Below, in pieces: positions 1 to 64,000 of a stretch of DNA of 64,000 nucleotides. Origin of the DNA: a virus; IMG/VR virus record IMGVR_UViG_3300027969_000052, positions 64,968 through 128,967 of that record. One strand, written 5' to 3'. The number at the start of each line of letters is the position of its first letter. Within the stretch, counting starts at the first letter, position 1. The notes beneath the pieces are model-generated. The model searched no databases. It had not been told where the DNA came from and saw only the letters and a list, made by a program, of their open reading frames with translations. A program made the translations under genes and the position numbers.

Positions 1-3000
1 TTTGTATAATTTCCAAATCCTGTATTATCAGTAAATGTTGCGCTACCTAAATTTAATGCAACACCTTGATTGCCCCACGAAGGCTGTGTTATATCGTTGC
101 TACGATCAATTGTATGGCCAACATATAAGTTTTTGCCGATACCAACACCGCCAAGAGTAACAATAGCACCAGTATCTGTACTGATTGCATCAATATCAGA
201 GTTTACTGTTAAACCGGTTGTGTTTAATGTGCTAGTTGTGTACCCAATTTGCAATGGATATATAATTGTTCCGCCGTTAAATCCTGTGGGAGTTGCTGTT
301 GTAAGTACTTGGGATCCGTTAACAAACAAGTTGCCCATGAAACCCGTGCCGCCAACCCACAAATCTTTTCCAATACCAGCTCCGCCGTAGGCTACAATAG
401 CACCAGTAGTTGTGCTAATAGAATTTGTAGTGTTTGTTTCTAATACTGGCTGAGTAATTGTGCCGCCATCAAATAAGATTGTTTGGCCGTTTTGTGTGTA
501 GATATTTCTTACATACAAGTCACCCTGGATGCCAACTCCGCCTACTACTTGTAGGGCACCTGTTGTTGTGCTTGTAGCCGCTGTTCCGTTTGCAATCTTA
601 ACGGGACCGTTAATTTGTGCGCCACCGCTTATTCCTAATCCACCGCTAACTAATACGCCACCAGTTGTTGGACTACTTGTTGCAGTACCATTGCCAAATT
701 TAACAATACCAGCAAAGTAAGAATCACCGCCAATGCCAATACCGCCAGTTGATACTACTAACGCATGATTAATAGTTTGTGTTGAATTTGCTAATGTGCT
801 TGCAAGAGTAACTTGGCTAGCAAAGTAACTGTTCTTATTAACACCAATGCCGCCTAATACTTGTAGGTCGCCTGTGTTTGTACTGATGCTTGCAACTCCA
901 CCTACTAATCTTAAAGTACCAAATCTAGCTGTACCAAAAGTACCAGTGCTGTTGAATGTTGCAGGGAAGAATTGGTCGCCGCCACCTGGGTAAATGTTGG
1001 TCTTCCAAATTAATTCACCAGTTGTGTTATCACGTCCTAAGAATGCGTGATTATCTGTAACAGATGTTGCGCCGGTATTGTAGTGTAATAACAATCCGCG
1101 ATCTAAACCATCATTAGTTGATAACGGAGCATTGCCAATTCCAGTACCAATATCAATTACAGGATCAATAATATATGTGTTTGTACTATCAACAATAGTT
1201 TGTGTGCCAAGTACTGTTAGGCCGCCCGTGAATACCGCACTACCATATACCGACAAGTCTTTCTTAACTGCAACTCCGCCTTCGACATAAACAGCATTTT
1301 CTTCAAAAATTGCTGTGCTTGATTGTGTTGATGTAATATGTAGTGCAACAAAAGTAGCAGTAAACGATTTGTTAAATGTTAATTGTCCGCCTAGGTCTAA
1401 GTTTCCGCCTATTACAACATCTTTGCCAATACCGACACCGCCAACAACTGTTAATGCACCAGTAGTTGTACTTGTTGAAGTAGCTGTGCCGCTAATATTA
1501 ACTTGTTGTGCGTTAATTTGTCCTTGTGCATTTGCAAAGTTTAAATTTCCGCCTAACCATAAATCTTGTCCAATGCCAACACCGCCTACTACTTGTAGGG
1601 CACCTGTTGTTGTGCTTGTTGATGTGGCTGTACCACTTACACGAATTTGTTTTGCACGTAAGTCAGCCGACTCACCTGTAAAGATTAAGTTACCACCGAT
1701 AGTTACATCGTTGCCAACGTTTAAATTTTCTCCTACGCCAACACCACCAACAACTGTTAATGCTCCTGTTGTTGTACTTGTTGACGTAGCTGTGCCGCTA
1801 ATGCGAATTCTTGATGCACGGATATCTGCCGCATCTCCAGTAAAGACTAAATTGCCACCTAATACTAAATCTTTGCCAATACCGACTCCGCCAGTAACAA
1901 CTAAAGCACCCGACGTAGTTGAAGTTGAATTTGTACTTGTTGTAAATAAAACTTGGCCTCTAGCACGGAAATTATTAACAACAAACTCGTCAGCAAGACC
2001 ACTGAATATTAGTTGGCCACCTAATACTAAATCTCCGGCAATGCCAACACCGCCATCTACAACTAATGCACCTGTTGTTGTGCTTGTTGAAGTGGCAGTT
2101 GAAGTTGAACGAATTTGATTACTTGCACTTAAATTTACAAAACGGCCGTCTCTTGGTAACACATTACCAATATCCATATTATCTAATGTGCCTTTTGTGG
2201 CAGGATTTACAATAAATGTACCTGCTCCACTAGGTTGAACATATACTGTTGCGCCAGCTGGACTTAAATTAGCCTGGCTTAGTACGTTAAAACTTCCAGC
2301 AATGTTTGTTGCACCACCTACCCATAAATTCTTTGTAATGCCAACACCGCCAGCAACAGTTAATGCACCGTTACTAGTTGCTGTAGAATCAATAGTTGAG
2401 CTAATGTTTAGTAAACTAGTAGCTTCTAAATATGTAAATTTACCAGTTGAAGGATTAAATGCTCCGATTGGAGACAAATCTAAATTCTTATTAATAACTT
2501 GTTGAGCCGATACACTATCAACAATTTCATACCAGCTTAATGGCGATACTTCTAATGTATCAAAAGTTCTATAATTTGTAAAGAATAATCTACCAGCACT
2601 AGTTCCGTACAATACAGGAACAACAACGTGATTTAACTCTCTGGTGGTATCTGCATCAGTTGTTCTTCTTAAAATTGTATTTGTTGGTTTAGTTCCTACA
2701 AATATTGCAGAAACAAATTTAGTAGGCGGAGTTCCTAAAACTGTAGTAGCTGTTAATAAAGAGCTAACGCCAGTGAATGTAGATGCTAACGTAATATTAT
2801 AAGTTAGTGCATTATCGTCTATAACAGAAAATGTTGTTCCACTAGACAATCCGGTTAACACTTGTTGCATTGTTGAACTTGCATCTGTAAAATTAATTAC
2901 AGTTCCGGTCCATGATGAAACATATGAGAAATCAGTAGAAGTAGTAAATGTATCGTTTGCAAATGTTGCGGTGTTTACATAATAGATACCATTTTCAGCG

Positions 3001-3440
3001 GAGTTGGTATTGTCTTTAATTAATGTACGATCTAACCAAGTTAGTCGACGACCGTCAACATAAGTTGTAGAAGTTACAGTATTAACTGCAACGTTAGCAG
3101 TTGATGCTACGACTACTTCGCGTTTAAAACCAGAACCAATAATACCATCAGGAATATTAACAGGACCGTTAAGTGTAATAGTACCAGTACCACTTGGATT
3201 TAGGGTTAAATCACCTGTGGTACTTTGAGAAGTCATACTACCATTATCAAATGCAATATTTCCTAATGTATTTGTAAAGGTTGCAACGCCGTTGGCACCA
3301 ATAACTAATGTATAACCAGTACCAGAGGTTGGTGTAAATCCTAACCCAGCCTGTGCTTGGTTAAGCGATATGTAGTTGTTAATTGTGTAATTGGTACCTG
3401 CCGAAGCTACTTTTACACGACCGCTGATTAATGATGGCAT
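1..3440 (-). CDS. Long tail fibre-like protein with ~13 STSTTTGALxVxGGVGIGxDL repeats (runs off window start; absent from ORF track)
   Basis: ATG at 3440 after AGGA RBS gives MPSLISGRVKVASAGTNYTINNYISL...; spot translation along the frame shows repeated GAL(T/Q/V)VxGGVGIG units typical of phage trimeric beta fibres. The + strand ORFs here are its antisense shadow. Confidence 0.85.
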   Translation of the reverse strand, partial: MPSLISGRVKVASAGTNYTINNYISLNQAQAGLGFTPTSGTGYTLVIGANGVATFTNTLGNIAFDNGSMTSQSTTGDLTLNPSGTGTITLNGPVNIPDGIIGSGFKREVVVASTANVAVNTVTSTTYVDGRRLTWLDRTLIKDNTNSAENGIYYVNTATFANDTFTTSTDFSYVSSWTGTVINFTDASSTMQQVLTGLSSGTTFSVIDDNALTYNITLASTFTGVSSLLTATTVLGTPPTKFVSAIFVGTKPTNTILRRTTDADTTRELNHVVVPVLYGTSAGRLFFTNYRTFDTLEVSPLSWYEIVDSVSAQQVINKNLDLSPIGAFNPSTGKFTYLEATSLLNISSTIDSTATSNGALTVAGGVGITKNLWVGGATNIAGSFNVLSQANLSPAGATVYVQPSGAGTFIVNPATKGTLDNMDIGNVLPRDGRFVNLSASNQIRSTSTATSTSTTTGALVVDGGVGIAGDLVLGGQLIFSGLADEFVVNNFRARGQVLFTTSTNSTSTTSGALVVTGGVGIGKDLVLGGNLVFTGDAADIRASRIRISGTATSTSTTTGALTVVGGVGVGENLNVGNDVTIGGNLIFTGESADLRAKQIRVSGTATSTSTTTGALQVVGGVGIGQDLWLGGNLNFANAQGQINAQQVNISGTATSTSTTTGALTVVGGVGIGKDVVIGGNLDLGGQLTFNKSFTATFVALHITSTQSSTAIFEENAVYVEGGVAVKKDLSVYGSAVFTGGLTVLGTQTIVDSTNTYIIDPVIDIGTGIGNAPLSTNDGLDRGLLLHYNTGATSVTDNHAFLGRDNTTGELIWKTNIYPGGGDQFFPATFNSTGTFGTARFGTLRLVGGVASISTNTGDLQVLGGIGVNKNSYFASQVTLASTLANSTQTINHALVVSTGGIGIGGDSYFAGIVKFGNGTATSSPTTGGVLVSGGLGISGGAQINGPVKIANGTAATSTTTGALQVVGGVGIQGDLYVRNIYTQNGQTILFDGGTITQPVLETNTTNSISTTTGAIVAYGGAGIGKDLWVGGTGFMGNLFVNGSQVLTTATPTGFNGGTIIYPLQIGYTTSTLNTTGLTVNSDIDAISTDTGAIVTLGGVGIGKNLYVGHTIDRSNDITQPSWGNQGVALNLGSATFTDNTGFGNYT
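538..575. repeat. 38-nt exact direct repeat, copy 1 (copy 2 at 1582-1619)
   Basis: ccgcctactacttgtagggcacctgttgttgtgcttgt occurs at both positions and encodes TSTTTGALQVVG. Confidence 0.9.
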
Positions 3441-3452
3441 TGTTATTTCCTA

Positions 3453-3839
3453 TTATGCATTCGCTGTTTCTAAGATACTCATTGTTAGTTTTAATGTTCC
3501 TTCAACAGTACCATATGCTCTTACACTATCAAGACTTTCGATAATCATTTTGCCAACTAACATATTGCCAGCATCGCTTGGCGGAATTTCAAAGTTTTTA
3601 ACTAACTCGGTTGTTACATTCCCTGCCTGCCCCCCGTTACCCTGTGCATCTGCAAGTACTGGCAAGTTTCGATGATGTGCAAAAGTAACACTAGCATTTG
3701 TACCAGTAGAAATATTAGCCACGTTGGCCATTAGCACAATTGAAGTGACTCCGACCGGTGCTGTATAAACTGTTGCGTTTGTTTGTGTTGTTAAGACAAA
3801 TGTCTTTGTCTTAAACGTGTTTAATGGAATTAGTGCCAT
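3453..3839 (-). CDS. Small virion beta-sandwich protein (paralogue of 14478-14807)
   Basis: 128 aa; AGGA RBS; shares the VY.A...N.S...K...IPP.....K.I.E.LD pattern with the 109-aa ORF. Confidence 0.75.
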   Translation of the reverse strand: MALIPLNTFKTKTFVLTTQTNATVYTAPVGVTSIVLMANVANISTGTNASVTFAHHRNLPVLADAQGNGGQAGNVTTELVKNFEIPPSDAGNMLVGKMIIESLDSVRAYGTVEGTLKLTMSILETANA

Positions 3840-3854
3840 TTTGTATTTTCCTTA

Positions 3855-6800
3855 TTATCCTTCAATTGCCAAGATGAACGGTGTCAAGTTAGCAAACAAT
3901 GACTTAGTAAACGTACGGCCTGATAACACACCAGTTGCCTGACTAATTACCAATCCCGGACCAATACGGAAGTCACCGTTTTGGTCAGTTGATGTAAAGA
4001 ACACCTTACCGTTATTCAATTGAATAACTTCTCTTTCCTGTCTTGGATCTGCTCGACCTATTTGCGGCAATGCGCCGTAGTTAGAACCTGCACCAACATA
4101 CTCAAACAAATAACCAGATGCAGACATATAAGCACGTCTATAGAAATTAATATTTGCTTTATCGGGGAACAATGCCGCATCTGCAACGTTATCTTCTAAT
4201 GTTACGTAATGATGAGTTTCTGTAATAGCATAATAACTCTTACCGCAAAGTACTGTGTTATAGTTACCGCCGCTGATTAAATCGGCCGCTAGCGCATCTA
4301 TTACGTAACCAACATCACGTTTACATAAGGCTTGGTTATATTCAAATCCGTTATACTTTCCGTCAATGTACGTAATTACTTGATTAATTAACGAAGTTGC
4401 TTGAGTTGCTATAATATTTTTAACGTTTAGTAGCGTTGCTCCGTATCCGCTTGTGCTTGGATATTCTATCGCAGGTGCAACTGATGTCCCGTTTGCAACA
4501 ATATCAGTTAAGATAGCAGTTAACGCTGTTAGTCTTGGATGTGCATTAGCTCCGTCGGGTGCAGAGCCGTTAGTAAATTGTGTATATGTATTTTGATAGC
4601 TAACTGCTGGAGCAGTATTTGTTGATACATTTTTCATTAATGTTAACAAATAATTAAATGCGCCCACGGTCTGCGGAATTTCTCCTGGAATCAATGTGCT
4701 TCCAGTTGAATCGAAATATACTAGACCAGCATCAACAGTCTGCCAATTTCCGCCATATGTTAAATCGTAAATTAAACTATGGATAACGTAGTCCAAATCT
4801 CTCTTGCACTTGTCTTGATTATATGTAAACACAGTATATGTTTCATTAATAAAAGTAATTGCTTCAGTTGCAATTAAAACTTTTGCAGATTGAATTGCTG
4901 TTCTTGCTGTTTTTTGACTTGTTGTTGCCCAAGTATAGCTAGGTTCTATAATAATTGGAACTGCATTAACACCGTCTTGAACAATAGTAGCCATGTCGCT
5001 GATTAGATCGGCAATTGTCGTGAGTGCTACAGATCCTTGACCTAACCCATTATCACTAAATCGTGTAACACCGTTTTGATAACTTACGACCGGTGCTAGG
5101 TTTTGTACAACTCGAGCCGCAATAGTATTGATATAGTTAATGCCAACAATAGTTTCTGCTACTTCTCCAGGATTTACACGAACATTGTTGTTGGCGCTAT
5201 TAAAGTACTGAAGTGCCGCATCAACCGACATGCTGTTGCCGCCGTATGTTAAGTCATAGATTAGAGCATCTAATAAGAATCCAACATCTCGTTTGCATTT
5301 ATCTCTGTCATATACTAATGAAGGATATGTTACATGGATATATGCTTCAACTTCTGCCTGGATATATGCTTTATTTCCTTGCAATAACTGACTTGCACTA
5401 GAAACTCCGGTTGCTGTTCCTGGAGGAATAGTGTAGGTCACTGTCGGGCTTGCACTTAAACCGGTTTGAATGATGCTTGCAATATTGGCAAAATCATTAG
5501 TTACTGTTTGTGTAGCAGTAGTACTACTCTGTACTGCATTTAATCCCAAAATATATTCTTTAACAAAATTAAATGCGGCCAGTGTTTCTGGTTTTTCATC
5601 GTTAAGAACATTATCAGCATTACCGCGATAGTAAGCCTGTCCAGATTTAATTGAACGATAGTTTGTTCCTAAAACAATATCCCACTCAACACCGTCGATG
5701 ATGTATCCGATATCGCGTTTACATTTTGTTTCGCTGTAGGTAAAGATTGGATATGTTGCATTAATCCAACCAATAGTTTCTTCCTTGATAAAGTCAAGGT
5801 TATTTAGGATTAACGATTTTCCATTAGCAATGCCTGTATCAAATCCCGAAGGGTTTGGCATATTATAAGCAGGTGCTGTATTGCCACTGATGATATTATT
5901 GATATTAATACCGTCAACGTTAATTATAGAAATTGCTTGAGTAACTGTACTAATTCCGCTTAACTGGTTTGTAAGAGCAGATAGTTTTGAAATAGCATCA
6001 ATTGTTTGTGCTTTTTCTGTCTCTAAGACATATTGACTACCTGGAACATTTCTCAAGTATGCATTTCCGCACTTGATAGATTGATAGTTACTTTGGAATA
6101 ATGCATCCCAAGCAAACCCGTCTAGAATATAACCTAGGTCTCTGCGACAAGTTGCATGGTCGTAAATAAAATATTGGCTATTAATATATTCAATTATTTC
6201 TGCTTGTACAAATGTCTTATTAGCTAGCAATAATGCGGCCGCATCGCTTGCGCCAGGTGCAACAATTCCTTCTTTAGTTGTTGCTGGCACAGCATTTAAA
6301 CCATTAGAAATGATATCTTCTAATGTTTGGAATAGTTCTCCAATTTTAATTGTTGCTTGGGCGCCTTTGCTTAATGCAATATTTGTTACTTGTGTTGCAG
6401 TTGTTTGTAATGCATTGACTAAGGTATTACTTACAATACTTGTAGTCAACGTGTTTAGGTATTGCAATGCTTGAATTTCTTCAGCGCCTTGATCATTACC
6501 TTGAGCAGTTGCACTAGATCCTAACTTAAATGTGCCTGGAGTAATTGGGTCTGGAGCTAATTCACTTGAACGAACGGTGTAATATGCATTGCCAGCAACA
6601 TACATTGTAAAGTAGTTAACATTTGTAGAGTCGCCACCGCCTGCTGAGATACTATCGCTTAATGTAATAGCTTTAAAGTTTACATCTGTAATGATAGTGT
6701 CTTCTGGAATATAACGAGTTCCATTAATATCAGTGTAAGAACCGTATTGATCACGTGCATAAATCTTTTGACCAATAACAATACCTTCTGTATCAATGCC

Positions 6801-9800
6801 GTTAATTGTCACACTACCTGTAGTCAGTGTGCTAGTGTTTACTGCGGCTTGTAGGAAGCCAGGTAATCCTTGAGCATTTGTATATGTTTCAGGCGGCACA
6901 ACTTCCATAATCAATCCAATGTGCGGACGATTGTCCGGATCTGGACAGAATACTTGTACAATTTGACTTTGCGGGAAGAAACCATTTGGATAGTATGGTA
7001 ACACCGGCGGATTATATACTTCGCCGAAGAATTCGCGCTCTCCATATCCTTTTGCAACCAGACAGTAATCACCGAAGTTGGCGTTAGAGTTGGTAATAGA
7101 ACAAATGCCACCATTTTCTACAATAACAGATGTTCCGCAGAAAATCGTAAACACAGATACTAGCTGTGCATAGCCGTTGTTGGTAATTTTAATACCAATA
7201 CCGCCCTGGTTAACTTGTGTAAACGCATCATAAACAAAAGACTGGATCGGTGAACGTTTAGAAACAACACCACCATCAACTAAACTTCCGCCAATTGAGC
7301 CTAACGGATCAATTCGACGTTGTGCCCACCTTGCAGGAATATATTTTTCTTTTGTTGGATATACCCCAGTCTGACCAAAGTATAGTGTGCCGGCTGTGGC
7401 TGGGCCTAATACTGGTTCGCTTAGGTAAATCTTATATCTATCACCACCCAACGACTCTACATCTAAAATAGTCGAAGCTGGTTGAATATCATCTGCGGAA
7501 GAACTGATTAAGTTGAATACTCCAGATCCTTCGTATGCTTCGGGGGCAACATCTGGTCCTTTGGCAATAATATTCTTTAATATTTCGATTAGTCGAGTAA
7601 TGCTTCCTAACGCATAAACTCCACCACCAAAATAATTGTTAATAATTTGTGTAGCACCACTAATTGATGTTAACGCTGTGTTTGTTACAACTTTTTCACA
7701 GACTGTTTTTAGGTATTCCATTGCGGCATTGTTTTGTGGTATTTCACTAGCAATTACGTTTACGCCGCCGGTCCAATAACTTACACCTGCTTCAATAGTT
7801 TTACGATTTCCGCCAATTAATAAATCTTGTGCAATAGCATCAACAATTAAACCAACGTCACGATAGCACTTTTCTTGATTATAGTTAAAGCTATCAGTAC
7901 CATATGTACTGTCAACCCATGCAATAATTTCATTTTGAATAAATGTTCTATTCAAATCTAATAAGATCATTGCTTTTTGTATTGACGGATCTTCGTTCAT
8001 AGTTAAACTTACAGGAACTTTATCAATACCTTCGCTTGGGCCATTATCAATAATATTTGTAATTAATCCCAACATATCTAACAAGACTGTACCAACTTCT
8101 TCAGTTGACGGATTGTTGTTAAATTGCTGTTGTGCTACATTTCCTGCTGAAGGAATAATAGGTTGTTCAGTTATAACTGCTGTAACAATTTGTTTTAACC
8201 TGTCGTATGCCGCAACTGTTTGGTTCTGTTCATTTGGAACCATTGTTGAATTAGCATTAAATCCGTAATAGTAAACTCCAGACATAATTGCTTGTCTATT
8301 ACCGCCGTATAAAATATCGTGGCTTACAGAATCAATTAAGTATCCAACGTCCCTGTAGCACTTGTCCTGATCATACTCGAAGCCCATTGAGTATGTATCG
8401 TAGATGTAGGCAATAGTTTCAGCAACAATAAATTCTTTATTTGCTTCAATCATTAATGCCGCATTAATCACATTATCATTTGTACTGCGAGTTAAACTAA
8501 TAGGGGTCTTTTTGCTTACAACACTAGGACCGTTGGTAATAATATTAGTAATAACATCAACTTTGCCTTGAGCAAGAGTTGCTTCTGTAGCAGTACCGAC
8601 TCCTAAGTTAGTTACTTGAGAAACAACTGCTTGTTTTGGAGATGCTAGCGGAGTTGCTGTTATAATGTCATCTAGTATTGATTTAATATAATTAAATGCC
8701 GCAACTGTTTGTGTGACCTCGCCAGGTATTGCGGTTGATGCCGCATTAAATGAGTAGTAGTAAACGCCGCTTTGAATTGCTTGGCGGTTGCCGCCATATA
8801 ATAAATCAAAGCTAACACTATCAATCATGTAACCAACGTCACGATAGCACAATGCTTGATCATAAGTAAAGCCCGGAGTCTTTGTAGATTCTACATAGGC
8901 CACTGCTTCTGCTTGAATATATGCTTTGTTTGCCTGTAACAAATCGTAGGCTTGTGTTATATTTGGATAGGTACTTGGAGTTAATCCGTTTGCAATAACA
9001 CTATCAGTAACACCGTCAGTTCCGTTCTTTAATATATTAAGAATTACTGTAAAATCTGATTCAACTCTAGATGCTTCTGTAGTTGTTCCTACAGGCAAGT
9101 TTGTAACTTGAGTTACTGTTGACTGGTAGCGTGTTCCAACAGTATTGTTTAACACAATTTTTTGTGCTAGACTAGAAACATATTCTATTGCATTTGTTGT
9201 TGTAGTTAACTCACTAGCAATCGCACCAGTATATCCGTTTTGATTCCAGTATTGTAATCCTGCAAAGGTTGCTTGGCTTGACGTTGTAAACAACAAGTCT
9301 TGGGCGATAGCATCAACAATTAATCGAGTATCTCGTTTACAGGTAGTATCGTCAAACACAAATCCTGGTGTTTTAGTTTGTTCTACATAAGCAATAACTT
9401 CTGCTTGCAAATAACTCTTATTTGCCTGTAACAGATCAAATGCTTTTTGTGCATTTGCTCCTGCAATAGTAATACCATTTGGTATTACAAGATCCGTTAC
9501 TCCAGTAGTTCCGCCGATTAAAATATTTGTAATTGTCGTAAATTCTGTTGCAATAGACTGTGCTTCTATTGCAGTAGCTGGGGGTAGAGTATTGAATAAT
9601 TGTGTAATTGTACTTTGATAACGTACTCCAGACACATCATTACGAATAACTTTTTGTGCAACACTACTTAGATAGTTAATTGCATTTGTTGTTGTAGTAA
9701 GTTCTGATTGGATTAACCCTGTATATCCATTTTGATTCCAATATTGAAGACCGGCAAAATTACTGTTAATGAATCCATTTGATCCCCAACCTAAGTCGCC

Positions 9801-12800
9801 GATTAAACTATCAACAATTAATCCTGTGTCGCGATAACATTTTACTTTGTTATAACTAAAATTAGAATTATTATAAGTGTCGTTAATAAACGCAACGATT
9901 TCGTTTGCTAAGAAAGCACGGTTAGCTCTCATCAATGCAAATGCTCGTTGAACACTTGTGCTGGTACTCTTAGTTAAACTAATAGGAGTCTTGTTGGTTA
10001 CAACACTTGGACCATTATTAATAATGTTTGTAATAACATCAATGAATCCTTCTAAGTCTTCTGACTCTACAGTAGTTGCAGGGGGTAAATTTGTTACTTG
10101 TGTTAACTGATTACCTCTACTACGTGCCACTGGTGTAGCCGTAACAATACTATGTATTAGACCTTTTAGGTGATTGTATGCCGCGATTGTTTCTGGTTTT
10201 TCGTTTGGAATAGCACTTGATGCCGCATTAAACGAATAATAGTAAACTGCGCTCTGGATTGACTGTCTGTTACCGCCATGTAGTAAATCAAAACAAATGC
10301 TGTCGATTATATAGCCAGTGTCTCTTCGACAAGTAGTTTGATTATAAGTAAAGCCAGATGTCTTTGTTGATTCAACATAGGCAATAACTTCATCAATCAA
10401 ATATGCTTTATTGTTTTGTAATTGAGCATAGGCATGTAACACACCCGGAGTTGTTAATTCTTCACCGTTTGGAACAATCTTATCAGTTACACCATCAGTA
10501 CCATTTAGAATAATATCGATCATTAGATCAAAGTTAGTACCAACAGAACTTGATTCTAATACTGTACCAGATGCATTTGCAGTAGATTGTGAAGATACTG
10601 ATTGATATCGAGGACCGGATACATCATTTAAAATAATTTTCTGTGCAACACCACTTAGATAAGTTATTGCATTTGTTGTAGTTGTAAGTTCAGTTCCGAT
10701 TAATCCAGTGTAACCATTTTGATTAAAATACTGAAGACCTGCAAATGTTGATTGACTAGAATTAGCTGTAGGATATAATAAGTCAAACGCAACTGCATCA
10801 ACAATTAGTGCTGTGTCTCTACGGCATTTTGCAGAATTAAACGGAAATGATAGGAACGATTGATTTACATAAGAAACAATTTCTTCTTGAATGAAGGAAC
10901 GATTTGTTTCTAATAAAACTTCCGCAGACATATAGTACGGATCAATAGCACATGCTGGATATACAGTTGGAGCCGCAGTCGGACCATTTTCAATTATGTT
11001 TGTAATAATACCAAATCTATCAGCCAGTGCTTGGGACGCAATGCCCCCGCCAGTTAATACATAGTTAATTACTTGAGTTTTAGTTGCTAAAGATCCTAAT
11101 AGATTTGTAACGGTTTGATTTTTAATTACTTTATCAGCAATGGTATTAATATAGTTAATAGCACCAATTGTTTGTGTTTCTTGACCAGCAATTACACTCG
11201 TAACACCTTTATAATATGCAAGGCCTGCCTCAACCGTTTTTTCATTGCCGCCGGCTAGTGCATCAAAGCTAACGTTTTCTAAAATAATACCAACGTCTCT
11301 GTAGCATAGTTCTTTGTTATAAACAAAATTTGGAAGTGAGTTAACATAGGCAATTACTTCTGCTTTAATAAAATTCTTATTTGCAACTAGCAAGTTGTAG
11401 GCTTTTAGCAATCCTGTTTCGGCTGTTATAGATAAACCAATTGGTTCTAATGACGGTGCACCGCCTGGGCCGACTCTAACTAATCGTGTAATAATATCAA
11501 GATTAGTCGACAACGTTGTTGAGGCCGCGGCCGTACCTGCGTTAGCATTATCTAAAACTTGCGAGATTTCTGATTGATAGAAACTTGTTAATTCTTGACT
11601 TTGTACTACCGCAGAGATTACACTCTTCATGTAATCATATGCTAAAATTGTTTGTGGTTGTTCGTTTGGAATTGCACTCTGAGTTGTGCTATACCCGTAA
11701 TAATAAGTACCTGCTTGTATTACTTGGCGGTTGCCACCACGTAACAAGTCAAATGTTACACAATCAACAATGTATCCAACGTCTCTCTTACAAGTTGCTT
11801 TACTATAAACAAAAGTTGGTGCATTAGATGTAATCCATGCAATAGCTTCTGCTTTTAAAAATTCTTTGTTTGCCTGTAATAGGGCCGCGGCGGCTTGTGT
11901 ACTTGTATTTGATGTTACAGTTGTTCCGTTTGGAATAATTTTACCTGTAATACCAACCGTACCTTCTGTAATAATATTTGTTGCAGTAGTAAACAATGCG
12001 CTAACAGTATTTGCATTACCAATTGTACCAGCTGGCAAGTTTGTTACTTGTGTTAGTGTATTTTGATACGGACTAGATAGTGCTTGTCCGCGAACAACTA
12101 ATTGCGCAATACTATTGATGTAATTAATTGCATTTGTTGTAGTAGTCACTTCTCCAGCAATTTGTGTCGGTGTACTTGTCTGGCTCCAATATTGTAAACC
12201 AGAAAATACAGACTGACTTGTTGAATTATAAATTAAATCTAAACTTAGTCCGTCAATAATTAATCCTGTGTCACGAGCACACTTAGTTGCATCGTATTGA
12301 AAGGGGCCGCCGTATGTTTGATCAACATAAGCAACAACTTGTTCTTGAATGAACGATTTGTTTGCTAGTAGTAATGTTCTAGCATTATAGAATCCAGGAT
12401 TAGGAGGACCACCATTAATTGCTTGTCCTGCATAAATTTGGCCTTCTGTTAATGTAACTGTAATTTCTTGTGAGCCGGCTTCGTATGTAGAAATGCCGAC
12501 ACCTTCTGGGACTTGAACTGTTTGATTAGGCACAAACATTGTACCATCGTATAACCATGGACCAGATTGGTTGGTACAGTTTTGAATATATGGTGAGTGG
12601 AATACGTCAATCGGTTGACCATTGTCACCTTGTGGAGGAAACGCAGTTGCGTATGCACCTCTGTTTGTATCTGAAGTATAGCCTGTTCCTGGGAAACGTC
12701 CTGAACGGCCGTTGTACATCATTAATTGTGCAACATAACAGCCTTGACGAACGTGGAATAAGTCTTGAGTCTTGTTAACAGGTTCTATAACTGTTGTACG

Positions 12801-13661
12801 TAAGTCAGAGCCAATTACAGAAGTATATGGCTTCATTTCAATTGGATTGTTTTCTAGATAGCGACCTGGTGCTACTTTAATACTTGTGCCAGGTTTGTAT
12901 AACGGACTTTTTGTTGCACCTGAAACTGTACGGCAAGCACGGCTAGCATCAATGGCTCCGCCGTCGTTAGTATCACTACCGTCTTCATTTACATATAAAG
13001 TGTTTGCGGTAACTGGGCCGGTGCCTAATGGTGTGCCACCCCAAATTTTAACATTACCTTTTAAATTAATAATGCCGTCATTAGGAACAATATCAATGTT
13101 GCCAGGTAATATGTTGGTAACTGTGTTACCAGACATGTGCATATTGCCAGCAAATAAATCTTTAAAGTATCCCTGGTTCCAATTTTGGCTAGCCGAGCCG
13201 ATATTATATGTGTTTGGAACTTGTGGAATTAAGTCTGAAATAAACTCAGCACCAACTTGCAACGTATCAGTAGCAGTTGTATCGCCTAATCGAATATTTC
13301 CGTCAGCTGTAATATTTCCAGATGCGTGTAAGTTACCAACAACTTCAGTGTCTGCATCTAACCAAATTTTATTGTTGCCGGCTGGGTCAATGTGGATTGG
13401 ACCAAGGGTAGATCCAATAGTACCGCTTGTTAGCGATTTAGTAACTGTAATTAAGCCAAGTGTGGAAGTATTTGAGACACGTAGTACACCTACGTTTGCG
13501 GTGCCGTTGACATCTAAGTCATATTGCGGAGCCGATGTTTTAACACCTATACGGCCAGTTTGAACATCTAAGTATAAGAGATCAGTTTCAACTGATAAGT
13601 TTACTCCGTCACGTAGCAAGTTACTTGCAAGTAACGGACCTGTAATTCGACCTACGGCCAT
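3855..13661 (-). CDS. 3268-aa virion spike/fibre protein: pectin-lyase-like beta-helix interrupted by 15 C-x-R-D helical repeats
   Basis: GAGGAG RBS; N-terminal GRIGVKTSAPQYDLDVNG fibre motif; beta-helix cap TLYVNEDGSDTNDG...IKVAPGRYLE...SVIGSDLRTTVIEP; 15 copies of (Y/F)xxxxCxRDxxxxxxxxxxD, most followed by a GGN-like turn. Confidence 0.9.
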   Translation of the reverse strand: MAVGRITGPLLASNLLRDGVNLSVETDLLYLDVQTGRIGVKTSAPQYDLDVNGTANVGVLRVSNTSTLGLITVTKSLTSGTIGSTLGPIHIDPAGNNKIWLDADTEVVGNLHASGNITADGNIRLGDTTATDTLQVGAEFISDLIPQVPNTYNIGSASQNWNQGYFKDLFAGNMHMSGNTVTNILPGNIDIVPNDGIINLKGNVKIWGGTPLGTGPVTANTLYVNEDGSDTNDGGAIDASRACRTVSGATKSPLYKPGTSIKVAPGRYLENNPIEMKPYTSVIGSDLRTTVIEPVNKTQDLFHVRQGCYVAQLMMYNGRSGRFPGTGYTSDTNRGAYATAFPPQGDNGQPIDVFHSPYIQNCTNQSGPWLYDGTMFVPNQTVQVPEGVGISTYEAGSQEITVTLTEGQIYAGQAINGGPPNPGFYNARTLLLANKSFIQEQVVAYVDQTYGGPFQYDATKCARDTGLIIDGLSLDLIYNSTSQSVFSGLQYWSQTSTPTQIAGEVTTTTNAINYINSIAQLVVRGQALSSPYQNTLTQVTNLPAGTIGNANTVSALFTTATNIITEGTVGITGKIIPNGTTVTSNTSTQAAAALLQANKEFLKAEAIAWITSNAPTFVYSKATCKRDVGYIVDCVTFDLLRGGNRQVIQAGTYYYGYSTTQSAIPNEQPQTILAYDYMKSVISAVVQSQELTSFYQSEISQVLDNANAGTAAASTTLSTNLDIITRLVRVGPGGAPSLEPIGLSITAETGLLKAYNLLVANKNFIKAEVIAYVNSLPNFVYNKELCYRDVGIILENVSFDALAGGNEKTVEAGLAYYKGVTSVIAGQETQTIGAINYINTIADKVIKNQTVTNLLGSLATKTQVINYVLTGGGIASQALADRFGIITNIIENGPTAAPTVYPACAIDPYYMSAEVLLETNRSFIQEEIVSYVNQSFLSFPFNSAKCRRDTALIVDAVAFDLLYPTANSSQSTFAGLQYFNQNGYTGLIGTELTTTTNAITYLSGVAQKIILNDVSGPRYQSVSSQSTANASGTVLESSSVGTNFDLMIDIILNGTDGVTDKIVPNGEELTTPGVLHAYAQLQNNKAYLIDEVIAYVESTKTSGFTYNQTTCRRDTGYIIDSICFDLLHGGNRQSIQSAVYYYSFNAASSAIPNEKPETIAAYNHLKGLIHSIVTATPVARSRGNQLTQVTNLPPATTVESEDLEGFIDVITNIINNGPSVVTNKTPISLTKSTSTSVQRAFALMRANRAFLANEIVAFINDTYNNSNFSYNKVKCYRDTGLIVDSLIGDLGWGSNGFINSNFAGLQYWNQNGYTGLIQSELTTTTNAINYLSSVAQKVIRNDVSGVRYQSTITQLFNTLPPATAIEAQSIATEFTTITNILIGGTTGVTDLVIPNGITIAGANAQKAFDLLQANKSYLQAEVIAYVEQTKTPGFVFDDTTCKRDTRLIVDAIAQDLLFTTSSQATFAGLQYWNQNGYTGAIASELTTTTNAIEYVSSLAQKIVLNNTVGTRYQSTVTQVTNLPVGTTTEASRVESDFTVILNILKNGTDGVTDSVIANGLTPSTYPNITQAYDLLQANKAYIQAEAVAYVESTKTPGFTYDQALCYRDVGYMIDSVSFDLLYGGNRQAIQSGVYYYSFNAASTAIPGEVTQTVAAFNYIKSILDDIITATPLASPKQAVVSQVTNLGVGTATEATLAQGKVDVITNIITNGPSVVSKKTPISLTRSTNDNVINAALMIEANKEFIVAETIAYIYDTYSMGFEYDQDKCYRDVGYLIDSVSHDILYGGNRQAIMSGVYYYGFNANSTMVPNEQNQTVAAYDRLKQIVTAVITEQPIIPSAGNVAQQQFNNNPSTEEVGTVLLDMLGLITNIIDNGPSEGIDKVPVSLTMNEDPSIQKAMILLDLNRTFIQNEIIAWVDSTYGTDSFNYNQEKCYRDVGLIVDAIAQDLLIGGNRKTIEAGVSYWTGGVNVIASEIPQNNAAMEYLKTVCEKVVTNTALTSISGATQIINNYFGGGVYALGSITRLIEILKNIIAKGPDVAPEAYEGSGVFNLISSSADDIQPASTILDVESLGGDRYKIYLSEPVLGPATAGTLYFGQTGVYPTKEKYIPARWAQRRIDPLGSIGGSLVDGGVVSKRSPIQSFVYDAFTQVNQGGIGIKITNNGYAQLVSVFTIFCGTSVIVENGGICSITNSNANFGDYCLVAKGYGEREFFGEVYNPPVLPYYPNGFFPQSQIVQVFCPDPDNRPHIGLIMEVVPPETYTNAQGLPGFLQAAVNTSTLTTGSVTINGIDTEGIVIGQKIYARDQYGSYTDINGTRYIPEDTIITDVNFKAITLSDSISAGGGDSTNVNYFTMYVAGNAYYTVRSSELAPDPITPGTFKLGSSATAQGNDQGAEEIQALQYLNTLTTSIVSNTLVNALQTTATQVTNIALSKGAQATIKIGELFQTLEDIISNGLNAVPATTKEGIVAPGASDAAALLLANKTFVQAEIIEYINSQYFIYDHATCRRDLGYILDGFAWDALFQSNYQSIKCGNAYLRNVPGSQYVLETEKAQTIDAISKLSALTNQLSGISTVTQAISIINVDGININNIISGNTAPAYNMPNPSGFDTGIANGKSLILNNLDFIKEETIGWINATYPIFTYSETKCKRDIGYIIDGVEWDIVLGTNYRSIKSGQAYYRGNADNVLNDEKPETLAAFNFVKEYILGLNAVQSSTTATQTVTNDFANIASIIQTGLSASPTVTYTIPPGTATGVSSASQLLQGNKAYIQAEVEAYIHVTYPSLVYDRDKCKRDVGFLLDALIYDLTYGGNSMSVDAALQYFNSANNNVRVNPGEVAETIVGINYINTIAARVVQNLAPVVSYQNGVTRFSDNGLGQGSVALTTIADLISDMATIVQDGVNAVPIIIEPSYTWATTSQKTARTAIQSAKVLIATEAITFINETYTVFTYNQDKCKRDLDYVIHSLIYDLTYGGNWQTVDAGLVYFDSTGSTLIPGEIPQTVGAFNYLLTLMKNVSTNTAPAVSYQNTYTQFTNGSAPDGANAHPRLTALTAILTDIVANGTSVAPAIEYPSTSGYGATLLNVKNIIATQATSLINQVITYIDGKYNGFEYNQALCKRDVGYVIDALAADLISGGNYNTVLCGKSYYAITETHHYVTLEDNVADAALFPDKANINFYRRAYMSASGYLFEYVGAGSNYGALPQIGRADPRQEREVIQLNNGKVFFTSTDQNGDFRIGPGLVISQATGVLSGRTFTKSLFANLTPFILAIEG

Positions 13662-13760
13662 ACTAGCTCCTCAAGACACCGAGTTTCACGGATAACCACC
13701 TTTCATTGCGGGTTTACCACAGTATAATTCTGCCAACCTTTGGCATCAAATATATTTACC
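13662..13760 (-). promoter_or_regulatory. Late promoter (GGTAAATA 13753-13760) and structured 5' leader of the 3268-aa gene
   Basis: Minus-strand leader has TGCCAA-agg-TTGGCA, TGTGG-taaac-CCGCA and CCG-tgaaact-CGG stems before GAGGAG. Confidence 0.6.
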
Positions 13761-13761
13761 T

Positions 13762-14478
13762 TTATTGATTAAAAGGTGGGTAGTAGCCGTCAAAACCGTT
13801 TAGGGCATAGATAGGCTTGAGTGGAGGAGCTGATGTGAATGAAACAAACGTTCCGGTTGAATAAGCAAAATTTAAGGTAACTCCAGCTTGGATAGTTCCC
13901 AATGTTGCTCCGCTAATAACAATAGAACTTGTAACAGTACTTAAACTTACCACCGATGTACCTGGTGCTATTGCAATGTCGCCTGTTATTTCTTGTCCTA
14001 CAATAATATTAACTTGATCTGAAATATTTAAAATTGTAACGCCCGGATTCGTTACACCTACTGTAGCTTTTTGAACTACCGGGTCATTTACTAAGGTGTA
14101 GTTTACTGTAGGAACTTGATAAACGTTTTCAACAAATACAAAAACATTTTCAGGTTTACTGGCATTTTGTCTATAGCTTAATGGCCCATATATTGAATTA
14201 ATATAGTTGCCTGTTCCAACTGTTTGAAATTGTATATTTCCTTGTCTACGTGTTCTTAAAAATTCCCATTGACCGTTTATGTATCCTTCAAATTCTTGGT
14301 AGTCAGTATTATATCTTAACTGGCCGTTTTGAAAAGCTTCAACTCGCTTAGATGTATCGCCTGCAGGAATTTGCAAACTAGCTTGTGTGTTTGTTACAAT
14401 TTTTCCGTTTAACTCAACAGCAAGTGTTGAACTTTCCGGAAATTGATTGTCTAAATTTAAACGTTTTACGAATTTCAT
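13762..14478 (-). CDS. Virion structural/fibre-associated protein
   Basis: 238 aa; LQIPAGDTSKR...GQLRYNTD...FEGY...W motif common in phage fibre/tropism proteins; start overlaps upstream stop (TAATG). Confidence 0.75.
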   Translation of the reverse strand: MKFVKRLNLDNQFPESSTLAVELNGKIVTNTQASLQIPAGDTSKRVEAFQNGQLRYNTDYQEFEGYINGQWEFLRTRRQGNIQFQTVGTGNYINSIYGPLSYRQNASKPENVFVFVENVYQVPTVNYTLVNDPVVQKATVGVTNPGVTILNISDQVNIIVGQEITGDIAIAPGTSVVSLSTVTSSIVISGATLGTIQAGVTLNFAYSTGTFVSFTSAPPLKPIYALNGFDGYYPPFNQ

Positions 14479-14807
14479 TAAGCTGTACTCACTGAACTAA
14501 TTGTCACAGTAATTGCGCCTGCTTGGTCGGCACGGACATGAATAGTATCTAGATCTTCAAGAATAAATTTTTCAGAATCCATAACAAAAGATTCTGTCGG
14601 AGGAATAGGAAGAGTTTTTAAAATTTGTGTTTGTGGGCCTGCCGCATAACCGCTCGAGTCAGAAACAATATATACATCAATGTTTGCAGATACAACAGTA
14701 CTAGTATTACAAAAAATCATTGTTGTAATTGCGTTTTGACCGGTTGCTTCATACACTTGTACAGGCGGATTGCCTGCTGTTGTAATTTGCTTACTTGTTA
14801 TTGCCAT
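14478..14807 (-). CDS. Small virion beta-sandwich protein (paralogue of 3453-3839)
   Basis: 109 aa; AGGA RBS; sequence pattern shared with the 128-aa ORF. Confidence 0.75.
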   Translation of the reverse strand: MAITSKQITTAGNPPVQVYEATGQNAITTMIFCNTSTVVSANIDVYIVSDSSGYAAGPQTQILKTLPIPPTESFVMDSEKFILEDLDTIHVRADQAGAITVTISSVSTA

Positions 14808-14816
14808 ATCCTATCC

Positions 14817-15842
14817 TTAAAATATTAATCCGTAAATAATCGCACGTTTGCGAGATATAAACTCACCAGAAGTATCTTTATTTACGTAATATATTCCGGT
14901 GCCACCTGGACCTACGACTCCTGTTGTGTATATAGCAGTAGTGTTAGTATTTGCTAATGGAGGAGTATCTTGATCTGTAATTCTTAGAGCTTTTCGAATA
15001 ATAATAGTTCCGTTGCCTTTAGGTTCAAGGTAAAGATCTGCATTACTATTTCCAGGATCTGCTCTAGTGATTGTACCTTCTGTGAAAATAAGATTGTTTC
15101 CAAAGTTAACATTATTTTGCGTAAATCTTATTGACGGAACGCCAGTAGTAAATTCAACTACTACTTCGCTAACGTTACTGCCTTGATACCCACCTTGAGA
15201 AGAATCATATGCGCCGATACTAGTTTGTTGCTGTACAATTTTTTGTACGTTTGCTGTAGTTTGTGCTGACTGTACCGCAATATCCACATACGCTTTGTTT
15301 GGAATATCGTCATCGTCAATGATACGATCTTCGTAGTTTAATGTTCCTGCAACGCTAATAACTGTTCCGGGATTGTCTGAACCAAAAATATTTAAACGAG
15401 GATAGCCGCCTACTCGAGGAGCACTACCTTCGTCTATACGAATGGCGTTTATTTTAATTGCTGATACATTACCTGCAACTTTAAATTCAAAAATACCACG
15501 TTGACTAATGTCTGTGGTGTGCCATGTAAACCCGTCAACTCCGGCATCATCATTATATAAGAAAGTTGCGGCATTTGATAAGCTAGCACTATTGCCTCTG
15601 TCAACAATAATACCAGAAGTACCTAGTGTTACATAACTGTTTGTTTCGCCTGCATTGAGTACTAGTGTATTATCTTTAATACTTGCATTTGTAGCTTGAA
15701 CTACAGTAGTTGTTCCTCGAACATCTAAGCTACCAGTAATTACAACCGTACCGGTGTTTAGTCCAGTGTCTAATGTCAACTGTCCATTGGTTTTTGTTTG
15801 TATTCTATAGTCGCCGGGTACGCGAACAACATTTGTAGTCAT
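14817..15842 (-). CDS. Virion fibre-like structural protein
   Basis: 341 aa; VVITGSLDVRGTTT...IKDNTLVLN fibre motif; late promoter at 15865-15872 and AAGGA RBS. Confidence 0.75.
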   Translation of the reverse strand: MTTNVVRVPGDYRIQTKTNGQLTLDTGLNTGTVVITGSLDVRGTTTVVQATNASIKDNTLVLNAGETNSYVTLGTSGIIVDRGNSASLSNAATFLYNDDAGVDGFTWHTTDISQRGIFEFKVAGNVSAIKINAIRIDEGSAPRVGGYPRLNIFGSDNPGTVISVAGTLNYEDRIIDDDDIPNKAYVDIAVQSAQTTANVQKIVQQQTSIGAYDSSQGGYQGSNVSEVVVEFTTGVPSIRFTQNNVNFGNNLIFTEGTITRADPGNSNADLYLEPKGNGTIIIRKALRITDQDTPPLANTNTTAIYTTGVVGPGGTGIYYVNKDTSGEFISRKRAIIYGLIF

Positions 15843-15864
15843 TTAGGTTGAGTCCTTTATCCTT

Positions 15865-15872
15865 TATTTATT
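15865..15872 (-). promoter_or_regulatory. Late promoter motif AATAAATA
   Basis: TAAATA core in a short intergenic gap, oriented toward the downstream gene. Confidence 0.65.
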
Positions 15873-15874
15873 GC

Positions 15875-16534
15875 TTATTCCGGAACAAATATACTATCAA
15901 TGTTGTCTTCAGCGGCAAAAAATACATCATTATCTTCAAATATAAACTGTTGATCAGGGAAAAATGTTACTAAAATTTTGTAAATTTGCATGCCATCTCT
16001 ATGCGGATATTGCGGATTACTTGCAAATCTTATTAATAAACTAAAAGTCGGATCAGCAAATAGTTCAGGAGTAAGCGTCATACCCCAAGTATCACCATCT
16101 CCGCCATACACTTGCGTATTATTGTTTCTAACGTGTCCGTCTGTTCTTGAAGCAAGATTAGTTCTATTTTCGCTAATCACTTCGTCGTTTAGCATGAACG
16201 CTACTGTATCGTCTACAACACGGCCATTACGTTGTGTATGTAGTTCTACTGCAACTCCCGTAATATTGTTTGGAGCAACATCAAATTCAAAATTACTGCA
16301 CTTTAAATAAAATGTTTTATCTAGTACTGCTCCGCGTCCGCTATTTGGAATGTGCTGTAAAGGTTTAACTGTGGTAAGTACGTTCATGGCGCCCGCACCA
16401 GTATTTGGATTAGCTAAATTATATTCTGGCTGATCTATTACTGTTGTATCGTTAAAATTATTTGTCCAAGAAACATTAACGTCTGGATATTCAGCGTATT
16501 GGACAACTGTTCTTGGAACATAATATTGGGTCAT
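15875..16534 (-). CDS. Hypothetical virion protein with acidic C-terminal tail
   Basis: 219-aa ORF in the structural cluster; ATG lies 5 nt after a late promoter motif. Confidence 0.7.
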   Translation of the reverse strand: MTQYYVPRTVVQYAEYPDVNVSWTNNFNDTTVIDQPEYNLANPNTGAGAMNVLTTVKPLQHIPNSGRGAVLDKTFYLKCSNFEFDVAPNNITGVAVELHTQRNGRVVDDTVAFMLNDEVISENRTNLASRTDGHVRNNNTQVYGGDGDTWGMTLTPELFADPTFSLLIRFASNPQYPHRDGMQIYKILVTFFPDQQFIFEDNDVFFAAEDNIDSIFVPE

Positions 16535-16539
16535 ATCAA

Positions 16540-16547
16540 TATTTACC
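16540..16547 (-). promoter_or_regulatory. Late promoter motif GGTAAATA, 5 nt before ATG
   Basis: GGTAAATA-TTGAT-ATG on the minus strand, just after a terminator. Confidence 0.7.
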
Positions 16548-16561
16548 TAACCCAAGGTTGT

Positions 16562-16587
16562 AAAAAAGGACTCCTAAGAGTCCTTTT
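16562..16587 (-). terminator. Rho-independent terminator
   Basis: AAAAGGACTC-TTAG-GAGTCC-TTTTTT on the minus strand right after the stop of the 134-aa gene. Confidence 0.85.
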
Positions 16588-16589
16588 AA

Positions 16590-16994
16590 TTAAGCACTAC
16601 CTAAATCAATGCATCCGCCGCCTGATGGTAGGGTTGTTCCGCCGATCAACCACGGTGCTTTTTCACCGCTATCAAATACGTAGTTTGCGCCACCAGCTAC
16701 TTGATATACTGTTGCTGTACGACCGCTAATCTTTGAAACAACATAAGTGTTGCCCGCAGAATCAACTCCGTTAATTTTCATAAGGCCCGCTGTTACAGAA
16801 CCAGTTGATAGTGAACAAACTCCGGTACCTTGTGCTGTTGTAACATTAAAACGAGTGTCGTTTTTTTGTCTGTTAATGTAACCTGTTACTGCCGATGAGC
16901 CACTGTTTGCTACCGGAATAAATGCAGTTACTCGGATCTGTTGACCAGATCTCGATGTGTTACCAAATTGTCTTTTTTCTAATGGACGTCCCAT
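16590..16994 (-). CDS. Small protein immediately downstream of the major capsid gene (possible head decoration protein)
   Basis: 134 aa MGRPLEKRQFG...; AAGGAG RBS; own late promoter and terminator. Function inferred from position only. Confidence 0.7.
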   Translation of the reverse strand: MGRPLEKRQFGNTSRSGQQIRVTAFIPVANSGSSAVTGYINRQKNDTRFNVTTAQGTGVCSLSTGSVTAGLMKINGVDSAGNTYVVSKISGRTATVYQVAGGANYVFDSGEKAPWLIGGTTLPSGGGCIDLGSA

Positions 16995-17056
16995 TTTATT
17001 TCTCCTTTAAGTCCAGGACATGTCGGTTGGACCTCCTACATGTTTGTCTGGTATAC

Positions 17057-17064
17057 TATTTATT
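17057..17064 (-). promoter_or_regulatory. Late promoter motif AATAAATA
   Basis: Lies directly after the capsid terminator and upstream of the 134-aa gene. Confidence 0.7.
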
Positions 17065-17070
17065 CAGTCC

Positions 17071-17098
17071 AACAAAAAGCACCCCGAAGGGTGCTTTT
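17071..17098 (-). terminator. Rho-independent terminator with C(UUCG)G tetraloop after the major capsid gene
   Basis: AAAAGCACCC-TTCG-GGGTGC-TTTTTGTT on the minus strand; UUCG loops are typical of T4-type terminators. Confidence 0.9.
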
Positions 17099-17121
17099 AT
17101 GTTTATTACAATCCCTAAGGA

Positions 17122-18303
17122 TTACTTGAATGATACGTTTGAAGAAACAATACGTACTTTACCCAAGTAGTCAGCGGCGTTGCCTAAGCTAGACGCTGTG
17201 TTAGTTAACTCAACATAGCCGTAGCGTGTTAAGAAACCAACTACTGGTTCAAATGTTGCTGGATCAAGAACAACACCAGAGCTCATCAACGGAATATATG
17301 GGCAATAGAAAGCGGCGGCATCAGCCTCGCTTGGACCCTTATAACCAATAAGAACTTGGTTGTCATCTGCACCGGTATCAGCAAGGTATGCGTCAACGTA
17401 AATGCGCATTGCGTTATTCAATGTACCAACAAACTTAGTGTTTGTAGGTGCTTCGAATGTACCTTCTGTGGTACGTGCAAATGCTGAAGTAGTTGCAGAC
17501 TGAAGAATTGTAAGTGCTTGCGAACTTACAACAGCCCAGTTACCTGCGCCACGACGTGTGCGTTGTGCAATCTTGTTAGCAACACGGTTAATTTGAATTG
17601 CCAATGCGGCATGTTCGTCACCAACGAATGTAGCTGTACCAGACACTAATGACTGATCATACTCTTCTTCAACTGAAGCTAACTGACGTAAAGAAGCTAA
17701 AACTTCTTGGTCGATTTCAGCAGTAATTTCTTGTGCTAAAGCGGCCATGATTTCTGCTTCGATGTCAATGCCTTGTTGAGCTTGTGCATCTTGAGCGGCT
17801 TCGAAAGTCCAACGAGCTGATAGCTTGCGTGACTTGGCTTCGACTGGTGCCTTCAAGATTTGAATGCTCATACGCTTGCCTGGTTGACCTTCCATCTTAG
17901 CTGTTGTGTCAGCACGTGGATATGTTGCGTCATTGTTACCAGAATAAGCCTGGGCAATCTTGAATGGGCTCAGTGCCTCTTCACCCGCTACAACTTCGTT
18001 GCTAGAATCAGCATAACGAACACGTAGAGTGTGAATTTGTCCTACTGGACCTGTCATAGGTTGTACACCAACAATTTCGTTAGCAATAACCGTAGGCATA
18101 ACACGACGGATTACTGGAAGAATCACGCGGTTAAGTGTTGCAATGTTACCTGCAGATGTAGCACCTGCTGTAGCACTTTCTAATAGGTACTTACGTGTAT
18201 TTTCCAAGCATGTTTGCATGGAGCTACGACGGGTACCTTGTAACCCTTCTAATAGGGTATCTTTGGTTTCTGACCATCTTTCGTTCAGAAGTTGTGACAT
18301 CAT
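17122..18303 (-). CDS. gp23: Major capsid protein, T4 gp23 family
   Basis: IRRVMPTVIANEIVGVQPMTGPVGQI, AKSRKLSARWTFEAAQD, AEIDQE, FYCPYIPL, TRYG motifs; start at 18303 or 18300. Confidence 0.97.
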   Translation of the reverse strand: MMSQLLNERWSETKDTLLEGLQGTRRSSMQTCLENTRKYLLESATAGATSAGNIATLNRVILPVIRRVMPTVIANEIVGVQPMTGPVGQIHTLRVRYADSSNEVVAGEEALSPFKIAQAYSGNNDATYPRADTTAKMEGQPGKRMSIQILKAPVEAKSRKLSARWTFEAAQDAQAQQGIDIEAEIMAALAQEITAEIDQEVLASLRQLASVEEEYDQSLVSGTATFVGDEHAALAIQINRVANKIAQRTRRGAGNWAVVSSQALTILQSATTSAFARTTEGTFEAPTNTKFVGTLNNAMRIYVDAYLADTGADDNQVLIGYKGPSEADAAAFYCPYIPLMSSGVVLDPATFEPVVGFLTRYGYVELTNTASSLGNAADYLGKVRIVSSNVSFK

Positions 18304-18317
18304 TTATCTCCTAATAA

Positions 18318-19415
18318 TTACTTTGCTAGACCCGCTAACTTGCGGATGTCTACAATGTTGTCAAAGCCTGCCTCAGGCTGATTTTTTACCTCACGGTCGC
18401 CAGTTACTTCAGTTTGTGAAACTGATTCAGCAATTACTTGCTTAGACTTGCGAACGCCACCTTCCATTACTGCTGGTAGGTATTTGTCATATGCTGTTGC
18501 TAGTTTGGCTGTTTGCACAGACTCTAACAATTCACTCATGACGGCTCTTTTCTCAGCACTTAGAGGTGCTAATAGTTCGCTCATAACATTTGATCGCTCT
18601 GCCATATCATGTTTAACGCGAATTTCACGTTCTTTAGATTCGACAATAGCTTTACTCTTGTTAAGAGCTTGCTGTGCTTCGGCGATTTCTTGTTCTTTCT
18701 TATCTACAATCTTTAACAGACGAGCTGTTTCAGATTTTTCGTTAAGGTAAGAATGTTGAAACTCCTGTGCAAATGCTTCAAAAATACGACGACCAAAATT
18801 GCTTGTGCGAGCAGATTCGATGTCTTCTTTCAACTGATGTAACTCAGTTTTTAGTTGACGTGTAACTGTCTCTTGAACAAGTCCGGCACTTCGTTTAATG
18901 AATTCTTTTTTAACTTCAGCAAATTTTACTTTAGCTTCACGAACTAATCGAACTTTAGTTTCGATTACTTCCTTCTTGTCCTCAGCAAATTCGCCTATCT
19001 CTTTGGCCAATGCGTTTACAACGAATTGTTCCAACTTAGAAAAATTCTCAGAAACGGTCTTGCGATCGTTTTGGAATTCTACAAGTTCTTTTGCTAGTTG
19101 AGACATAACAAACGATTCCATTGTTTTGGAATCAGATGCTATCTTGCGCTTGTACTCAGCTTTGGTTTCTGCCAATGCTTTGCGATCAGTCACAAACTCA
19201 CCTAGTTCTGCGGCTAAGCGGTCGCCTACTAGTTTGTCGAGTGCTTCTACCATGACACCTTTATCGTGTTCATATCGATTTGCAAACTCTTCACGTAGTT
19301 CAGCGGTTACTTGGTCGCGATTCTCTTGAATCTTTTGATTAAATGCAGATTCTAACTCACCTTTTACGGCTTCGCTAATCACACCACTTTCAACCAATTG
19401 CTTGAATGCGTCCAT
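18318..19415 (-). CDS. gp22: Prohead core scaffolding protein, gp22-like
   Basis: 365-aa E/K-rich coiled coil between the protease and capsid genes; AAGGAG RBS. Confidence 0.85.
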   Translation of the reverse strand: MDAFKQLVESGVISEAVKGELESAFNQKIQENRDQVTAELREEFANRYEHDKGVMVEALDKLVGDRLAAELGEFVTDRKALAETKAEYKRKIASDSKTMESFVMSQLAKELVEFQNDRKTVSENFSKLEQFVVNALAKEIGEFAEDKKEVIETKVRLVREAKVKFAEVKKEFIKRSAGLVQETVTRQLKTELHQLKEDIESARTSNFGRRIFEAFAQEFQHSYLNEKSETARLLKIVDKKEQEIAEAQQALNKSKAIVESKEREIRVKHDMAERSNVMSELLAPLSAEKRAVMSELLESVQTAKLATAYDKYLPAVMEGGVRKSKQVIAESVSQTEVTGDREVKNQPEAGFDNIVDIRKLAGLAK

Positions 19416-19425
19416 TTATTTCTCC

Positions 19426-20052
19426 TTAGGCTTTAAGGCCACTAATAATCTGAAGCATAACCTCGCGGAGATACTTCTGTGCCTTAGGATCGTCTTGCAC
19501 TTCTTTACTAATCCGCATAGCACGTGCCCCACCACGACTGTTCATGATATGCTCATAAACAGGTGTAGGGTAAGCGCCAGGCGCACTAGGTTGGGCCACG
19601 ATGTCCACTGTTATAATTTCGAACTCGGATACTTCACCTGAGCCGTCATTCACGTTTCCGCTACCACGACTGCTCACGCCAAGTTTTACACCACTTTCGA
19701 GCATAGTGCGAACCAGTTGTCCCATTGGAGTAGGCAAAACTTTCATCTTGCCATATCCGTTTGGACCGTCCATCCACATTTGAGTAATCATATGGGATAC
19801 ACGGTCTAAATTTACTTTTAAATCATCTGGATGGTCAACTTCTCCGAGAACACTATAACCGTTTTGAATTTGATCATTGAGGGTTTTAACCGCAGACTCA
19901 ATTTCCCTTACAGGATAAACCCGTTGGTTTTGATTGCGTATTCCACCCTGGATTGCAATACCCTTTAAGTAAAGGTTTTTGCCCTCTTTGTCATCGCTCT
20001 CGATTATCGCTTGAGCTTGATCAAAACTTAGGTGTTCTCTTAAAAATTGCAT
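19426..20052 (-). CDS. gp21: Prohead protease, T4 gp21 family
   Basis: NQNQRVYP, LGEVDHP, TPMG, LGVSSRGSG, DIVAQPSAPGAY motifs. Confidence 0.96.
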   Translation of the reverse strand: MQFLREHLSFDQAQAIIESDDKEGKNLYLKGIAIQGGIRNQNQRVYPVREIESAVKTLNDQIQNGYSVLGEVDHPDDLKVNLDRVSHMITQMWMDGPNGYGKMKVLPTPMGQLVRTMLESGVKLGVSSRGSGNVNDGSGEVSEFEIITVDIVAQPSAPGAYPTPVYEHIMNSRGGARAMRISKEVQDDPKAQKYLREVMLQIISGLKA

Positions 20053-20069
20053 CTAGTGTAATTTCCTAA

Positions 20070-20984
20070 TTAACCAATCTTGCGATCAACGATTGATCTA
20101 GTATTGCTAGCAGACTCGCCGCTACCTTTCTTTTCAGCGCCATGACCGGCTGGGTTCTTAGTAGTTTCTGAACCGCTCTTCATGCTAGACATAGAACTGC
20201 TAGAGATGTTCTTTTCAACACCTTTAGTGAACTCGCCTTTAACGCCGCCAACTAAACCTTCTCCGCCCTTGATACCTTCAGTACCATTGCCACCTTGAGC
20301 GATGTTTTTAGCTGTTGCGCCGCTTGATGGGCGATCTTTTGGATTTTGATTTACTGGACCTGCTTTACCGTCGCCAGCTTCATTCTTGTTAGAAATACCG
20401 TTTCCTGAACCATATGGCTTGCCAATTGTTTCACGATATTCGCGAGTTAATTGACGTCCTTCGAAAGGCATTGCGCTTTCATCTTCTGGCTCATCTTCTT
20501 CTTCGTCACCAAATTCTGGTGCTTCTTCACCGTCTTCTGGCTCTTCTTCGCTTTCCTCATCACTGCCTTCACCGCTCATTAAGCGTTCGAATTCAGCTTT
20601 TAGGTCTTCTAAAGCGTCTTCTAAATCTTGCACATCACCTTTTGTAGCTGGAGCTGTTTCGTCTCCACCTTCTTCATCGCCACCGAACTCGTCGTGGGCT
20701 GTAGGTGCTTCTGTATCGCCTGGTAGGCCATCAGCAGAATCACCACCTGGGAAAGCTGGCTCTTCTTCGCCATCCATACCAAATGCTTCTTCAACAGATT
20801 CCTCTTCGGCCACTGTTTCGTCATCAGTTTCTTCTTCTACTGATTCGTCTTCTTTTGTTTCTTCAGCGATTAGCTGTTCGTAGATATCTCGGCTTTTTTC
20901 TACAACGATCGCATGGAAAAGCTCTTCAGCTTTGTCCTTTTCTTCGTTTACGATAAAGTCTAGTAATTGTTCGAATTTATTCAT
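20070..20984 (-). CDS. Highly acidic prohead core protein (gp67/gp68-like position)
   Basis: 304 aa; long D/E tracts and a G/K-rich C-terminus; between portal and protease; AGGAG RBS. Confidence 0.75.
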   Translation of the reverse strand: MNKFEQLLDFIVNEEKDKAEELFHAIVVEKSRDIYEQLIAEETKEDESVEEETDDETVAEEESVEEAFGMDGEEEPAFPGGDSADGLPGDTEAPTAHDEFGGDEEGGDETAPATKGDVQDLEDALEDLKAEFERLMSGEGSDEESEEEPEDGEEAPEFGDEEEDEPEDESAMPFEGRQLTREYRETIGKPYGSGNGISNKNEAGDGKAGPVNQNPKDRPSSGATAKNIAQGGNGTEGIKGGEGLVGGVKGEFTKGVEKNISSSSMSSMKSGSETTKNPAGHGAEKKGSGESASNTRSIVDRKIG

Positions 20985-21013
20985 TGCGTGGATCTCCTAT
21001 AAGGCAAGGGTGG

Positions 21014-21037
21014 AATAAACATGTATGTTTATTTACA
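21014..21037 (-). promoter_or_regulatory. Late promoter TGTAAATA (21030-21037) overlapped by inverted repeat AATAAACA-tgta-TGTTTATT
   Basis: Motif oriented toward the core/protease/capsid operon; 8-bp inverted repeat at 21014-21033. Confidence 0.6.
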
Positions 21038-21170
21038 ACCACTTCGATTTAATTATGCGAAATAGGCCAAAAACCGCAGATTTTGGTATGTGACGTAGGC
21101 TTCTTAGCCTAGAATTGATTTAAATTGTCTAAAATATTTACTTGTTATATTTTGAAATTAAAGTATGACT

Positions 21171-21413
21171 TTATGCTACTGGCTGTTCTGTGGGTGTTTT
21201 GTACATTTGTTTTACCACAATTAAGTTTTCTTGCTGTTCGCGATCACGTGCATCGCCTGCTTTGCGTAGATCGTTTAGCATACGTAATGTTAATCTAGTC
21301 TTACGTAGGTCAGATGCCTTTAATACACTAGTATCGTGTAATGGATCATAACGATCGTTGATCTGCTGTTCTTGCTGATCTTTGGTAAAATAAATAAATT
21401 CGTTCAATAACAT
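21171..21413 (-). CDS. Small head-module protein
   Basis: 80 aa MLLNEF...; between portal and core genes; ATG lies 7 nt after a late promoter. Confidence 0.75.
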   Translation of the reverse strand: MLLNEFIYFTKDQQEQQINDRYDPLHDTSVLKASDLRKTRLTLRMLNDLRKAGDARDREQQENLIVVKQMYKTPTEQPVA

Positions 21414-21420
21414 AGTATTG

Positions 21421-21428
21421 TATTTACC
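21421..21428 (-). promoter_or_regulatory. Late promoter motif GGTAAATA, 7 nt before ATG
   Basis: GGTAAATA-CAATACT-ATG. Confidence 0.7.
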
Positions 21429-21430
21429 AG

Positions 21431-23164
21431 TTATTGTGGTGTGCCAGGGGCAGTAGGGGCGGCTCCGGCAGTTGGTGCCATACCAGCTGTTCCTTCTTCG
21501 GCGCCGCCTGCTTGCATTTCTTCAGTTCCGGGATCCGAAGCTCCTAAGCTGTCCATATCTGCACTCATGCCGCCTGGAGTAATTCCAGCGCCACGCAACT
21601 CCGCTCCTGCAGGTATAGGTTCGATAACATCTAGATTTTCTTCTGCCCACATTTCCTGATTTTCTGCAATCTCTTCTTGACTTAGTCCTAGGAAACGTTT
21701 TAGTGCAAAGCGTTTACTAATAAATGGAACTTGTACAATATTACCAAATGTATTAATACGAACTCCGTCCATTTCTGCTTGACGGTAGGCCGCAAAGTTT
21801 TGTGGAGGATTAAATTCAACATCAAATAAATTTGGATCAATGTTAATGCCTTTATTTGCTAGATATGTTTTAAATTCAACATCAAAACTAGTATTCATTA
21901 AACTTTGTAGTCGTTCGCAGTATTTGTTAAATCTAAGTTCTTGTATATAGGCTGTTCCAACTCGACCATCATTGAAATTAGATCCTCCATCGTCAGACCC
22001 GGTAGGTAGATAACTTGAAGGTATGCGTAAAGCACGAAACAGCTTATTAGTAAAATATCTAAGATCATCAATTTCTCCTAGATTTGTTCCACCTGGTAAT
22101 ACGTCTACTCTAGAGCCTCGACCTTCGGCAGTTTGCGGAAAGAAATAATCTTCGTTAATGCTTAACGGGTTATAGCTACTGTCAATTAAGTTAGTTCCGC
22201 CTCCAGTTAAACTAGGCAAGCGTCTTTGATTTATTTCGTTTTTAACTCGCTCTACAAATCCCATAGCCAAGTGAGTTGGCATGTTTCCGACATCGATATA
22301 GAATACTCTACGTTCTGGAGCACGTTGTATGCGATAGATAATGATAGCATCTTCGAGCAATTCTTTCTGCTTGTAGACTTTAAAAATACTTTCTAATAAG
22401 CTGTTACCAAACGGAAAGTTATTATCCAGCCCTTCTGATAAACTAATGTGAATAACGTGTTTAGCGTCAACAGCAAATTGATTTTGATTTACCATAAAGC
22501 GGTTACCACTGCCTCCGCCTCCGCCATAGCTACCGGTCATTCCCCGTGAACCACCTGCCCCGCCACCGCTTTGAGTGTAAGAGCCAGTACCGCCCATTGA
22601 GTTTTGATTAGTTGGGTTAATTGTAGTTGCTGTTAACGATTGTAAGTTAATGTTTAGATCACGGATAACATACTGCTCAGGTTTTTTGCCTTCGCTTTCA
22701 TTAACAACAATACGGTCAACTTTAGCAGGATCTATATATACCCATGCTTGTGTTTCTGGATCGCGAATAAAAAAGCTATCGCCGTATTTGAATACGTTAC
22801 GTACAACTTTAAAAATACGTTTATGAAATATGTTTAATTTAGTCCACTGTTGTAGATACTTTTTAAGGATCTTAATTTCTGTCGGAGTCGCTTGATCTTT
22901 AAAATTTAATTCAAAAGGTGTGCCGTTTTCATCATTAGTCTGACTGCAAAATTCTGCTAAGATATCTAAGGCCGCATTAACTTCACTATCGCTATCCATA
23001 GTGTCATACTGACTGTATCGCTCTAAACGATTTGGATGCCCTGAATATACATCTGGTAGATATGAAGAATAATTTGTACGTGAAGGATTGGCGCCATTGC
23101 TTCCGCTAATAGGGCTCATTTGTCCTGTAGTACTAACTGGTGTGAAATATTTTTTCCAACTCAT
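21431..23164 (-). CDS. gp20: Portal vertex protein, T4 gp20 family
   Basis: LLEDAIIIYRIQRAPERRVFYIDVGNMP, EDYFFP, LPGGTNLGEIDD, ELRFNK motifs; probable start MSWKKYF at 23164, 1 nt after the tape-measure stop. Confidence 0.96.
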   Translation of the reverse strand: MSWKKYFTPVSTTGQMSPISGSNGANPSRTNYSSYLPDVYSGHPNRLERYSQYDTMDSDSEVNAALDILAEFCSQTNDENGTPFELNFKDQATPTEIKILKKYLQQWTKLNIFHKRIFKVVRNVFKYGDSFFIRDPETQAWVYIDPAKVDRIVVNESEGKKPEQYVIRDLNINLQSLTATTINPTNQNSMGGTGSYTQSGGGAGGSRGMTGSYGGGGGSGNRFMVNQNQFAVDAKHVIHISLSEGLDNNFPFGNSLLESIFKVYKQKELLEDAIIIYRIQRAPERRVFYIDVGNMPTHLAMGFVERVKNEINQRRLPSLTGGGTNLIDSSYNPLSINEDYFFPQTAEGRGSRVDVLPGGTNLGEIDDLRYFTNKLFRALRIPSSYLPTGSDDGGSNFNDGRVGTAYIQELRFNKYCERLQSLMNTSFDVEFKTYLANKGINIDPNLFDVEFNPPQNFAAYRQAEMDGVRINTFGNIVQVPFISKRFALKRFLGLSQEEIAENQEMWAEENLDVIEPIPAGAELRGAGITPGGMSADMDSLGASDPGTEEMQAGGAEEGTAGMAPTAGAAPTAPGTPQ

Positions 23165-23165
23165 T

Positions 23166-25619
23166 TTATGCGACCCTTGCGAATCTATTAGACCATCCAG
23201 GCTGATTTTCTGCAATCTTACGTTGCATCTCTATGGATTGTAATAATAGTTGATTTGTCATAGCCTGTTGCTTATTTAATGCTGTAAACGCATTTGCCAT
23301 GTTATTCTGGGCTTGTGCATTGCCTGTATTCATTGCGCCTTTTACTAGATTAATCATCTGTGGCTCAGTGAGCACTCCTTCTGGGCCATCTACAATTAAC
23401 GGTGTATCTCTAAAATTTTCAATTAATTTACCGGTTGCGCCTAATGAGCCACCGTGTCTTTGTTGACTCAGTCCTGCGGCTCTGACTTGATTTTGTCTCC
23501 AGTTTGGATCTGTATCTCCTGTTTGCCAATTGCCTTGTTTATTTTTATTAACACTAACATCGTCGGCAAGTTTTCTAGTACTCTTGTCTAACTCTGCTTT
23601 TCTATTAGCACTTTGACTCATGAAATATTGATAATCGTCTTCGGTAATATTTCTTATCAACTCCAGGTTTTTTGAATTAGAAGCTAATGCTTCTTGATTA
23701 TCTTTTCGTATAGCAAGTTCCTCAGTAGTGAGTGTGCGTGTTTTTTCTATGTCTTCTAATACTTTTAAATTCTCTTGTTGTTTTCGAGATTTGGTAAGAA
23801 ATTCTTCACGATTGCCATATACTGCCATTGCGTATGCTTCTTTTTCTATATCAGCTTTTTTCTTTTGAAGAGCACGACTGTCTTCGGCTAGCTTTTCCTC
23901 TTCTTTAAGAAGTGCCCGACGTTTTTCTGCTTCTGCTTTTCCATACATCCACTCAGGTAACAAATTTTCTTTTAAGTATGTCATTAAGTATTTGAATAAC
24001 ATTTCTATTTTGTCCCCAATTCGAGCGCGACCTTCTTCTGTTGTTAAATCTTCAAGAAACTCTCCTATCGATTCCATTAGTTTTGCTACGTCTTTACCTA
24101 ATTTTTCAAAATCAACATCTTTTATAAAATTTGTAAATTTAGTAACAAGTGTATTAGCGTGTTTTGCCAGCAAATCCATAATTGGAAGCAATGCTTCAGC
24201 GATTCTGTTACCTAGCTCTTTCATTTTACGTTGAGTCTCTACTGCCGTGTCTGATGCTTTTTTATCTGCTTCTGTTTTTTCTATAACTTGTTTAATTTCT
24301 TTTTCAATTTGTTCTTGATTAACTTTTCCGTTGGCAGTATACTTGTTTACAATTTTTTGTATTTCCATTAGCCCTTTTGCGGCTTCTGTACCGCCTTGTC
24401 CTGCGGCCGCAACAATATTACCATAGCCTTTCATGTCTTTAACAACTCCTGCGATTCCTGCGGCTGTGAGTTTGTCCATCGTAGCTCTTGCTACAGTTAC
24501 ACTAGTTCCATCTGTTACAGACTTAGATAGTCCTTCAATTGCTTGTTGTCCTTTTCCCATCATACTAAAGAAAGTTTTGCCTTCTTCACTAAACGGTGCG
24601 GCAAATCCCATAATGCTGGCTTTAAGAGAATCCATAGCACCTTTACCACCTATAGCATTTGCTCTCATTAGTGCCATGTTGGCTTTTTCTCGACCCGCCT
24701 CATCAAGAGTTGCTAAGTGAGCTTGCCAACTAGCTTCTCCGGCTTCTGCTTGCATTTTCTGTTCAAGTGCTTCTCTACTTTCTCCTGTAAGCCTGCTCAT
24801 AAAATCTAATTCTTTACCATAGTTGGCCGCGGCTTTGGCTAGGCGTGCTTGTTCATCTGCTGAATTTTTACCTGCTCTCATTCCGTCATTACTAACACGC
24901 AGATAGTTACCTAGCATGTCGTTAATTTCTGTAAATGAATAACCTAACTTTGATAGTTCCGGTCCAAAATTCTTTTGTAAATTTTGATTAATTCCCAATA
25001 ATGCTTTTGATCCGGATGTTGCACTACCACCTAACTGTAACAGCACATCTCCGTTCTTTTTATACATAGTTGCAAGCTCATCAAGCGTTAGATACAAACT
25101 TGAAGCTTGGGTTCTTAACCCTGATAGACTCCCGTTAAGTCCTACGCCTGTTCCGCTAATTTGTTGATAGATATCTAGATTCTTTTCTTGATACTTCATT
25201 ACTTTTTCAAATACCGAAGCAAGCATTCCAAGCCCTAATGGTAAATCTGATAATGCTTTAAACAGTCCGCTAGCACGGGCTTCACCATCCGCCAACTCTT
25301 CACCAAAGTTAACTAGGTTACCCATAGTCTGAACAGCGGCACCGCCCATATCCCATAGGAATCCGCCAAGTGAACTTGCTTTTTTTGCCATTCCGCCTAA
25401 AGCGTCTCCAGCAATTCCATTGTCTTTTGCCGCATCCTCTATAGACTTTGATGCTTTTTCAAATGCATCAGTGTTAACATCGGCTTTTTTAGCCATAGCT
25501 TTAAGTATAGCCGAGTCTTGTTTAGCAATGGCTAGCATCGCGGCTAGAGTAGATTCGGTAGCCGCGTTGATTAACTCAACATTTTCATTGCCGATTGTAC
25601 CTTTAACTGTTTGAGCCAT
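23166..25619 (-). CDS. Probable tape measure protein
   Basis: 817 aa, A/G/K/E-rich and helical with hydrophobic G-rich segments; divergent from a chaperone-like gene with a slippery site. Confidence 0.7.
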   Translation of the reverse strand: MAQTVKGTIGNENVELINAATESTLAAMLAIAKQDSAILKAMAKKADVNTDAFEKASKSIEDAAKDNGIAGDALGGMAKKASSLGGFLWDMGGAAVQTMGNLVNFGEELADGEARASGLFKALSDLPLGLGMLASVFEKVMKYQEKNLDIYQQISGTGVGLNGSLSGLRTQASSLYLTLDELATMYKKNGDVLLQLGGSATSGSKALLGINQNLQKNFGPELSKLGYSFTEINDMLGNYLRVSNDGMRAGKNSADEQARLAKAAANYGKELDFMSRLTGESREALEQKMQAEAGEASWQAHLATLDEAGREKANMALMRANAIGGKGAMDSLKASIMGFAAPFSEEGKTFFSMMGKGQQAIEGLSKSVTDGTSVTVARATMDKLTAAGIAGVVKDMKGYGNIVAAAGQGGTEAAKGLMEIQKIVNKYTANGKVNQEQIEKEIKQVIEKTEADKKASDTAVETQRKMKELGNRIAEALLPIMDLLAKHANTLVTKFTNFIKDVDFEKLGKDVAKLMESIGEFLEDLTTEEGRARIGDKIEMLFKYLMTYLKENLLPEWMYGKAEAEKRRALLKEEEKLAEDSRALQKKKADIEKEAYAMAVYGNREEFLTKSRKQQENLKVLEDIEKTRTLTTEELAIRKDNQEALASNSKNLELIRNITEDDYQYFMSQSANRKAELDKSTRKLADDVSVNKNKQGNWQTGDTDPNWRQNQVRAAGLSQQRHGGSLGATGKLIENFRDTPLIVDGPEGVLTEPQMINLVKGAMNTGNAQAQNNMANAFTALNKQQAMTNQLLLQSIEMQRKIAENQPGWSNRFARVA

Positions 25620-25647
25620 TGATTAAAATTCCCTGATTATATTGGTA

Positions 25648-25682
25648 GATAAATATCATACTAGATTACCTATCTATTTATC
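25648..25682. promoter_or_regulatory. Face-to-face late promoters GATAAATA (+, 25648-25655) and GATAAATA (-, 25675-25682)
   Basis: Two identical octamers in the 74-nt gap between divergent genes, each pointing to one gene. Confidence 0.7.
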
Positions 25683-25693
25683 GGAGTTTAAAA

Positions 25694-26560
25694 ATGGCAG
25701 AAAATACACCAAAAATCAATCCGCTGATGAGCATCATGCGTCAGCCCAAAGTCTATATAACGCTTCCTAGCAGGGGAAGATATTACCCAGAGGGCAGTCT
25801 TGATCCCACAGTTAATGGAGAATATCCTGTATATTCAATGACTGCCAAGGACGAGATAATATTAAAAACTCCCGATGCACTAATGAACGGTCAGGGGTTA
25901 GCCGATGTTATTCAAAGTTGTATGCCTAACATTAAGGATGCGTGGACGGTGCCTGCTATAGATCTAGATGTAATCCTTGTAGCAATTAGATTAGCTACGT
26001 ATGGTAATACTATGACGTTAACTATCAATCACGAAACGATGGACGATTCTATGGATTACGAAATCAGCCTCCAGGAAATACTAGAACAACTACAATCAAA
26101 TACTACTTGGGAAGAACGGTTAGAAATACGGCCCGACCTTGTAGTATTTTTAAAACCTATTGATTATAAAACACAGACCTACACTCAAATTAGTGAGTTT
26201 GAAACCCAACGATTAATGAGTGTTATTAGGGATGATACACTTGACGAAGATACTAAATTAGCACAGTTCAAGACGTCATTTGAAAAAATGACTTCAAGAG
26301 CAATGGATATCATTGTTAAAGCAGTTCATCGAATTGAAAGTGCTAGCGGAACTGTTACTGATCCTGAATTCCTAGAAGAATTTATGAAACAATGCGACAG
26401 AGAAGTGTTTGATAAAATCAAAAAACGAATTGCAGAGTTAAATGAAAAAAATCAGCTCAAACCATTGAGAATCGCTAGCACAGAAGAAATGCTTGCAAAA
26501 GGTGCTCCCGAATTTATTCAAGTTCCATTTAGTTTTGATGCCGCAAATTTTTTCGGATAA
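25694..26560 (+). CDS. gp26: gp26-like baseplate hub / tail assembly chaperone
   Basis: PKVYITLPS, MTAKDEIIL, DLDVILVAIRLATYG motifs; C-terminal ..NFFG; GGAG RBS. Confidence 0.7.
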   Translation: MAENTPKINPLMSIMRQPKVYITLPSRGRYYPEGSLDPTVNGEYPVYSMTAKDEIILKTPDALMNGQGLADVIQSCMPNIKDAWTVPAIDLDVILVAIRLATYGNTMTLTINHETMDDSMDYEISLQEILEQLQSNTTWEERLEIRPDLVVFLKPIDYKTQTYTQISEFETQRLMSVIRDDTLDEDTKLAQFKTSFEKMTSRAMDIIVKAVHRIESASGTVTDPEFLEEFMKQCDREVFDKIKKRIAELNEKNQLKPLRIASTEEMLAKGAPEFIQVPFSFDAANFFG

Positions 26561-26784
26561 GGCTTCTATCACTTAGCTATGAGGAAATCTTAAAGCTAGT
26601 CAATGAAATGGATCAAGAGGTAGAAGCCTTAAAAGAAGAGATCTACAGATGCAGTTGGTTTATGAGAGGTGGAGTTTCTGCAGAAACTCTCTGTTCGGTT
26701 GATATTAAGGATATTGATATTATCCAAAAACTAATCAAACAGAACTTAGAAACTACTAAAGAAAGCGGACTAGCTTTCTTTTAA
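26545..26784 (+). CDS. -1 frame extension of the gp26-like gene (alternatively a 58-aa ORF from ATG 26608); gp51-like small protein
   Basis: The frame from AAA TTT TTT CGG is open for 79 codons: ..RIRLLSLSYEEILKLVNEMDQEVEALKEEIYRCSWFMRGGVS...KESGLAFF*. Not in the ORF track. Confidence 0.7.
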   Translation, partial: KFFRIRLLSLSYEEILKLVNEMDQEVEALKEEIYRCSWFMRGGVSAETLCSVDIKDIDIIQKLIKQNLETTKESGLAFF

Positions 26785-26793
26785 TAGTCCGCT
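26764..26793. terminator. Inverted repeat between convergent genes (possible bidirectional terminator)
   Basis: AGCGGACTA-N12-TAGTCCGCT; lacks strong U tracts. Confidence 0.5.
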
Positions 26794-26800
26794 GAGTAAT

Positions 26801-27880
26801 TTACTCGCCCATATTCTTAATGGGCAGTCCTTTAATGTTTGGTTCTGGAGCAGTTACATCTTGTTGTCCAGCGGCCTTGTTAAAGGCTATCGTGTTGTCG
26901 GCAGGTACTTCTTCATCTGCTTGTGCTGGAGGAAGCCCAGCATTTTTTCTAATAGAATCTAATTGTTGCTCTGCCGAATCGAGTGATTGTTTTGCATAAT
27001 CGATCACATCTTGACGACGATCTGATCTGACTACATTTACAGTCTGCATTGCGTTGTCAATTGCCTGGCGCCCTTGGGGAACTCCGACCTTTTGTTTGTT
27101 AGAAGCAGTAGCATTTGTAGTGTTTACGTTGTTTTGCGGATCTGTCTCGTTGCTTGTTGGAGCGGCCGCATTTCTAACTGCGGCTGGAGTATCTGCAGTC
27201 GGTTCAGCTTGTCCTACTTCCGGGCTCGTCGGTTGTGCAACATCAGTCGGATCAGCTTGAGATGCTTGAGGTGCTTGTTGCACTTGAGCGCCAGCATGTT
27301 GCTGTGTTGCGGCCTTGATAGCTTTGGCAACTATATTCATTTTTAAGGTATCGCTCGGAGCTTCAACCAACATGTTTAAAATATTACGGATACTTTCTTG
27401 GGCTGTTGGAGCAACTGCGGCTGGACTGGTTCCGGTTACACCAGGATTTCTGGCATTAGACCACACAGAAGGTTTTTGTTCTGGGGCAGGTTCCTCCATC
27501 GGTCCGCCAGCCTCCTGCGGAGTTGGATGTGTAATATCATCGTCTGCTGGCTCGTCGACTTGAGTAGATTGAGCGATTACCTGTTTAGCATTATCTAACG
27601 GATAACCTTTCTTTTGCAAGTAAGCAAGTAGACTTGCTTCTGTAGGTTGCTCACCTGTTTGCCCCAATAGCTTTTGATAACCAGCCATTACTTGATTAGC
27701 TAACGCACCTACATTTAGACGTCCTTGTGCTTGTGCGCTAAAGTTAGGTGTAATACCTGTTGTCTTATTGATTAAGTTACCAGTACCTGCCGCTACTTTG
27801 TTTCCTAATTTACTTAGAAAACCCATAGGCTGAGCTTCGTTAACATTACCAGATTCGTTTACAAGTTCATTAATTTGCAT
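26801..27880 (-). CDS. Low-complexity A/P/Q-rich protein, possible internal head protein
   Basis: Start MQINELVNES at 27880 with GGAG RBS and late promoter CATAAATA at 27901-27908; the track's 27931 start lies upstream of the promoter. Confidence 0.7.
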   Translation of the reverse strand: MQINELVNESGNVNEAQPMGFLSKLGNKVAAGTGNLINKTTGITPNFSAQAQGRLNVGALANQVMAGYQKLLGQTGEQPTEASLLAYLQKKGYPLDNAKQVIAQSTQVDEPADDDITHPTPQEAGGPMEEPAPEQKPSVWSNARNPGVTGTSPAAVAPTAQESIRNILNMLVEAPSDTLKMNIVAKAIKAATQQHAGAQVQQAPQASQADPTDVAQPTSPEVGQAEPTADTPAAVRNAAAPTSNETDPQNNVNTTNATASNKQKVGVPQGRQAIDNAMQTVNVVRSDRRQDVIDYAKQSLDSAEQQLDSIRKNAGLPPAQADEEVPADNTIAFNKAAGQQDVTAPEPNIKGLPIKNMGE

Positions 27881-27900
27881 TTTATAGTCTCCAACAAGGA

Positions 27901-27908
27901 TATTTATG
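27901..27908 (-). promoter_or_regulatory. Late promoter motif CATAAATA
   Basis: TAAATA core 20 nt upstream of ATG 27880. Confidence 0.7.
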
Positions 27909-27909
27909 T

Positions 27910-28364
27910 TATTAAATGAGCTAACGCTCATTTGCTTCTGCGCTTCGCTTGAAGCATTTTTAGTTATCTAATACTACGAAGTAGTTTAACTATTATCTAG
28001 ATATAATGGTCACACTTTACCCAGGTAACCGGGTAAAGAAAACTTGGCATTATCTGAGTACGCAAGTCACTTAGCGTTGTAGCATTACTGAGGCGGTCAT
28101 CCTGTACCCCTAGCTACGTCTTATTATGACGGTATGCTATTGTATATACGCTAACACATACAATAACACCGGGGTTTTTCTCCCCTCTTTTAGCTCTTAT
28201 TCACTCTATTCAAATATCAAAACCGCGGCAGATTGCGATCGTCGTCCTGTTAAGGATGGTTGATAAGTGCTCTGTACAGCGCAGAGGCTTCCGTCCCCGT
28301 TATTATCCGGTTGTCGCTAGGCACCCGATTTAAGCCGGTGCGAGCATATCCTGTAAGACTGAGC
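27910..28364 (-). ncRNA. Putative large structured non-coding RNA and/or origin-like element (unassigned family)
   Basis: ~455 nt without a plausible ORF in a densely coding genome; more than 10 stems; G-U pairs work only on the minus strand; loop TTAGCG is complementary to a downstream CGCTAA (pseudoknot). Confidence 0.65.
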
Positions 28365-28793
28365 CTAGATTTTGTTGATTATGTGAGAGCCATGGACACG
28401 GACTGAGATTTGTCCGTTATAGTAATCTGCTGATTCTAATACTTTGCGGTTGAATTGTTCAAGGGCCTCGATGTAAGAGCATACTGCTTTGCTTTTGCAA
28501 TAATGCAGGATCTCTCGCGTGAATTGTTCTTTGCCTAATTTTAAAACGTCTGTGTTTAATTCTAAGTTAGATCCGTAATATTCTTGCCAGTCGCTGTCAA
28601 TTTTACTACGTATTTTCTTTTTCTTCTTGTTGCCGTTCTTTAACTTTACAGTCTTGTAGGTCGTTTTACTAAACTTTGCTAATTTTTTGCCAATATACAT
28701 GCGCCCCGTGACGGTGTTAGTGATAAGATAAACAAATCCAACACAGTCCTCGGGTAGTTGTTCAATGACAGTACCTTGATAAGTCCAAGACAT
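28365..28793 (-). CDS. Stand-alone GIY-YIG nuclease (EndoII/DenA-sized)
   Basis: GFVYLITNTVTGRMYIGKK, YYGS, FTREIL, E and YYNG motifs; 142 aa with a K-rich insertion and no C-terminal DNA-binding module. Confidence 0.85.
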   Translation of the reverse strand: MSWTYQGTVIEQLPEDCVGFVYLITNTVTGRMYIGKKLAKFSKTTYKTVKLKNGNKKKKKIRSKIDSDWQEYYGSNLELNTDVLKLGKEQFTREILHYCKSKAVCSYIEALEQFNRKVLESADYYNGQISVRVHGSHIINKI

Positions 28794-28987
28794 TAAGCAG
28801 TCTTGGCTTCCTTGCGGGCATTCTTGGTTGCTGTGATTTCGTTACGGCGAGCTTTGATTAGCTTGCCTAGCTCTGCTAGAGCTTTGCGTGATCGTGTACC
28901 GGCCGCATTGTTGCCGCTTTCAAATTTTGTATCTTCTGCTTCCCATGCTGTAACAGCATCTTTAATTGCTTGAATTGTTGCGCTCAT
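28793..28987 (-). CDS. Histone H1-like Hc1-family nucleoid protein
   Basis: 64 aa; KFESGNNAAGTRSRKALAELGKLIKARR matches the Hc1 N-terminal GNKAAxxRxR helical hairpin. Confidence 0.75.
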   Translation of the reverse strand: MSATIQAIKDAVTAWEAEDTKFESGNNAAGTRSRKALAELGKLIKARRNEITATKNARKEAKTA

Positions 28988-29220
28988 TTAGAGACTCCTT
29001 TTTGTTTCTTTATTTCTTGCTTACGCTGTGTCTCTGCTACTTGTAGTTTCTTAGCCACTTCACGCATCTCGGTCATCAGCTGTCGCATCGTACTTAATGT
29101 TTTTCGTAAAGCAATCGTTTTTTCTTGAGACCTTCGAAGAGTCCATGCGGTTTTGATATTGTGATATTGCACAAAAGAATCCATAAACCGTTGATGTAGC
29201 TCTTCGTACTTGTTTATCAT
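28984..29220 (-). CDS. Small basic helical protein
   Basis: 78 aa; ATGA overlap with gp46 and overlap with the next gene's start; possibly a divergent Hc1-like hairpin. Confidence 0.65.
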   Translation of the reverse strand: MINKYEELHQRFMDSFVQYHNIKTAWTLRRSQEKTIALRKTLSTMRQLMTEMREVAKKLQVAETQRKQEIKKQKGVSK

Positions 29221-31010
29221 TGCGCCTCTACGTAGTCGACATCGTTTGAGTAACTGGTAAATCCGTTTTCTTTAATTACGTGCAACACGTTATTCACCCT
29301 GCCTACTAACTCATCCTTATGACTGATCAAAAAGATATTCTTGTTACGCTCTCGCGCCATTTTCTTTAAAATAGCAAGACCTGCTTCTACACCTGCCGCA
29401 TCCATTCCAGCATCGATTAACTCGTCTATGAATAGTAAGTTAACATGTTGATACAAGTTTTCCCACACGTCTCGGAATGCCCAGCTCAATCCTAGAATTA
29501 ATCTATTTCGTTCGCCTCTGCTCAAATTGTCAAAGTCTAGTTCTTGCCCTAACTGAGTAATTTGAACAGTGAGATCGTTTTGGAAAACTACAGCATGTGG
29601 TAGACCAATTTTATCAATGTAATAGCTCAAGCGTTTATTTAGGTATGTTAGGTTTTGATCAATAATCTTTTTACGGATAAAACTATCTTTGTTAGTTAAC
29701 AGCTTATACAAGAACTCTTGATGTTCTTTAATTCGAGTAAGTTCGTTGATTGTGTCCCAAGTAACTTCTTGAAGGGCTGTTTTCTTTAACTCTTCAATTT
29801 GTTCTTCATACGGATTAAACTCTGTAGCCTTAAGCTCTAGATTTTGTTCGAGACTATCTAAATTATTTTTATGCCCTAGTGCTTCTGCTTCTGTGTCGTA
29901 AAAGGTTGCTGGCGGTTTAGGCAAGTTGCCTATCTCTTTTAATCCTGTTTGAACTAGATCTAAATCAGCTTTAACCTTATTATAGTACAGGTTGGCTTCT
30001 ACCAGGTACTTATTTGCCTCAGCAGTCATTTCTTCGTGCTTATGATCGTGCAACTCTTGAGCACATGCATGGCATGTCTTGTTTGCTAGACTTTCGAGTT
30101 CTTTTGTATATTTTACTAGACTTTTTTCTGCTTGGCTTGTAGCGGCTTCTAAAGTAGCACGTTGTTTAGTTAGCTCTCTTATTTTACTATTACTTTCGTT
30201 CCATGCTTTAAGTTGTGCATGGGCGGCCAGCTCTGTATCGATTTCAACACCAGCTAGCTTCATAATAGCTTTGCCTAGGTTCTCGACATCTAATTGTTGT
30301 TTATTATTCCACGCTGAACTTTTAATTCCTAGGCTATTGATGCTCTTTTGAACGTTTTCGTTAGCTGTTTTTACACCTTCAATTCGGAAATTTTCTGCTG
30401 TAATAGCATCTTTTGTTTCCTTCATTTGAATTTTAAGGTTCTCTGCCTTCTCTGAAAGCAGAGTTATGCCTAATAGTTGCTCAATGATCTCACGTTGATC
30501 CGCCGCTTTAAGACTCAAAAAAGGTTCAGTATATGTGTTTAATGCAACCAAATGCTTAAACATCATATGGCTCATACCTAGCAATTGATCAATGAATTTT
30601 TGTGTTTCGCGGCTATCGCCCTGGCTATCATCTTCGGCAGTTTCGTCGGTTTTTTGCTCTTGATTATTAATGTACAGTTTAAGGATATTAGGTTTACGAC
30701 CCCGCTCGATGCGATATCCTACACCGTCTTTCTCAAACTCAACTGTAACCAACATACCTTTGCCGTTGGTCTTGTTAATTAAGTTTTCTTTTCGAATATT
30801 TGTAAGGGCTTGCCCGTATAAAGAATAGCTTAATGCGTTAACGATTGTAGTTTTTCCTGTGCCGTTACGGCTTCCGTTATCGTCCCCGCCCAGATCTAGG
30901 TTCTCTCCTAGTACCAGCGTAAGATGTTCTTTACTAAAATCTACTGCTTGTGTTTGATTGCCAACACTTAAAAAGTTTTTTACAGTAATGTCTTTAATGT
31001 TAAATGTCAT
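29217..31010 (-). CDS. gp46: Recombination endonuclease ATPase subunit (Rad50/SbcC-like)
   Basis: KNFLSVGN, Walker A NGTGKTT, zinc hook CHAC, signature LSRGE, Walker B LLFIDE, ISH. Confidence 0.95.
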   Translation of the reverse strand: MTFNIKDITVKNFLSVGNQTQAVDFSKEHLTLVLGENLDLGGDDNGSRNGTGKTTIVNALSYSLYGQALTNIRKENLINKTNGKGMLVTVEFEKDGVGYRIERGRKPNILKLYINNQEQKTDETAEDDSQGDSRETQKFIDQLLGMSHMMFKHLVALNTYTEPFLSLKAADQREIIEQLLGITLLSEKAENLKIQMKETKDAITAENFRIEGVKTANENVQKSINSLGIKSSAWNNKQQLDVENLGKAIMKLAGVEIDTELAAHAQLKAWNESNSKIRELTKQRATLEAATSQAEKSLVKYTKELESLANKTCHACAQELHDHKHEEMTAEANKYLVEANLYYNKVKADLDLVQTGLKEIGNLPKPPATFYDTEAEALGHKNNLDSLEQNLELKATEFNPYEEQIEELKKTALQEVTWDTINELTRIKEHQEFLYKLLTNKDSFIRKKIIDQNLTYLNKRLSYYIDKIGLPHAVVFQNDLTVQITQLGQELDFDNLSRGERNRLILGLSWAFRDVWENLYQHVNLLFIDELIDAGMDAAGVEAGLAILKKMARERNKNIFLISHKDELVGRVNNVLHVIKENGFTSYSNDVDYVEAQ

Positions 31011-32020
31011 AATCCGTGATAGATATCCAGTAATAGTTTTTGATCAAATGCGTCTGATTCGATATTAACCAGTTGCTCTGTAACGATTTGATCTACTGAT
31101 TCAAATTTAGCATCGGGGTTGTCGTCTACGACCCCTTCGATATTATTTTTTTCTTGTATTAGGCTCATTTCTCGAATATCATATTCGCCGATAAATGTTT
31201 CTTTTAAAAAATTAGCCTCTTCGTAACTAATATCAATATCCAAATGCACCTTTAAGTACATTTTAGATTTCATAACATCATCTTTTTCGTCAATTAACTT
31301 GCTTAGTTTAATTGTACGAAACTTAGGACAGTTATCCCAATCAATATATTGAGGTTCGCCACTCCATTCTAAAGTCATCATACCGCGTTTGTCATCCCAA
31401 GTATCTGCAAAGTTATGGGGGAATGCATTACCTATGTAATGTACTTTGTCTCTTGATTGGCGTTTATGAAAGTGTCCGCTAAACACATAATCCTGGTGTT
31501 GGAAATGTGATGTTTGCAGTTCTCCGTGATCGGGCATTTGTACCATTGCGTTCATATAGAACAGCGGTAATTCAAAGTGACCGAACATGTACTTGCTCTT
31601 GGTTTGACTGATGGTCTTCCATTCATCGCCTACTAACCAAGGAACTAGGGTAACATCATCAAGAGTTGTAACACGATCTACAACCGTGACTCCTGGAATG
31701 TGCCGACCAAAGGCACTAGAATGAATGTCACGCTTGTCCTTGTAGAATAAATCGTGATTTCCTGGGAACCAAAAGAACTGTTCAAATGCCGCACCTAGCT
31801 TTTCCAAGCACCTAATACTGGTATCTAGCGTAATCAAGTTAATTGAGTTACGGTTGTGATGCCAATCACCGAGGAAGATTGCTGATTCACACTCTTCTTT
31901 CTTGGCAGTTTCAATAAACCAATCTACAAATTCCTCACAGTCCTTGTTATGCACAAGGCTGTTAGACTTTAAACCAAAATGTATATCGGTAAAACACGCT
32001 ACTTTCTTGAATAGACTCAT
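31007..32020 (-). CDS. gp47: Recombination endonuclease nuclease subunit (Mre11/SbcD-like)
   Basis: Phosphoesterase motifs DIHFG, LGD, GNHD, GHFE, SGHFH. Confidence 0.95.
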   Translation of the reverse strand: MSLFKKVACFTDIHFGLKSNSLVHNKDCEEFVDWFIETAKKEECESAIFLGDWHHNRNSINLITLDTSIRCLEKLGAAFEQFFWFPGNHDLFYKDKRDIHSSAFGRHIPGVTVVDRVTTLDDVTLVPWLVGDEWKTISQTKSKYMFGHFELPLFYMNAMVQMPDHGELQTSHFQHQDYVFSGHFHKRQSRDKVHYIGNAFPHNFADTWDDKRGMMTLEWSGEPQYIDWDNCPKFRTIKLSKLIDEKDDVMKSKMYLKVHLDIDISYEEANFLKETFIGEYDIREMSLIQEKNNIEGVVDDNPDAKFESVDQIVTEQLVNIESDAFDQKLLLDIYHGL

Positions 32021-32038
32021 TCAGTTCTCCTGTCGTTT

Positions 32039-32067
32039 ATTATAGCAGAAACAAATTGATAAATCAA
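32039..32067 (-). promoter_or_regulatory. Sigma70-type promoter for the gp47-gp46 operon
   Basis: TTGATT-N17-TATAAT with extended -10 TG, followed by AGGAG RBS. Confidence 0.75.
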
Positions 32068-32993
32068 ATCTTTTGTTCACCAGTTTCTTCTAAATCTTCT
32101 GCTTCTTCGACAGGTTCGTCTTCGCTCTTAGGCATGCGCATATTTTTGTATAGCTCTGCTTGGCGGGCAATTTCTTCCGCAAATTCTTGACTGTTTTGTC
32201 TAGTCATACTTGGAGTTAATCCGTTTTGCTCTAGCATGTCATCTCGAATGTTCTGATTTTTCTTTTCGATGTTCAGTATACGAGTAAAGCTATTTGTAAC
32301 GGCCGCGGTATAATAGGCAAATGGATTTTCTGATTTTGATTCGTCAAACTGTAGTCCAATCTGACTTAATTGTAGAATAGCCTGTCCCTTCATTTCGTCG
32401 ATGTAAGTATATCCACGCCAGTTAGATCTTTGTGCATACCGTTCACTTAGTTTGATATACATCTTGCCTAAGTTTTCAGTAATGCGACCGTGGTCTTTGC
32501 TAAACTTGCCAGTTTTAATTCCGCCTTTCCAATGACTCTTGCCCACACACTCTAATTCATCTTCGTCATTAAATCTCCAATGTTGGAATGGAGGGAAGTT
32601 TACCTTTTCATGACTGTCTGCGGTAGTCTTGGTAGTTTTCTTTCGACCCGGAGCAAGCGGAATGTGCTCAAATGTCATAATACGAATAACTATATCCTGT
32701 TTTGCAATAGTTTTATAGTCCGGTGTTACATCTGCTAGTTTTATTTTCTTATCGCCAGCGATTTTTGCCGCATTGAAAGTTTCAATACCGATCCTTTTTG
32801 CACGATTTCGTTTTGCTTCAGCAATAGTTCTAATATTGATCTTGCCTAAACTAGTTAAGATTAGATCGTATTGACTGTGTTCTTGCTTGGCAAAGCTACT
32901 AAACGAAATTTTACTTTTATGGATTTCCGCTAGTAAATCGCGGTTATTTAGGTATTTGACTTTTCTTGTTGTTATTATTGTTGGTATTGTCAT
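32064..32993 (-). CDS. gp55: Late-transcription sigma factor, T4 gp55 family
   Basis: YLNNRDLL, NWRGYTYIDEM, FDESKSENPFAYYT, SFTRILNIEKK motifs; probable start MTIPT at 32993 (GGGAG RBS); upstream of gp47/gp46 as in T4-like phages. Confidence 0.9.
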   Translation of the reverse strand: MTIPTIITTRKVKYLNNRDLLAEIHKSKISFSSFAKQEHSQYDLILTSLGKINIRTIAEAKRNRAKRIGIETFNAAKIAGDKKIKLADVTPDYKTIAKQDIVIRIMTFEHIPLAPGRKKTTKTTADSHEKVNFPPFQHWRFNDEDELECVGKSHWKGGIKTGKFSKDHGRITENLGKMYIKLSERYAQRSNWRGYTYIDEMKGQAILQLSQIGLQFDESKSENPFAYYTAAVTNSFTRILNIEKKNQNIRDDMLEQNGLTPSMTRQNSQEFAEEIARQAELYKNMRMPKSEDEPVEEAEDLEETGEQKI

Positions 32994-33015
32994 TGTTATA
33001 GAATCTCCCATTAAT

Positions 33016-33043
33016 ATTATAACATAAAGTACAAAGAAGTCAA
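33016..33043 (-). promoter_or_regulatory. Sigma70-type promoter for gp55
   Basis: TTGACT-N16-TATAAT with extended -10 TG. Confidence 0.75.
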
Positions 33044-33062
33044 GAGATATTAAGTGTGTAGT

Positions 33063-33082
33063 TTATTTACCAGGGTAAATAA
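33063..33082. promoter_or_regulatory. Back-to-back late promoters forming the palindrome TTATTTACC-ag-GGTAAATAA
   Basis: GGTAAATA on both strands at the switch between the gp55 block and the baseplate operon. Confidence 0.7.
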
Positions 33083-33103
33083 GGTATATAGGAAAAAACT
33101 AAC

Positions 33104-33925
33104 ATGCCCGAACTTACTGCCGAGATGATTGTAGCTCAACAAAACGCATCGTTTAACTACGGTACTAACGAGGGGTCTGAGCAAACTAGAATGCTTGCAG
33201 AGCAAGATGCGGGATTTGATGACGCATCAAGTAGCAAGGATCGCAAGCCGCCTAATCCGGATGGTAAATCAAAATCTGCACCTGCTGAAATTTCTTGGGG
33301 TGGAAAGATTCAAAGAGATCTTCGCGTTCGCCTTGAGGTTCCTAAGTCTTATCTCGGCGGGCTAGGAGCTGGCCCAGCAGGCGGTCCTAACGGCCGCCCG
33401 TTGGCCGCAACAAACGGCATTGTTTTTCCTTATACGCCCACAGTTACTATGAACAATCAAGCAACATACAATTCAGTTGCTCCTACCCATAGTAATTATA
33501 CATCAAACGCTTATAAAAATTCATCTGTTGGACCGATATCAGTGTCCGGAAAATTTACAGCACAAAATGAATATGAAGGGGCAATTATTTTAGGAGTTCA
33601 ACATCTATTACGCAGTCTAACAAAAATGCGTTGGGGTAGTGATCCAGATGCAGGAGCACCTCCACCTGTTTGTAGATTTTTTGCCTTTGGCAATAGTATG
33701 ATAGATAATGTTCCAGTTGTAGTCACTGGATGGAAAATGGAATACCCTGACACTGTTGACTATATTCAGGTAGGCGCCGGAATTAAAGACTACGGAAATA
33801 GTTTTGTTCCATCTGTTTGTACAATTAGTCTCGATCTAGCAGTACAATATAGTAGAACTGAACAATTGAATTTTAATGTAACAGATTTCCTTGCAGGAAA
33901 ACTAGCAGGCAAAGGATACTTATAA
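33104..33925 (+). CDS. Tube-like baseplate protein (tail tube initiator, gp48/gp54-like)
   Basis: IVFPYTP...ISVSGKFTA...LRSLTKM...GAPPPVCRF...NVPVVVT pattern of tube-fold baseplate proteins; first gene of the baseplate operon. Confidence 0.6.
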   Translation: MPELTAEMIVAQQNASFNYGTNEGSEQTRMLAEQDAGFDDASSSKDRKPPNPDGKSKSAPAEISWGGKIQRDLRVRLEVPKSYLGGLGAGPAGGPNGRPLAATNGIVFPYTPTVTMNNQATYNSVAPTHSNYTSNAYKNSSVGPISVSGKFTAQNEYEGAIILGVQHLLRSLTKMRWGSDPDAGAPPPVCRFFAFGNSMIDNVPVVVTGWKMEYPDTVDYIQVGAGIKDYGNSFVPSVCTISLDLAVQYSRTEQLNFNVTDFLAGKLAGKGYL

Positions 33926-34224
33926 TGGCAGAATATTCAAGAAGAAGCCCATACTTCCAAACAGATCAAAGTAAGGGGTATTTAGATGTTGCGGAGTTTG
34001 TAGACATACCGACATTGCAAGATGATGTGTTGTGGGCAGTAACAGCACAATATAAAAATCGTCCCGATTTACTTGCATATGATCTTTATAAAGACAGCAA
34101 CCTATGGTGGGTATTTTCTGTTAGAAATAAAGATGTATTACGAGATCCTATCTATGACATGATTCCCGGACAACAAATTTATATTCCACAAATTGCAACA
34201 ATTAAAAAAGTATTAGGATTATAA
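33925..34224 (+). CDS. gp53: LysM-like baseplate wedge protein, gp53-like
   Basis: RPDLLAYDLYKDSNLWWVF..RN..L..P...GQQIYIP. Confidence 0.8.
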   Translation: MAEYSRRSPYFQTDQSKGYLDVAEFVDIPTLQDDVLWAVTAQYKNRPDLLAYDLYKDSNLWWVFSVRNKDVLRDPIYDMIPGQQIYIPQIATIKKVLGL

Positions 34225-34225
34225 C

Positions 34226-37200
34226 ATGTCTATAATAATCGGTTCGTTGCAAACAAAAGAATATAAAAATAACTTCATAACAGATAAGTTTTCTTATTCT
34301 AATAAACAAGCAGTGGATTATAATATTCTGCATGATTATAGAAGTTACAACTATGTAATAACGTTATTTGCAATTCCGGCACAAAAATATAACGATCCTA
34401 ATTATTTTAAGACATTAAACGGCGATCCTGACTATGTGATTTTAAAATCTAGCGGCAAGGGTAAGAGAGAAATACAAGCTGATGCTAGTACAGATGTACT
34501 TGTAGCGGCCCAAAATGAAGAAACTGGTGATCCTTATACTAAGTTAACTGCTAATCCAGATCTTAGTGCTCTACTTGATGATTTTAATAAAAACGGTTAT
34601 GGACGATTTGATTTCTTTATTGATAATTTAGAGATTGATCTAACATGGAATATTACTACCGGCGCTCAACCGGGTCAGATAAAATTTGAAGTTGTTGAGC
34701 CCTACAGTATAAATGGTTTTATTGAAGCATTAAGGATTAATGCACTAGCCGCAGGATATGAGAATCATAATCAAGCAATTTATGTTCTTAAAATAGAATT
34801 TGTTGGGTACAAGTACGATAAAAATGGAAATCTAACCGAGCCAGAAAAAATACCTAAGTCTACTAGATACATTCCAATCAACATTAATCAAATGTCTCTA
34901 GAAACCAGTGAGCGGGGAACAGTTTATCGTGTCGCGGCCGCCCCACGGAACAATATGGGTTACGGAGAAGACGGTAAGCTAGCAACAACTGTTAAGATGA
35001 GCGGTGTTACAGTGGGAGATGTTTTTACCTCTCTTGCAAAGCAACTAACAGATACTCGTAAAAGCGACACCGGACAGAAAGAACCAAAGCACTTTAATGA
35101 ATTTAAAGTTGTGTTCCAAGACGAGAACGGGAAAGAAATAGCTAATCCAAACGATAGTAAAATTGGCGGCTCAAAAATTAATGAGGAACTTAGGTCTGAT
35201 CAGGTATACACTTTTCCGGAAATTAGTGATAATAATCCTAAGTCCTCGTACCAATCACCCGACCCTCCAAAAAATACAAAGTACGACTCTACGAAAGAAA
35301 CAATTTCTTTCGGAAGCCAGCACAGCATACTAGATGTAATGACTGCGGTTATTAGGGATAGTCAGTACAGCGTCGAGTTATTAGGTAAACTAGATACAAT
35401 AATTAAAGAAAAAAATGGGTTAGTAGATTGGTTTAGGGTATATTTAAAAACAGAAATGAAACCGGAGATTAATCCGACTACACAAAATCACAATTACATC
35501 TACACCTACACTATTAGACCTTTTAAGTTTCATTACAGTAGATTGCCGGGAATGGGTTCAGGATTATTTGACGGTGACGAGTTAAGAGGTCAAATTAGAC
35601 GTTCATACAATTATTTGTATTCGGGAAAAAATGTAGACATTCTTAATTTTAATTTAAAAGTTAATGGATTGTTCTTTCAACAGCGTCCATTTAATATGGG
35701 CAACAAAGACACCTCTGGTACAAAACAGGCCCAGGGCGCATCGGAGCAACAAAAATTAGAAGAAAAAGAAACTCCAGCAGATGCTAAAAATGAAGATCAA
35801 AAACAAATTCCTATTAGAGTTGCTACAGATGCCGCCTCGCTAGATAGACACGGACTAAACGGCAAAGCCCCGCAAGCATCTCCATATATGAAGCTGGCTC
35901 AAATAATGCACGAGCACCTTTGCGATAGTGTAGACTTCAACACTATAGATTTACAAATTGTTGGAGATCCGTATTATCTTGTCTCTTCAAATATGGGGAA
36001 TCAAGAAGAGGATGTAGATCCAGCTACTCCCGCAATCAACTCAGACGGTTCAGCTTCATGGTTAGGAGGTACAGTTTTTATTGATTTATTTTTTAGAACA
36101 ATAAAAGATATTAAACCTGACGGAATGGGTGATTTTGGAAATCTATTACCATTTAGCGGTATATATCAAGTTAACAGAGTTGTATGTAATTTTCGAGAAG
36201 GTCGATTTGAACAAAGATTGAACTGCCTTAGATTGGCCGGACAAGTAGTTAACGAAAAACGTCAGAATGTATATGCGGTGCCTTTAGAATCTACAGTTCC
36301 GGGAGAGGCAAAAACTATTGACAGCGCGATATCGAGTGTTGCAAGAAGCGGTATAAAACCAAACAATGCTCAACTAATGAACATTATAAGTCGGGGATTA
36401 CCTACTGCGGGACTTCCTGGTTTACTGGCAAATTTCACCAATTCAGTTGGCGGAGCAATTGGCGGAGTAGGCACAGCCCTTCAAACAACACTTCAACGAG
36501 TTGATGACACAGCCAAGGGGCTTCTTGCGCCTGTTAATTCTTTACTTCAACAAGCGCAAGCAGGATTAAACTTTGCGGCACAAGTTGGAGGATTGGTAGC
36601 AATAGGTAATGCACTAGTCAACGGATACGACTCACCGAACCCCACTCCGGGCATTGGACAAGCAGTTGGCGGATATAATCCCTATACCACTGGTATTAGA
36701 TTAGATACTAACGGCCTAAACAATATCTTAACAGGCGATAGTCAATCTAACCAAGCAATAATTAATGCTCAAAATAATATTATTTCAAGTGTAGTTCAAG
36801 ATCCTACTAACATAGATCTATTAAACACCTTTAATTATTTTAATAATTTTGATCAACGATTGTCTGCAAATGACACTCAAATCAACGCCATTGGTAATTC
36901 GATAGATCAAGTAATGTTGGCAACACCGAACGATCCTAGGGCCCTTGCGGCTAAGCTAGGAATTGACCCTGCACAATTAAGCGGACTAAGCAGTGATCAG
37001 CAAAGCAGTATATTTGACAGAATGTTAGAAATACTTAAAAATGTTCCTGAAAATACAGACATTGCTGGACTTAAATCTTTAGGAATTAGTTTAGCAAATA
37101 TCAGTGGAGCATCGATTGCAAATCTTCCTGCATTGCAACCATTAACTACGTCACCGATTGCTAATATTCCTGCAATAGATTTACAAAAAATTATTGCCAC

Positions 37201-37534
37201 CGGCGGCAAGCCGTCAAATTTACCCGGAGCATTAGATATTCCGGCAGTTGCAGAGTTATCTAAATTTATAGATTCGGCTAGAGGAGTACCCAGTAATGGC
37301 ATACTTGGCGGAGCAGGTCAGCTAAATTCACAGTCAATTACTGACAAGTATGCAACGGTGCAACAAATGAATATTTCTTCAAATAAAGGATCAGTTGAAT
37401 CACAATCAGCAGGTATCGGCAATACAGTACAAGGATATTTTGGAAATAATGTAGACCCGCAGACTGCGTATGCGCAGTACGGATCTCAACAAACGTTAAG
37501 CCCAATTGACAAATTAATGCAAACTAAAACTTAA
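34226..37534 (+). CDS. Baseplate hub-like protein (gp27/gpD position) with long C-terminal extension
   Basis: 1102 aa between gp53 and the spike; LQIVGDP and FSGIYQVNRVVCNFREGRFEQRL hub motifs. Confidence 0.65.
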   Translation: MSIIIGSLQTKEYKNNFITDKFSYSNKQAVDYNILHDYRSYNYVITLFAIPAQKYNDPNYFKTLNGDPDYVILKSSGKGKREIQADASTDVLVAAQNEETGDPYTKLTANPDLSALLDDFNKNGYGRFDFFIDNLEIDLTWNITTGAQPGQIKFEVVEPYSINGFIEALRINALAAGYENHNQAIYVLKIEFVGYKYDKNGNLTEPEKIPKSTRYIPININQMSLETSERGTVYRVAAAPRNNMGYGEDGKLATTVKMSGVTVGDVFTSLAKQLTDTRKSDTGQKEPKHFNEFKVVFQDENGKEIANPNDSKIGGSKINEELRSDQVYTFPEISDNNPKSSYQSPDPPKNTKYDSTKETISFGSQHSILDVMTAVIRDSQYSVELLGKLDTIIKEKNGLVDWFRVYLKTEMKPEINPTTQNHNYIYTYTIRPFKFHYSRLPGMGSGLFDGDELRGQIRRSYNYLYSGKNVDILNFNLKVNGLFFQQRPFNMGNKDTSGTKQAQGASEQQKLEEKETPADAKNEDQKQIPIRVATDAASLDRHGLNGKAPQASPYMKLAQIMHEHLCDSVDFNTIDLQIVGDPYYLVSSNMGNQEEDVDPATPAINSDGSASWLGGTVFIDLFFRTIKDIKPDGMGDFGNLLPFSGIYQVNRVVCNFREGRFEQRLNCLRLAGQVVNEKRQNVYAVPLESTVPGEAKTIDSAISSVARSGIKPNNAQLMNIISRGLPTAGLPGLLANFTNSVGGAIGGVGTALQTTLQRVDDTAKGLLAPVNSLLQQAQAGLNFAAQVGGLVAIGNALVNGYDSPNPTPGIGQAVGGYNPYTTGIRLDTNGLNNILTGDSQSNQAIINAQNNIISSVVQDPTNIDLLNTFNYFNNFDQRLSANDTQINAIGNSIDQVMLATPNDPRALAAKLGIDPAQLSGLSSDQQSSIFDRMLEILKNVPENTDIAGLKSLGISLANISGASIANLPALQPLTTSPIANIPAIDLQKIIATGGKPSNLPGALDIPAVAELSKFIDSARGVPSNGILGGAGQLNSQSITDKYATVQQMNISSNKGSVESQSAGIGNTVQGYFGNNVDPQTAYAQYGSQQTLSPIDKLMQTKT

Positions 37535-37536
37535 AC

Positions 37537-39771
37537 ATGGCAGGCATAGACTCTTCAGAATCGCCAAGATACGGCCACCCTGGTCCGTACCTTGCAGTTG
37601 TTACACATAATCAGGACCCTACATTTATGGGAAGCCTGGAAGTAATGTTGCTTGAAGGAACAACACCAGATCCGGAAAACAAAGTCCAAGGCGAAACTAT
37701 TACAGTTAAGTATCTCCCAAGTTTCTTTGGTTATACAAATCAACAGTGGGAAGGCAACGATTCGTCAAAGTTTGATGATGTTCAAAAAAGCTATGGCATG
37801 TGGTTCATTCCACCGGACTTGGGAACGGTCGTTTTTGTTATGTTTGTTGGCGGCGATAAAAATTCAGGTTACTGGCTAGGAGTTGTGCCCGACAAATTTC
37901 AAAACCATATGGTGCCCGGCATTGCGGCTTCGAAGTTTGTTGCAATGACACCGGAACAAGAAAGAAAATATGGAACAAAAAATCTTCCAGTGGCCGAATT
38001 CTCAAAGAGAAATAGAGATTTAAGTAATCCCAAACGTGACGAATATACGAAACCAATACATCCGTTTGCTGATCGATTGCTAGCACAAGGATTATTAGCA
38101 GACGATATTCGAGGAATATCTTCAAGTAGTGCTCGAAGAGAACACCCGAGTAGTGTTTATGGAATTTCAACTCCAGGTCCAGTTGATGCTTCTATTAATG
38201 CTCCTAAAAAAGAGCTTGGATACAATAGTGGTAAACTAGTAGCATTCGTCAGCCGGCTTGGTGGTCATCAAATAGTTATGGATGACGGAAAACTTTTGAA
38301 AGATCCTAAGACTGGTAAAGGTAATATTATCGACGAGTTGTTTAGAATTCGTACTAGGACCGGACATCAAATCCTTTTACACAATAGTAGTGATTTAATC
38401 TACATTGCTAATGCGGCAGGCACCGCTTGGATTGAACTAACAGCACAAGGCAAGATAGATATCTATGCGGCTGATTCGGTGAGTATCCATGCAGAAGGAG
38501 ATTTTAATCTACGTGCCGACCGAGACTTTAATATCGAAGCACTTCGAGATGTTAATATTAATGCTGGCGGTAATATAAAACAACAGACAAAAGGCAATTG
38601 GTCTGTTGACGGCGCCAGAGAGTGTTTAATGTCATTTGACGGAACATATAATTTACATTCTAGGTCAGCAGTTATCGGCATTGATGATACATTGGGAATT
38701 AATGCAGGGACTTCTATTACTATGAATTCTAGTGTTTCTACTAGCCTACTTTCATCTTTTATAACTGTGCAATCTAAAAATGAAATGTCCATTAAAGCAA
38801 CTCAGTTAAAACTGGAAGGAACTACCCAAGCTAGTGTCCGTGCCGCTGATATTAAGTTCAGCGCCACTAAATCGCTCGGAGTTCGAGGTGATGTTGATCT
38901 CAGATTAACATCTCCTAGTCTTAATATTAATGGAGCTATAGCACAACCAGCACCAGTAGCATCATCAGCCGCAACAACTGTTCGGGCTCCCACCGAGCCA
39001 ACGGCACTACCAATATACAGTTTACCAAATAGAGATGTTGACCCGGGCGGCTGGAGCGATGGAAAATTTTATAAAGCAGAAGATATTATTAGTATTATGA
39101 AGCGTGTCCCAACACACGAACCTTGGGACCAGCACGAAAACATCAATCCTACACAATTTACTGCTAAAGCAACTGACCTCGACCTTGACAACAGAGGAAC
39201 AGGTGTCCCTGGAAAAACAGTTACAGTTGAGTATAAAGCATCAACTAACGTTGCCGGAACCCCGCCGACTCCTACCGGAAATAAAGAAGAAGATAACGTT
39301 ACTGCATTCTTGTGGATGCTACGGTGCTGTGAAGGAACATCTGGCCCTGACGGCTATAGAACAAGATTCGGGCCAAGAGGAGATAATTTATTTGATATTG
39401 ACGATCCTAAATTACGAACATACCAGTTTAAAGATCATCCTAGAAAAGGATTCACATACCCTACAAAAGCAGGAACTATTACATCTACTGCGGCCGGCGC
39501 ATATCAATTTTTAAGCAAGACTTGGGACGAATGCCAGAAAGCATTATCGCTCCCAGACTTTAGTCCTAGAAGCCAAGACTTAGGTTGTATCTTTTTGTTA
39601 AAAAGAGCAGGTGCGTTAACTGCAATTAACAAGGGAGATTTTACTACCGCAATTAGTAAAACAAAACGTATTTGGGCTAGCTTACCGGGAGATGTTTACG
39701 GTCAAGGTGGAAAGAATTTTGCGCAGGCTACTGCGTTTTATAAGCAGGCCGGAGGAACCGTAACTGCGTAA
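37537..39771 (+). CDS. gp5: gp5/VgrG-like central spike with C-terminal lambda-R-type lysozyme domain
   Basis: OB-fold (GPYLAVV..DP...PPDLGTVVFVMF..G...GYWLG), RTRTGHQI beta-helix, then AFLWMLRCCEGT...DHPR...STAAGAYQFL..TW...DFSP.SQD...WASLPG..YGQ. Confidence 0.85.
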   Translation: MAGIDSSESPRYGHPGPYLAVVTHNQDPTFMGSLEVMLLEGTTPDPENKVQGETITVKYLPSFFGYTNQQWEGNDSSKFDDVQKSYGMWFIPPDLGTVVFVMFVGGDKNSGYWLGVVPDKFQNHMVPGIAASKFVAMTPEQERKYGTKNLPVAEFSKRNRDLSNPKRDEYTKPIHPFADRLLAQGLLADDIRGISSSSARREHPSSVYGISTPGPVDASINAPKKELGYNSGKLVAFVSRLGGHQIVMDDGKLLKDPKTGKGNIIDELFRIRTRTGHQILLHNSSDLIYIANAAGTAWIELTAQGKIDIYAADSVSIHAEGDFNLRADRDFNIEALRDVNINAGGNIKQQTKGNWSVDGARECLMSFDGTYNLHSRSAVIGIDDTLGINAGTSITMNSSVSTSLLSSFITVQSKNEMSIKATQLKLEGTTQASVRAADIKFSATKSLGVRGDVDLRLTSPSLNINGAIAQPAPVASSAATTVRAPTEPTALPIYSLPNRDVDPGGWSDGKFYKAEDIISIMKRVPTHEPWDQHENINPTQFTAKATDLDLDNRGTGVPGKTVTVEYKASTNVAGTPPTPTGNKEEDNVTAFLWMLRCCEGTSGPDGYRTRFGPRGDNLFDIDDPKLRTYQFKDHPRKGFTYPTKAGTITSTAAGAYQFLSKTWDECQKALSLPDFSPRSQDLGCIFLLKRAGALTAINKGDFTTAISKTKRIWASLPGDVYGQGGKNFAQATAFYKQAGGTVTA

Positions 39772-39773
39772 CG

Positions 39774-39781
39774 GTTAAATA
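39774..39781 (+). promoter_or_regulatory. Late promoter motif GTTAAATA, 6 nt before ATG
   Basis: GTTAAATA-TAGATT-ATG. Confidence 0.65.
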
Positions 39782-39787
39782 TAGATT

Positions 39788-40225
39788 ATGCCATACAAAA
39801 ATCAAATAATTCAACCTGCAAACTATTCTGAACAGCATAGACTACAAACTAGTCAATTCTATAAAGGATTTAGTACATTAGATCCTCAACAGCGTAATAG
39901 CAAGCTCTACGATTTTGACGTAATTAAACAAGATCTAATGAATCATTTTAGCACTAGAAAAGGTGAAAGAGTAATGAATCCGGAGTTTGGAAGCATTATT
40001 TGGAATTTATTGTTTGAGCCATTTACGCAAGACATTCGAAACGCAATAGACACAGATATTAAACAAATTTTAGGTGCTGATCCAAGGATCACTAGCCCCA
40101 AAATTAACGTAGCAGAGGCTGAGTACGGCCTATTGTTAGAAGTTACAATGACGTTTACTGGAACTGATCAATCACAAACATTACGTTTAGCATTTGATAA
40201 GAACGCCGGTTTGTCTGTACAATAA
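39788..40225 (+). CDS. gp25: Baseplate wedge protein, gp25 family
   Basis: IKQDLMNHFSTRKGERVMNPEFGSIIWNLLFEP...DPRI. Confidence 0.92.
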   Translation: MPYKNQIIQPANYSEQHRLQTSQFYKGFSTLDPQQRNSKLYDFDVIKQDLMNHFSTRKGERVMNPEFGSIIWNLLFEPFTQDIRNAIDTDIKQILGADPRITSPKINVAEAEYGLLLEVTMTFTGTDQSQTLRLAFDKNAGLSVQ

Positions 40226-40245
40226 TATACCGAGATAATTTTTTC

Positions 40246-40253
40246 AATAAATA
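40246..40253 (+). promoter_or_regulatory. Late promoter motif AATAAATA
   Basis: Intergenic, upstream of the gp6-like gene. Confidence 0.6.
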
Positions 40254-40277
40254 TGTTATCCGGATGGCTTAACATAT

Positions 40278-43200
40278 ATGATACCTTCAACAAATAACAA
40301 ACTATTAGTTGCCGAAGATTGGACTAGAATTTACCAATCATTCAAAAACGCAGACTTCAAATCTTACGATTTTGACACGCTACGCCGTGTAATGATTCAA
40401 TACCTTCGAGATAACTATCCCGAAGAATTTAATGATTATATTGATAGCTCAGAATTTATTGCATTAGTTGATCTTATTGCGTACCTAGGGCAAAATCTAA
40501 GTTTCCGTATTGATTTAAATGCCCGTGAAAACTTTTTAGAAACAGCTCAGCGCAAAGATAGCGTTTTACGTTTAGCACAACTTATTAGCTACTCTCCTAA
40601 AAGAAATACTCCAGCAACGGGCTTCTTAAAAATAACAGCATTATCAACTACAGATAATGTATTCGATAGCAACAATACAAACTTAGCCAATCAAATTATT
40701 GTCTGGAATGACGTATCGAGCACAAATTGGTACCAACAATTCATAACGGTTATTAATTCTGCCATGCCGGGCCTTATGGCATACGGTCAACCCAATGACA
40801 AAGCAACAATTAACGGTGTATCGACCGAACAGTATAAAATAAATTCTAAAAATACTGATGTTCCTGTTTATTCATTTACAAAATCTATTAACGGAGTTAC
40901 AATGGGTTTTGAAATTGTTAGTTCAGGATTCAAAGACTCTACAACAGTTTACGAAGAATCACCTGTCCCCGGAAGAAATTTTGGTCTAATCTTTAAGAAT
41001 GATAATAAAGGCGCCGGCTCTGCAAACACAGGATTTTTTGTATTATTCAAGCAAGGAACATTAAACAGTCAAGCATTTAACATTGACAGACCGGTTGCTG
41101 ACGAAGTAGTTGGAGTTAATGTTAATGATATTAATGAAACAGACGTATGGCTATGGCAACTTGATACTTCAGGAAATTATTCAACAGAATGGACAAAAGT
41201 ATCTTCTACAGTTGGCAACAATGTTATCTATAATAGTATTAATCTCGACAACAGAACTTTTTTTGCAGTAACAACTCGTAATAACGATCAAGTCGATTTA
41301 AACTTTGCCGACGGAAACTTTGGCGACCTTCCGAAAGGAGCATTTAGATTATTCTATCGCCAAAGCAACGGATTAAGTTATGTAATCAGTCCTGATGCAA
41401 TAAATGGTATTACTCTTAGAATCCCGTATACAAATAAATCAGGCCAAAGCCATATTTTAACATTGACATTGAGTCTGCAATATAGTGTAATTAATAGCGC
41501 ACCCTCAGAAACTATTGCATCAATAAAGAAAAAAGCTCCGCAAAATTATTACATTCAAAATCGTATGATTACTGCTGAGGACTATAATGTTGCTCCGGTT
41601 ACTATCGCGGCTGATATTTTAAAAGTTAAAAGTGTTAATAGACAAAGTTCAGGAATCTCAAAATATTTTGATCTTACTGATGTAACAGGAAAATACAGCC
41701 AAGTTGATATTTTTGCACATGATGGAATTCTTTACAAAGAGGATCAACGAAATCAATTTACATTTTCTTTTACAACACGAAATGAAGCATTTGGTGCATT
41801 GAAGCACCAAGTTGAGCCGCTAATCAATAGTGCAAGTCTTAGAAATTTTTACTTTGATAAATTTCCAAGAGCAGACTTAACTAATATTTCTATTGATTGG
41901 ACGTTTAATCGTGCCCAGTCAAATCAGACTAGGGGATATTTTAAAAACAAGTTTGATAAAATTCCTACACAATTAGGATATTTTTCTAGTAACAATGCAA
42001 TGTATCTAGAGGCAGGATCTTTAGTTAAATTCTCTGCGCCTGCGATTGTTACTAATGATAATACTACACTTCAATATTTCCAGCCAAACGGAAAACTAAC
42101 AACAGTTAAAGATGGCAATACAAGAGATTATCTTTGGGCTAAAGTAGTTAAGGTTGTCGGAGATGGAGCCAATAGCGGTGTAGGATTACTGTATGATGGA
42201 ACAGGCCCGGTAATTTTAACAGGTTACATTCCAGACGGTGCAGTCGCTACAGAATGTATTCCTCCTTATCAAACAACATTAAGCTATGCATTAGAAAACG
42301 AAATTGTAAATCAGATGGTTGCTAAGAGAAACTTTGGTTTAAGTTTTGATCGTTTAAGTCGTGAATGGTTTATTATTGTTGACACTAATCTTGATTTAAA
42401 AACAGAATTTAATCTAATCTATCAAGGAGATACTAGTAATCTTAACATTGATAGTTCGTGGCAGATTGCGTTTCAATGGACTGGAAAGAGCTATACTACA
42501 TTTTATAGAGAAACTAATTATTTGTTTAAAAGCGAACAACAAACAGGCTTCTTTATTGATGCCTATAAAACAAATTTTGACTTTGTTTCAAACTCAGTAA
42601 TTAAAGATAAGATCTCAGTGCTAGGTATTAATACTGCGCCTAATACAACTTCAACTTCTGCATTGGGCATTGATTATAGCTGGCAAATAGATAGTAATAT
42701 TATTGAAAACGATGGTTACATCGATCCTAAAAAAGTATCTATCAGTTTCTTTGATGCTAAGAATGACGGACAAATTGATGACCCCGATAGCTTTGAAAAA
42801 ATCACAGCATCGACTGCTGTTTCGGCCCAAACTGGGTATCTAAATAATTTTATTTTCTTTCAAAAAAATGTTGACGGATTACGATCTAAACTCGTAAGTA
42901 CTGATCTATTTGAGATTTATCCGTCTGAAGACGATGTAATAACTACTCCAGTAGACGGCCAGTTATTTTATTTTTATACTACAGATGTAGTAAAATATTG
43001 GTCAGAAGACAATCAACAATATCTACTGACAACTGAATATTTTGCTAAACCGGGACGGTCGGGCCTAAAATTTCACTACCTACATAACAGCGGTTCTGAA
43101 AAAAGAATTGATCCTGCAAAGAGCAATATCATCGACATTTATATTTTAACTAGTACCTACGACGCAGAATTTAGAAATTGGTTAGTCTCTGGAGGTACTA

Positions 43201-43667
43201 AGCCTCTAGCACCAACAGTATCTATGTTAGAAGATACATATAGTAAGAGTCTCGAACCGATAAAAAGTGTAAGCGATTCAATCGTTTATCATCCAGCAAA
43301 ATATAAAATTTTATTCGGTGATAAGGCATCCCCAAATCTTCAAGCAACCTTCCGTGCTAGTAAAAATTCTAATCGCTCTGTTAGCGATAACGATTTAAAG
43401 ACAAGAATTATTGCGGCTATCGGTGAGTTTTTTGCAATTGAAAATTGGGACTTCGGAGATACATTCCATTTTAGTGAATTGTCTACTTACGTTATGAATG
43501 TCATGACTCCTGATATTACTAATTTTATTGTTGTATCTAATAACGGAAGTGCGTTCGGAAACTTGTACGAAATTGCTAGTCAAGCAGATGAAATATTTGT
43601 TTCAGGATTAACAGTTAATGATATAGAGATTATCGGTGCAGTAACACCAGGCAAACTTATAGTTTAA
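40278..43667 (+). CDS. gp6: Baseplate wedge protein, gp6 family (extended)
   Basis: DFDTLR, ENFLETAQRKDSVLRLAQLISYSPKR, FADGNFG, ETIASIKKKAP, QNRMITAEDY motifs. Confidence 0.9.
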   Translation: MIPSTNNKLLVAEDWTRIYQSFKNADFKSYDFDTLRRVMIQYLRDNYPEEFNDYIDSSEFIALVDLIAYLGQNLSFRIDLNARENFLETAQRKDSVLRLAQLISYSPKRNTPATGFLKITALSTTDNVFDSNNTNLANQIIVWNDVSSTNWYQQFITVINSAMPGLMAYGQPNDKATINGVSTEQYKINSKNTDVPVYSFTKSINGVTMGFEIVSSGFKDSTTVYEESPVPGRNFGLIFKNDNKGAGSANTGFFVLFKQGTLNSQAFNIDRPVADEVVGVNVNDINETDVWLWQLDTSGNYSTEWTKVSSTVGNNVIYNSINLDNRTFFAVTTRNNDQVDLNFADGNFGDLPKGAFRLFYRQSNGLSYVISPDAINGITLRIPYTNKSGQSHILTLTLSLQYSVINSAPSETIASIKKKAPQNYYIQNRMITAEDYNVAPVTIAADILKVKSVNRQSSGISKYFDLTDVTGKYSQVDIFAHDGILYKEDQRNQFTFSFTTRNEAFGALKHQVEPLINSASLRNFYFDKFPRADLTNISIDWTFNRAQSNQTRGYFKNKFDKIPTQLGYFSSNNAMYLEAGSLVKFSAPAIVTNDNTTLQYFQPNGKLTTVKDGNTRDYLWAKVVKVVGDGANSGVGLLYDGTGPVILTGYIPDGAVATECIPPYQTTLSYALENEIVNQMVAKRNFGLSFDRLSREWFIIVDTNLDLKTEFNLIYQGDTSNLNIDSSWQIAFQWTGKSYTTFYRETNYLFKSEQQTGFFIDAYKTNFDFVSNSVIKDKISVLGINTAPNTTSTSALGIDYSWQIDSNIIENDGYIDPKKVSISFFDAKNDGQIDDPDSFEKITASTAVSAQTGYLNNFIFFQKNVDGLRSKLVSTDLFEIYPSEDDVITTPVDGQLFYFYTTDVVKYWSEDNQQYLLTTEYFAKPGRSGLKFHYLHNSGSEKRIDPAKSNIIDIYILTSTYDAEFRNWLVSGGTKPLAPTVSMLEDTYSKSLEPIKSVSDSIVYHPAKYKILFGDKASPNLQATFRASKNSNRSVSDNDLKTRIIAAIGEFFAIENWDFGDTFHFSELSTYVMNVMTPDITNFIVVSNNGSAFGNLYEIASQADEIFVSGLTVNDIEIIGAVTPGKLIV

Positions 43668-43679
43668 TAGAAGCGATAC

Positions 43680-46600
43680 ATGAAAAGAAAAAAAAGTCCT
43701 AACGAGCTAGTTGACGCATACAACGCAGACGCATCTGACCATCAACGTCAAACTGCTAACCTTTTACCGGGATACCTTCAAACAGATAAAAATAAAAGAT
43801 TCTTATCTGCAACATTAGACAAACTAATTGAAGTTCCACAAATTGAACGTATTAATGCATTTGTCGGTAGCAAATTAACTAATACATTTAATCCTGAGAC
43901 AGATCAATATTTAGATAGCACAACAGAACTTGCAAAAGATTATCAATTAGAGCCTGCATTAATAATCAAAAATGCAAAGAATAATATTGATAAAGTCCAA
44001 ACCTATGATGATTTATTATCTAGTTTGGCATTTGCTGGCTCGCCCGCTAAAAATCATGATAGAATTTTACAGGCTAAAACATTTAGTTATAATCCCCATA
44101 TTGACTGGGATAAGTTTGTAAACTATAATCAATACTATTGGTTAGAAGCTGGTCCTGATTTAATCGAAATCACAGGACCAATAAAAGCCACTGTTAGCAC
44201 ATACACAGTAACTGACAGTCCTGATACAGATGTTTGGATTATTAGTCCAGACGGCCTAACACCAAATCCTGTTCTAACATTGTTTAGAGGCATGACGTAT
44301 GTGTTTAATGTAGACAGCAGTCATAATTTTTATATCAAGACAGCAATAAGTTACGGTAAAGAAGATACCTACGACAAAGCATTAAACAATGGACCTAAAC
44401 AAGGTCAGGTAATTTTAACAGTTGACGATAACACACCGTCGACTTTATTCTATGTTGCTAGCGATGACCAACGGATTGCTGGCCGAATTATTGTTAAAAA
44501 ATTAACTGAAAATTCTGAAATTGATGTTGAAAAAGATATCTTAGGAAAGACGACTTATAGTTCAGGTAACGATGTACAATTCACTAATGGACTAATGGTA
44601 TATTTTAGCGGCCAAGTTACTCCGGAAAAGTATAAAAATAAAAGATATATTGTTGAGGGTGTTGGCGAAGAGATTGTTTTAATCGATTTTGATACATTAA
44701 AGAATAATGTCAACGCATCAAATAATTTGGACACCGACTTTGACGTTGAGCCGTTTGATAAGTTTCCGTTCGACGACTTTAGAAATGCTCCGATATCTCC
44801 TGAGTATGTAACTATTAATCGAGCAAGTAGAGACTTAAATCCGTGGACTCGGTATAATCGCTGGTTCCATAAAGATGTTATTGCGGCCTCTGCTACAGCT
44901 AACGGCACTGATCCCGTTTATCCTGTCGATAAGCGAGCCAAGAGACCTATTATTGAATTCCGACCAAACATCAAATTGTATAATTTTGGTTACTCGGCAA
45001 TGTCAAATATTAACTTAATGGATAACTCAACTCTTGATGCATTTACTAATGTTGAAAGAAGTTTTGGTTATTATGTTGATGGAGTAAAACTAGAAGAAGG
45101 TTTTAGAGTTATATTCAATGCAGATACTGATCCGTTAGTTAGAGGTCGAGTTTATACTGTAAAATTTGAAGACCTTGACGGGAATCAAAGAATTAATCTT
45201 ATTGAAGATCCTCAAGGAATCCCATATGACGGCGCAACGATTGTTAATTCCGACGGAACTAACTATAAAGGGTCTAGTTGGTTATGGAACGGAACAAGCT
45301 GGGATCCAGCCCAACAAAAGACAACAATTAATCAAGCGCCGATTTTTGATTTGTTTGATGAGAATGGCATAAGTTTTAGTAACACTGATTACTATCAAGG
45401 CAGTTTTGCAGGCACACGCATATTTGGATATACTGAAGGCACCGTCTATGATTCAGTATTAGGATTAAATTTAAAATTCTTAAATGTGGCAAACATTGGA
45501 GATTTCTTATTCTCTAATTATTTTAATACAGATAGTTTTGTTATTTCAAATACAGCTAAAAACATAGTATTCCCGGTCAGTTCTGGTTATTTAAAAATTG
45601 CCACAGATAGTTCAACTTCATTTAATAACGTATGGGTAGAATCAGAAAGTTCTCGTATTCCTATTTTACAATACAACATAATTACTGAGATTTCTAACAT
45701 AGTAGAAATTAATGCAATTGACTATCCCGGTTGGACTGAAGATCTTACAATCGATGTTTGGATAAATGATAAAAAACAAAAGTTAGGTACTGATTTTAAT
45801 TTTTCCGTCCAAGATCAATTTTATTTTGCAATTTTTGTAAACAATTTAGCATTACATGATAAAGTATTATTCAAGATATATACTACTCGAGCACCGAATG
45901 CATTAGGTTACTACGAGCCTAGCCCGGCGCTAACAAACAATCCAACGAACGGTCCTATAGCACAAGTGACTCTTGCAGAAATGTCTGATAACTTTAAAAC
46001 TATAGTAGAACGTTTAGATAATTTTAGCGGTAACGTTATAGGAGAAAATAATTTTCGAGACCTGGGACAAGCATCAAAGTACGGCACTCGATTAATTAGT
46101 CATCAGTATCCTCTTAGCTTTGCCCAGCTTTTTTTAGGACAGCAAGAATATAATTTAGTAACAGCTATAAGAAAAGTTGCAAACGATTATTACTATTATA
46201 AAAATTCTTTTGTCAATAAACTACTTACAATCCCTAAAGAAACATTGCCGAGAGATGCAGTAGATCAAATACTAGTTGAATTAAATTTAGGTAAAGATAT
46301 TAACTTTCCTTACGGTTTTAGTGATATGTTGACTTATGGAAAAGATTATAAATCTAGAACCTATACAGTTACAGACACGAGAATTACTAGTTACAGTATT
46401 GATTCATCGTTTGACAGTTCAGCACTAACAGAAAGAGCCATCTTAGTTTATAGAAATGATTTAATCCTAACTCATGGAGTAGACTATACATTTGACAAAT
46501 ATCAAGCAAATGTAACTTTTAATTTTACATTAACATTAGGTGATGTTATTGTTATTAAAGATTATGCAACAACTGAAGGTTGTTACATTCCTCCAACACC

Positions 46601-49600
46601 TACAAAACTTGGATTGTTTCCAAAATATCAACCTCAGTTATACATAGACGACACATACTTAACATCAACAAAAGTCCTACAGGGGCACGATGGCAGTATT
46701 ATGGTTGCTTTTAATGATTATAGAGATGACATTTTATTTGAATTTGAAACTAGAATTTTTAATAACATAAAAGTTTCTTATAATGCTGATCTAATAAATG
46801 TAAATTCAATTCTGCCCGGAGCCTACAGAACAAATGCCTTTACTCCTGTAGAAGTTACACAAATATTAGAAGTAGAATTTTTACGCTGGGCAGGAATGTC
46901 GGGAGTTGACCACACTACTAATTCTGGAACTTCTCAAGGACAACCTCGCACATACAATTACAGAGAATCCTCTACCGGAGCAATACAAACTTTAACAGTT
47001 CCTGGTCATTGGAGAGGAATTTTTAAATATTTTTACGATACTGATCGACCACATACTAGTCCTTGGGAAATGTTAGGCTTCACAGAAAAACCTCTTTGGT
47101 GGACAACTGTATACGGATTAGCACCATACACTTCAGGAAATACAATCTTATGGAGAGACATTGCAAATGGTGTTATTAAGCAAGGTAGTCGAGCAGGAAC
47201 TTGGTTAGAATATTCTCGACAAAATCTTCTTGATTACTTGCCTGTGGATGAATACGGAAATTTAAAAGATCCCGTTAGTATTGGACTTATTAAAGATTTA
47301 TCGTTTACAACTATTGATGCCCCTTGGAAATTTGGTGATCATGCTCCGGCTGAAACGGCATGGAGAAGAAGTGTCCTTTGGCCATTTGCAGTTCAAGTAC
47401 TAGCCGCGCTAACGAATCCTGCGGCCTATGCGGCTCTAATGTTTGATCCTGTGAGAATTAAAAAATCAATAGCAGGGCAGTACAGCTACGGTGATAACGA
47501 AGAATTATTAAAAATTAATAATGTAATCTTATACAGAGATACAATTGATAATCAAAGACAACTAGCATCGGGATATAGTGTGATGCTAATTGAACATGGA
47601 TTACAAAAATCTTCAAATTTCTTAACTTCGTTAAAACTTGATATTTCTAATATCGAGTATAGATTAGTTTATAAAGCAGAAGGTTTTATATCAAAAGAAA
47701 AACTAAAAGTTGTCATTGATTCAGTTGATCCAACTAGCACTAATCCTGGTGTATTATTGCCCGCTGAAGATTATAATATTGTCTTATCTAAAAGCAATCC
47801 TATAAGCACATTTAGAATTAGCGGAGTGATAGTCCAGAAAGGTCAAGGATTTTGGACAGTTCGAGGATATGACAAGTATAAACCGTACTTTGAAATTGTT
47901 GAACCGATACACGGCCTGGGAGATTCTGAAATAAGAGTTGGTGGTAAAGGTGAAAACTATCTTACATGGGCGCAAAATAAATTTTATCAATCGGGTCAAG
48001 TAGTTTTTAACAGTAATATATTTTATCGTACAAAGTCAAGTCATACATCCGATACATCCTTTGACGTAACTAAGTTTCAAAAATTAAACGGGTTACCAGT
48101 CACTGGCGGTATATCGGTTGCTAAATCTAAAAATTACAACAGTACAATTACAAAGATTCCTTATGGAACAAAGTTTTTAACTCAACAAGCTATTGCAGAT
48201 TTCTTGCTTGGCTACGGAAAATATCTTGAAAATCAAGGGTTTGTCTTTGACTATCTAAATTCCGAATTTAGCGAAATAATGAATTGGGAATTTAGCACCA
48301 AAGAATTTTTATTCTGGGCAACACAAAACTGGTCAGTCGGGTCTATTATCACATTAAGCCCATTTGCAGACAAATTAAAATTTAGCACTACAAGTGGAAT
48401 CGGTGATGCAGTCTACGGAGTGGCAGATGATCTGTATAATGAAAATTATGAATTTAGTTTACTATCGGCTGACGGAAGTGCGTTTCCGAAAAATGGATTT
48501 CTTTTAAGTAGGCTCGACGGCGAATTCGAAATTAGTACAGCATTTCCTAGAGTAGGTGTTTACTATGCTCAGTTCAATATGATACAAAAACAACATGCTA
48601 TTGTTTTTAACAATTATAGTATGTTCAATGATATCATATACGATGTAGAAACTGGATACCGCCAGCGCCGAGTAAAATTAATTGGCTTTAGAACTAGCGA
48701 ATGGACAGGCGGGTTTACAAGTCCGGGATTTGTCTTTGATGAAGCAATAGTCAACGACTGGCAAGCATATAAAGATTATAGTGCAGGCGAAGTTGTAAGA
48801 TACAACGGCAGATATTACGGCGCAATAACAAAGATATTTGGCGCAGATACATTTAATTTTGATAACTGGAATAAGCTAGCTGAAGAACCATCCCCTGGGC
48901 TATTACCAAACTTTGATTATAAAATTAGTCAGTTTGAGGATTTTTATAGTTTAGATATTGATAATTTTGATACGGGCCAGCAACAAATGGCACAACATCT
49001 AACAGGATATAGTCCCCGTGTTTACTTAGATAATATCTTTAATGACGGTATTGCTCAATACAAGTTCTATCAAGGATATATTCGTGAAAAGGGTACAGCT
49101 AATGCAATTAACAAAATATCTAAAGCTACAGTTAATAGTCTAAAAGGTAAGGCAACATTTAATGAGTCGTGGGCTTTCCGTATAGGACATTTTGGCGGTT
49201 ATAACACTTACCAAGAATTGGAAATAAATCTCGACGACAGTAAGTTTATACAAAATCCACAGATTGTTCAATTTATTGATTATGAAAAAATTACAAATGA
49301 TTTTACGTATTACAAACCTGTAAAAGATGTTCTGATTCAACCAGAAGACTATGATTGGAAAACAGTATTCCCGACATTTGATCCTATCGCATTCGGCGAC
49401 TCTAACAACATCGATTATATAACTCCTCTTCCAAATGCAGGGTATGTGCGGTTAGATGATATAACAGCAACAGCATTTAATAAAAATAGTCTATTGGACA
49501 TTGCAAGTGCAGATGCTATTAAAGAAGGATCAACATTTTGGCTCGGATTCCGGGAAGATGGCGATTGGGATGTATTACGTTATACTAGACAGAAAAATGC

Positions 49601-52600
49601 TATTATTGATTTTAAAATTACCGTGATTGGTAGTTCTGCAACATTCACTACTGCTAAACCTCATAGTTTAAAACCAGGCGATATTATTGGTGTATCAAGA
49701 TTTATTACTGAAATTAATAAAATTTTTATCGTATTGCAAGCACCCACACCTACGTCGTTTATTGTTGCTACTGACTTAGTTGCAGAGCCGTATTCTGCAA
49801 CTACTTCTAAAACTATTTCTGGGTCTTTTATTGGAAATATCACCGACAGCGGCGAAATTATTACTAACGTCACTTCGAACGAAGGCCTTGCGATAGGTGC
49901 AGAAATAATAGGTAACGGTATTGCAATAGGCACTATTATCACATCTATTAGTAAAATAGCCGATAATAATTATTCCATTTACATAAGCATTCCTTCAACA
50001 ATAACAAGTCAAGGTGTTTATATATCATATTCATATACAACCGAGAATATTATTATTGGTCAATTGTTTAAGTTTGTATCTGTTAGATTTAAAGACTTTG
50101 ATGATGTCCATAATCTACCAAATCTTGGAAGCATAGAGTTTGATGATAAAATTTGGGTAGATAGCAATCACAATAACAACAAATTTGCTGTTTATAAAAA
50201 GATTAATAATTATACGCCTTCACTAATTGATAGCGGAGTTAACAATACCGGTCAACTATGGGGATTTAGAACCTCAATAGAAACTTCGACTAGTACATTT
50301 GTTGTTAGTGCTCCGGGATATCCCGACATTAACTTTGGTCCTGGTTTAATTGTTGTTTATGAAAGAACAAATGCTAGAGCAGTTGATGCTAATACATATA
50401 TTTCTTATAGATTAAACGATGTTGGCAATACAGATTATTATGTAAGCTCAATTTCTCCGTTGTTTGGGTTTAGTTTAAAATATGATCAATACGAAGATTT
50501 AATATTTGCCGGAGCCCCTAATGCTAGTCGTATTAAACTCGGAGCCTCGGGAGCAGTAAGATATGCAAGTGTCTCTGCTTCAGCTACCCAGCTCGATTAT
50601 ACCGGCCTAGTAAAGATAACCCAATTATATAGACCAGCCGCAGTTGATATTACGCTAGGAGTGTTAGCAAGTCCGACTCCAGTAGCAGGCGGACAATTCG
50701 GTTATGACATTGCATTGAATACTGGTACAGTTAATAAGACACTCCTTGTATCAGCACCCGGTGAAGGTACAGGTAAAGTTTATGTTTATCAAATGGGCGG
50801 AAGTGTTATTGGGGCATCAGTTGCTGTTCCGGGAAGAAGGTATACAACTGCTACGACAGTAACATTAAGTTCCCCCCAGATTCAAGGAGGAAGCACGGCA
50901 ACTGCTCGAATTTCTTCTGTGACTACATATTCTAATCAAGAGCTACAAGACGATCCTTCTTTAATTGCAGGACAACTTTTAGAAATTGAAATTACAAATC
51001 CTGGTTATGGATATAATCAACCACCTACAGTAACTTTTGGAAATACTACTGGCTTAGACGCTGTAGTCAATTTTAACATTGGTGTTAGTACATCAACCCG
51101 TAGTATATTTGTTACCTCCCAAGAAACCTTAACAAACCCTCTAACATTCTTTAATAACTATCCTCCTAAGTTTGGTACAAGTATTGCATCTGCATCTGAT
51201 CTGTCAATAGTAGCAGTAGGTGCTCCAGGATATCGTGCGAATGAAGGTGCAGTATTAGTCTATACTAAATCTGGAACTAATTTTAATTTAGTACAAACTA
51301 TAAACAAGTCAAGTGAAGGCATCGTTGGAATAATTTCGTCCGGAGACAGTCTAGGCAATAAGTTAGCAATGAGTCAGGACGGCGAGTACTTATTTGTTTC
51401 TGCTCCAGGAAATCAAATCGAAGCAACACAAGGAGTAGTTTCTGTGTGGCGCTGGTCTGGTACTGCATACGTTTGGTTACAAAATCTCTTTAATCCAAAT
51501 AAGCATGCCAATACTGTTTTCGGTACCGATATTATTATAGACGAAGATAAACAGAATCTTGTTATTTCTAGTCTTGGAGATTTATATTCGAGAAGAACAA
51601 CTTTTAACATTTATAATTATAGACTGTATCCAGATACAACAGTACCGTCAAGAAAATATGTAAATGATCCAACTTCCGATACTCAAGTAAGAAAAACAAC
51701 CTTTGATGCAAATAGTACTATATTTTATGATAAGTTAGGTAATGTCGGTAACGTTAGCGTGTTTAATCGATACAACATTTACTTCTCTTATGCGCAGGAC
51801 TTAGACAGCAATCTGATTATTCAAGATAGTAATTTTGGTTATAGTATTGCGCAAGCTAATGATAATGTATATGTTGGAATGCCGAGCTCGGATACTGATG
51901 CAGGAGCATCTAACGGCTCGTTGCTAATTTTTAGTAAAATAGATTCTTCAACTAATAGTTGGTCAGAGTATCGAACACAAGATAGTTTAGTTAATACTGA
52001 TTTAGTAAAGAAGGTGTTCACTGTTAACGTTAACGATGATAGAATACAAGATTATCTAGCAATTATTGATCCAATGAAAGGAAAAGTTTCCGGAGTAGCT
52101 GATCAAGAATTAACTTATAAAACACTATTTGACCCAGCAATTTATAGTTTAGGAAATAGCGGGGTCTCTGTAGATTCAACTACAAACTGGATTGATGAAC
52201 ATATTGGGGAATTATGGTGGGACACTAGTTCGGTCAAATATGTATGGTATGAACAAGGCGAGTTAGAATATAGAAAAAATAACTGGGGATCAATTTTTCC
52301 AGGAAGTTCTATTCAAATATATGAGTGGGTACGTTCAGAATACTTGCCAAGCGAGTGGGCCGCGATTGCAGATACCAACGAAGGTATAATTAAAGGAATT
52401 AGCGGACAACCAAAATATCCAAACAACAGCGTATTAAGTATTAAACAAGTTTACAATAGCATAAGTCAAACTTTTTCAAATGTTTATTATTTCTGGGTTA
52501 AAAATAAAGTAACAGTTCCTGACATAGACACTCGCCGATTAAGCGGGTTAGAAGTTGCAGGATTGATTGCAGATCCTAGAGGACAAAATTTAAAAGCAGT

Positions 52601-55600
52601 TAATGTCTTAAGTAAAAATAGTTTTAGTTTAATTAATATTAAAGACACGATCCAGGCACAAGAAGTCAATCTGCATATCAATTATGACACAGGGTCTGAT
52701 AGTGTTCCTCGACATACTGAATGGTTGTTGCTACAGGAGAATGATCCATTTAGCAGACCACCAATTATGCTTGAAAGGAAATTAATCGAAAGTCTTGCAG
52801 GGTTTGATTCTGTAGGAAGCGAAGTTCCTGATAGCTTACTGAATGCAAAACAAAGATACGGAATTTCATTTAGACCGAGACAGAGCATGTTTGTTGATCG
52901 ATTTAATGCTCTTCGTAATTTAATAACATGGACTAATTCAATTTTATTAACTGAGCGTATAGCTAAATTTTGTACGTTTGATAATTTAAACTCATACGAT
53001 ATTATTCCAGACGAGCTGTTAAATGAGTATGATGTTATAGTTGAAGACAATTATACATTAGGTACGATTATCACTCGCGGCCTCAAGCAAGCAGAACTTG
53101 CATGTACGATAGATAGCAGAGGTAGAATTGACCAAGTAACAGTTACCAATCCAGGTAACGGATATAACGCACTTCGCCCTCCTACAGTTACAGTTACTGG
53201 TACAGGTGAAAATGCTATAATCAAAACAATTCTAAATGAACTAGGACAAGTCATCGGCGCAACAGTTGAAAGCGGTGGAACCGGATTTACGTCTATTCCT
53301 ACTCTGTCAGTTAGACCGTATACAGTTATAGTACAGTCCGATATAGATGCCGCGGGCTTCTGGACAAAGCTCCAGTGGGATCAAAATATTAAAGAATGGG
53401 TAAGAAGAGAAACTCAAAAATATGATACTCGATTATTTTGGAATTTTGTTGATTGGCAAGATCCTACCTATAATGCTTTGCAAGACTTTGCAGATACTGT
53501 AGCAGATACATATGAACTTAATGCAGTTAACATAGTTGCAGGCGAGTACGTTAAAGTTAAGAATGCAGGTAACGGCACATACATGGTGTTAAGGAGAGTA
53601 GATGCATCCACTGTAGGTACATGGAGTAAAGAGTGGGATGTAGTATACGAAGAAAACGGAACCATACAAATCACAGATAAAATTTGGAATCAAGATCTTA
53701 CTGACTTTGCTTTTGACGAAATTGCGGCTTTTGATCAAACACTTTTTGATCAGAGCATAAACCAAGAATTGATTTTTATACTACGTGCAATTAAAGACGA
53801 ATTATTTGTTAATTCTTTATCACAGTACTGGAATCAGTTCTTCTTCAAAGCAGTAAAATATGCAATGCACGAACAAACTAATTTAGACTGGGCATTTAAA
53901 ACTTCGTTTATAAACGTTACAAACGAGGCAGGCGCATTAGATCAACGTCCTTCTTACAAGTTACAAGATAGTTCCTACTATGAAAAATGGATTAATGAAG
54001 TTAAGCCATATCATACAAAGATAAGAAACTTCACCGTAAAATATGACAATCAAGAAAGCAGTGAAACTTTTACAACAGATTTTGATTTATCACCGTATTA
54101 CAATTCTGTAACAGACACGTTTGAAACTTTAAGTAAGACCTCCCCGGCAGTACTTCAGTATCCTTATAGATCATGGTATGATAACTTTACACATAGCGTA
54201 AACGCTATAGCAGTATATGATAGTGGCGAAGACTACATTACTCCTCCAACAGTTAAAATTATTTCAGCGCCCGGTGATTTGGGAGCAGGCGCCACAGCGC
54301 GAGCGTATATTAGTTTAGGAAAAGTTTACGAAATTGAAATAATAAAACCTGGAACAGGTTATACATTAACGCCGACAGTTTACCTAGAAGGCGGATTGGG
54401 TCTTGCAGGAAAACCTGCTAAAGCTTCGGCCTATTTAAGTAACGGAAAAGTTAGATCCAATAACCTAACTTTAAAATTTGATAGGATAGGATATAATAGA
54501 GAGATTGTAGATTTATCCTACACAGATCAATTTATCGGTGACGGCCAAGCATATACTTTTAACTTAACATGGGTGCCCCGCTTAGATAGAAATACTATTA
54601 TATTAAAACAAAATAATTCTCTAATTTTAAATGATAAATTTACAATTGAGCATTATACTGAAGAATATACTAATACTAACGGACTTACTTTTACAAAACG
54701 ATATGGAAGATTAAAATTAAATTTTGTTCCAATAATCAATGCAGTACTAACAGTTGATTATATTAAAGATGTAGAATTTTTATCAGCATACGATAGAATT
54801 GATGAATACTATGCTCCTCTTCCAGGAATGCCCGGCAAGGACCCTGAGCAATTAATGAAAGGTCTCAGTTATGGCGGCGTAAAAATAGAGACATTGCCGT
54901 TTAGCTATTCTAGTGCATGGGACACATTAAAGTATTGGGAAGGCGCATGGGATAGTTATTCAGCTGAAACAAACTACGGAATTGTAAAAAATCCTCAAAG
55001 TAATTTCGAGGACGAACTATTATCATTACAAAATGAAGAAGCTCAGGCTACTGCACAGTTGGGTTTCTGGCAAAATAGATACACTCAGCTGAATATTGAT
55101 ATTATAGATGTTCCTCCATTTATTATAGTTGGGTCCGGATTTGGAACTCAATATATTCCAAACCCTCAATATTCTTATATACTTAATTTAATAGGGCAAT
55201 CAACCTCGCAAATTTCGTACTGGTCTGGATTAAAGAATCAACTAAGCAATCAAGTAGTCTATGTACAACAAGGTCTAGTACCAGTAGTAACGCCTTTTAC
55301 TGTCAGTTCAGGAACCTATATTAACGTCTATCTAAATTCTGGAACAGGCGTTTCAGTAAGAATAGATCAAAATACAAGTACTGCAATTACACAAACTATT
55401 ATTGGTCAGAATAATACCGCTACAGTTTATATTCCGTTGACTAGTTTTAATACCGCTACTGATAATATAGTAACTTTTAGAGATCAAACAAGTGATGGCA
55501 CAGTTCTTCCTGCTGACCCTGACGCCCTTGACGTTGTTATTGACGGTGGTCCATTAGACAGTATTACGCTCGGTATTCTTCCTGCAGATATTAATATTGA

Positions 55601-57779
55601 TGGATATAAGTTTTTAGATCCTTCAAGCAGTTATGCACCAGAGGAACTATTACCTGGACAGGTTCAAGAAGCTATTGGCATTACTGTGTTTGAACAAAAA
55701 ACACAAGCTAGCCCCTATATTTTAAATCGTCGATACGAGCTAACAGCAAATTTAACATATCCGATTGGCATGAAGGTGGCTAGTACTGCATCTGTATTTG
55801 TTGTTGCAGATACTACTCCTTTAAGGATATATAGAGACTATACAGTTAATACTATTGCTGGAACAATAACATTAACTAGCCCTGCAACTACACAAACATG
55901 GTTGAGCATTACTAGTTTAACAGCAGGCGGAATCGGCTTAATAGATTATCAACTGGTACGGAATTCGTCAAGCACTTCGACAACTATTGTTTCGGTTGCA
56001 AGTTTATCTGCTATTAACGATGCTTATGTAACAGTTAATGGCATTGAAACTACAAATTTCTTTATTGAAGCCGCCCCGGGCAGATCAAAAAATAAAAATC
56101 CAAAAGGAGCCGTCCGAGTTTTACACGATCCAATAGGGACTAAAGAGATTCAAGTATGGATGTTTACCGGAGAATCAAAAGCGTATAGTCAAGTACACGA
56201 ACAAATTTTCTCAAATGTTCCAAACACAACTACTGAATTTACATTAACAAATCCTCCAGGAGTTGTACTACCACACCATTCACAAGTAATTGTTGAATGG
56301 AATAAAAAGCGATTAGTTCCACCACAAACTACATATTACGTAGTTGAAGAAGGAAAATACGAGTACGATATTGCACCGAATGATCCAGTTATTCCGGGAC
56401 AAGTTGATTTGCGAGTATTAGAAGTTTATAAAAATGGAGAAAAATTGATTCCTAGTATAGACTATCAATTAACACCTCCTCCTACTCGAGTATTATTTGG
56501 TAGTGAAAAAATTAAAACAGGAGATGCGTTAGCAATCGTTATCCTTCGATTCCATGACTACGAAATACAAGATGGAAAGGTTGTTTTAACTACTGCTGTT
56601 CCGAGAGACCAGGCCGGCGCATTATCTGATACTTTACGGGTTATAACATTTAATAATCATGATGCTGACGGCATCCGAAAAGAAAAATATCAATCAAATC
56701 GCCTTGGCAAATACACATTAAGCAGAGAAATATCTAACTCAAATTATATTTGGGTAGAATATAATAGAAAACCTTTAATCAATGAAATTGATTATATGTT
56801 AGATGACAATAATAAAACTATTACACTTAGAGACGGAATTTTTGAATCAACAGATGATGAAATTATAGTTACGTCATTAAATGATAATGCATATTCAGGC
56901 GCTACTGCTTATCGTATGTTTACAGATATTGTTGGTCGTACAAGTTATAAGAGATTAAGTCAAAGTAATACAACTCGTCTTGCAGAACCATTAGTTGGAA
57001 ATGATACAAAAATTACAGTAGAAGATGCAAGTGTGCTTTCAGTACCTGCTCCTGAAAAGAACCTTCCGGGCATTGTTTACATTGCTGGCGAGCGTATTGA
57101 ATTTTTTACAGTCAATAACAACATATTGTCACAGCTAAGAAGAGGTACATTAGGAACAGGTATCCTTGATGGTTATCCAAAAGGAACCTTAGTTATTGAT
57201 CAAGGTAAAGCACAAAATTTACCAGTTACTGATACTACTGAAATTGAAAAATTTGTGTCTACAGTTACAACCAATGTATTCACATTAACTAGCATTGCAA
57301 TTACTGGAATAACTAACAAACTGTGGATCGATCCTATTACTGGGTTGACTCGATCGATTAATGCTCCTCCGTTAACAGACCTATTTACGGTAAACTACGG
57401 CGGCTTACCGCTACTCAAACCAACAGTTAACCCTGTAACAACTTCTTCTTTAGCAGTTGCTTACGATTCGGGGGAAACTAACACATTTGGAATCCTCAAC
57501 ACTAGTACTATAAATCCTCAGTTCACCATGAGCTCTGTGATAATTAATAGTGTTGAACGGCCAGTAGTGCATTTTGATTTTGATATCCAGCCAGGCGTCG
57601 AAGTAACAGTAGTAAAACGAACCGGCAAAATATTTGAAAATACTACGGTGTTTAAGTTCTTAGAAGAGAGCCCAGCACCGTTACCGACTGATGATTATTA
57701 CCCAGGCGATCCAGTTATCATTCTTGAAACTGGCGCTGTATTAACTGATGAAGAAGAGAACCCTCTAGAAGGAATTTAA
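43680..57779 (+). CDS. Giant 4699-aa multidomain baseplate wedge protein (gp7-like position)
   Basis: Follows gp6; N-terminal LLPGYLQT..NKRFL; YIREKGT and EVKPYHTK wedge motifs; FG-GAP-like propeller blades; NPGxGYxxxPTV repeats; two CBM-like modules. Confidence 0.8.
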   Translation: MKRKKSPNELVDAYNADASDHQRQTANLLPGYLQTDKNKRFLSATLDKLIEVPQIERINAFVGSKLTNTFNPETDQYLDSTTELAKDYQLEPALIIKNAKNNIDKVQTYDDLLSSLAFAGSPAKNHDRILQAKTFSYNPHIDWDKFVNYNQYYWLEAGPDLIEITGPIKATVSTYTVTDSPDTDVWIISPDGLTPNPVLTLFRGMTYVFNVDSSHNFYIKTAISYGKEDTYDKALNNGPKQGQVILTVDDNTPSTLFYVASDDQRIAGRIIVKKLTENSEIDVEKDILGKTTYSSGNDVQFTNGLMVYFSGQVTPEKYKNKRYIVEGVGEEIVLIDFDTLKNNVNASNNLDTDFDVEPFDKFPFDDFRNAPISPEYVTINRASRDLNPWTRYNRWFHKDVIAASATANGTDPVYPVDKRAKRPIIEFRPNIKLYNFGYSAMSNINLMDNSTLDAFTNVERSFGYYVDGVKLEEGFRVIFNADTDPLVRGRVYTVKFEDLDGNQRINLIEDPQGIPYDGATIVNSDGTNYKGSSWLWNGTSWDPAQQKTTINQAPIFDLFDENGISFSNTDYYQGSFAGTRIFGYTEGTVYDSVLGLNLKFLNVANIGDFLFSNYFNTDSFVISNTAKNIVFPVSSGYLKIATDSSTSFNNVWVESESSRIPILQYNIITEISNIVEINAIDYPGWTEDLTIDVWINDKKQKLGTDFNFSVQDQFYFAIFVNNLALHDKVLFKIYTTRAPNALGYYEPSPALTNNPTNGPIAQVTLAEMSDNFKTIVERLDNFSGNVIGENNFRDLGQASKYGTRLISHQYPLSFAQLFLGQQEYNLVTAIRKVANDYYYYKNSFVNKLLTIPKETLPRDAVDQILVELNLGKDINFPYGFSDMLTYGKDYKSRTYTVTDTRITSYSIDSSFDSSALTERAILVYRNDLILTHGVDYTFDKYQANVTFNFTLTLGDVIVIKDYATTEGCYIPPTPTKLGLFPKYQPQLYIDDTYLTSTKVLQGHDGSIMVAFNDYRDDILFEFETRIFNNIKVSYNADLINVNSILPGAYRTNAFTPVEVTQILEVEFLRWAGMSGVDHTTNSGTSQGQPRTYNYRESSTGAIQTLTVPGHWRGIFKYFYDTDRPHTSPWEMLGFTEKPLWWTTVYGLAPYTSGNTILWRDIANGVIKQGSRAGTWLEYSRQNLLDYLPVDEYGNLKDPVSIGLIKDLSFTTIDAPWKFGDHAPAETAWRRSVLWPFAVQVLAALTNPAAYAALMFDPVRIKKSIAGQYSYGDNEELLKINNVILYRDTIDNQRQLASGYSVMLIEHGLQKSSNFLTSLKLDISNIEYRLVYKAEGFISKEKLKVVIDSVDPTSTNPGVLLPAEDYNIVLSKSNPISTFRISGVIVQKGQGFWTVRGYDKYKPYFEIVEPIHGLGDSEIRVGGKGENYLTWAQNKFYQSGQVVFNSNIFYRTKSSHTSDTSFDVTKFQKLNGLPVTGGISVAKSKNYNSTITKIPYGTKFLTQQAIADFLLGYGKYLENQGFVFDYLNSEFSEIMNWEFSTKEFLFWATQNWSVGSIITLSPFADKLKFSTTSGIGDAVYGVADDLYNENYEFSLLSADGSAFPKNGFLLSRLDGEFEISTAFPRVGVYYAQFNMIQKQHAIVFNNYSMFNDIIYDVETGYRQRRVKLIGFRTSEWTGGFTSPGFVFDEAIVNDWQAYKDYSAGEVVRYNGRYYGAITKIFGADTFNFDNWNKLAEEPSPGLLPNFDYKISQFEDFYSLDIDNFDTGQQQMAQHLTGYSPRVYLDNIFNDGIAQYKFYQGYIREKGTANAINKISKATVNSLKGKATFNESWAFRIGHFGGYNTYQELEINLDDSKFIQNPQIVQFIDYEKITNDFTYYKPVKDVLIQPEDYDWKTVFPTFDPIAFGDSNNIDYITPLPNAGYVRLDDITATAFNKNSLLDIASADAIKEGSTFWLGFREDGDWDVLRYTRQKNAIIDFKITVIGSSATFTTAKPHSLKPGDIIGVSRFITEINKIFIVLQAPTPTSFIVATDLVAEPYSATTSKTISGSFIGNITDSGEIITNVTSNEGLAIGAEIIGNGIAIGTIITSISKIADNNYSIYISIPSTITSQGVYISYSYTTENIIIGQLFKFVSVRFKDFDDVHNLPNLGSIEFDDKIWVDSNHNNNKFAVYKKINNYTPSLIDSGVNNTGQLWGFRTSIETSTSTFVVSAPGYPDINFGPGLIVVYERTNARAVDANTYISYRLNDVGNTDYYVSSISPLFGFSLKYDQYEDLIFAGAPNASRIKLGASGAVRYASVSASATQLDYTGLVKITQLYRPAAVDITLGVLASPTPVAGGQFGYDIALNTGTVNKTLLVSAPGEGTGKVYVYQMGGSVIGASVAVPGRRYTTATTVTLSSPQIQGGSTATARISSVTTYSNQELQDDPSLIAGQLLEIEITNPGYGYNQPPTVTFGNTTGLDAVVNFNIGVSTSTRSIFVTSQETLTNPLTFFNNYPPKFGTSIASASDLSIVAVGAPGYRANEGAVLVYTKSGTNFNLVQTINKSSEGIVGIISSGDSLGNKLAMSQDGEYLFVSAPGNQIEATQGVVSVWRWSGTAYVWLQNLFNPNKHANTVFGTDIIIDEDKQNLVISSLGDLYSRRTTFNIYNYRLYPDTTVPSRKYVNDPTSDTQVRKTTFDANSTIFYDKLGNVGNVSVFNRYNIYFSYAQDLDSNLIIQDSNFGYSIAQANDNVYVGMPSSDTDAGASNGSLLIFSKIDSSTNSWSEYRTQDSLVNTDLVKKVFTVNVNDDRIQDYLAIIDPMKGKVSGVADQELTYKTLFDPAIYSLGNSGVSVDSTTNWIDEHIGELWWDTSSVKYVWYEQGELEYRKNNWGSIFPGSSIQIYEWVRSEYLPSEWAAIADTNEGIIKGISGQPKYPNNSVLSIKQVYNSISQTFSNVYYFWVKNKVTVPDIDTRRLSGLEVAGLIADPRGQNLKAVNVLSKNSFSLINIKDTIQAQEVNLHINYDTGSDSVPRHTEWLLLQENDPFSRPPIMLERKLIESLAGFDSVGSEVPDSLLNAKQRYGISFRPRQSMFVDRFNALRNLITWTNSILLTERIAKFCTFDNLNSYDIIPDELLNEYDVIVEDNYTLGTIITRGLKQAELACTIDSRGRIDQVTVTNPGNGYNALRPPTVTVTGTGENAIIKTILNELGQVIGATVESGGTGFTSIPTLSVRPYTVIVQSDIDAAGFWTKLQWDQNIKEWVRRETQKYDTRLFWNFVDWQDPTYNALQDFADTVADTYELNAVNIVAGEYVKVKNAGNGTYMVLRRVDASTVGTWSKEWDVVYEENGTIQITDKIWNQDLTDFAFDEIAAFDQTLFDQSINQELIFILRAIKDELFVNSLSQYWNQFFFKAVKYAMHEQTNLDWAFKTSFINVTNEAGALDQRPSYKLQDSSYYEKWINEVKPYHTKIRNFTVKYDNQESSETFTTDFDLSPYYNSVTDTFETLSKTSPAVLQYPYRSWYDNFTHSVNAIAVYDSGEDYITPPTVKIISAPGDLGAGATARAYISLGKVYEIEIIKPGTGYTLTPTVYLEGGLGLAGKPAKASAYLSNGKVRSNNLTLKFDRIGYNREIVDLSYTDQFIGDGQAYTFNLTWVPRLDRNTIILKQNNSLILNDKFTIEHYTEEYTNTNGLTFTKRYGRLKLNFVPIINAVLTVDYIKDVEFLSAYDRIDEYYAPLPGMPGKDPEQLMKGLSYGGVKIETLPFSYSSAWDTLKYWEGAWDSYSAETNYGIVKNPQSNFEDELLSLQNEEAQATAQLGFWQNRYTQLNIDIIDVPPFIIVGSGFGTQYIPNPQYSYILNLIGQSTSQISYWSGLKNQLSNQVVYVQQGLVPVVTPFTVSSGTYINVYLNSGTGVSVRIDQNTSTAITQTIIGQNNTATVYIPLTSFNTATDNIVTFRDQTSDGTVLPADPDALDVVIDGGPLDSITLGILPADINIDGYKFLDPSSSYAPEELLPGQVQEAIGITVFEQKTQASPYILNRRYELTANLTYPIGMKVASTASVFVVADTTPLRIYRDYTVNTIAGTITLTSPATTQTWLSITSLTAGGIGLIDYQLVRNSSSTSTTIVSVASLSAINDAYVTVNGIETTNFFIEAAPGRSKNKNPKGAVRVLHDPIGTKEIQVWMFTGESKAYSQVHEQIFSNVPNTTTEFTLTNPPGVVLPHHSQVIVEWNKKRLVPPQTTYYVVEEGKYEYDIAPNDPVIPGQVDLRVLEVYKNGEKLIPSIDYQLTPPPTRVLFGSEKIKTGDALAIVILRFHDYEIQDGKVVLTTAVPRDQAGALSDTLRVITFNNHDADGIRKEKYQSNRLGKYTLSREISNSNYIWVEYNRKPLINEIDYMLDDNNKTITLRDGIFESTDDEIIVTSLNDNAYSGATAYRMFTDIVGRTSYKRLSQSNTTRLAEPLVGNDTKITVEDASVLSVPAPEKNLPGIVYIAGERIEFFTVNNNILSQLRRGTLGTGILDGYPKGTLVIDQGKAQNLPVTDTTEIEKFVSTVTTNVFTLTSIAITGITNKLWIDPITGLTRSINAPPLTDLFTVNYGGLPLLKPTVNPVTTSSLAVAYDSGETNTFGILNTSTINPQFTMSSVIINSVERPVVHFDFDIQPGVEVTVVKRTGKIFENTTVFKFLEESPAPLPTDDYYPGDPVIILETGAVLTDEEENPLEGI

Positions 57780-57784
57780 TAACT

Positions 57785-60397
57785 ATGACAAAAATAACAC
57801 AACTACCAGTTGTATCAACAATGGCCGATCAGAGCGTGTTCGTTGTTGTTGACAACGGAGTAACAAAAAAATTAACTTACTCGGCTCTTAAAACAACCCT
57901 AAAAGGTGACAAGGGTGAAACTGGAGAAACAGGCGCCAAAGGCGATACTGGAGCCCAGGGAGATAAAGGAGATAAAGGTGACACAGGTGCGCAAGGTCCA
58001 GTAGGTCCGTTGGCTCCATTTAGTACTGCTACTGATATACGTCTCGGCGGTATTAAGATCGGTACAGGTGTAAACGTAACAGGTGACGGAACATTAAGTG
58101 TTCCGATTGTTACAATTACTACTGCAACTGCACTAGTACCTGGCGTAGTTACTCCTGGATCAGGGCTTCAATTAATTGGCGAAAATGCCGCTCTTACATT
58201 AAATGCTAGACTATCAAGACCTGCATACAAAGAATTAAGAATTGTTGCATCCGCTGGAAATACTTCGGGTTACGGTATTGAAGGTTATACAGGTTCAAAC
58301 CCGAGCGTTACTGGAATTTTACCGGGAAGCACAGTTGCTTTTGTGATTCCTAATCAACCATCACATCCTGTACAAATTAGGACAGCCCCAGGCGGCGCCG
58401 CAGTAACAGAGGGCGATTGGTTATGGGTATCTAACACCGGTACAAGCGTTGCTGGCGCAGGCGCTAACTTTGTCGGTCGATTCAACGGTACAATGTTTTG
58501 GACTGTGCCAGATGCCCCGTCACAGAGTGTTGTTTACTATCAGTGTATTTTTCACCCAGGTATGCTCGGGTCAATTGCAATTAAGAATGATGCACAAATT
58601 ATTGATGGTAGAATAACATCGGGATTGGCCGCAGTTGCACAAGATATATTACCAGACGGTAATGATACAAGAAATCTTGGTAGCGCATCTAAGCGATGGA
58701 ATACTCTTTTTGTTGGCCCTGATAGTATTGATATCAATGGCACTCAGCTTACATACTCTGGTGGTAAGATTGCATCTAGTGGCGGTTTTGAATTAGGTAA
58801 ATCTATTGTAGCAACTGCGCTAACATCGTCTGGTAGTTTTAGATCTGCACCGGTAATTAAAGTCACTGATGCAACTGGAAGCGGATTCCAAGCAACAACT
58901 TCGATTGTTCCAACATCTATAGATTCTTTAACTTATACAGTCTTAGATACTACTAGTACATATTGGTTCCGTCCATCGGATACAGTTACAATCGACTTTA
59001 CAGGTGGCGATGGTACAGGTGCACAGGCTTCTGCCGATATGGGATTGTATATTAAATCTCCTGTTCTGTCTTATAATTCACCTCCTGTTGCATCATTAGT
59101 TTTTGCTAATCAAACAACTCTTAATGCCCAGGCACAATTACAAATTAGTGATGCTCAGATTGTACAGCGTTTGGCAGATTTCTTACCGTATGTTGCATTG
59201 ACTGAATTGCGAGATGGCCTTCCAACTTTCCGTGATCCTCAAGTTAATCAAACTAAAGCGTTAAAATATACTGACGTAGATATTCCTAGCGGAGTAGTAA
59301 CATTTGATATTAACTTGGCATTTGCTACAATTCCTTTAGGAACTTATTTGTTTGAAGTCCCTCAATTAGTTATTGCTGACGGAAACTATCCGCTAATCTG
59401 CGAAACAGTACAGGTAGGTAAATTAGTTGCCAACGGCGGGCAATACAGCTGGTATCTTGCTAACCGATTAGATGAAGGTCAGCTACCAAACGGGACTGTT
59501 GAGGGAGATTTTGTTCCTGTAACCTGTTCGGCACTAGACAATGCCGGCCAGCCGGGGTATTGGTATCTAAGCTCAAATCTTGACGGAACACAGAAAAATT
59601 TTACAGAAGTGTTATATGGGGTTAGAGGAGTTAGTTTAGATAATCCTGGATCAGATTACACACAAGCTCCGATTTTTAATATTAAAGCTAACGGAGTTAC
59701 GAAAGCACAAGGGTCATCGGTGCTTTCAGCTACTCCAGTATCTGCGATCAGCATCTCAGCATTTGGTAGTAGCTATACCCCTTCAGCATCAGTAGTTCTA
59801 CAAGGAGCCCATACCGGTCCTTTAGTTACTGGCCCTACCTCAGATGCAAATATGTGGAGAGTTACTACAAGTTTTTATCCGTTAGCCACAACTCGAGCCC
59901 CCGGACAAACGATATTTGTTCACAATATAGATGTTACTGGCTCAGCTACTCCGAGTAACGGACAACGGGTTAGAAATGCAACAACAGGTGTATTACTACC
60001 CGGAACTATAGTTTCAGTTTCTCCTGTATGGAATACTAATAATGTTCGCTTATATCAAGTAAACATGAGCCAAAGTGTTACTGTTGCAAACGACAATTAT
60101 ATCTCTTTTGGTACCTATGAAGCAGAAATTACACCCGAACAGCGTACAGCAGAACCAGTATTACCGGCAACAAAAACTAAGTTAGGTACAGTAATAGTTG
60201 GCGACGGACTAAACGTTGCAAACGGTACAATATCGTGGAAATTAGCAGATGTACCCGCAACTAGTAAAGGCCAAGCGGGTGATCAAGAAGGTTCTTTAGC
60301 CGCAAGTAGCTCGCATATCTATTATTGCATAGCGGACTATACTGACGGTGTAGCAAACATCTGGAAGCGTGTAGCATTGACTACACAAACCTGGTAA
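57785..60397 (+). CDS. Fibre protein with collagen repeat and cupredoxin-like domain
   Basis: MTKITQLP N-terminus; 12 Gly-X-Y triplets; ATxxxLGGIKIG repeats; H...CIFHPGM; C-terminal YYCIADY...WKRVAL. Confidence 0.85.
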   Translation: MTKITQLPVVSTMADQSVFVVVDNGVTKKLTYSALKTTLKGDKGETGETGAKGDTGAQGDKGDKGDTGAQGPVGPLAPFSTATDIRLGGIKIGTGVNVTGDGTLSVPIVTITTATALVPGVVTPGSGLQLIGENAALTLNARLSRPAYKELRIVASAGNTSGYGIEGYTGSNPSVTGILPGSTVAFVIPNQPSHPVQIRTAPGGAAVTEGDWLWVSNTGTSVAGAGANFVGRFNGTMFWTVPDAPSQSVVYYQCIFHPGMLGSIAIKNDAQIIDGRITSGLAAVAQDILPDGNDTRNLGSASKRWNTLFVGPDSIDINGTQLTYSGGKIASSGGFELGKSIVATALTSSGSFRSAPVIKVTDATGSGFQATTSIVPTSIDSLTYTVLDTTSTYWFRPSDTVTIDFTGGDGTGAQASADMGLYIKSPVLSYNSPPVASLVFANQTTLNAQAQLQISDAQIVQRLADFLPYVALTELRDGLPTFRDPQVNQTKALKYTDVDIPSGVVTFDINLAFATIPLGTYLFEVPQLVIADGNYPLICETVQVGKLVANGGQYSWYLANRLDEGQLPNGTVEGDFVPVTCSALDNAGQPGYWYLSSNLDGTQKNFTEVLYGVRGVSLDNPGSDYTQAPIFNIKANGVTKAQGSSVLSATPVSAISISAFGSSYTPSASVVLQGAHTGPLVTGPTSDANMWRVTTSFYPLATTRAPGQTIFVHNIDVTGSATPSNGQRVRNATTGVLLPGTIVSVSPVWNTNNVRLYQVNMSQSVTVANDNYISFGTYEAEITPEQRTAEPVLPATKTKLGTVIVGDGLNVANGTISWKLADVPATSKGQAGDQEGSLAASSSHIYYCIADYTDGVANIWKRVALTTQTW
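57905..58012 (+). repeat. Collagen-like (Gly-X-Y)12 coding repeat
   Basis: GDK GET GET GAK GDT GAQ GDK GDK GDT GAQ GPV GPL. Confidence 0.9.
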
Positions 60398-60416
60398 ACA
60401 ATACAATTAACTAAGC

Positions 60417-60424
60417 GATAAATA
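60417..60424 (+). promoter_or_regulatory. Late promoter motif GATAAATA, 5 nt before ATG
   Basis: GATAAATA-ACATT-ATG. Confidence 0.7.
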
Positions 60425-60429
60425 ACATT

Positions 60430-61098
60430 ATGGACGATTCAAACGATACAAAAATGACTGAAAATCAAGAGAAAACCCCCCAAGAAGCCGCTCCAACTGA
60501 GCAAGGCAACCTGCATATTCGCGGACATATTAAGATTAGCGACCCTACAACAGGAGAAGTTATTGTTGATAAACCTAATGCAATTCATTACGAAAATTTT
60601 AGTATTGCGTTAGCTCGAGCAATCAGCAATCAAGGCGAGGGATGGATAGGCGAAATGGCATTCGGCAATGGTGGTAGCCGCGTTGATCCGACAGGGATTA
60701 TTACATATCTAACTCCTAATGCTGTTGGTATCAATGCAAGTTTATACAACGAAACCTACTCTAAAGTAATTGATACTAATAGTGTTGATAATCTAGATCC
60801 AAGCCGTAATTTTATGACAGTAAGACACATTACCGGTACACCTTACACTGATGTACTAGTAAGTTGTTTATTGGATTTTGGTGAACCAAACGGGCAAGGT
60901 GCATTTGATAATTCAACAGACTACAACGGAACCTATGTATTTGATGAATTAGGGTTACGAGCATACAACAGTAACGGTACCGGAACTGGTGATTTGTTAA
61001 CACACGTTATATTCCATCCAGTGCAAAAAAGTTTAAATCGTATTCTACAAATAGATTATACTGTTAGAATACAAAGTCTAACATCATTAACCGGATAA
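60430..61098 (+). CDS. Baseplate/fibre attachment protein
   Basis: 222 aa; MAFGNGG, FDELGL, LLTHVIFHPVQKSLNR..IDYTVRI pattern of baseplate-distal proteins. Confidence 0.65.
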   Translation: MDDSNDTKMTENQEKTPQEAAPTEQGNLHIRGHIKISDPTTGEVIVDKPNAIHYENFSIALARAISNQGEGWIGEMAFGNGGSRVDPTGIITYLTPNAVGINASLYNETYSKVIDTNSVDNLDPSRNFMTVRHITGTPYTDVLVSCLLDFGEPNGQGAFDNSTDYNGTYVFDELGLRAYNSNGTGTGDLLTHVIFHPVQKSLNRILQIDYTVRIQSLTSLTG

Positions 61099-61102
61099 TA
61101 TA

Positions 61103-62878
61103 ATGGCAACAGGTGATTATAAAATAACGTTTACGGATCCGGCCAAAGATGCCGGTGGATACTATATTACCGTACAAGAAGGCAATGTTAACACAGTTGA
61201 CACTTCATTAACACTTGTTGGTCGAAATTTTCCATCGTATGGCCAGGTCCTTGCACAAGATCTTGTTCATTTACTTGAAAACTTTTCTAGTTCGAGTCCG
61301 CCAAATAACCCAATCGAAGGACAGTTATGGTTCGACACTACTGACTTAAATTCTAAAAAATTAAAAATTAACGATGGGACCGCACAGGCCGCAACTTGGT
61401 ATCCAGTTGGCGGTGTACACCAGCAAGCAAACGAGCCAGTTAATACTCAAATCGGTGACATATGGGTTGATACTTCAAATAATCAACTAAAGATTTTTAA
61501 CGGAGCTGATTTTACACTTATTGGTCCTAATTATAGTAACGCATTAAAATCTGGTAGTTATGCTACGACTGCAACTGATATATTAGGCGGCTCCCATAAT
61601 ATTGTTATCAATTATATAAACGGTAATGCAATAGAAATTATTTCACAAGATGCATTTACTCCGTTACAAATTATTGATGGATTTAGTACTATTAAATCCG
61701 GATCAAATGTTACAGGAAAAAATCTTGGAACATTAGTATCTCCTAGTTATGCACAATATAACGGTGTGGCTAGTCAAGCCGCGGCCCTACAGCAAACAGT
61801 ACCTAGTTTACAAATAGTTAGTGCAAATAATTTTGTTCGAAATGATATTAATCAAAAAATTAGCGGAATTTTAAATGTTGGTAACGACGGTGGTGTAACA
61901 GTTGGCCTAGATCCTACATTTATTATTCAAAGAGATAATCAGTATCAAGGTACATTCCTTAATACATATAATGGCGGCGACTTCCAGTTCCAGATAGTTA
62001 AAGATAATATTAAGAACTCTATCTTAACAATTAAAGGAACTAGTAAGCGGGTTGGAATTAATACAGCTAGTCCAACAGCTGATCTAGATGTAAACGGCAA
62101 TGTTAGCTTATCTGGAAATTTATATTCAACAGGTTCAGCATACGTTTCACATAATTTGTATGTATCAAATGCCTACGTTGCATCAACACTAACTTGTAAG
62201 TATGAGCAGATTTTAGTAGGTCCATTAACAATAGGTGATGAAAATACAACATCACCTACAGCAATGATTCCATATGCTACGTCCACATACGACATCGGCA
62301 GTCCGACTAAACGTTGGAGAAATATCTACGCTAATACATTTGTTGGATATCTAGCAGGTACCGCAACAATCGCAACTAAATTGGTCGGAGCAACAACATT
62401 CTACCTTTCAGGTGATGTTGGTAGTGCAGGTTTATCATGGGACGGTACTCCGGCCGCAAATAAAAGTTTTATAACTACGCTAACTGCCCAAGCAATTTTT
62501 AGTAAAGCATCAACATCGACTACTTCAATAACTGATTCTGTGATGGTATATCGTCCACAGGCGTTACCAGATAGCGGCTTACAAGGAAATGGAAGTTTAT
62601 ATAAACAAACTAAAGCAGATTTCTTACAAGATGTTTACAAGCTACTGTTATTTACAGGTGCAGTAACGGCAACCGCCGGACAATCAGGCTCGGTACCAGC
62701 AGGATGGTTAAAGTGTGACGGATCTTCATATAATATTGCAGACTACCCCGCGCTATATGCAGTTATTGGACAAACCTACGGTGGCTCCGGAAGTCAGTTT
62801 AATGTTCCTGATTTGTCCTCTCAATTAGGTGCTGGTCCTACTTCGCCGCAATATTTGGATTATTATATAAAGACTTAA
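61103..62878 (+). CDS. Short tail fibre-like protein with tail-collar domain
   Basis: N-terminal SLTLVGRN..YG...HLLENF..P..GQLWFD; C-terminal collar VPAGWLKCDGS....YPALYAVIG.TYGG....FNVPDL. Confidence 0.85.
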   Translation: MATGDYKITFTDPAKDAGGYYITVQEGNVNTVDTSLTLVGRNFPSYGQVLAQDLVHLLENFSSSSPPNNPIEGQLWFDTTDLNSKKLKINDGTAQAATWYPVGGVHQQANEPVNTQIGDIWVDTSNNQLKIFNGADFTLIGPNYSNALKSGSYATTATDILGGSHNIVINYINGNAIEIISQDAFTPLQIIDGFSTIKSGSNVTGKNLGTLVSPSYAQYNGVASQAAALQQTVPSLQIVSANNFVRNDINQKISGILNVGNDGGVTVGLDPTFIIQRDNQYQGTFLNTYNGGDFQFQIVKDNIKNSILTIKGTSKRVGINTASPTADLDVNGNVSLSGNLYSTGSAYVSHNLYVSNAYVASTLTCKYEQILVGPLTIGDENTTSPTAMIPYATSTYDIGSPTKRWRNIYANTFVGYLAGTATIATKLVGATTFYLSGDVGSAGLSWDGTPAANKSFITTLTAQAIFSKASTSTTSITDSVMVYRPQALPDSGLQGNGSLYKQTKADFLQDVYKLLLFTGAVTATAGQSGSVPAGWLKCDGSSYNIADYPALYAVIGQTYGGSGSQFNVPDLSSQLGAGPTSPQYLDYYIKT

Positions 62879-62882
62879 GACT

Positions 62883-64000
62883 ATGGCATATACACTTAAA
62901 CTTACTAACGGAAAAATTTTATTAAATCTATCTGATCAAAAAACAGATGAATTGTCTACCAGCCTGACTTTAATTGGTAAGAATGTTAGTGCATACGGAA
63001 CATACTATAACACAAACTTTATTCATCTGCTAGAAAATTTTGCCAGCCCGGCACAGCCAAGAAGCCCGCTCGTCGGGCAGTTGTGGTACAATACTGCGTT
63101 GGGAAGAATGTTTGTTTACAATCTAACTAACCAATTCAAACCAGTAGGCGGTCCGATCGTTAGTCCAACAACCCCTACTGGAATTGTCAGCGGAGATTTG
63201 TGGCTAGACTCTGTATCTAAGCAATTAAAAGTTTATGATGGTGCTGATTTTATTACAGCAGGCCCAATCTATTCCGACTCTCAAGGAAAAGCAGGGTGGA
63301 TAGTTGAAGATATTTTAGCCGACAACGTGCAAACATATACAGTATCTAGTTTGTATAACAACGGAGTGTTGATTGCAATTCTAAGTGAAGTCACATTTAC
63401 TCCTGCTACACCATATAACGGTATTGCAAAAGTTTGGGCAGGCCTAACATTTAATCACAGCATTCCTGGAATTAGAATAACTGCCACAGCAACTAACGCT
63501 ACATCTGTTGCCAACGTTGATAGCACTAAATTTTTAAGAAACGATACAAACGGAACTATAGATGGGCAGTTAGGAATTCTTTCTAACGGTGGCCTAGCAA
63601 TTGGACAATATCAAAATATTCAATTATATGTTGATGAAACTAGTGCCGATGTGTCGACGATCCATTCTACGTTACTTGATACTAAACTTAAAATTTTAGT
63701 TAACGGCTCTGTTGAAGGTACAGTTTCTGCTGTAACAGTTAACCCATCAGGTAAGCGTGTTGGAATATGGAATGAAGATCCCCAAGCAAGTCTTGATATA
63801 CAAGGTAACGTGATTGTTCGAGGTGATTTATTTGTTCAAAACACCGCAACCAATGTCACGGTTAACAATCTAGTAGTTAATGATATTAATATTGAGCTAG
63901 CATCACCGGCAGGATCCTTGCCAGATGCAGGCATTGAAGGCGGCGGCATTACTTTACATGGTACCATCGATCATAATATTTTTTACAGAAACGGAATACC
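62883..64000 (+). CDS. Paralogous tail fibre protein (runs off window end; absent from ORF track)
   Basis: ATG 62883 gives MAYTLKLTNGK...SLTLIGKNVSAYG...HLLENFASPAQPRSPLVGQLWY, the same N-terminal module as 61103-62878. Confidence 0.85.
   Translation, partial: MAYTLKLTNGKILLNLSDQKTDELSTSLTLIGKNVSAYGTYYNTNFIHLLENFASPAQPRSPLVGQLWYNTALGRMFVYNLTNQFKPVGGPIVSPTTPTGIVSGDLWLDSVSKQLKVYDGADFITAGPIYSDSQGKAGWIVEDILADNVQTYTVSSLYNNGVLIAILSEVTFTPATPYNGIAKVWAGLTFNHSIPGIRITATATNATSVANVDSTKFLRNDTNGTIDGQLGILSNGGLAIGQYQNIQLYVDETSADVSTIHSTLLDTKLKILVNGSVEGTVSAVTVNPSGKRVGIWNEDPQASLDIQGNVIVRGDLFVQNTATNVTVNNLVVNDINIELASPAGSLPDAGIEGGGITLHGTIDHNIFYRNGI

Follow-up and report, generated by a model that had tools for sequence, protein, structure and literature searches.

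Fifteen phycobiliprotein-like repeats in a giant tail-fibre-type protein of a T4-like jumbo phage

A stretch of 64,000 nucleotides of viral DNA, the whole of which was analysed and is called the window here, contains an open reading frame for a predicted giant tail-fibre-like virion protein (3855..13661, minus strand, stop included; 3268 aa), in which the motif C-x-R-D occurs fifteen times, once in each of fifteen repeats. In a predicted model, the repeat shows the globin-type fold of bilin-binding globins (phycobiliproteins, ApcE and RsbR-type globins), and C-x-R-D opens a helix aligned with helix E of phycobiliproteins, in register with Cys84, Arg86 and Asp87. Fold and homology to bilin-binding globins are, in our judgement, likely. 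The proposal as a whole, which adds covalent binding of a bilin by the repeats, is tentative, and we put its probability at roughly 0.45.

The fifteen motifs far exceed chance: 0.035 are expected from the protein's own composition, and 2000 shuffles gave a mean of 0.037 and a maximum of 2. By a profile derived from foreign repeats, the units fall into two arrays, ten at 7521-12413 and five at 3948-6269, all on the minus strand. In the first array the motif cysteines are spaced 160-166 aa apart. Repeat 1 (11925..12413; Cys461, codon 12279-12281) matches the foreign-repeat profile with E = 1.1e-58, and repeats 2 (11436..11924; Cys624, codon 11790-11792) and 3 (10947..11435; Cys786, codon 11304-11306) match the phycobilisome family PF00502 with E = 6.1e-4 (20.2 bits) and 0.0023, respectively. 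Repeats 4 (10464..10955, Cys946), 5 (9978..10463, Cys1111), 6 (9474..9977, Cys1275), 7 (8985..9473, Cys1441) and 8 (8496..8984, Cys1605) are recognized by the motif together with the foreign-repeat profile; repeats 9 (8007..8495, Cys1768) and 10 (7521..8006, Cys1932) match PF00502 with E = 0.0051 and 0.1. The second array, with spacings of 142, 142, 163 and 161 aa, comprises two short forms, repeats 11 (5871..6269, Cys2505) and 12 (5427..5855, Cys2647), and repeats 13 (4935..5429, Cys2789), 14 (4452..4940, Cys2952) and 15 (3948..4457, Cys3113). Repeat 13 matches PF00502 (E = 0.0068), repeat 15 the foreign-repeat profile (E = 1.3e-22), and repeats 11, 12 and 14 were assigned by motif and profile. 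The motif count in the translation bears out the number and spacings given in the first-pass annotation, and its quoted text of repeat 2 agrees with the translation. Its inventory was right for the fifteen units but left out a half unit at 6264..6521, which consists of the final two helices alone (profile positions 86-159, E = 5.9e-10). The units align over about 163 aa with 23-41% identity to repeat 2, and the C, R and D of the motif, a second D (+14 from the Cys) and a Y (+30) are invariant across all fifteen. Among the other ORFs of the 129-kb record, the same profile found no repeat unit.

Outside the arrays, the N-terminal region (aa 1-415; 12417..13661), the middle region (about aa 2048-2380; 6522..7520) and the conserved C-terminal domain (aa 3150-3268; 3858..4214) match the tail-fibre family phrog_17885 in order. 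The matches pair aa 187-312 with family positions 28-152 (E = 1.3e-19), residues 73-162 of the scanned aa 2051-2459 with positions 657-745 (E = 1.1e-20), and the C-terminal domain, which stands in place of the second half of repeat 15, with positions 903-1001 of 1002 (E = 7.6e-24). The ORF as a whole matches phrog_4527 'short tail fiber' (E = 3.8e-146), phrog_5342 'tail fiber' (E = 1.2e-144) and phrog_701 'virion structural protein' (E = 6.3e-85), and it lies within a T4-like structural module, with genes for the major head protein, portal and baseplate as neighbours. The assignment to a tail-fibre-type virion protein is supported by these PHROG matches and by the module; the earlier claim of a phage virion protein is likewise supported, but not its labels 'spike' and 'polyprotein'. 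Judged from the sequence, it is a single protein of fibre type, whose scaffold, common to a tail-fibre family of about 1000 positions, contains the two inserted repeat arrays. The N-terminal and middle regions gave no Pfam match and nothing meaningful in a PDB sequence search, and a reading of the non-repeat regions as beta-helix was dropped, as no tool supports it.

Such insertion into a common scaffold would also suit an exapted structural repeat, that is, a descendant of a bilin globin that is now a rigid helical bead lengthening the fibre and carries no chromophore, its Cys, Arg and Asp being kept for folding or bead-bead contacts. The copy number in the family, 4 to 40 repeats per protein, is likewise what is expected of a length-setting module. 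We nevertheless consider this explanation rather unlikely, on grounds of residue conservation that are given below.

The source of the DNA is a T4-like jumbo phage of about 350 kb, whose capsid protein is closest to those of Vibrio phage 2.275.O and GAP32/CBB-type phages (69-70% identity). Cyanophage identity has no support, the nearest capsid proteins being from Vibrio and enterobacterial jumbo phages. The repeat had no match in any isolate of the Vibrio phage 2.275.O and GAP32/CBB group. Pfam and PHROG scans, which did not include PF00124 itself, found no photosynthesis gene among the ORFs of the record, and psbA was found neither in five relatives searched nor in five FDBR-bearing records.

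Several sequence comparisons point to phycobiliproteins. PF00502 is the only significant Pfam match of the whole protein, with 44.2 bits, summed over related repeats, against a cut-off of 22.2. As for single repeats, a check that the first-pass annotation had proposed, 6 of the 15 match at E<=0.1, but none reaches the 22.2-bit cut-off (best 20.2 bits, repeat 2). One repeat of a relative, G003, passes it alone with 26.2 bits, and a precomputed PF00502 match is present in 71 of the best 120 full-length relatives listed. Among 150 repeats from 53 other viral loci, 33 match PF00502 at E<=0.1, and each of the 44 other Pfam families listed is matched by one member only. In PDB profile searches, phycocyanin alpha chains made up 20 of 20 and 8 of 10 matches, with the repeat Cys on Cys84 and with helix B through helix E covered. 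An hhalign comparison with four phycocyanins gave a probability of 82.9% (P = 9.1e-6) over 94 collinear columns; the reversed control gave P = 0.38 and the best of 40 shuffles P = 0.018. Both HMMER and hhalign thus place C-x-R-D where Cys84, Arg86 and Asp87 sit in phycocyanin alpha, as had been claimed. The claimed identity of 10/20 over the core had been counted against the phycocyanin alpha sequence quoted in that annotation; against a fetched CpcA it is 8/20 by eye. With the motif masked, the hhalign score was 19.0 (P = 0.029) versus 20.0 for the best of 40 shuffles, the phycobiliprotein profile consisting of only four sequences. As far as these profiles can tell, similarity to phycobiliproteins outside the motif is at background level.

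The predicted fold adds to the sequence matches. A model covering repeats 2 and 3 (pLDDT 91) gives fold matches to phycobiliproteins, with model residues 83-103 forming helix E of repeat 2 and residues 240-358, from repeat 3, matching phycobiliproteins in the fold search. In a structure-only search of 48,161 chains, phycobiliproteins and ApcE provided seven of the top ten matches and globin-type domains two more; fold matches include RsbR (3zta_A), pXO2-61 (3pmc_B) and the globin sensors 4zva_A and 4uiq_A. We read the helices of the unit in the model as B (kinked), E, F, G and H. The alignment of phycocyanin 1-117 with the model is limited to 81 residues (model residues 38-118), and in our reading the N-terminal part of phycocyanin that has no counterpart in the repeat would be the X-Y hairpin, the helices through which alpha and beta subunits pair. 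An AF2 model of one repeat, built from 15 rows, had too low a quality for use (pLDDT 56, pTM 0.29), and the ESM Atlas had no usable match. The Pfam, PDB-profile, hhalign and fold matches agree with the first-pass view of a phycobiliprotein-like, globin-type repeat. An unrelated helical repeat might have come by chance to resemble phycobiliproteins in a common arrangement of helices and in a helix that begins with C-x-R-D. We think such convergence improbable: the ranking of phycobiliproteins and ApcE in the structure search ignores the sequence motif, the motif-masked alignment keeps the same 94 collinear columns, helix B is aligned too in the PDB profile search, and PF00502 is the sole family to recur among the foreign repeats.

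Conservation across viruses bears on what the motif is for. The family comprises at least 1549 clusters at 50% identity, and in 796 full domains the Cys, Arg and Asp are conserved at 94%, 95% and 98%, respectively. Both Arg and Asp are kept in 737 of 752 Cys-bearing domains versus 19 of 44 Cys-less ones (Fisher p = 2.7e-25). In this very large phage family the triad stands out as the best-conserved feature, and its members are lost as a set. The second Asp is the single most conserved residue (100%), being kept in all 44 domains without the Cys, and it is not a phycobiliprotein feature, which favours the exapted bead. Against the bead, a lone Cys at 94%, among domains only about 27% identical and in proteins whose overall Cys content is 0.70%, is unusual for structure alone, as is its loss together with Arg and Asp; moreover, polar and aromatic residues, not those of an aliphatic core, predominate at the highly conserved positions (C, R, D, D, Y, N, Y, T, Q). 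The same fold might instead serve other chemistry at the Cys, Arg, Asp and Tyr, involving heme, a metal, a cross-link between chains or beads, or a host surface molecule. Globin-type folds do bind heme or serve as non-heme sensors, as the RsbR, pXO2-61 and globin-sensor matches recall, and the invariant Asp and Tyr, peculiar to this family, point to a site unlike that of phycobiliproteins. However, both the motif and the register in which it lies match a bilin attachment site and not a heme-binding globin, we infer no proximal-His pattern from the conserved columns, and 609 of the 796 domains have no other Cys for an intradomain disulfide. We regard other chemistry as quite improbable.

Protein homologues of near repeat length gave 98 matches, none a stand-alone globin; the 14 inspected (123-179 aa) were for the most part pieces from the C-terminal ends of giant proteins, with the same C-terminal domain as in the present protein. 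A scan of genome contigs with a four-repeat alignment returned 54 pattern stretches with no relative and no hint of a host, which is weak evidence of cellular absence. The full-text literature, subscription journals being outside its coverage, yielded no paper that describes phycobiliprotein-like domains within structural proteins of phages; in the passages of PMC2984593, PMC10665884 and PMC12801897 that concern them, phycobilisomes are mentioned only with regard to host pigments or the genes cpeT, cpcT and nblA.

In the covalent-binding proposal, each repeat would be a bead with a putative ligand site, the Cys forming a thioether to a linear tetrapyrrole while its propionates and pyrrole nitrogens are held by the Arg and Asp in the manner of phycobiliproteins. 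Such attachment would be lyase-free, as reported for BBAG-1 and BBAG-3 (PMC10151467); that paper gives CXRD as the motif for attachment both in phycobiliproteins and in these self-attaching globins. Supply of the bilin would fall to the host or, in some relatives, to heme oxygenase and FDBR encoded by the phage itself. The fibre would then be a row of chromophores, most plausibly used for light sensing at adsorption. The strongest form of the proposal, in which the repeats are true virion biliproteins and lyase-independent bilin acceptors that act in cyanomyoviruses as a tail-fibre photoreceptor for light-dependent adsorption, we consider unlikely. Among the few isolates checked, P-HM1, P-HM2 and S-PM2, reported to lack dark adsorption, have the repeat, and P-SSM2, reported to adsorb in the dark, lacks it. 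If true, virion biliproteins would account for the heme oxygenase and PcyA/PcyX-type FDBR of jumbo phages whose hosts are non-photosynthetic, genes whose purpose is stated as open in PMC11480375, where a bilin-binding globin is one possibility.

The distribution of bilin genes cuts both ways. The first-pass statement that the window has no bilin enzyme holds for the whole 129-kb record as well, and the wider search that it had proposed found no heme oxygenase, FDBR, or T- or S-type lyase in the record or in a 93%-complete relative, a result in favour of both the chromophore-free bead and other chemistry. An FDBR is present in 3 of 50 repeat-bearing records, the genes not being adjacent (in G003, the FDBR is at 48 kb and the locus of the repeat gene spans 205-226 kb, PF00502-like repeat matches lying at about 216-219 kb). 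Conversely, the repeat is found in 7 of 50 FDBR-bearing viral records, including all five over 100 kb, and in both of those that are >=90% complete and >100 kb. None of five jumbo records has a T- or S-type lyase. A PF00502 search of seven jumbo phage records with bilin genes of this kind left the repeats as the only phycobiliprotein-like candidates, bar one marginal 87-aa frame. The pelagiphage Mosig has heme oxygenase and FDBR yet no repeat, which rules out the repeat as the explanation of all phage bilin genes.

On the covalent-binding reading, phage particles may carry bound pigments as a candidate function, and the purpose of phage heme oxygenase and bilin reductase genes in non-photosynthetic hosts would become testable with ordinary experiments. 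Pigment or not, the bilin-binding globin superfamily would extend from soluble cellular proteins to extracellular phage-fibre arrays of up to 40 units, and so large an added branch bears on the origin of phycobiliproteins.

Among known systems, the likeness to phycobiliproteins lies in the globin-type fold over helices B to H, the unit of about 160 aa and the C-x-R-D on helix E, phycocyanin alpha being nearest in sequence and phycoerythrin, allophycocyanin and ApcE in fold. Unlike phycobiliproteins, which are free alpha and beta subunits, the repeats form tandem arrays in giant fibre proteins and have their own invariant Asp and Tyr; the phage has no lyase, and no single repeat of its own is at the Pfam cut-off. 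RsbR-type non-heme globins and globin-coupled sensors were matched in the fold search only, being absent from the Pfam and PDB sequence results. The BBAGs (bilin biosynthesis-associated globins) of heterotrophic bacteria, compared here by their description only, are phycobiliprotein paralogs outside photosynthesis (Rockwell, Martin and Lagarias, 2023; PMC10151467). The repeats share the CXRD of BBAG-1 and BBAG-3, which attach bilin without lyases, and BBAGs are linked to heme oxygenase and FDBR, as in some repeat-bearing jumbo phages; however, each BBAG is a small cytoplasmic protein on its own, encoded in an operon, whereas in the phages the FDBR gene and the repeat gene are not neighbours. 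The giant fibres of T4-like cyanophages (PHROGs 4527, 5342, 701 and 17885; for example the giant ORFs of S-PM2 and P-HM2) are true homologues with the same repeat. Their depositors annotated them as tail fibre, short tail fibre, baseplate wedge or structural protein, and the full-text literature searched does not mention phycobiliprotein likeness in these annotations. Unlike these cyanophage proteins, the present copy belongs to a jumbo phage with a capsid protein closest to those of Vibrio phage 2.275.O and GAP32/CBB-type phages.

The repeat protein is encoded on the minus strand at window positions 3855-13661, as an ORF of 3268 aa with 15 C-x-R-D motifs in two arrays. The first array has ten, with the Cys at aa 461-1932 and a spacing of 160-166 aa; the second has five, with the Cys at aa 2505-3113 and spacings of 142, 142, 163 and 161 aa. 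From composition, 0.035 such motifs are expected in the protein, and 2000 shuffles gave at most two, confirming that the 15 spaced repeats reported in the first-pass annotation are far beyond chance. Aligned over about 163 aa, the units are 23-41% identical to repeat 2, taken as the reference, and share an invariant C, R, D, second D and Y. A profile made solely of repeats from other viral loci (foreign repeats) recovers all 15 units, finds a half unit at window 6264-6521, and, within the 128,967-base record, matches no ORF besides this one.

The PHROG matches of the protein are to tail fibre, short tail fibre and virion structural protein, with E-values down to 3.8e-146. Three non-repeat regions, all on the minus strand, match the tail-fibre family phrog_17885 (1002 profile positions): the N-terminal region (window 12417-13661) at positions 28-152, the middle region (6285-7511) at 657-745, and the C-terminal region (3858-4214) at 903-1001. 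Because the order of the family is kept, both repeat arrays look, from these profile matches, like insertions into a common, shorter ancestral fibre scaffold. Three other giant ORFs of the record lack the repeat. One of 4699 aa (window 43680-57779, plus) matches phrog_10938 (virion structural, E 2.7e-303) and, weakly, CBM_5_12; those of 4439 aa (minus, G000:C1 48068-61387 in coordinates of the record) and 2315 aa (minus, G000:C1 61460-68407, extending into window 3-3440) gave no match in Pfam.

The window covers the latter half of the record, which CheckV rates as 37% complete; the whole phage genome would therefore be about 350 kb. T4-like structural and replication genes of the record include those for a major head protein, portal, prohead protease, gp55-like sigma factor, SbcCD, baseplate hub and wedge, sheath, terminase, a UvsX/RecA-like protein and gp32. 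In its capsid protein the phage shares 69-70% identity with Vibrio phage 2.275.O and with GAP32/CBB-type jumbo phages. A SegE-like GIY-YIG homing endonuclease (window 28365-28793, minus; PF19835, E 2.5e-32) lies between baseplate and SbcCD genes, and the first half of the record has genes for a pirin-like cupin (G000:C1 1602-2252, plus), an AlgH-like protein (DUF179; 8576-9136, plus) and a TnsA-like endonuclease domain protein (27759-28202, minus), all three unusual passengers for a T4-like genome.

The repeat is widespread. Its profile matched 1549 cluster representatives among 1.84 billion proteins at E<=0.001 (1196 at <=1e-10 and 683 at <=1e-30), the best 150 of which are 790-6382 aa long with 4-40 repeats per protein. 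A tblastn search of isolate phages with four of the repeats matched 250 records, named Synechococcus (216), Cyanophage (27), Prochlorococcus (6) and 'Marine' (1), all but the last being cyanophages by name. Relatives are encoded by 680 stretches of viral metagenome contigs; some of the best 62 loci lie on records as large as 207-332 kb, the closest being G001 (331,570 bases, 93% complete), with 80% identity in one repeat. The listed relatives, where named, are called 'hypothetical protein'. A precomputed match to PF00502, the Pfam phycobiliprotein family, is attached to 71 of the 120 best relatives, so the likeness has already been flagged by automatic pipelines. In a full-text literature search, no discussion of phycobiliprotein-like domains in phage structural proteins was found.

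PF00502 is also the sole significant Pfam match of the whole 3268-aa protein (E 2.5e-11; 44.2 bits, cut-off 22.2), although this score sums related repeats. Taken singly, six of its 15 repeats match at E 6.1e-4 to 0.1, and none reaches the cut-off. As an independent sample, 150 diverse repeats were drawn from 53 viral loci elsewhere: 33 of them matched PF00502 at E<=0.1 (best 2.2e-5), and each of the 44 further families listed was matched by one member. Against all PDB sequences, a profile of the protein's own repeats gave 20 matches, every one a phycocyanin chain of 162-163 aa (best E 0.0024); with the foreign-repeat profile, phycocyanin accounted for eight of ten (best E 0.002), and a pilin and an adhesin fragment for the remainder. 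These alignments place the repeat Cys on Cys84 and span helix B and the loop, into helix E.

When the 150-repeat alignment was compared by hhalign with a phycobiliprotein profile of four sequences only (two CpcA and two CpcB, the phycocyanin alpha and beta chains, from a cyanobacterial plasmid), the probability was 82.9% and P 9.1e-6 over 94 collinear columns (repeat positions 14-112, phycobiliprotein positions 39-143). The reversed phycobiliprotein alignment gave P 0.38, and the best of 40 column shuffles P 0.018 with a score of 20.0. Masking the four motif columns left the 94-column alignment unchanged. The score dropped from 38.9 to 19.0 (P 0.029), close to what shuffles reach, so the motif itself makes up about half of the sequence signal, and the non-motif signal does not rise above background with so thin a profile. 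Convergence, in which the likeness would have arisen independently of phycobiliproteins, we consider improbable; the unchanged collinearity and the alignment of helix B in the PDB search point against it.

The fold was examined with predicted models. With an alignment of 15 rows, one repeat alone was poorly modelled (pLDDT 56). A two-repeat model (aa 539-904), whose alignment drew 137 tandem-pair rows from the window together with 60 foreign locus frames, had pLDDT 91.3 and pTM 0.73, with five helical elements per unit. Foldseek found no match to this model in the PDB (best E 0.84). The ten best of 48,161 chains by VIA-align, which is independent of Foldseek, were mostly phycobiliprotein or globin-type. 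They are (score, rmsd and aligned positions in brackets) the RsbR-type non-heme globin 3zta_A (9.7, 3.4, 102), phycoerythrin 5aqd_M with 18% identity (9.2, 2.9, 109), allophycocyanin 8or7_A (8.7, 1.6, 84), the ApcE bilin domain 4xxi_A (8.5, 2.1, 88), arabinosyltransferase AftA 8if8_B (8.2, 15.8, 140), the pXO2-61 sporulation inhibitor 3pmc_B (7.8, 3.3, 98), which we take to be a globin-type sensor, two phycobilisome chains read as ApcE, 7eyd_19 of 1043 residues (7.7, 2.6, 90) and 9wg7_N2 of 658 residues (7.4, 2.5, 92), the phycobilisome core chain 8imk_G of 158 residues (7.6, 2.0, 83), and phycoerythrin 1b8d_A (7.3, 2.4, 90). The AftA match was judged spurious by its rmsd.

Among motif-covering domain instances from the best 150 proteins and our own, 1388 of 1482 keep C-x-R-D. 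Over 796 full-length instances in HMM numbering, the motif Cys is kept in 94%, Arg in 95%, Asp in 98%, the second Asp (+14 from Cys) in 100% and a Tyr (+30) in 98%, followed by Asn at position 19 (85%), Tyr at 40 (84%), Thr at 92 (83%) and Gln at 122 (84%). Arg and Asp are both kept in 737 of 752 domains with the Cys, as against 19 of 44 without it (Fisher p 2.7e-25); those 44 retain the second Asp in every case and the Tyr in 33. This covariation suggests, rather than proves, that Cys, Arg and Asp act as one functional unit, as a ligand site predicts. Cys makes up 0.70% of residues in repeat proteins, and 609 of the 796 domains have no other, which excludes an intra-domain disulfide for most units. 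The site coincides with the attachment position of phycobiliproteins, and we rate some other chemistry there as quite improbable.

The repeat protein is, then, a fibre-type virion protein containing beads with the globin-type fold of the bilin-binding globins, and with a conserved Cys/Arg/Asp site at the phycobiliprotein attachment position. To this extent the interpretation in the first-pass annotation is partly supported, with bilin binding as a predicted property of the repeats. We infer that each bead would attach a linear tetrapyrrole at its Cys with no need of a lyase, the bilin coming from host or phage. Each chain of the fibre would carry 15 chromophores, and those of relatives as many as 40; possible uses are light sensing at adsorption (the preferred one), photoprotection or fold stabilisation. 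For the full chain, from fibre-bead fold to lyase-free bilin binding, we put the probability at about 0.45.

The supply of bilin was approached through the genes. Bilin reductase (FDBR), heme oxygenase and the lyases CpeT and CpeS are all absent from the record, so that the earlier statement of no bilin enzyme in the window holds and extends to the whole record; nor did Pfam (53 first-half and 18 further window ORFs) or PHROG (29 window ORFs) give any photosynthesis or bilin gene. Among five large relatives, none has psbA and one has FDBR and heme oxygenase. The latter, G003 (a 230-kb jumbo record carrying the repeat), has adjacent genes for heme oxygenase (L072 1498-2028) and a PcyA/PcyX-like FDBR (2009-2686) at about 47.4-48.6 kb of G003:C1. 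The closest isolate match of its FDBR is in Pelagibacter phage Mosig (38.9% identity). Of 62 repeat-bearing loci, 50 were searched (all except L026, from the same record as L014, and L044, L047, L049, L054, L056, L061, L065, L067, L068, L069 and L070); FDBR is present in three of these 50 records. By our arithmetic, the CheckV completeness of the 50 sums to about 11 genome equivalents.

A search starting instead from the G003 FDBR gave 257 relatives in viral contigs, from which 80 loci were kept and 50, on records of at least 25.4 kb other than G003, were searched. The repeat is held by seven, including all five above 100 kb (353, 345, 215, 129 and 115 kb) and both with at least 90% completeness; the 43 negative records are all fragments, none longer than 91 kb. 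The five above 100 kb lack psbA. In seven jumbo records, PF00502-like matches are inside giant ORFs only, except for one marginal 87-aa frame. Mosig (141,461 bases, complete) is a counter-example, encoding heme oxygenase, FDBR and ferrochelatase but giving no match to the repeat profile. Given these results, the repeat seems to belong to the core genes of a jumbo-phage clade, with bilin synthesis as an accessory trait, and the co-occurrence of the two may simply reflect shared lineage. A purely structural repeat, exapted from a bilin-binding ancestor, would fit the lack of bilin genes in the record and fit less well the joint retention of Cys, Arg and Asp; we regard it as somewhat unlikely.

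The bilin binding predicted for the fibre beads has parallels in known systems. Bilin biosynthesis-associated globins (BBAGs) are phycobiliprotein paralogs of heterotrophic bacteria; the CXRD motif is common to many phycobiliproteins, BBAG-1 and BBAG-3, bilin attachment was shown without lyases, and the RsbR globin serves as outgroup (Rockwell, Martin and Lagarias, 2023, PMC10151467). In the portions of that paper available to us, phages are mentioned only for PcyX. Cassettes of heme oxygenase and PcyA/X occur in phages of proposed non-photosynthetic hosts, and their purpose is called open, interaction with BBAG being one named possibility (2024 Shemin-pathway paper, PMC11480375).

In five cyanophage genomes, the repeat profile has four matches in P-HM2, four in P-HM1, ten in S-PM2, three weaker ones in P-SSM4 and none in P-SSM2. 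The ORFs concerned are at 55.5-58.1 kb and 166.3-170.3 kb in S-PM2, and at 54.7-57.5 kb and 83.0-83.9 kb in P-HM2. All four carriers have CpeT-type lyase genes (PF06206), and P-SSM2 and Mosig, both without the repeat, have none, a sample too small to weigh. In S-PM2, cpeT (163,952-164,479) is some 1.5 kb upstream of a giant repeat ORF. For that phage, RefSeq has a run of tRNA features inside one 'short tail fiber protein' CDS with the same locus tag (L157, NC_006820.1 165,928-177,267); the region is nevertheless spanned by an open frame of 3792 aa that matches the repeat, so the annotation of the record seems muddled here. Liu et al. (2019, PMC6628666) report no dark adsorption for P-HM1 and P-HM2, and dark adsorption, though less, for P-SSM2. 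The distribution of the repeat agrees with these adsorption phenotypes as a light sensor would have it, in a comparison of about three independent phages. The repeat family is large, and with it the bilin-binding globin superfamily gains both a new setting and a new architecture.

Follow-up and report, generated by a model that had tools for sequence, protein, structure and literature searches.

The window, as the whole stretch of 64,000 nucleotides analysed here is called, is the second half of a 129 kb viral record with a CheckV completeness of 37%, and the same locus is found in a related record of 345 kb that is 99% complete. The host lineage of the RNA gene described below is that of uncultured freshwater T4-like phages; the DNA runs that contain the stretch carry the metagenome labels freshwater, lake or river. 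The gene order on the minus strand is a gp47-like gene, a gp46-like gene, two small ORFs (one of them of 64 aa and Hc1 histone-like, E 3.5e-13), a GIY-YIG nuclease gene, a gap free of ORFs and an ORF of 359-376 aa. Recombination genes 46/47 are neighbours of the RNA locus, as is the baseplate module. As an earlier note on this DNA had claimed, the gap is the longest non-coding stretch of the window (27932-28364, 433 nt, for ORFs of at least 60 aa), and the interval that the note singled out is rich in GC (0.465 versus 0.382 for the window).

That note had placed a putative RNA at 28040-28364, beginning at the stop codon of the nuclease gene. A core-pattern search of viral contigs for the motif returned at least 120 stretches. 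The conserved ACUCRGAURA lies no more than 330 nt downstream in 75 of 122 pattern matches; GC-rich coding DNA accounts for many of the other 47, and several are truncated where the contig stops. Enough flank was present at 70 loci, 64 of them distinct, and these homologous RNAs were aligned with MAFFT to give the alignment referred to as A1. An nhmmer profile of A1 finds a single match in the 129-kb record (G000 93317-92881, which is window 28350-27914, E 3e-103), and the conservation profile runs from the last codons of the nuclease gene through ~27914. Conservation of the RNA itself begins ~10-20 nt past the stop codon and ends at ~27914, not 28040, so that both limits have to be moved and the RNA reaches ~125 nt further 3' than first drawn. 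The gene is single-copy, with one copy in each of five large related records. The interval noted is almost certainly the 5' three quarters of a minus-strand non-coding RNA gene of ~435 nt with three domains; this confidence covers jointly the RNA gene, its RF01718 head, the two pseudoknots, the twin words, the single copy and the nuclease neighbour. The features of the locus, in window positions, are as follows.

28365..28793, minus strand: SegE-type GIY-YIG nuclease gene, with a product of 142 aa confined to the nuclease domain (Pfam, PHROG); stop codon ~15-20 nt 5' of the RNA.
27914..28350, minus strand: whole conserved RNA, ~435 nt, three domains; ends placed by conservation, not mapped.
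28212..28346, minus strand: domain 1, the Polynucleobacter-1 RNA, RF01718 (cmscan and helix covariation).
28341-28337/28325-28321, 28286-28282/28274-28270, 28256-28253/28248-28245 and 28240-28235/28226-28221, minus strand: helices of domain 1 (covariation in A1).
28265-28260/28220-28215, minus strand: junction stem of domain 1 (covariation in A1).
28171..28185, minus strand: hairpin GGGG/CCCC (4/4 pairs double-changed; recovered unaided by RNAalifold).
28135..28168, minus strand: 14-bp stem; its loop of 6 nt, TTAGCG at 28154-28149, supplies the 5' strand of pseudoknot 1 (covariation, RNAalifold).
28126..28130, minus strand: GUCAU, the 5' strand of pseudoknot 2, with AUGAC at 28100-28096 (covariation; not seen in the earlier note).
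28079..28117, minus strand: hairpin GUAGC/GCUAC enclosing GGGGU/GCCUC, with the near-invariant loop ACAGGAUGACC (covariation).
28071..28076, minus strand: CGCTAA, the 3' strand of pseudoknot 1 and partner of the loop at 28154-28149 (covariation).
28049..28055, minus strand: twin box copy 1, AGAUAAU, preceded by ACUC (identity to copy 2).
28015..28038, minus strand: hairpin CUUUACCC...GGGUAAAG between the boxes (91% paired, 3/8 pairs covarying).
28014-28009, minus strand: conserved UGUGAC 3' of the inter-box hairpin (conservation).
27992..27998, minus strand: twin box copy 2, AGAUAAU, preceded by AUCU (identity to copy 1).
27933..27956, minus strand: hairpin UGCUUC/GAAGCA (complementary though variable in 63 tails).
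27915..27932, minus strand: terminal hairpin AAUGAGC/GCUCAUU, then UU(U)A (stems complementary though variable in 63 tails).

The structure of 89 pairs was assessed on A1 (n=64). It leaves 85.2% of cells paired, compared with 72.9% in shuffles and 37-47% in slid controls, and its covariation score is 0.363 compared with 0.161 in shuffles. Changes on both sides occur in 64 of the 89 pairs tested and none of 500 shuffles reaches the alignment on any measure, an outcome that bears out the earlier note, which had proposed covariation in homologous loci as the check on its reading. Every helix named there is present at its minus-strand position, and most of them covary. The folding energy by itself carries no signal, with an MFE z-score of -0.04 for the minus strand and +0.20 for the plus strand; support for the structure is comparative. 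The assignment to the minus strand stands: A1 contains invariant G-U pairs (GU 64/64, UG 64/64 and GU 58/64) that would be A-C on the plus strand, and the Rfam match described below is on the minus strand as well. In what follows the figures for single helices are the percentage of cells paired in A1 and the number of pairs with changes on both sides.

At gathering thresholds, cmscan of the whole window against Rfam returned a single match, to RF01718, Polynucleobacter-1, at 28212-28346 on the minus strand (84.8 bits against a gathering score of 37, E 1.5e-16, model positions 1-141 of 141). The five 5' helices of the earlier note are the helices of this family. Four of them are 90.8-100% paired in the relatives with 3-5 covarying pairs each: GCACC/GGTGC (99.7%, 5/5), CTCTG/CAGAG (90.8%, 3/5), TATCAA/TTGATA (100%, 4/6) and GATCGC/GCGGTT (100%, 4/6). 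The fifth, TCCT/AGGA, is 96.9% paired and invariant, and given that it never varies it is uninformative either way. The note had called the whole an unassigned large structured phage RNA, a description to be given up on a significant match to a described Rfam family. Such a match exists for the 5' 135 nt, which are a full-length, high-scoring member of RF01718, so the RNA is not unassigned; it is nevertheless large, multi-junction and pseudoknotted, as described. In the table of Weinberg et al. 2010 (Genome Biol 11:R31, PMC2864571) Polynucleobacter-1 is entered as a probable RNA, likely cis-regulatory ('y'), with the source 'Burkholderiales, fresh water/estuary'. The phage RNA matches the full 141-position model, and a freshwater habitat is common to the motif as entered in that table and to the runs containing the window. 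The catalogued form, however, is 141 nt long and typed as an sRNA without known function, whereas here it makes up the first third of a 435-nt RNA; and, set against the same table entry, the present form comes from phages and is followed on its 3' side by two pseudoknots and the twin boxes and preceded on its 5' side by a GIY-YIG gene.

The 3' two thirds of the RNA match no Rfam family at the gathering score. Between 27850 and 28450 only four families match at E up to 10, none of them a group I or group II intron, an RNase P or a ribozyme, and ARAGORN finds no tRNA or tmRNA gene in the window, in agreement with the earlier note, which had been unable to match the RNA to any of these classes. 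A likeness of UGAGC-GNRA-GCGAA to the hammerhead was considered and rejected, as only the tandem G-A part is present and Rfam gives no match. Comparison of 27900-28450 by blastn with 50,697 named phage records gave no match. A pattern scan of bacterial genome contigs yielded 120 stretches, among which nhmmer at E <1e-3 recognised no true family member. In the literature that names Polynucleobacter-1 or cow-rumen-2, which was the scope of the search, no description of the full-length form was found. This RNA represents a long, uncatalogued version of an orphan motif that was already known; as an RNA it is not wholly new.

The middle domain holds both pseudoknots, and RNAalifold, given the alignment of this domain alone, returns the same nested helices. 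The hairpin GGGG/CCCC is 58.7% paired in A1 and varies in sequence and length among the relatives; the 14-bp stem is 74% paired, with 13 of its 14 pairs covarying. The pseudoknot between TTAGCG in the loop of this stem and CGCTAA, which the earlier note had recognised by complementarity, is the best-supported element of the structure: it is 93.5% paired, all six pairs show double changes, and the relatives carry the variants TTCACG/CGTGA, ACAATA/TATTGT and ACAGCATT/AATGCTGT. The hairpin GUAGC/GCUAC is 93.4% paired (4/5) and the GGGGU/GCCUC hairpin nested in it 98.1% (2/5); the 3' strand of pseudoknot 2 lies within its loop, ACAGGAUGACC. This second pseudoknot (GUYRU with the loop AYRAC) is 99.1% paired with double changes in three of five pairs, which take the forms UA 41/CG 23, GC 44/AU 19 and UA 54/GC 6/AU 2. 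It displaces one helix of the earlier note. The proposed GTC/GAC (28130-28128 with 28068-28066) is 94.8% paired but lacks double changes and performs no better than the shuffles; its 5' strand covaries with the hairpin loop instead.

A likeness of the middle domain to a second Rfam family has to be considered. The cow-rumen-2 RNA motif, RF02947, is listed in the Rfam 15 paper (PMC11701678). In a 601-nt search the middle domain scores 20.3 bits against it (E 0.3, cut-off 66), and window 28063-28167 on the minus strand aligns across the whole model. The order of letters is the same, namely a hairpin with a UUAGC loop, GUAGC, ACAGGAUGACC and UAA-GC, although the rumen/gut-type loci were gathered with a pattern copied from the window and share 16 letters there by construction. 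These loci also far exceed the 106-nt model, with a tail word that occurs twice around a hairpin, for example ACGGAAUAU. In the window type, by contrast, GUAGC pairs with GCUAC, and the head domain differs. R1, a covariance model of 152 positions built on the middle domain of the window type, gives window-type members 125-148 bits and rumen/gut-type loci 11.8-17.2 bits (E 0.4-0.8): with default filters one such locus among the 100 searched scored 17.2 bits, at E 0.38, and with filters off two rumen/gut-type loci of 18 were found in the right place, at 12.8 and 11.8 bits and E 0.44-0.77. These alignments and scores suggest only faintly a relation to cow-rumen-2, the likeness being architectural and not statistically established, and the RNA is not filed under RF02947.

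The tail is a repeated module consisting of GUGAC, ~6 nt, AYYY, a 7-nt box and a hairpin. The two copies of the box are identical in 63 of 64 distinct relatives, which between them use seven variants of the word, with the qualification that copy 2 was taken as the best TCT-anchored match within ~110 nt, a choice that slightly favours identity. In the protein-seeded set introduced below, drawn from the best 80 of 570 relatives, 61 of the 80 loci have exact twins and three further variants of the word are seen; the other 19 comprise eight loci cut by a contig end, four without an RNA match and seven that fall outside the strict expression. By mutual information the variable positions of a box are tied to its twin (0.88-1.22) and to no other column above ~0.5, and between two loci, L038 and L086, a G-to-A difference is present in the two boxes simultaneously. 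On the 3' side of the second box, the hairpin UGCUUC/GAAGCA has a conserved core, GAGCG-NN(N)-AGCGAA, with a GA-rich internal loop and a GNRA-type loop; its stem is 76% paired with 5/5 pairs covarying in A1, where it is poorly aligned. The terminal hairpin is likely the 3' end of the RNA. In A1, with many of the rows truncated, no more than 46.8% of its cells pair, and a terminator scan of the minus strand called only the domain 1 helix at 28240-28221 and not 27932-27915.

Several searches were made for a partner of the boxes. No helix was found in tail stretches carrying both boxes, and the exact reverse complement of the box does not occur at a consistent place within 1.5 kb on either side of the 64 loci. 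The 12.8 kb common to L038 and L086 contain no third site that changes along with the boxes. The window shows no enrichment of the word, with 11 and 14 occurrences where ~8 are expected, and the search of the 129-kb record brought up just the two modules of the RNA itself. Four large genomes with three forms of the word gave the same picture, in that only the two aligned sites of the RNA change in step, with low power given that only 11-21 kb align among them. Several candidates were rejected. Matches to the box near -158, obtained when G-U pairs are tolerated, coincide with the invariant UUGAUUGUUUGA in domain 1 and show no covariation; one apparent pair of sites at -6 of an ORF in the large genomes belongs to unrelated ribosome-binding regions of non-orthologous proteins; and neither a self-complementary AUCURGAU at box 2 nor pairing of AUCU with box 1 is compensated in the GCAUAAU lineage. 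Lastly, a mini-ORF or translational bypass at the boxes (a codon plus stop, with GUG seven codons upstream) was discarded because the spacing between GUGAC and the box varies in module 1 (21, 22 ... nt).

The nuclease encoded immediately upstream belongs to Pfam PF19835, SegE_GIY-YIG (E 2.5e-32, residues 3-129 on profile positions 1-123 of 123) and to PHROG 447 (E 8e-36). Pfam identifies no second or DNA-binding domain in its 142 aa, and the best PDB relative has an E of 0.061. Seg enzymes, unlike this protein, have a recognisable DNA-binding domain. The linkage between gene and RNA was examined from both sides, in sets that share contigs and are not independent. In the RNA-seeded set tblastn places a full-length GIY-YIG homologue immediately 5' of the RNA at 67 of the 74 loci that could be assessed. 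The RNA and its twin boxes are retained at the remaining seven; in one of these the GIY-YIG slot is occupied by a PD-(D/E)XK endonuclease (L016; PF24608, E 2.5e-29), three have unassigned ORFs of 264-283 aa and three have neither. Seen from the protein, where 78 of the best 80 of 570 relatives have room downstream, the sequence following the GIY-YIG gene in related contigs, which the earlier note had wished to see collected, contains the RNA on the same strand in 74 of 78 loci, in 67 of which it starts 3-49 nt after the ORF. Four of the 78 have no RNA match, and exceptions in this set include tail-only forms or another gene between the ORF and the RNA. Frameshifted remnants of the nuclease at remaining loci were considered and dropped, as tblastn reveals 12 more full-length homologues in a single frame.

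A weak hint of transcription comes from assembled RNA libraries. A 212-nt RNA-library contig spans 28194-28407, from the 3' end of the nuclease gene into the RNA, with DNA carry-over possible. Library X16 has three contigs of relatives on parts of the RNA, again as assembled contigs in which DNA may be present, and library X15 has contigs identical to the window on the flanking genes and none on 27903-28347, among assembled contigs only; a gap of this kind in assembled coverage proves nothing about transcription.

It is tentatively suggested that the RNA acts in trans and is kept together with a domesticated homing-type nuclease, its twin boxes being read by a lineage-specific partner. The RNA would be a stable product; the nuclease would keep itself and the RNA gene together, and may favour the inheritance or amplification of the pair in mixed infections. 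The boxes would be exposed recognition words, each read by the same partner, which could be either a protein, dimeric or with two sites, or a nucleic acid encoded at another place, and a single partner reading both would explain why the two copies change together. This reading is favoured because SegB is the closest worked example. According to two reports, SegB, a free-standing GIY-YIG nuclease encoded among the tRNA genes of T4/T6, cuts in tRNA genes and leads to preferred inheritance of the tRNA region (PMC2330249), drives recombination-dependent segmental amplification of neighbouring anti-defence RNA genes, and has homologues enriched next to tRNAs (PMC13096335, 2026). Both systems place a GIY-YIG nuclease gene beside non-coding RNA genes in T4-like phages. 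They differ in that the present nuclease is of the SegE-type Pfam family, with 142 aa and no extra domain, its linkage is near-universal, its partner is one large ornate RNA instead of tRNAs, and cleavage and preferred inheritance are properties described for SegB. HEARO (RF02033), which serves as a guide RNA, is likewise a large multi-helix RNA directly beside a small nuclease gene, but it has no sequence or model match here and its nuclease is of another family. HEARO is among the RNAs named in the Rfam 15 paper (PMC11701678).

Several observations run against the trans-acting reading with its domesticated homing nuclease. The protein has no recognisable DNA-binding domain, and no reader of the boxes emerged in the sequences searched. 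In addition, a selfish homing gene is expected to be patchy and decaying, and the sporadic presence expected of a free-standing Seg-type gene is not what is found, the nuclease being near-universal and intact (full-length in 67 of the 74 RNA loci). This fits an obligate partnership of nuclease and RNA equally well. It is conceivable, though improbable, that the two form a particle in which the RNA is a scaffold, regulator or targeting subunit of the GIY-YIG protein and the boxes are specificity elements. The two-way linkage with its spacing of 3-49 nt, a protein that is nuclease domain only (Pfam residues 3-129 of 142) and boxes that change fast and in step are all consistent with such a particle. 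On the other side stand the lack of any known RNA-guided GIY-YIG enzyme, the seven RNA loci without GIY-YIG, one of them with an unrelated PD-(D/E)XK protein, the four nuclease loci without the RNA, and a 7-nt word that is short for a guide and has no matching target in the sequences searched. That RNA and minimal protein together are one programmable nuclease machine, with the boxes setting the target, is less probable again. Given a near-universal, intact nuclease without a DNA-binding domain, the particle nonetheless stays alive as the boldest reading.

A role in cis, either as a structured 3' UTR that would stabilise or autoregulate the nuclease mRNA or as a leader or riboswitch of the next gene, is unlikely to a similar degree. 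The 'y' given to Polynucleobacter-1 in the Weinberg table (PMC2864571), the RNA-library contig that bridges the end of the nuclease ORF and the RNA, and the 359-376-aa ORF that starts ~35 nt beyond the last hairpin in the window would all be expected of it. Nevertheless, a same-strand ORF of at least 200 aa starts within 60 nt 3' of the RNA at only 23 of 64 loci, and in at least ten the next large ORF is convergent (268-290 aa, resembling window 25694-26560, a T4_baseplate family protein); the gene on the 3' side is not conserved, which argues against a leader function. Furthermore, ~435 nt with two pseudoknots and 13 helices far exceed the needs of known stabilisers, and the rumen/gut-type RNAs of the cow-rumen-2 kind have a promoter-like TTTACA-N17-TATAAT of their own upstream. 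A self-splicing intron or other ribozyme tied to a homing endonuclease gene is very unlikely, even though group I introns of T4 are a classic home for GIY-YIG genes (PMC2988022) and the RNA is large, with long-range pairings and a GNRA-type loop. No such Rfam family matches at E up to 10 across 27850-28450, the flanking ORFs (the Hc1-like one upstream included) are complete, separate genes with their own starts and stops, and the neighbours differ among loci. Equally hard to credit is a replication-origin or primer RNA in which the twin boxes would be DNA iterons for a lineage-specific initiator. Iterons are typically direct repeats, uniform inside one replicon yet different between replicons, a pattern that the twin boxes fit, and the locus lies beside genes 46/47 and the baseplate module. 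The GC skew, however, does not turn at the locus; its sign changes near 33,000, at the point where the genes switch orientation. The repeats number just two, the covariation of the helices is at the level of RNA, and no initiator gene was identified.

In summary, an orphan Rfam motif of 2010 is the head of a doubly knotted phage RNA of ~435 nt. The boundaries of RF01718 would call for revision, and those of RF02947 probably too. The RNA joins the few large ornate RNAs for which a sophisticated role is suggested by size. The gene of a stripped-down nuclease accompanies it in nearly all loci, and were the two to prove a programmable GIY-YIG nuclease, they would be a new class in which the RNA would supply what the 142-aa protein lacks. 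A short word that is present twice and changes in both places together is a rare signature, which points to a specific partner and offers an experimental handle.

The penultimate hairpin of the minus-strand RNA encoded in the window encloses a conserved UGAGC-GNRA-GCGAA core (window 27951-27938), which is found at the same position in relatives and in which tandem G-A pairs lie beside a stem of 2 bp that ends in a GNRA-type loop. This arrangement is similar to a protein-binding or tetraloop-docking motif. In a few relatives (loci L008, L076, L084 and L067; columns 340-390 of A1, the alignment of 64 distinct homologous RNAs), insertions of 40-50 nt are present in the hairpin with the ACCGGAYRACC loop, and these consist of short tandem repeats that are rich in TATAG.

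In the rumen/gut-type loci (L122, L123, L133, L135, L143, L182 and others), the RNAs of the cow-rumen-2 type extend some 150-200 nt beyond the 106-nt Rfam model on either side. A promoter-like TTTACA-N17-TATAAT site precedes their start, and their tail hairpin is flanked on both sides by one repeated word of 9-10 nt. It seems that RF02947, too, is a fragment of a larger RNA.

Within the window, the GIY-YIG gene that directly precedes the RNA has a start codon that overlaps the stop codon of a small ORF, and two giant ORFs are also present:

28793-28987, minus strand: 64-aa ORF, match to the chlamydial histone H1-like Hc1 family (Pfam PF07432, E 3.5e-13)
3855-13661, minus strand: giant ORF of 3268 aa
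43680-57779, plus strand: giant ORF of 4699 aa

An Hc1-like protein is unusual in a phage. The 4699-aa ORF has homologues of similar length in all three of the related large genomes examined.

At L034, L054 and L113 the slot before the RNA is occupied by unassigned ORFs of 264-283 aa, for which Pfam gave no match. Two of the three, those of L054 and L113, start with MGISLFTGCSYTAG..., a beginning that we take to be reminiscent of block I of SGNH/GDSL hydrolases. Behind some close homologues of the GIY-YIG protein (L383, L394, L427; L411; L412, L422, L428, L436) either the tail with its twin boxes is kept and the Polynucleobacter-1 head is undetectable by Rfam, or there is no detectable RNA. 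The tail was found at +590 to +651, counted from the GIY-YIG ORF, at L383, L394 and L427, and at L383 a 92-aa ORF lies between the two. These loci suggest that the domains of the RNA are exchangeable modules.
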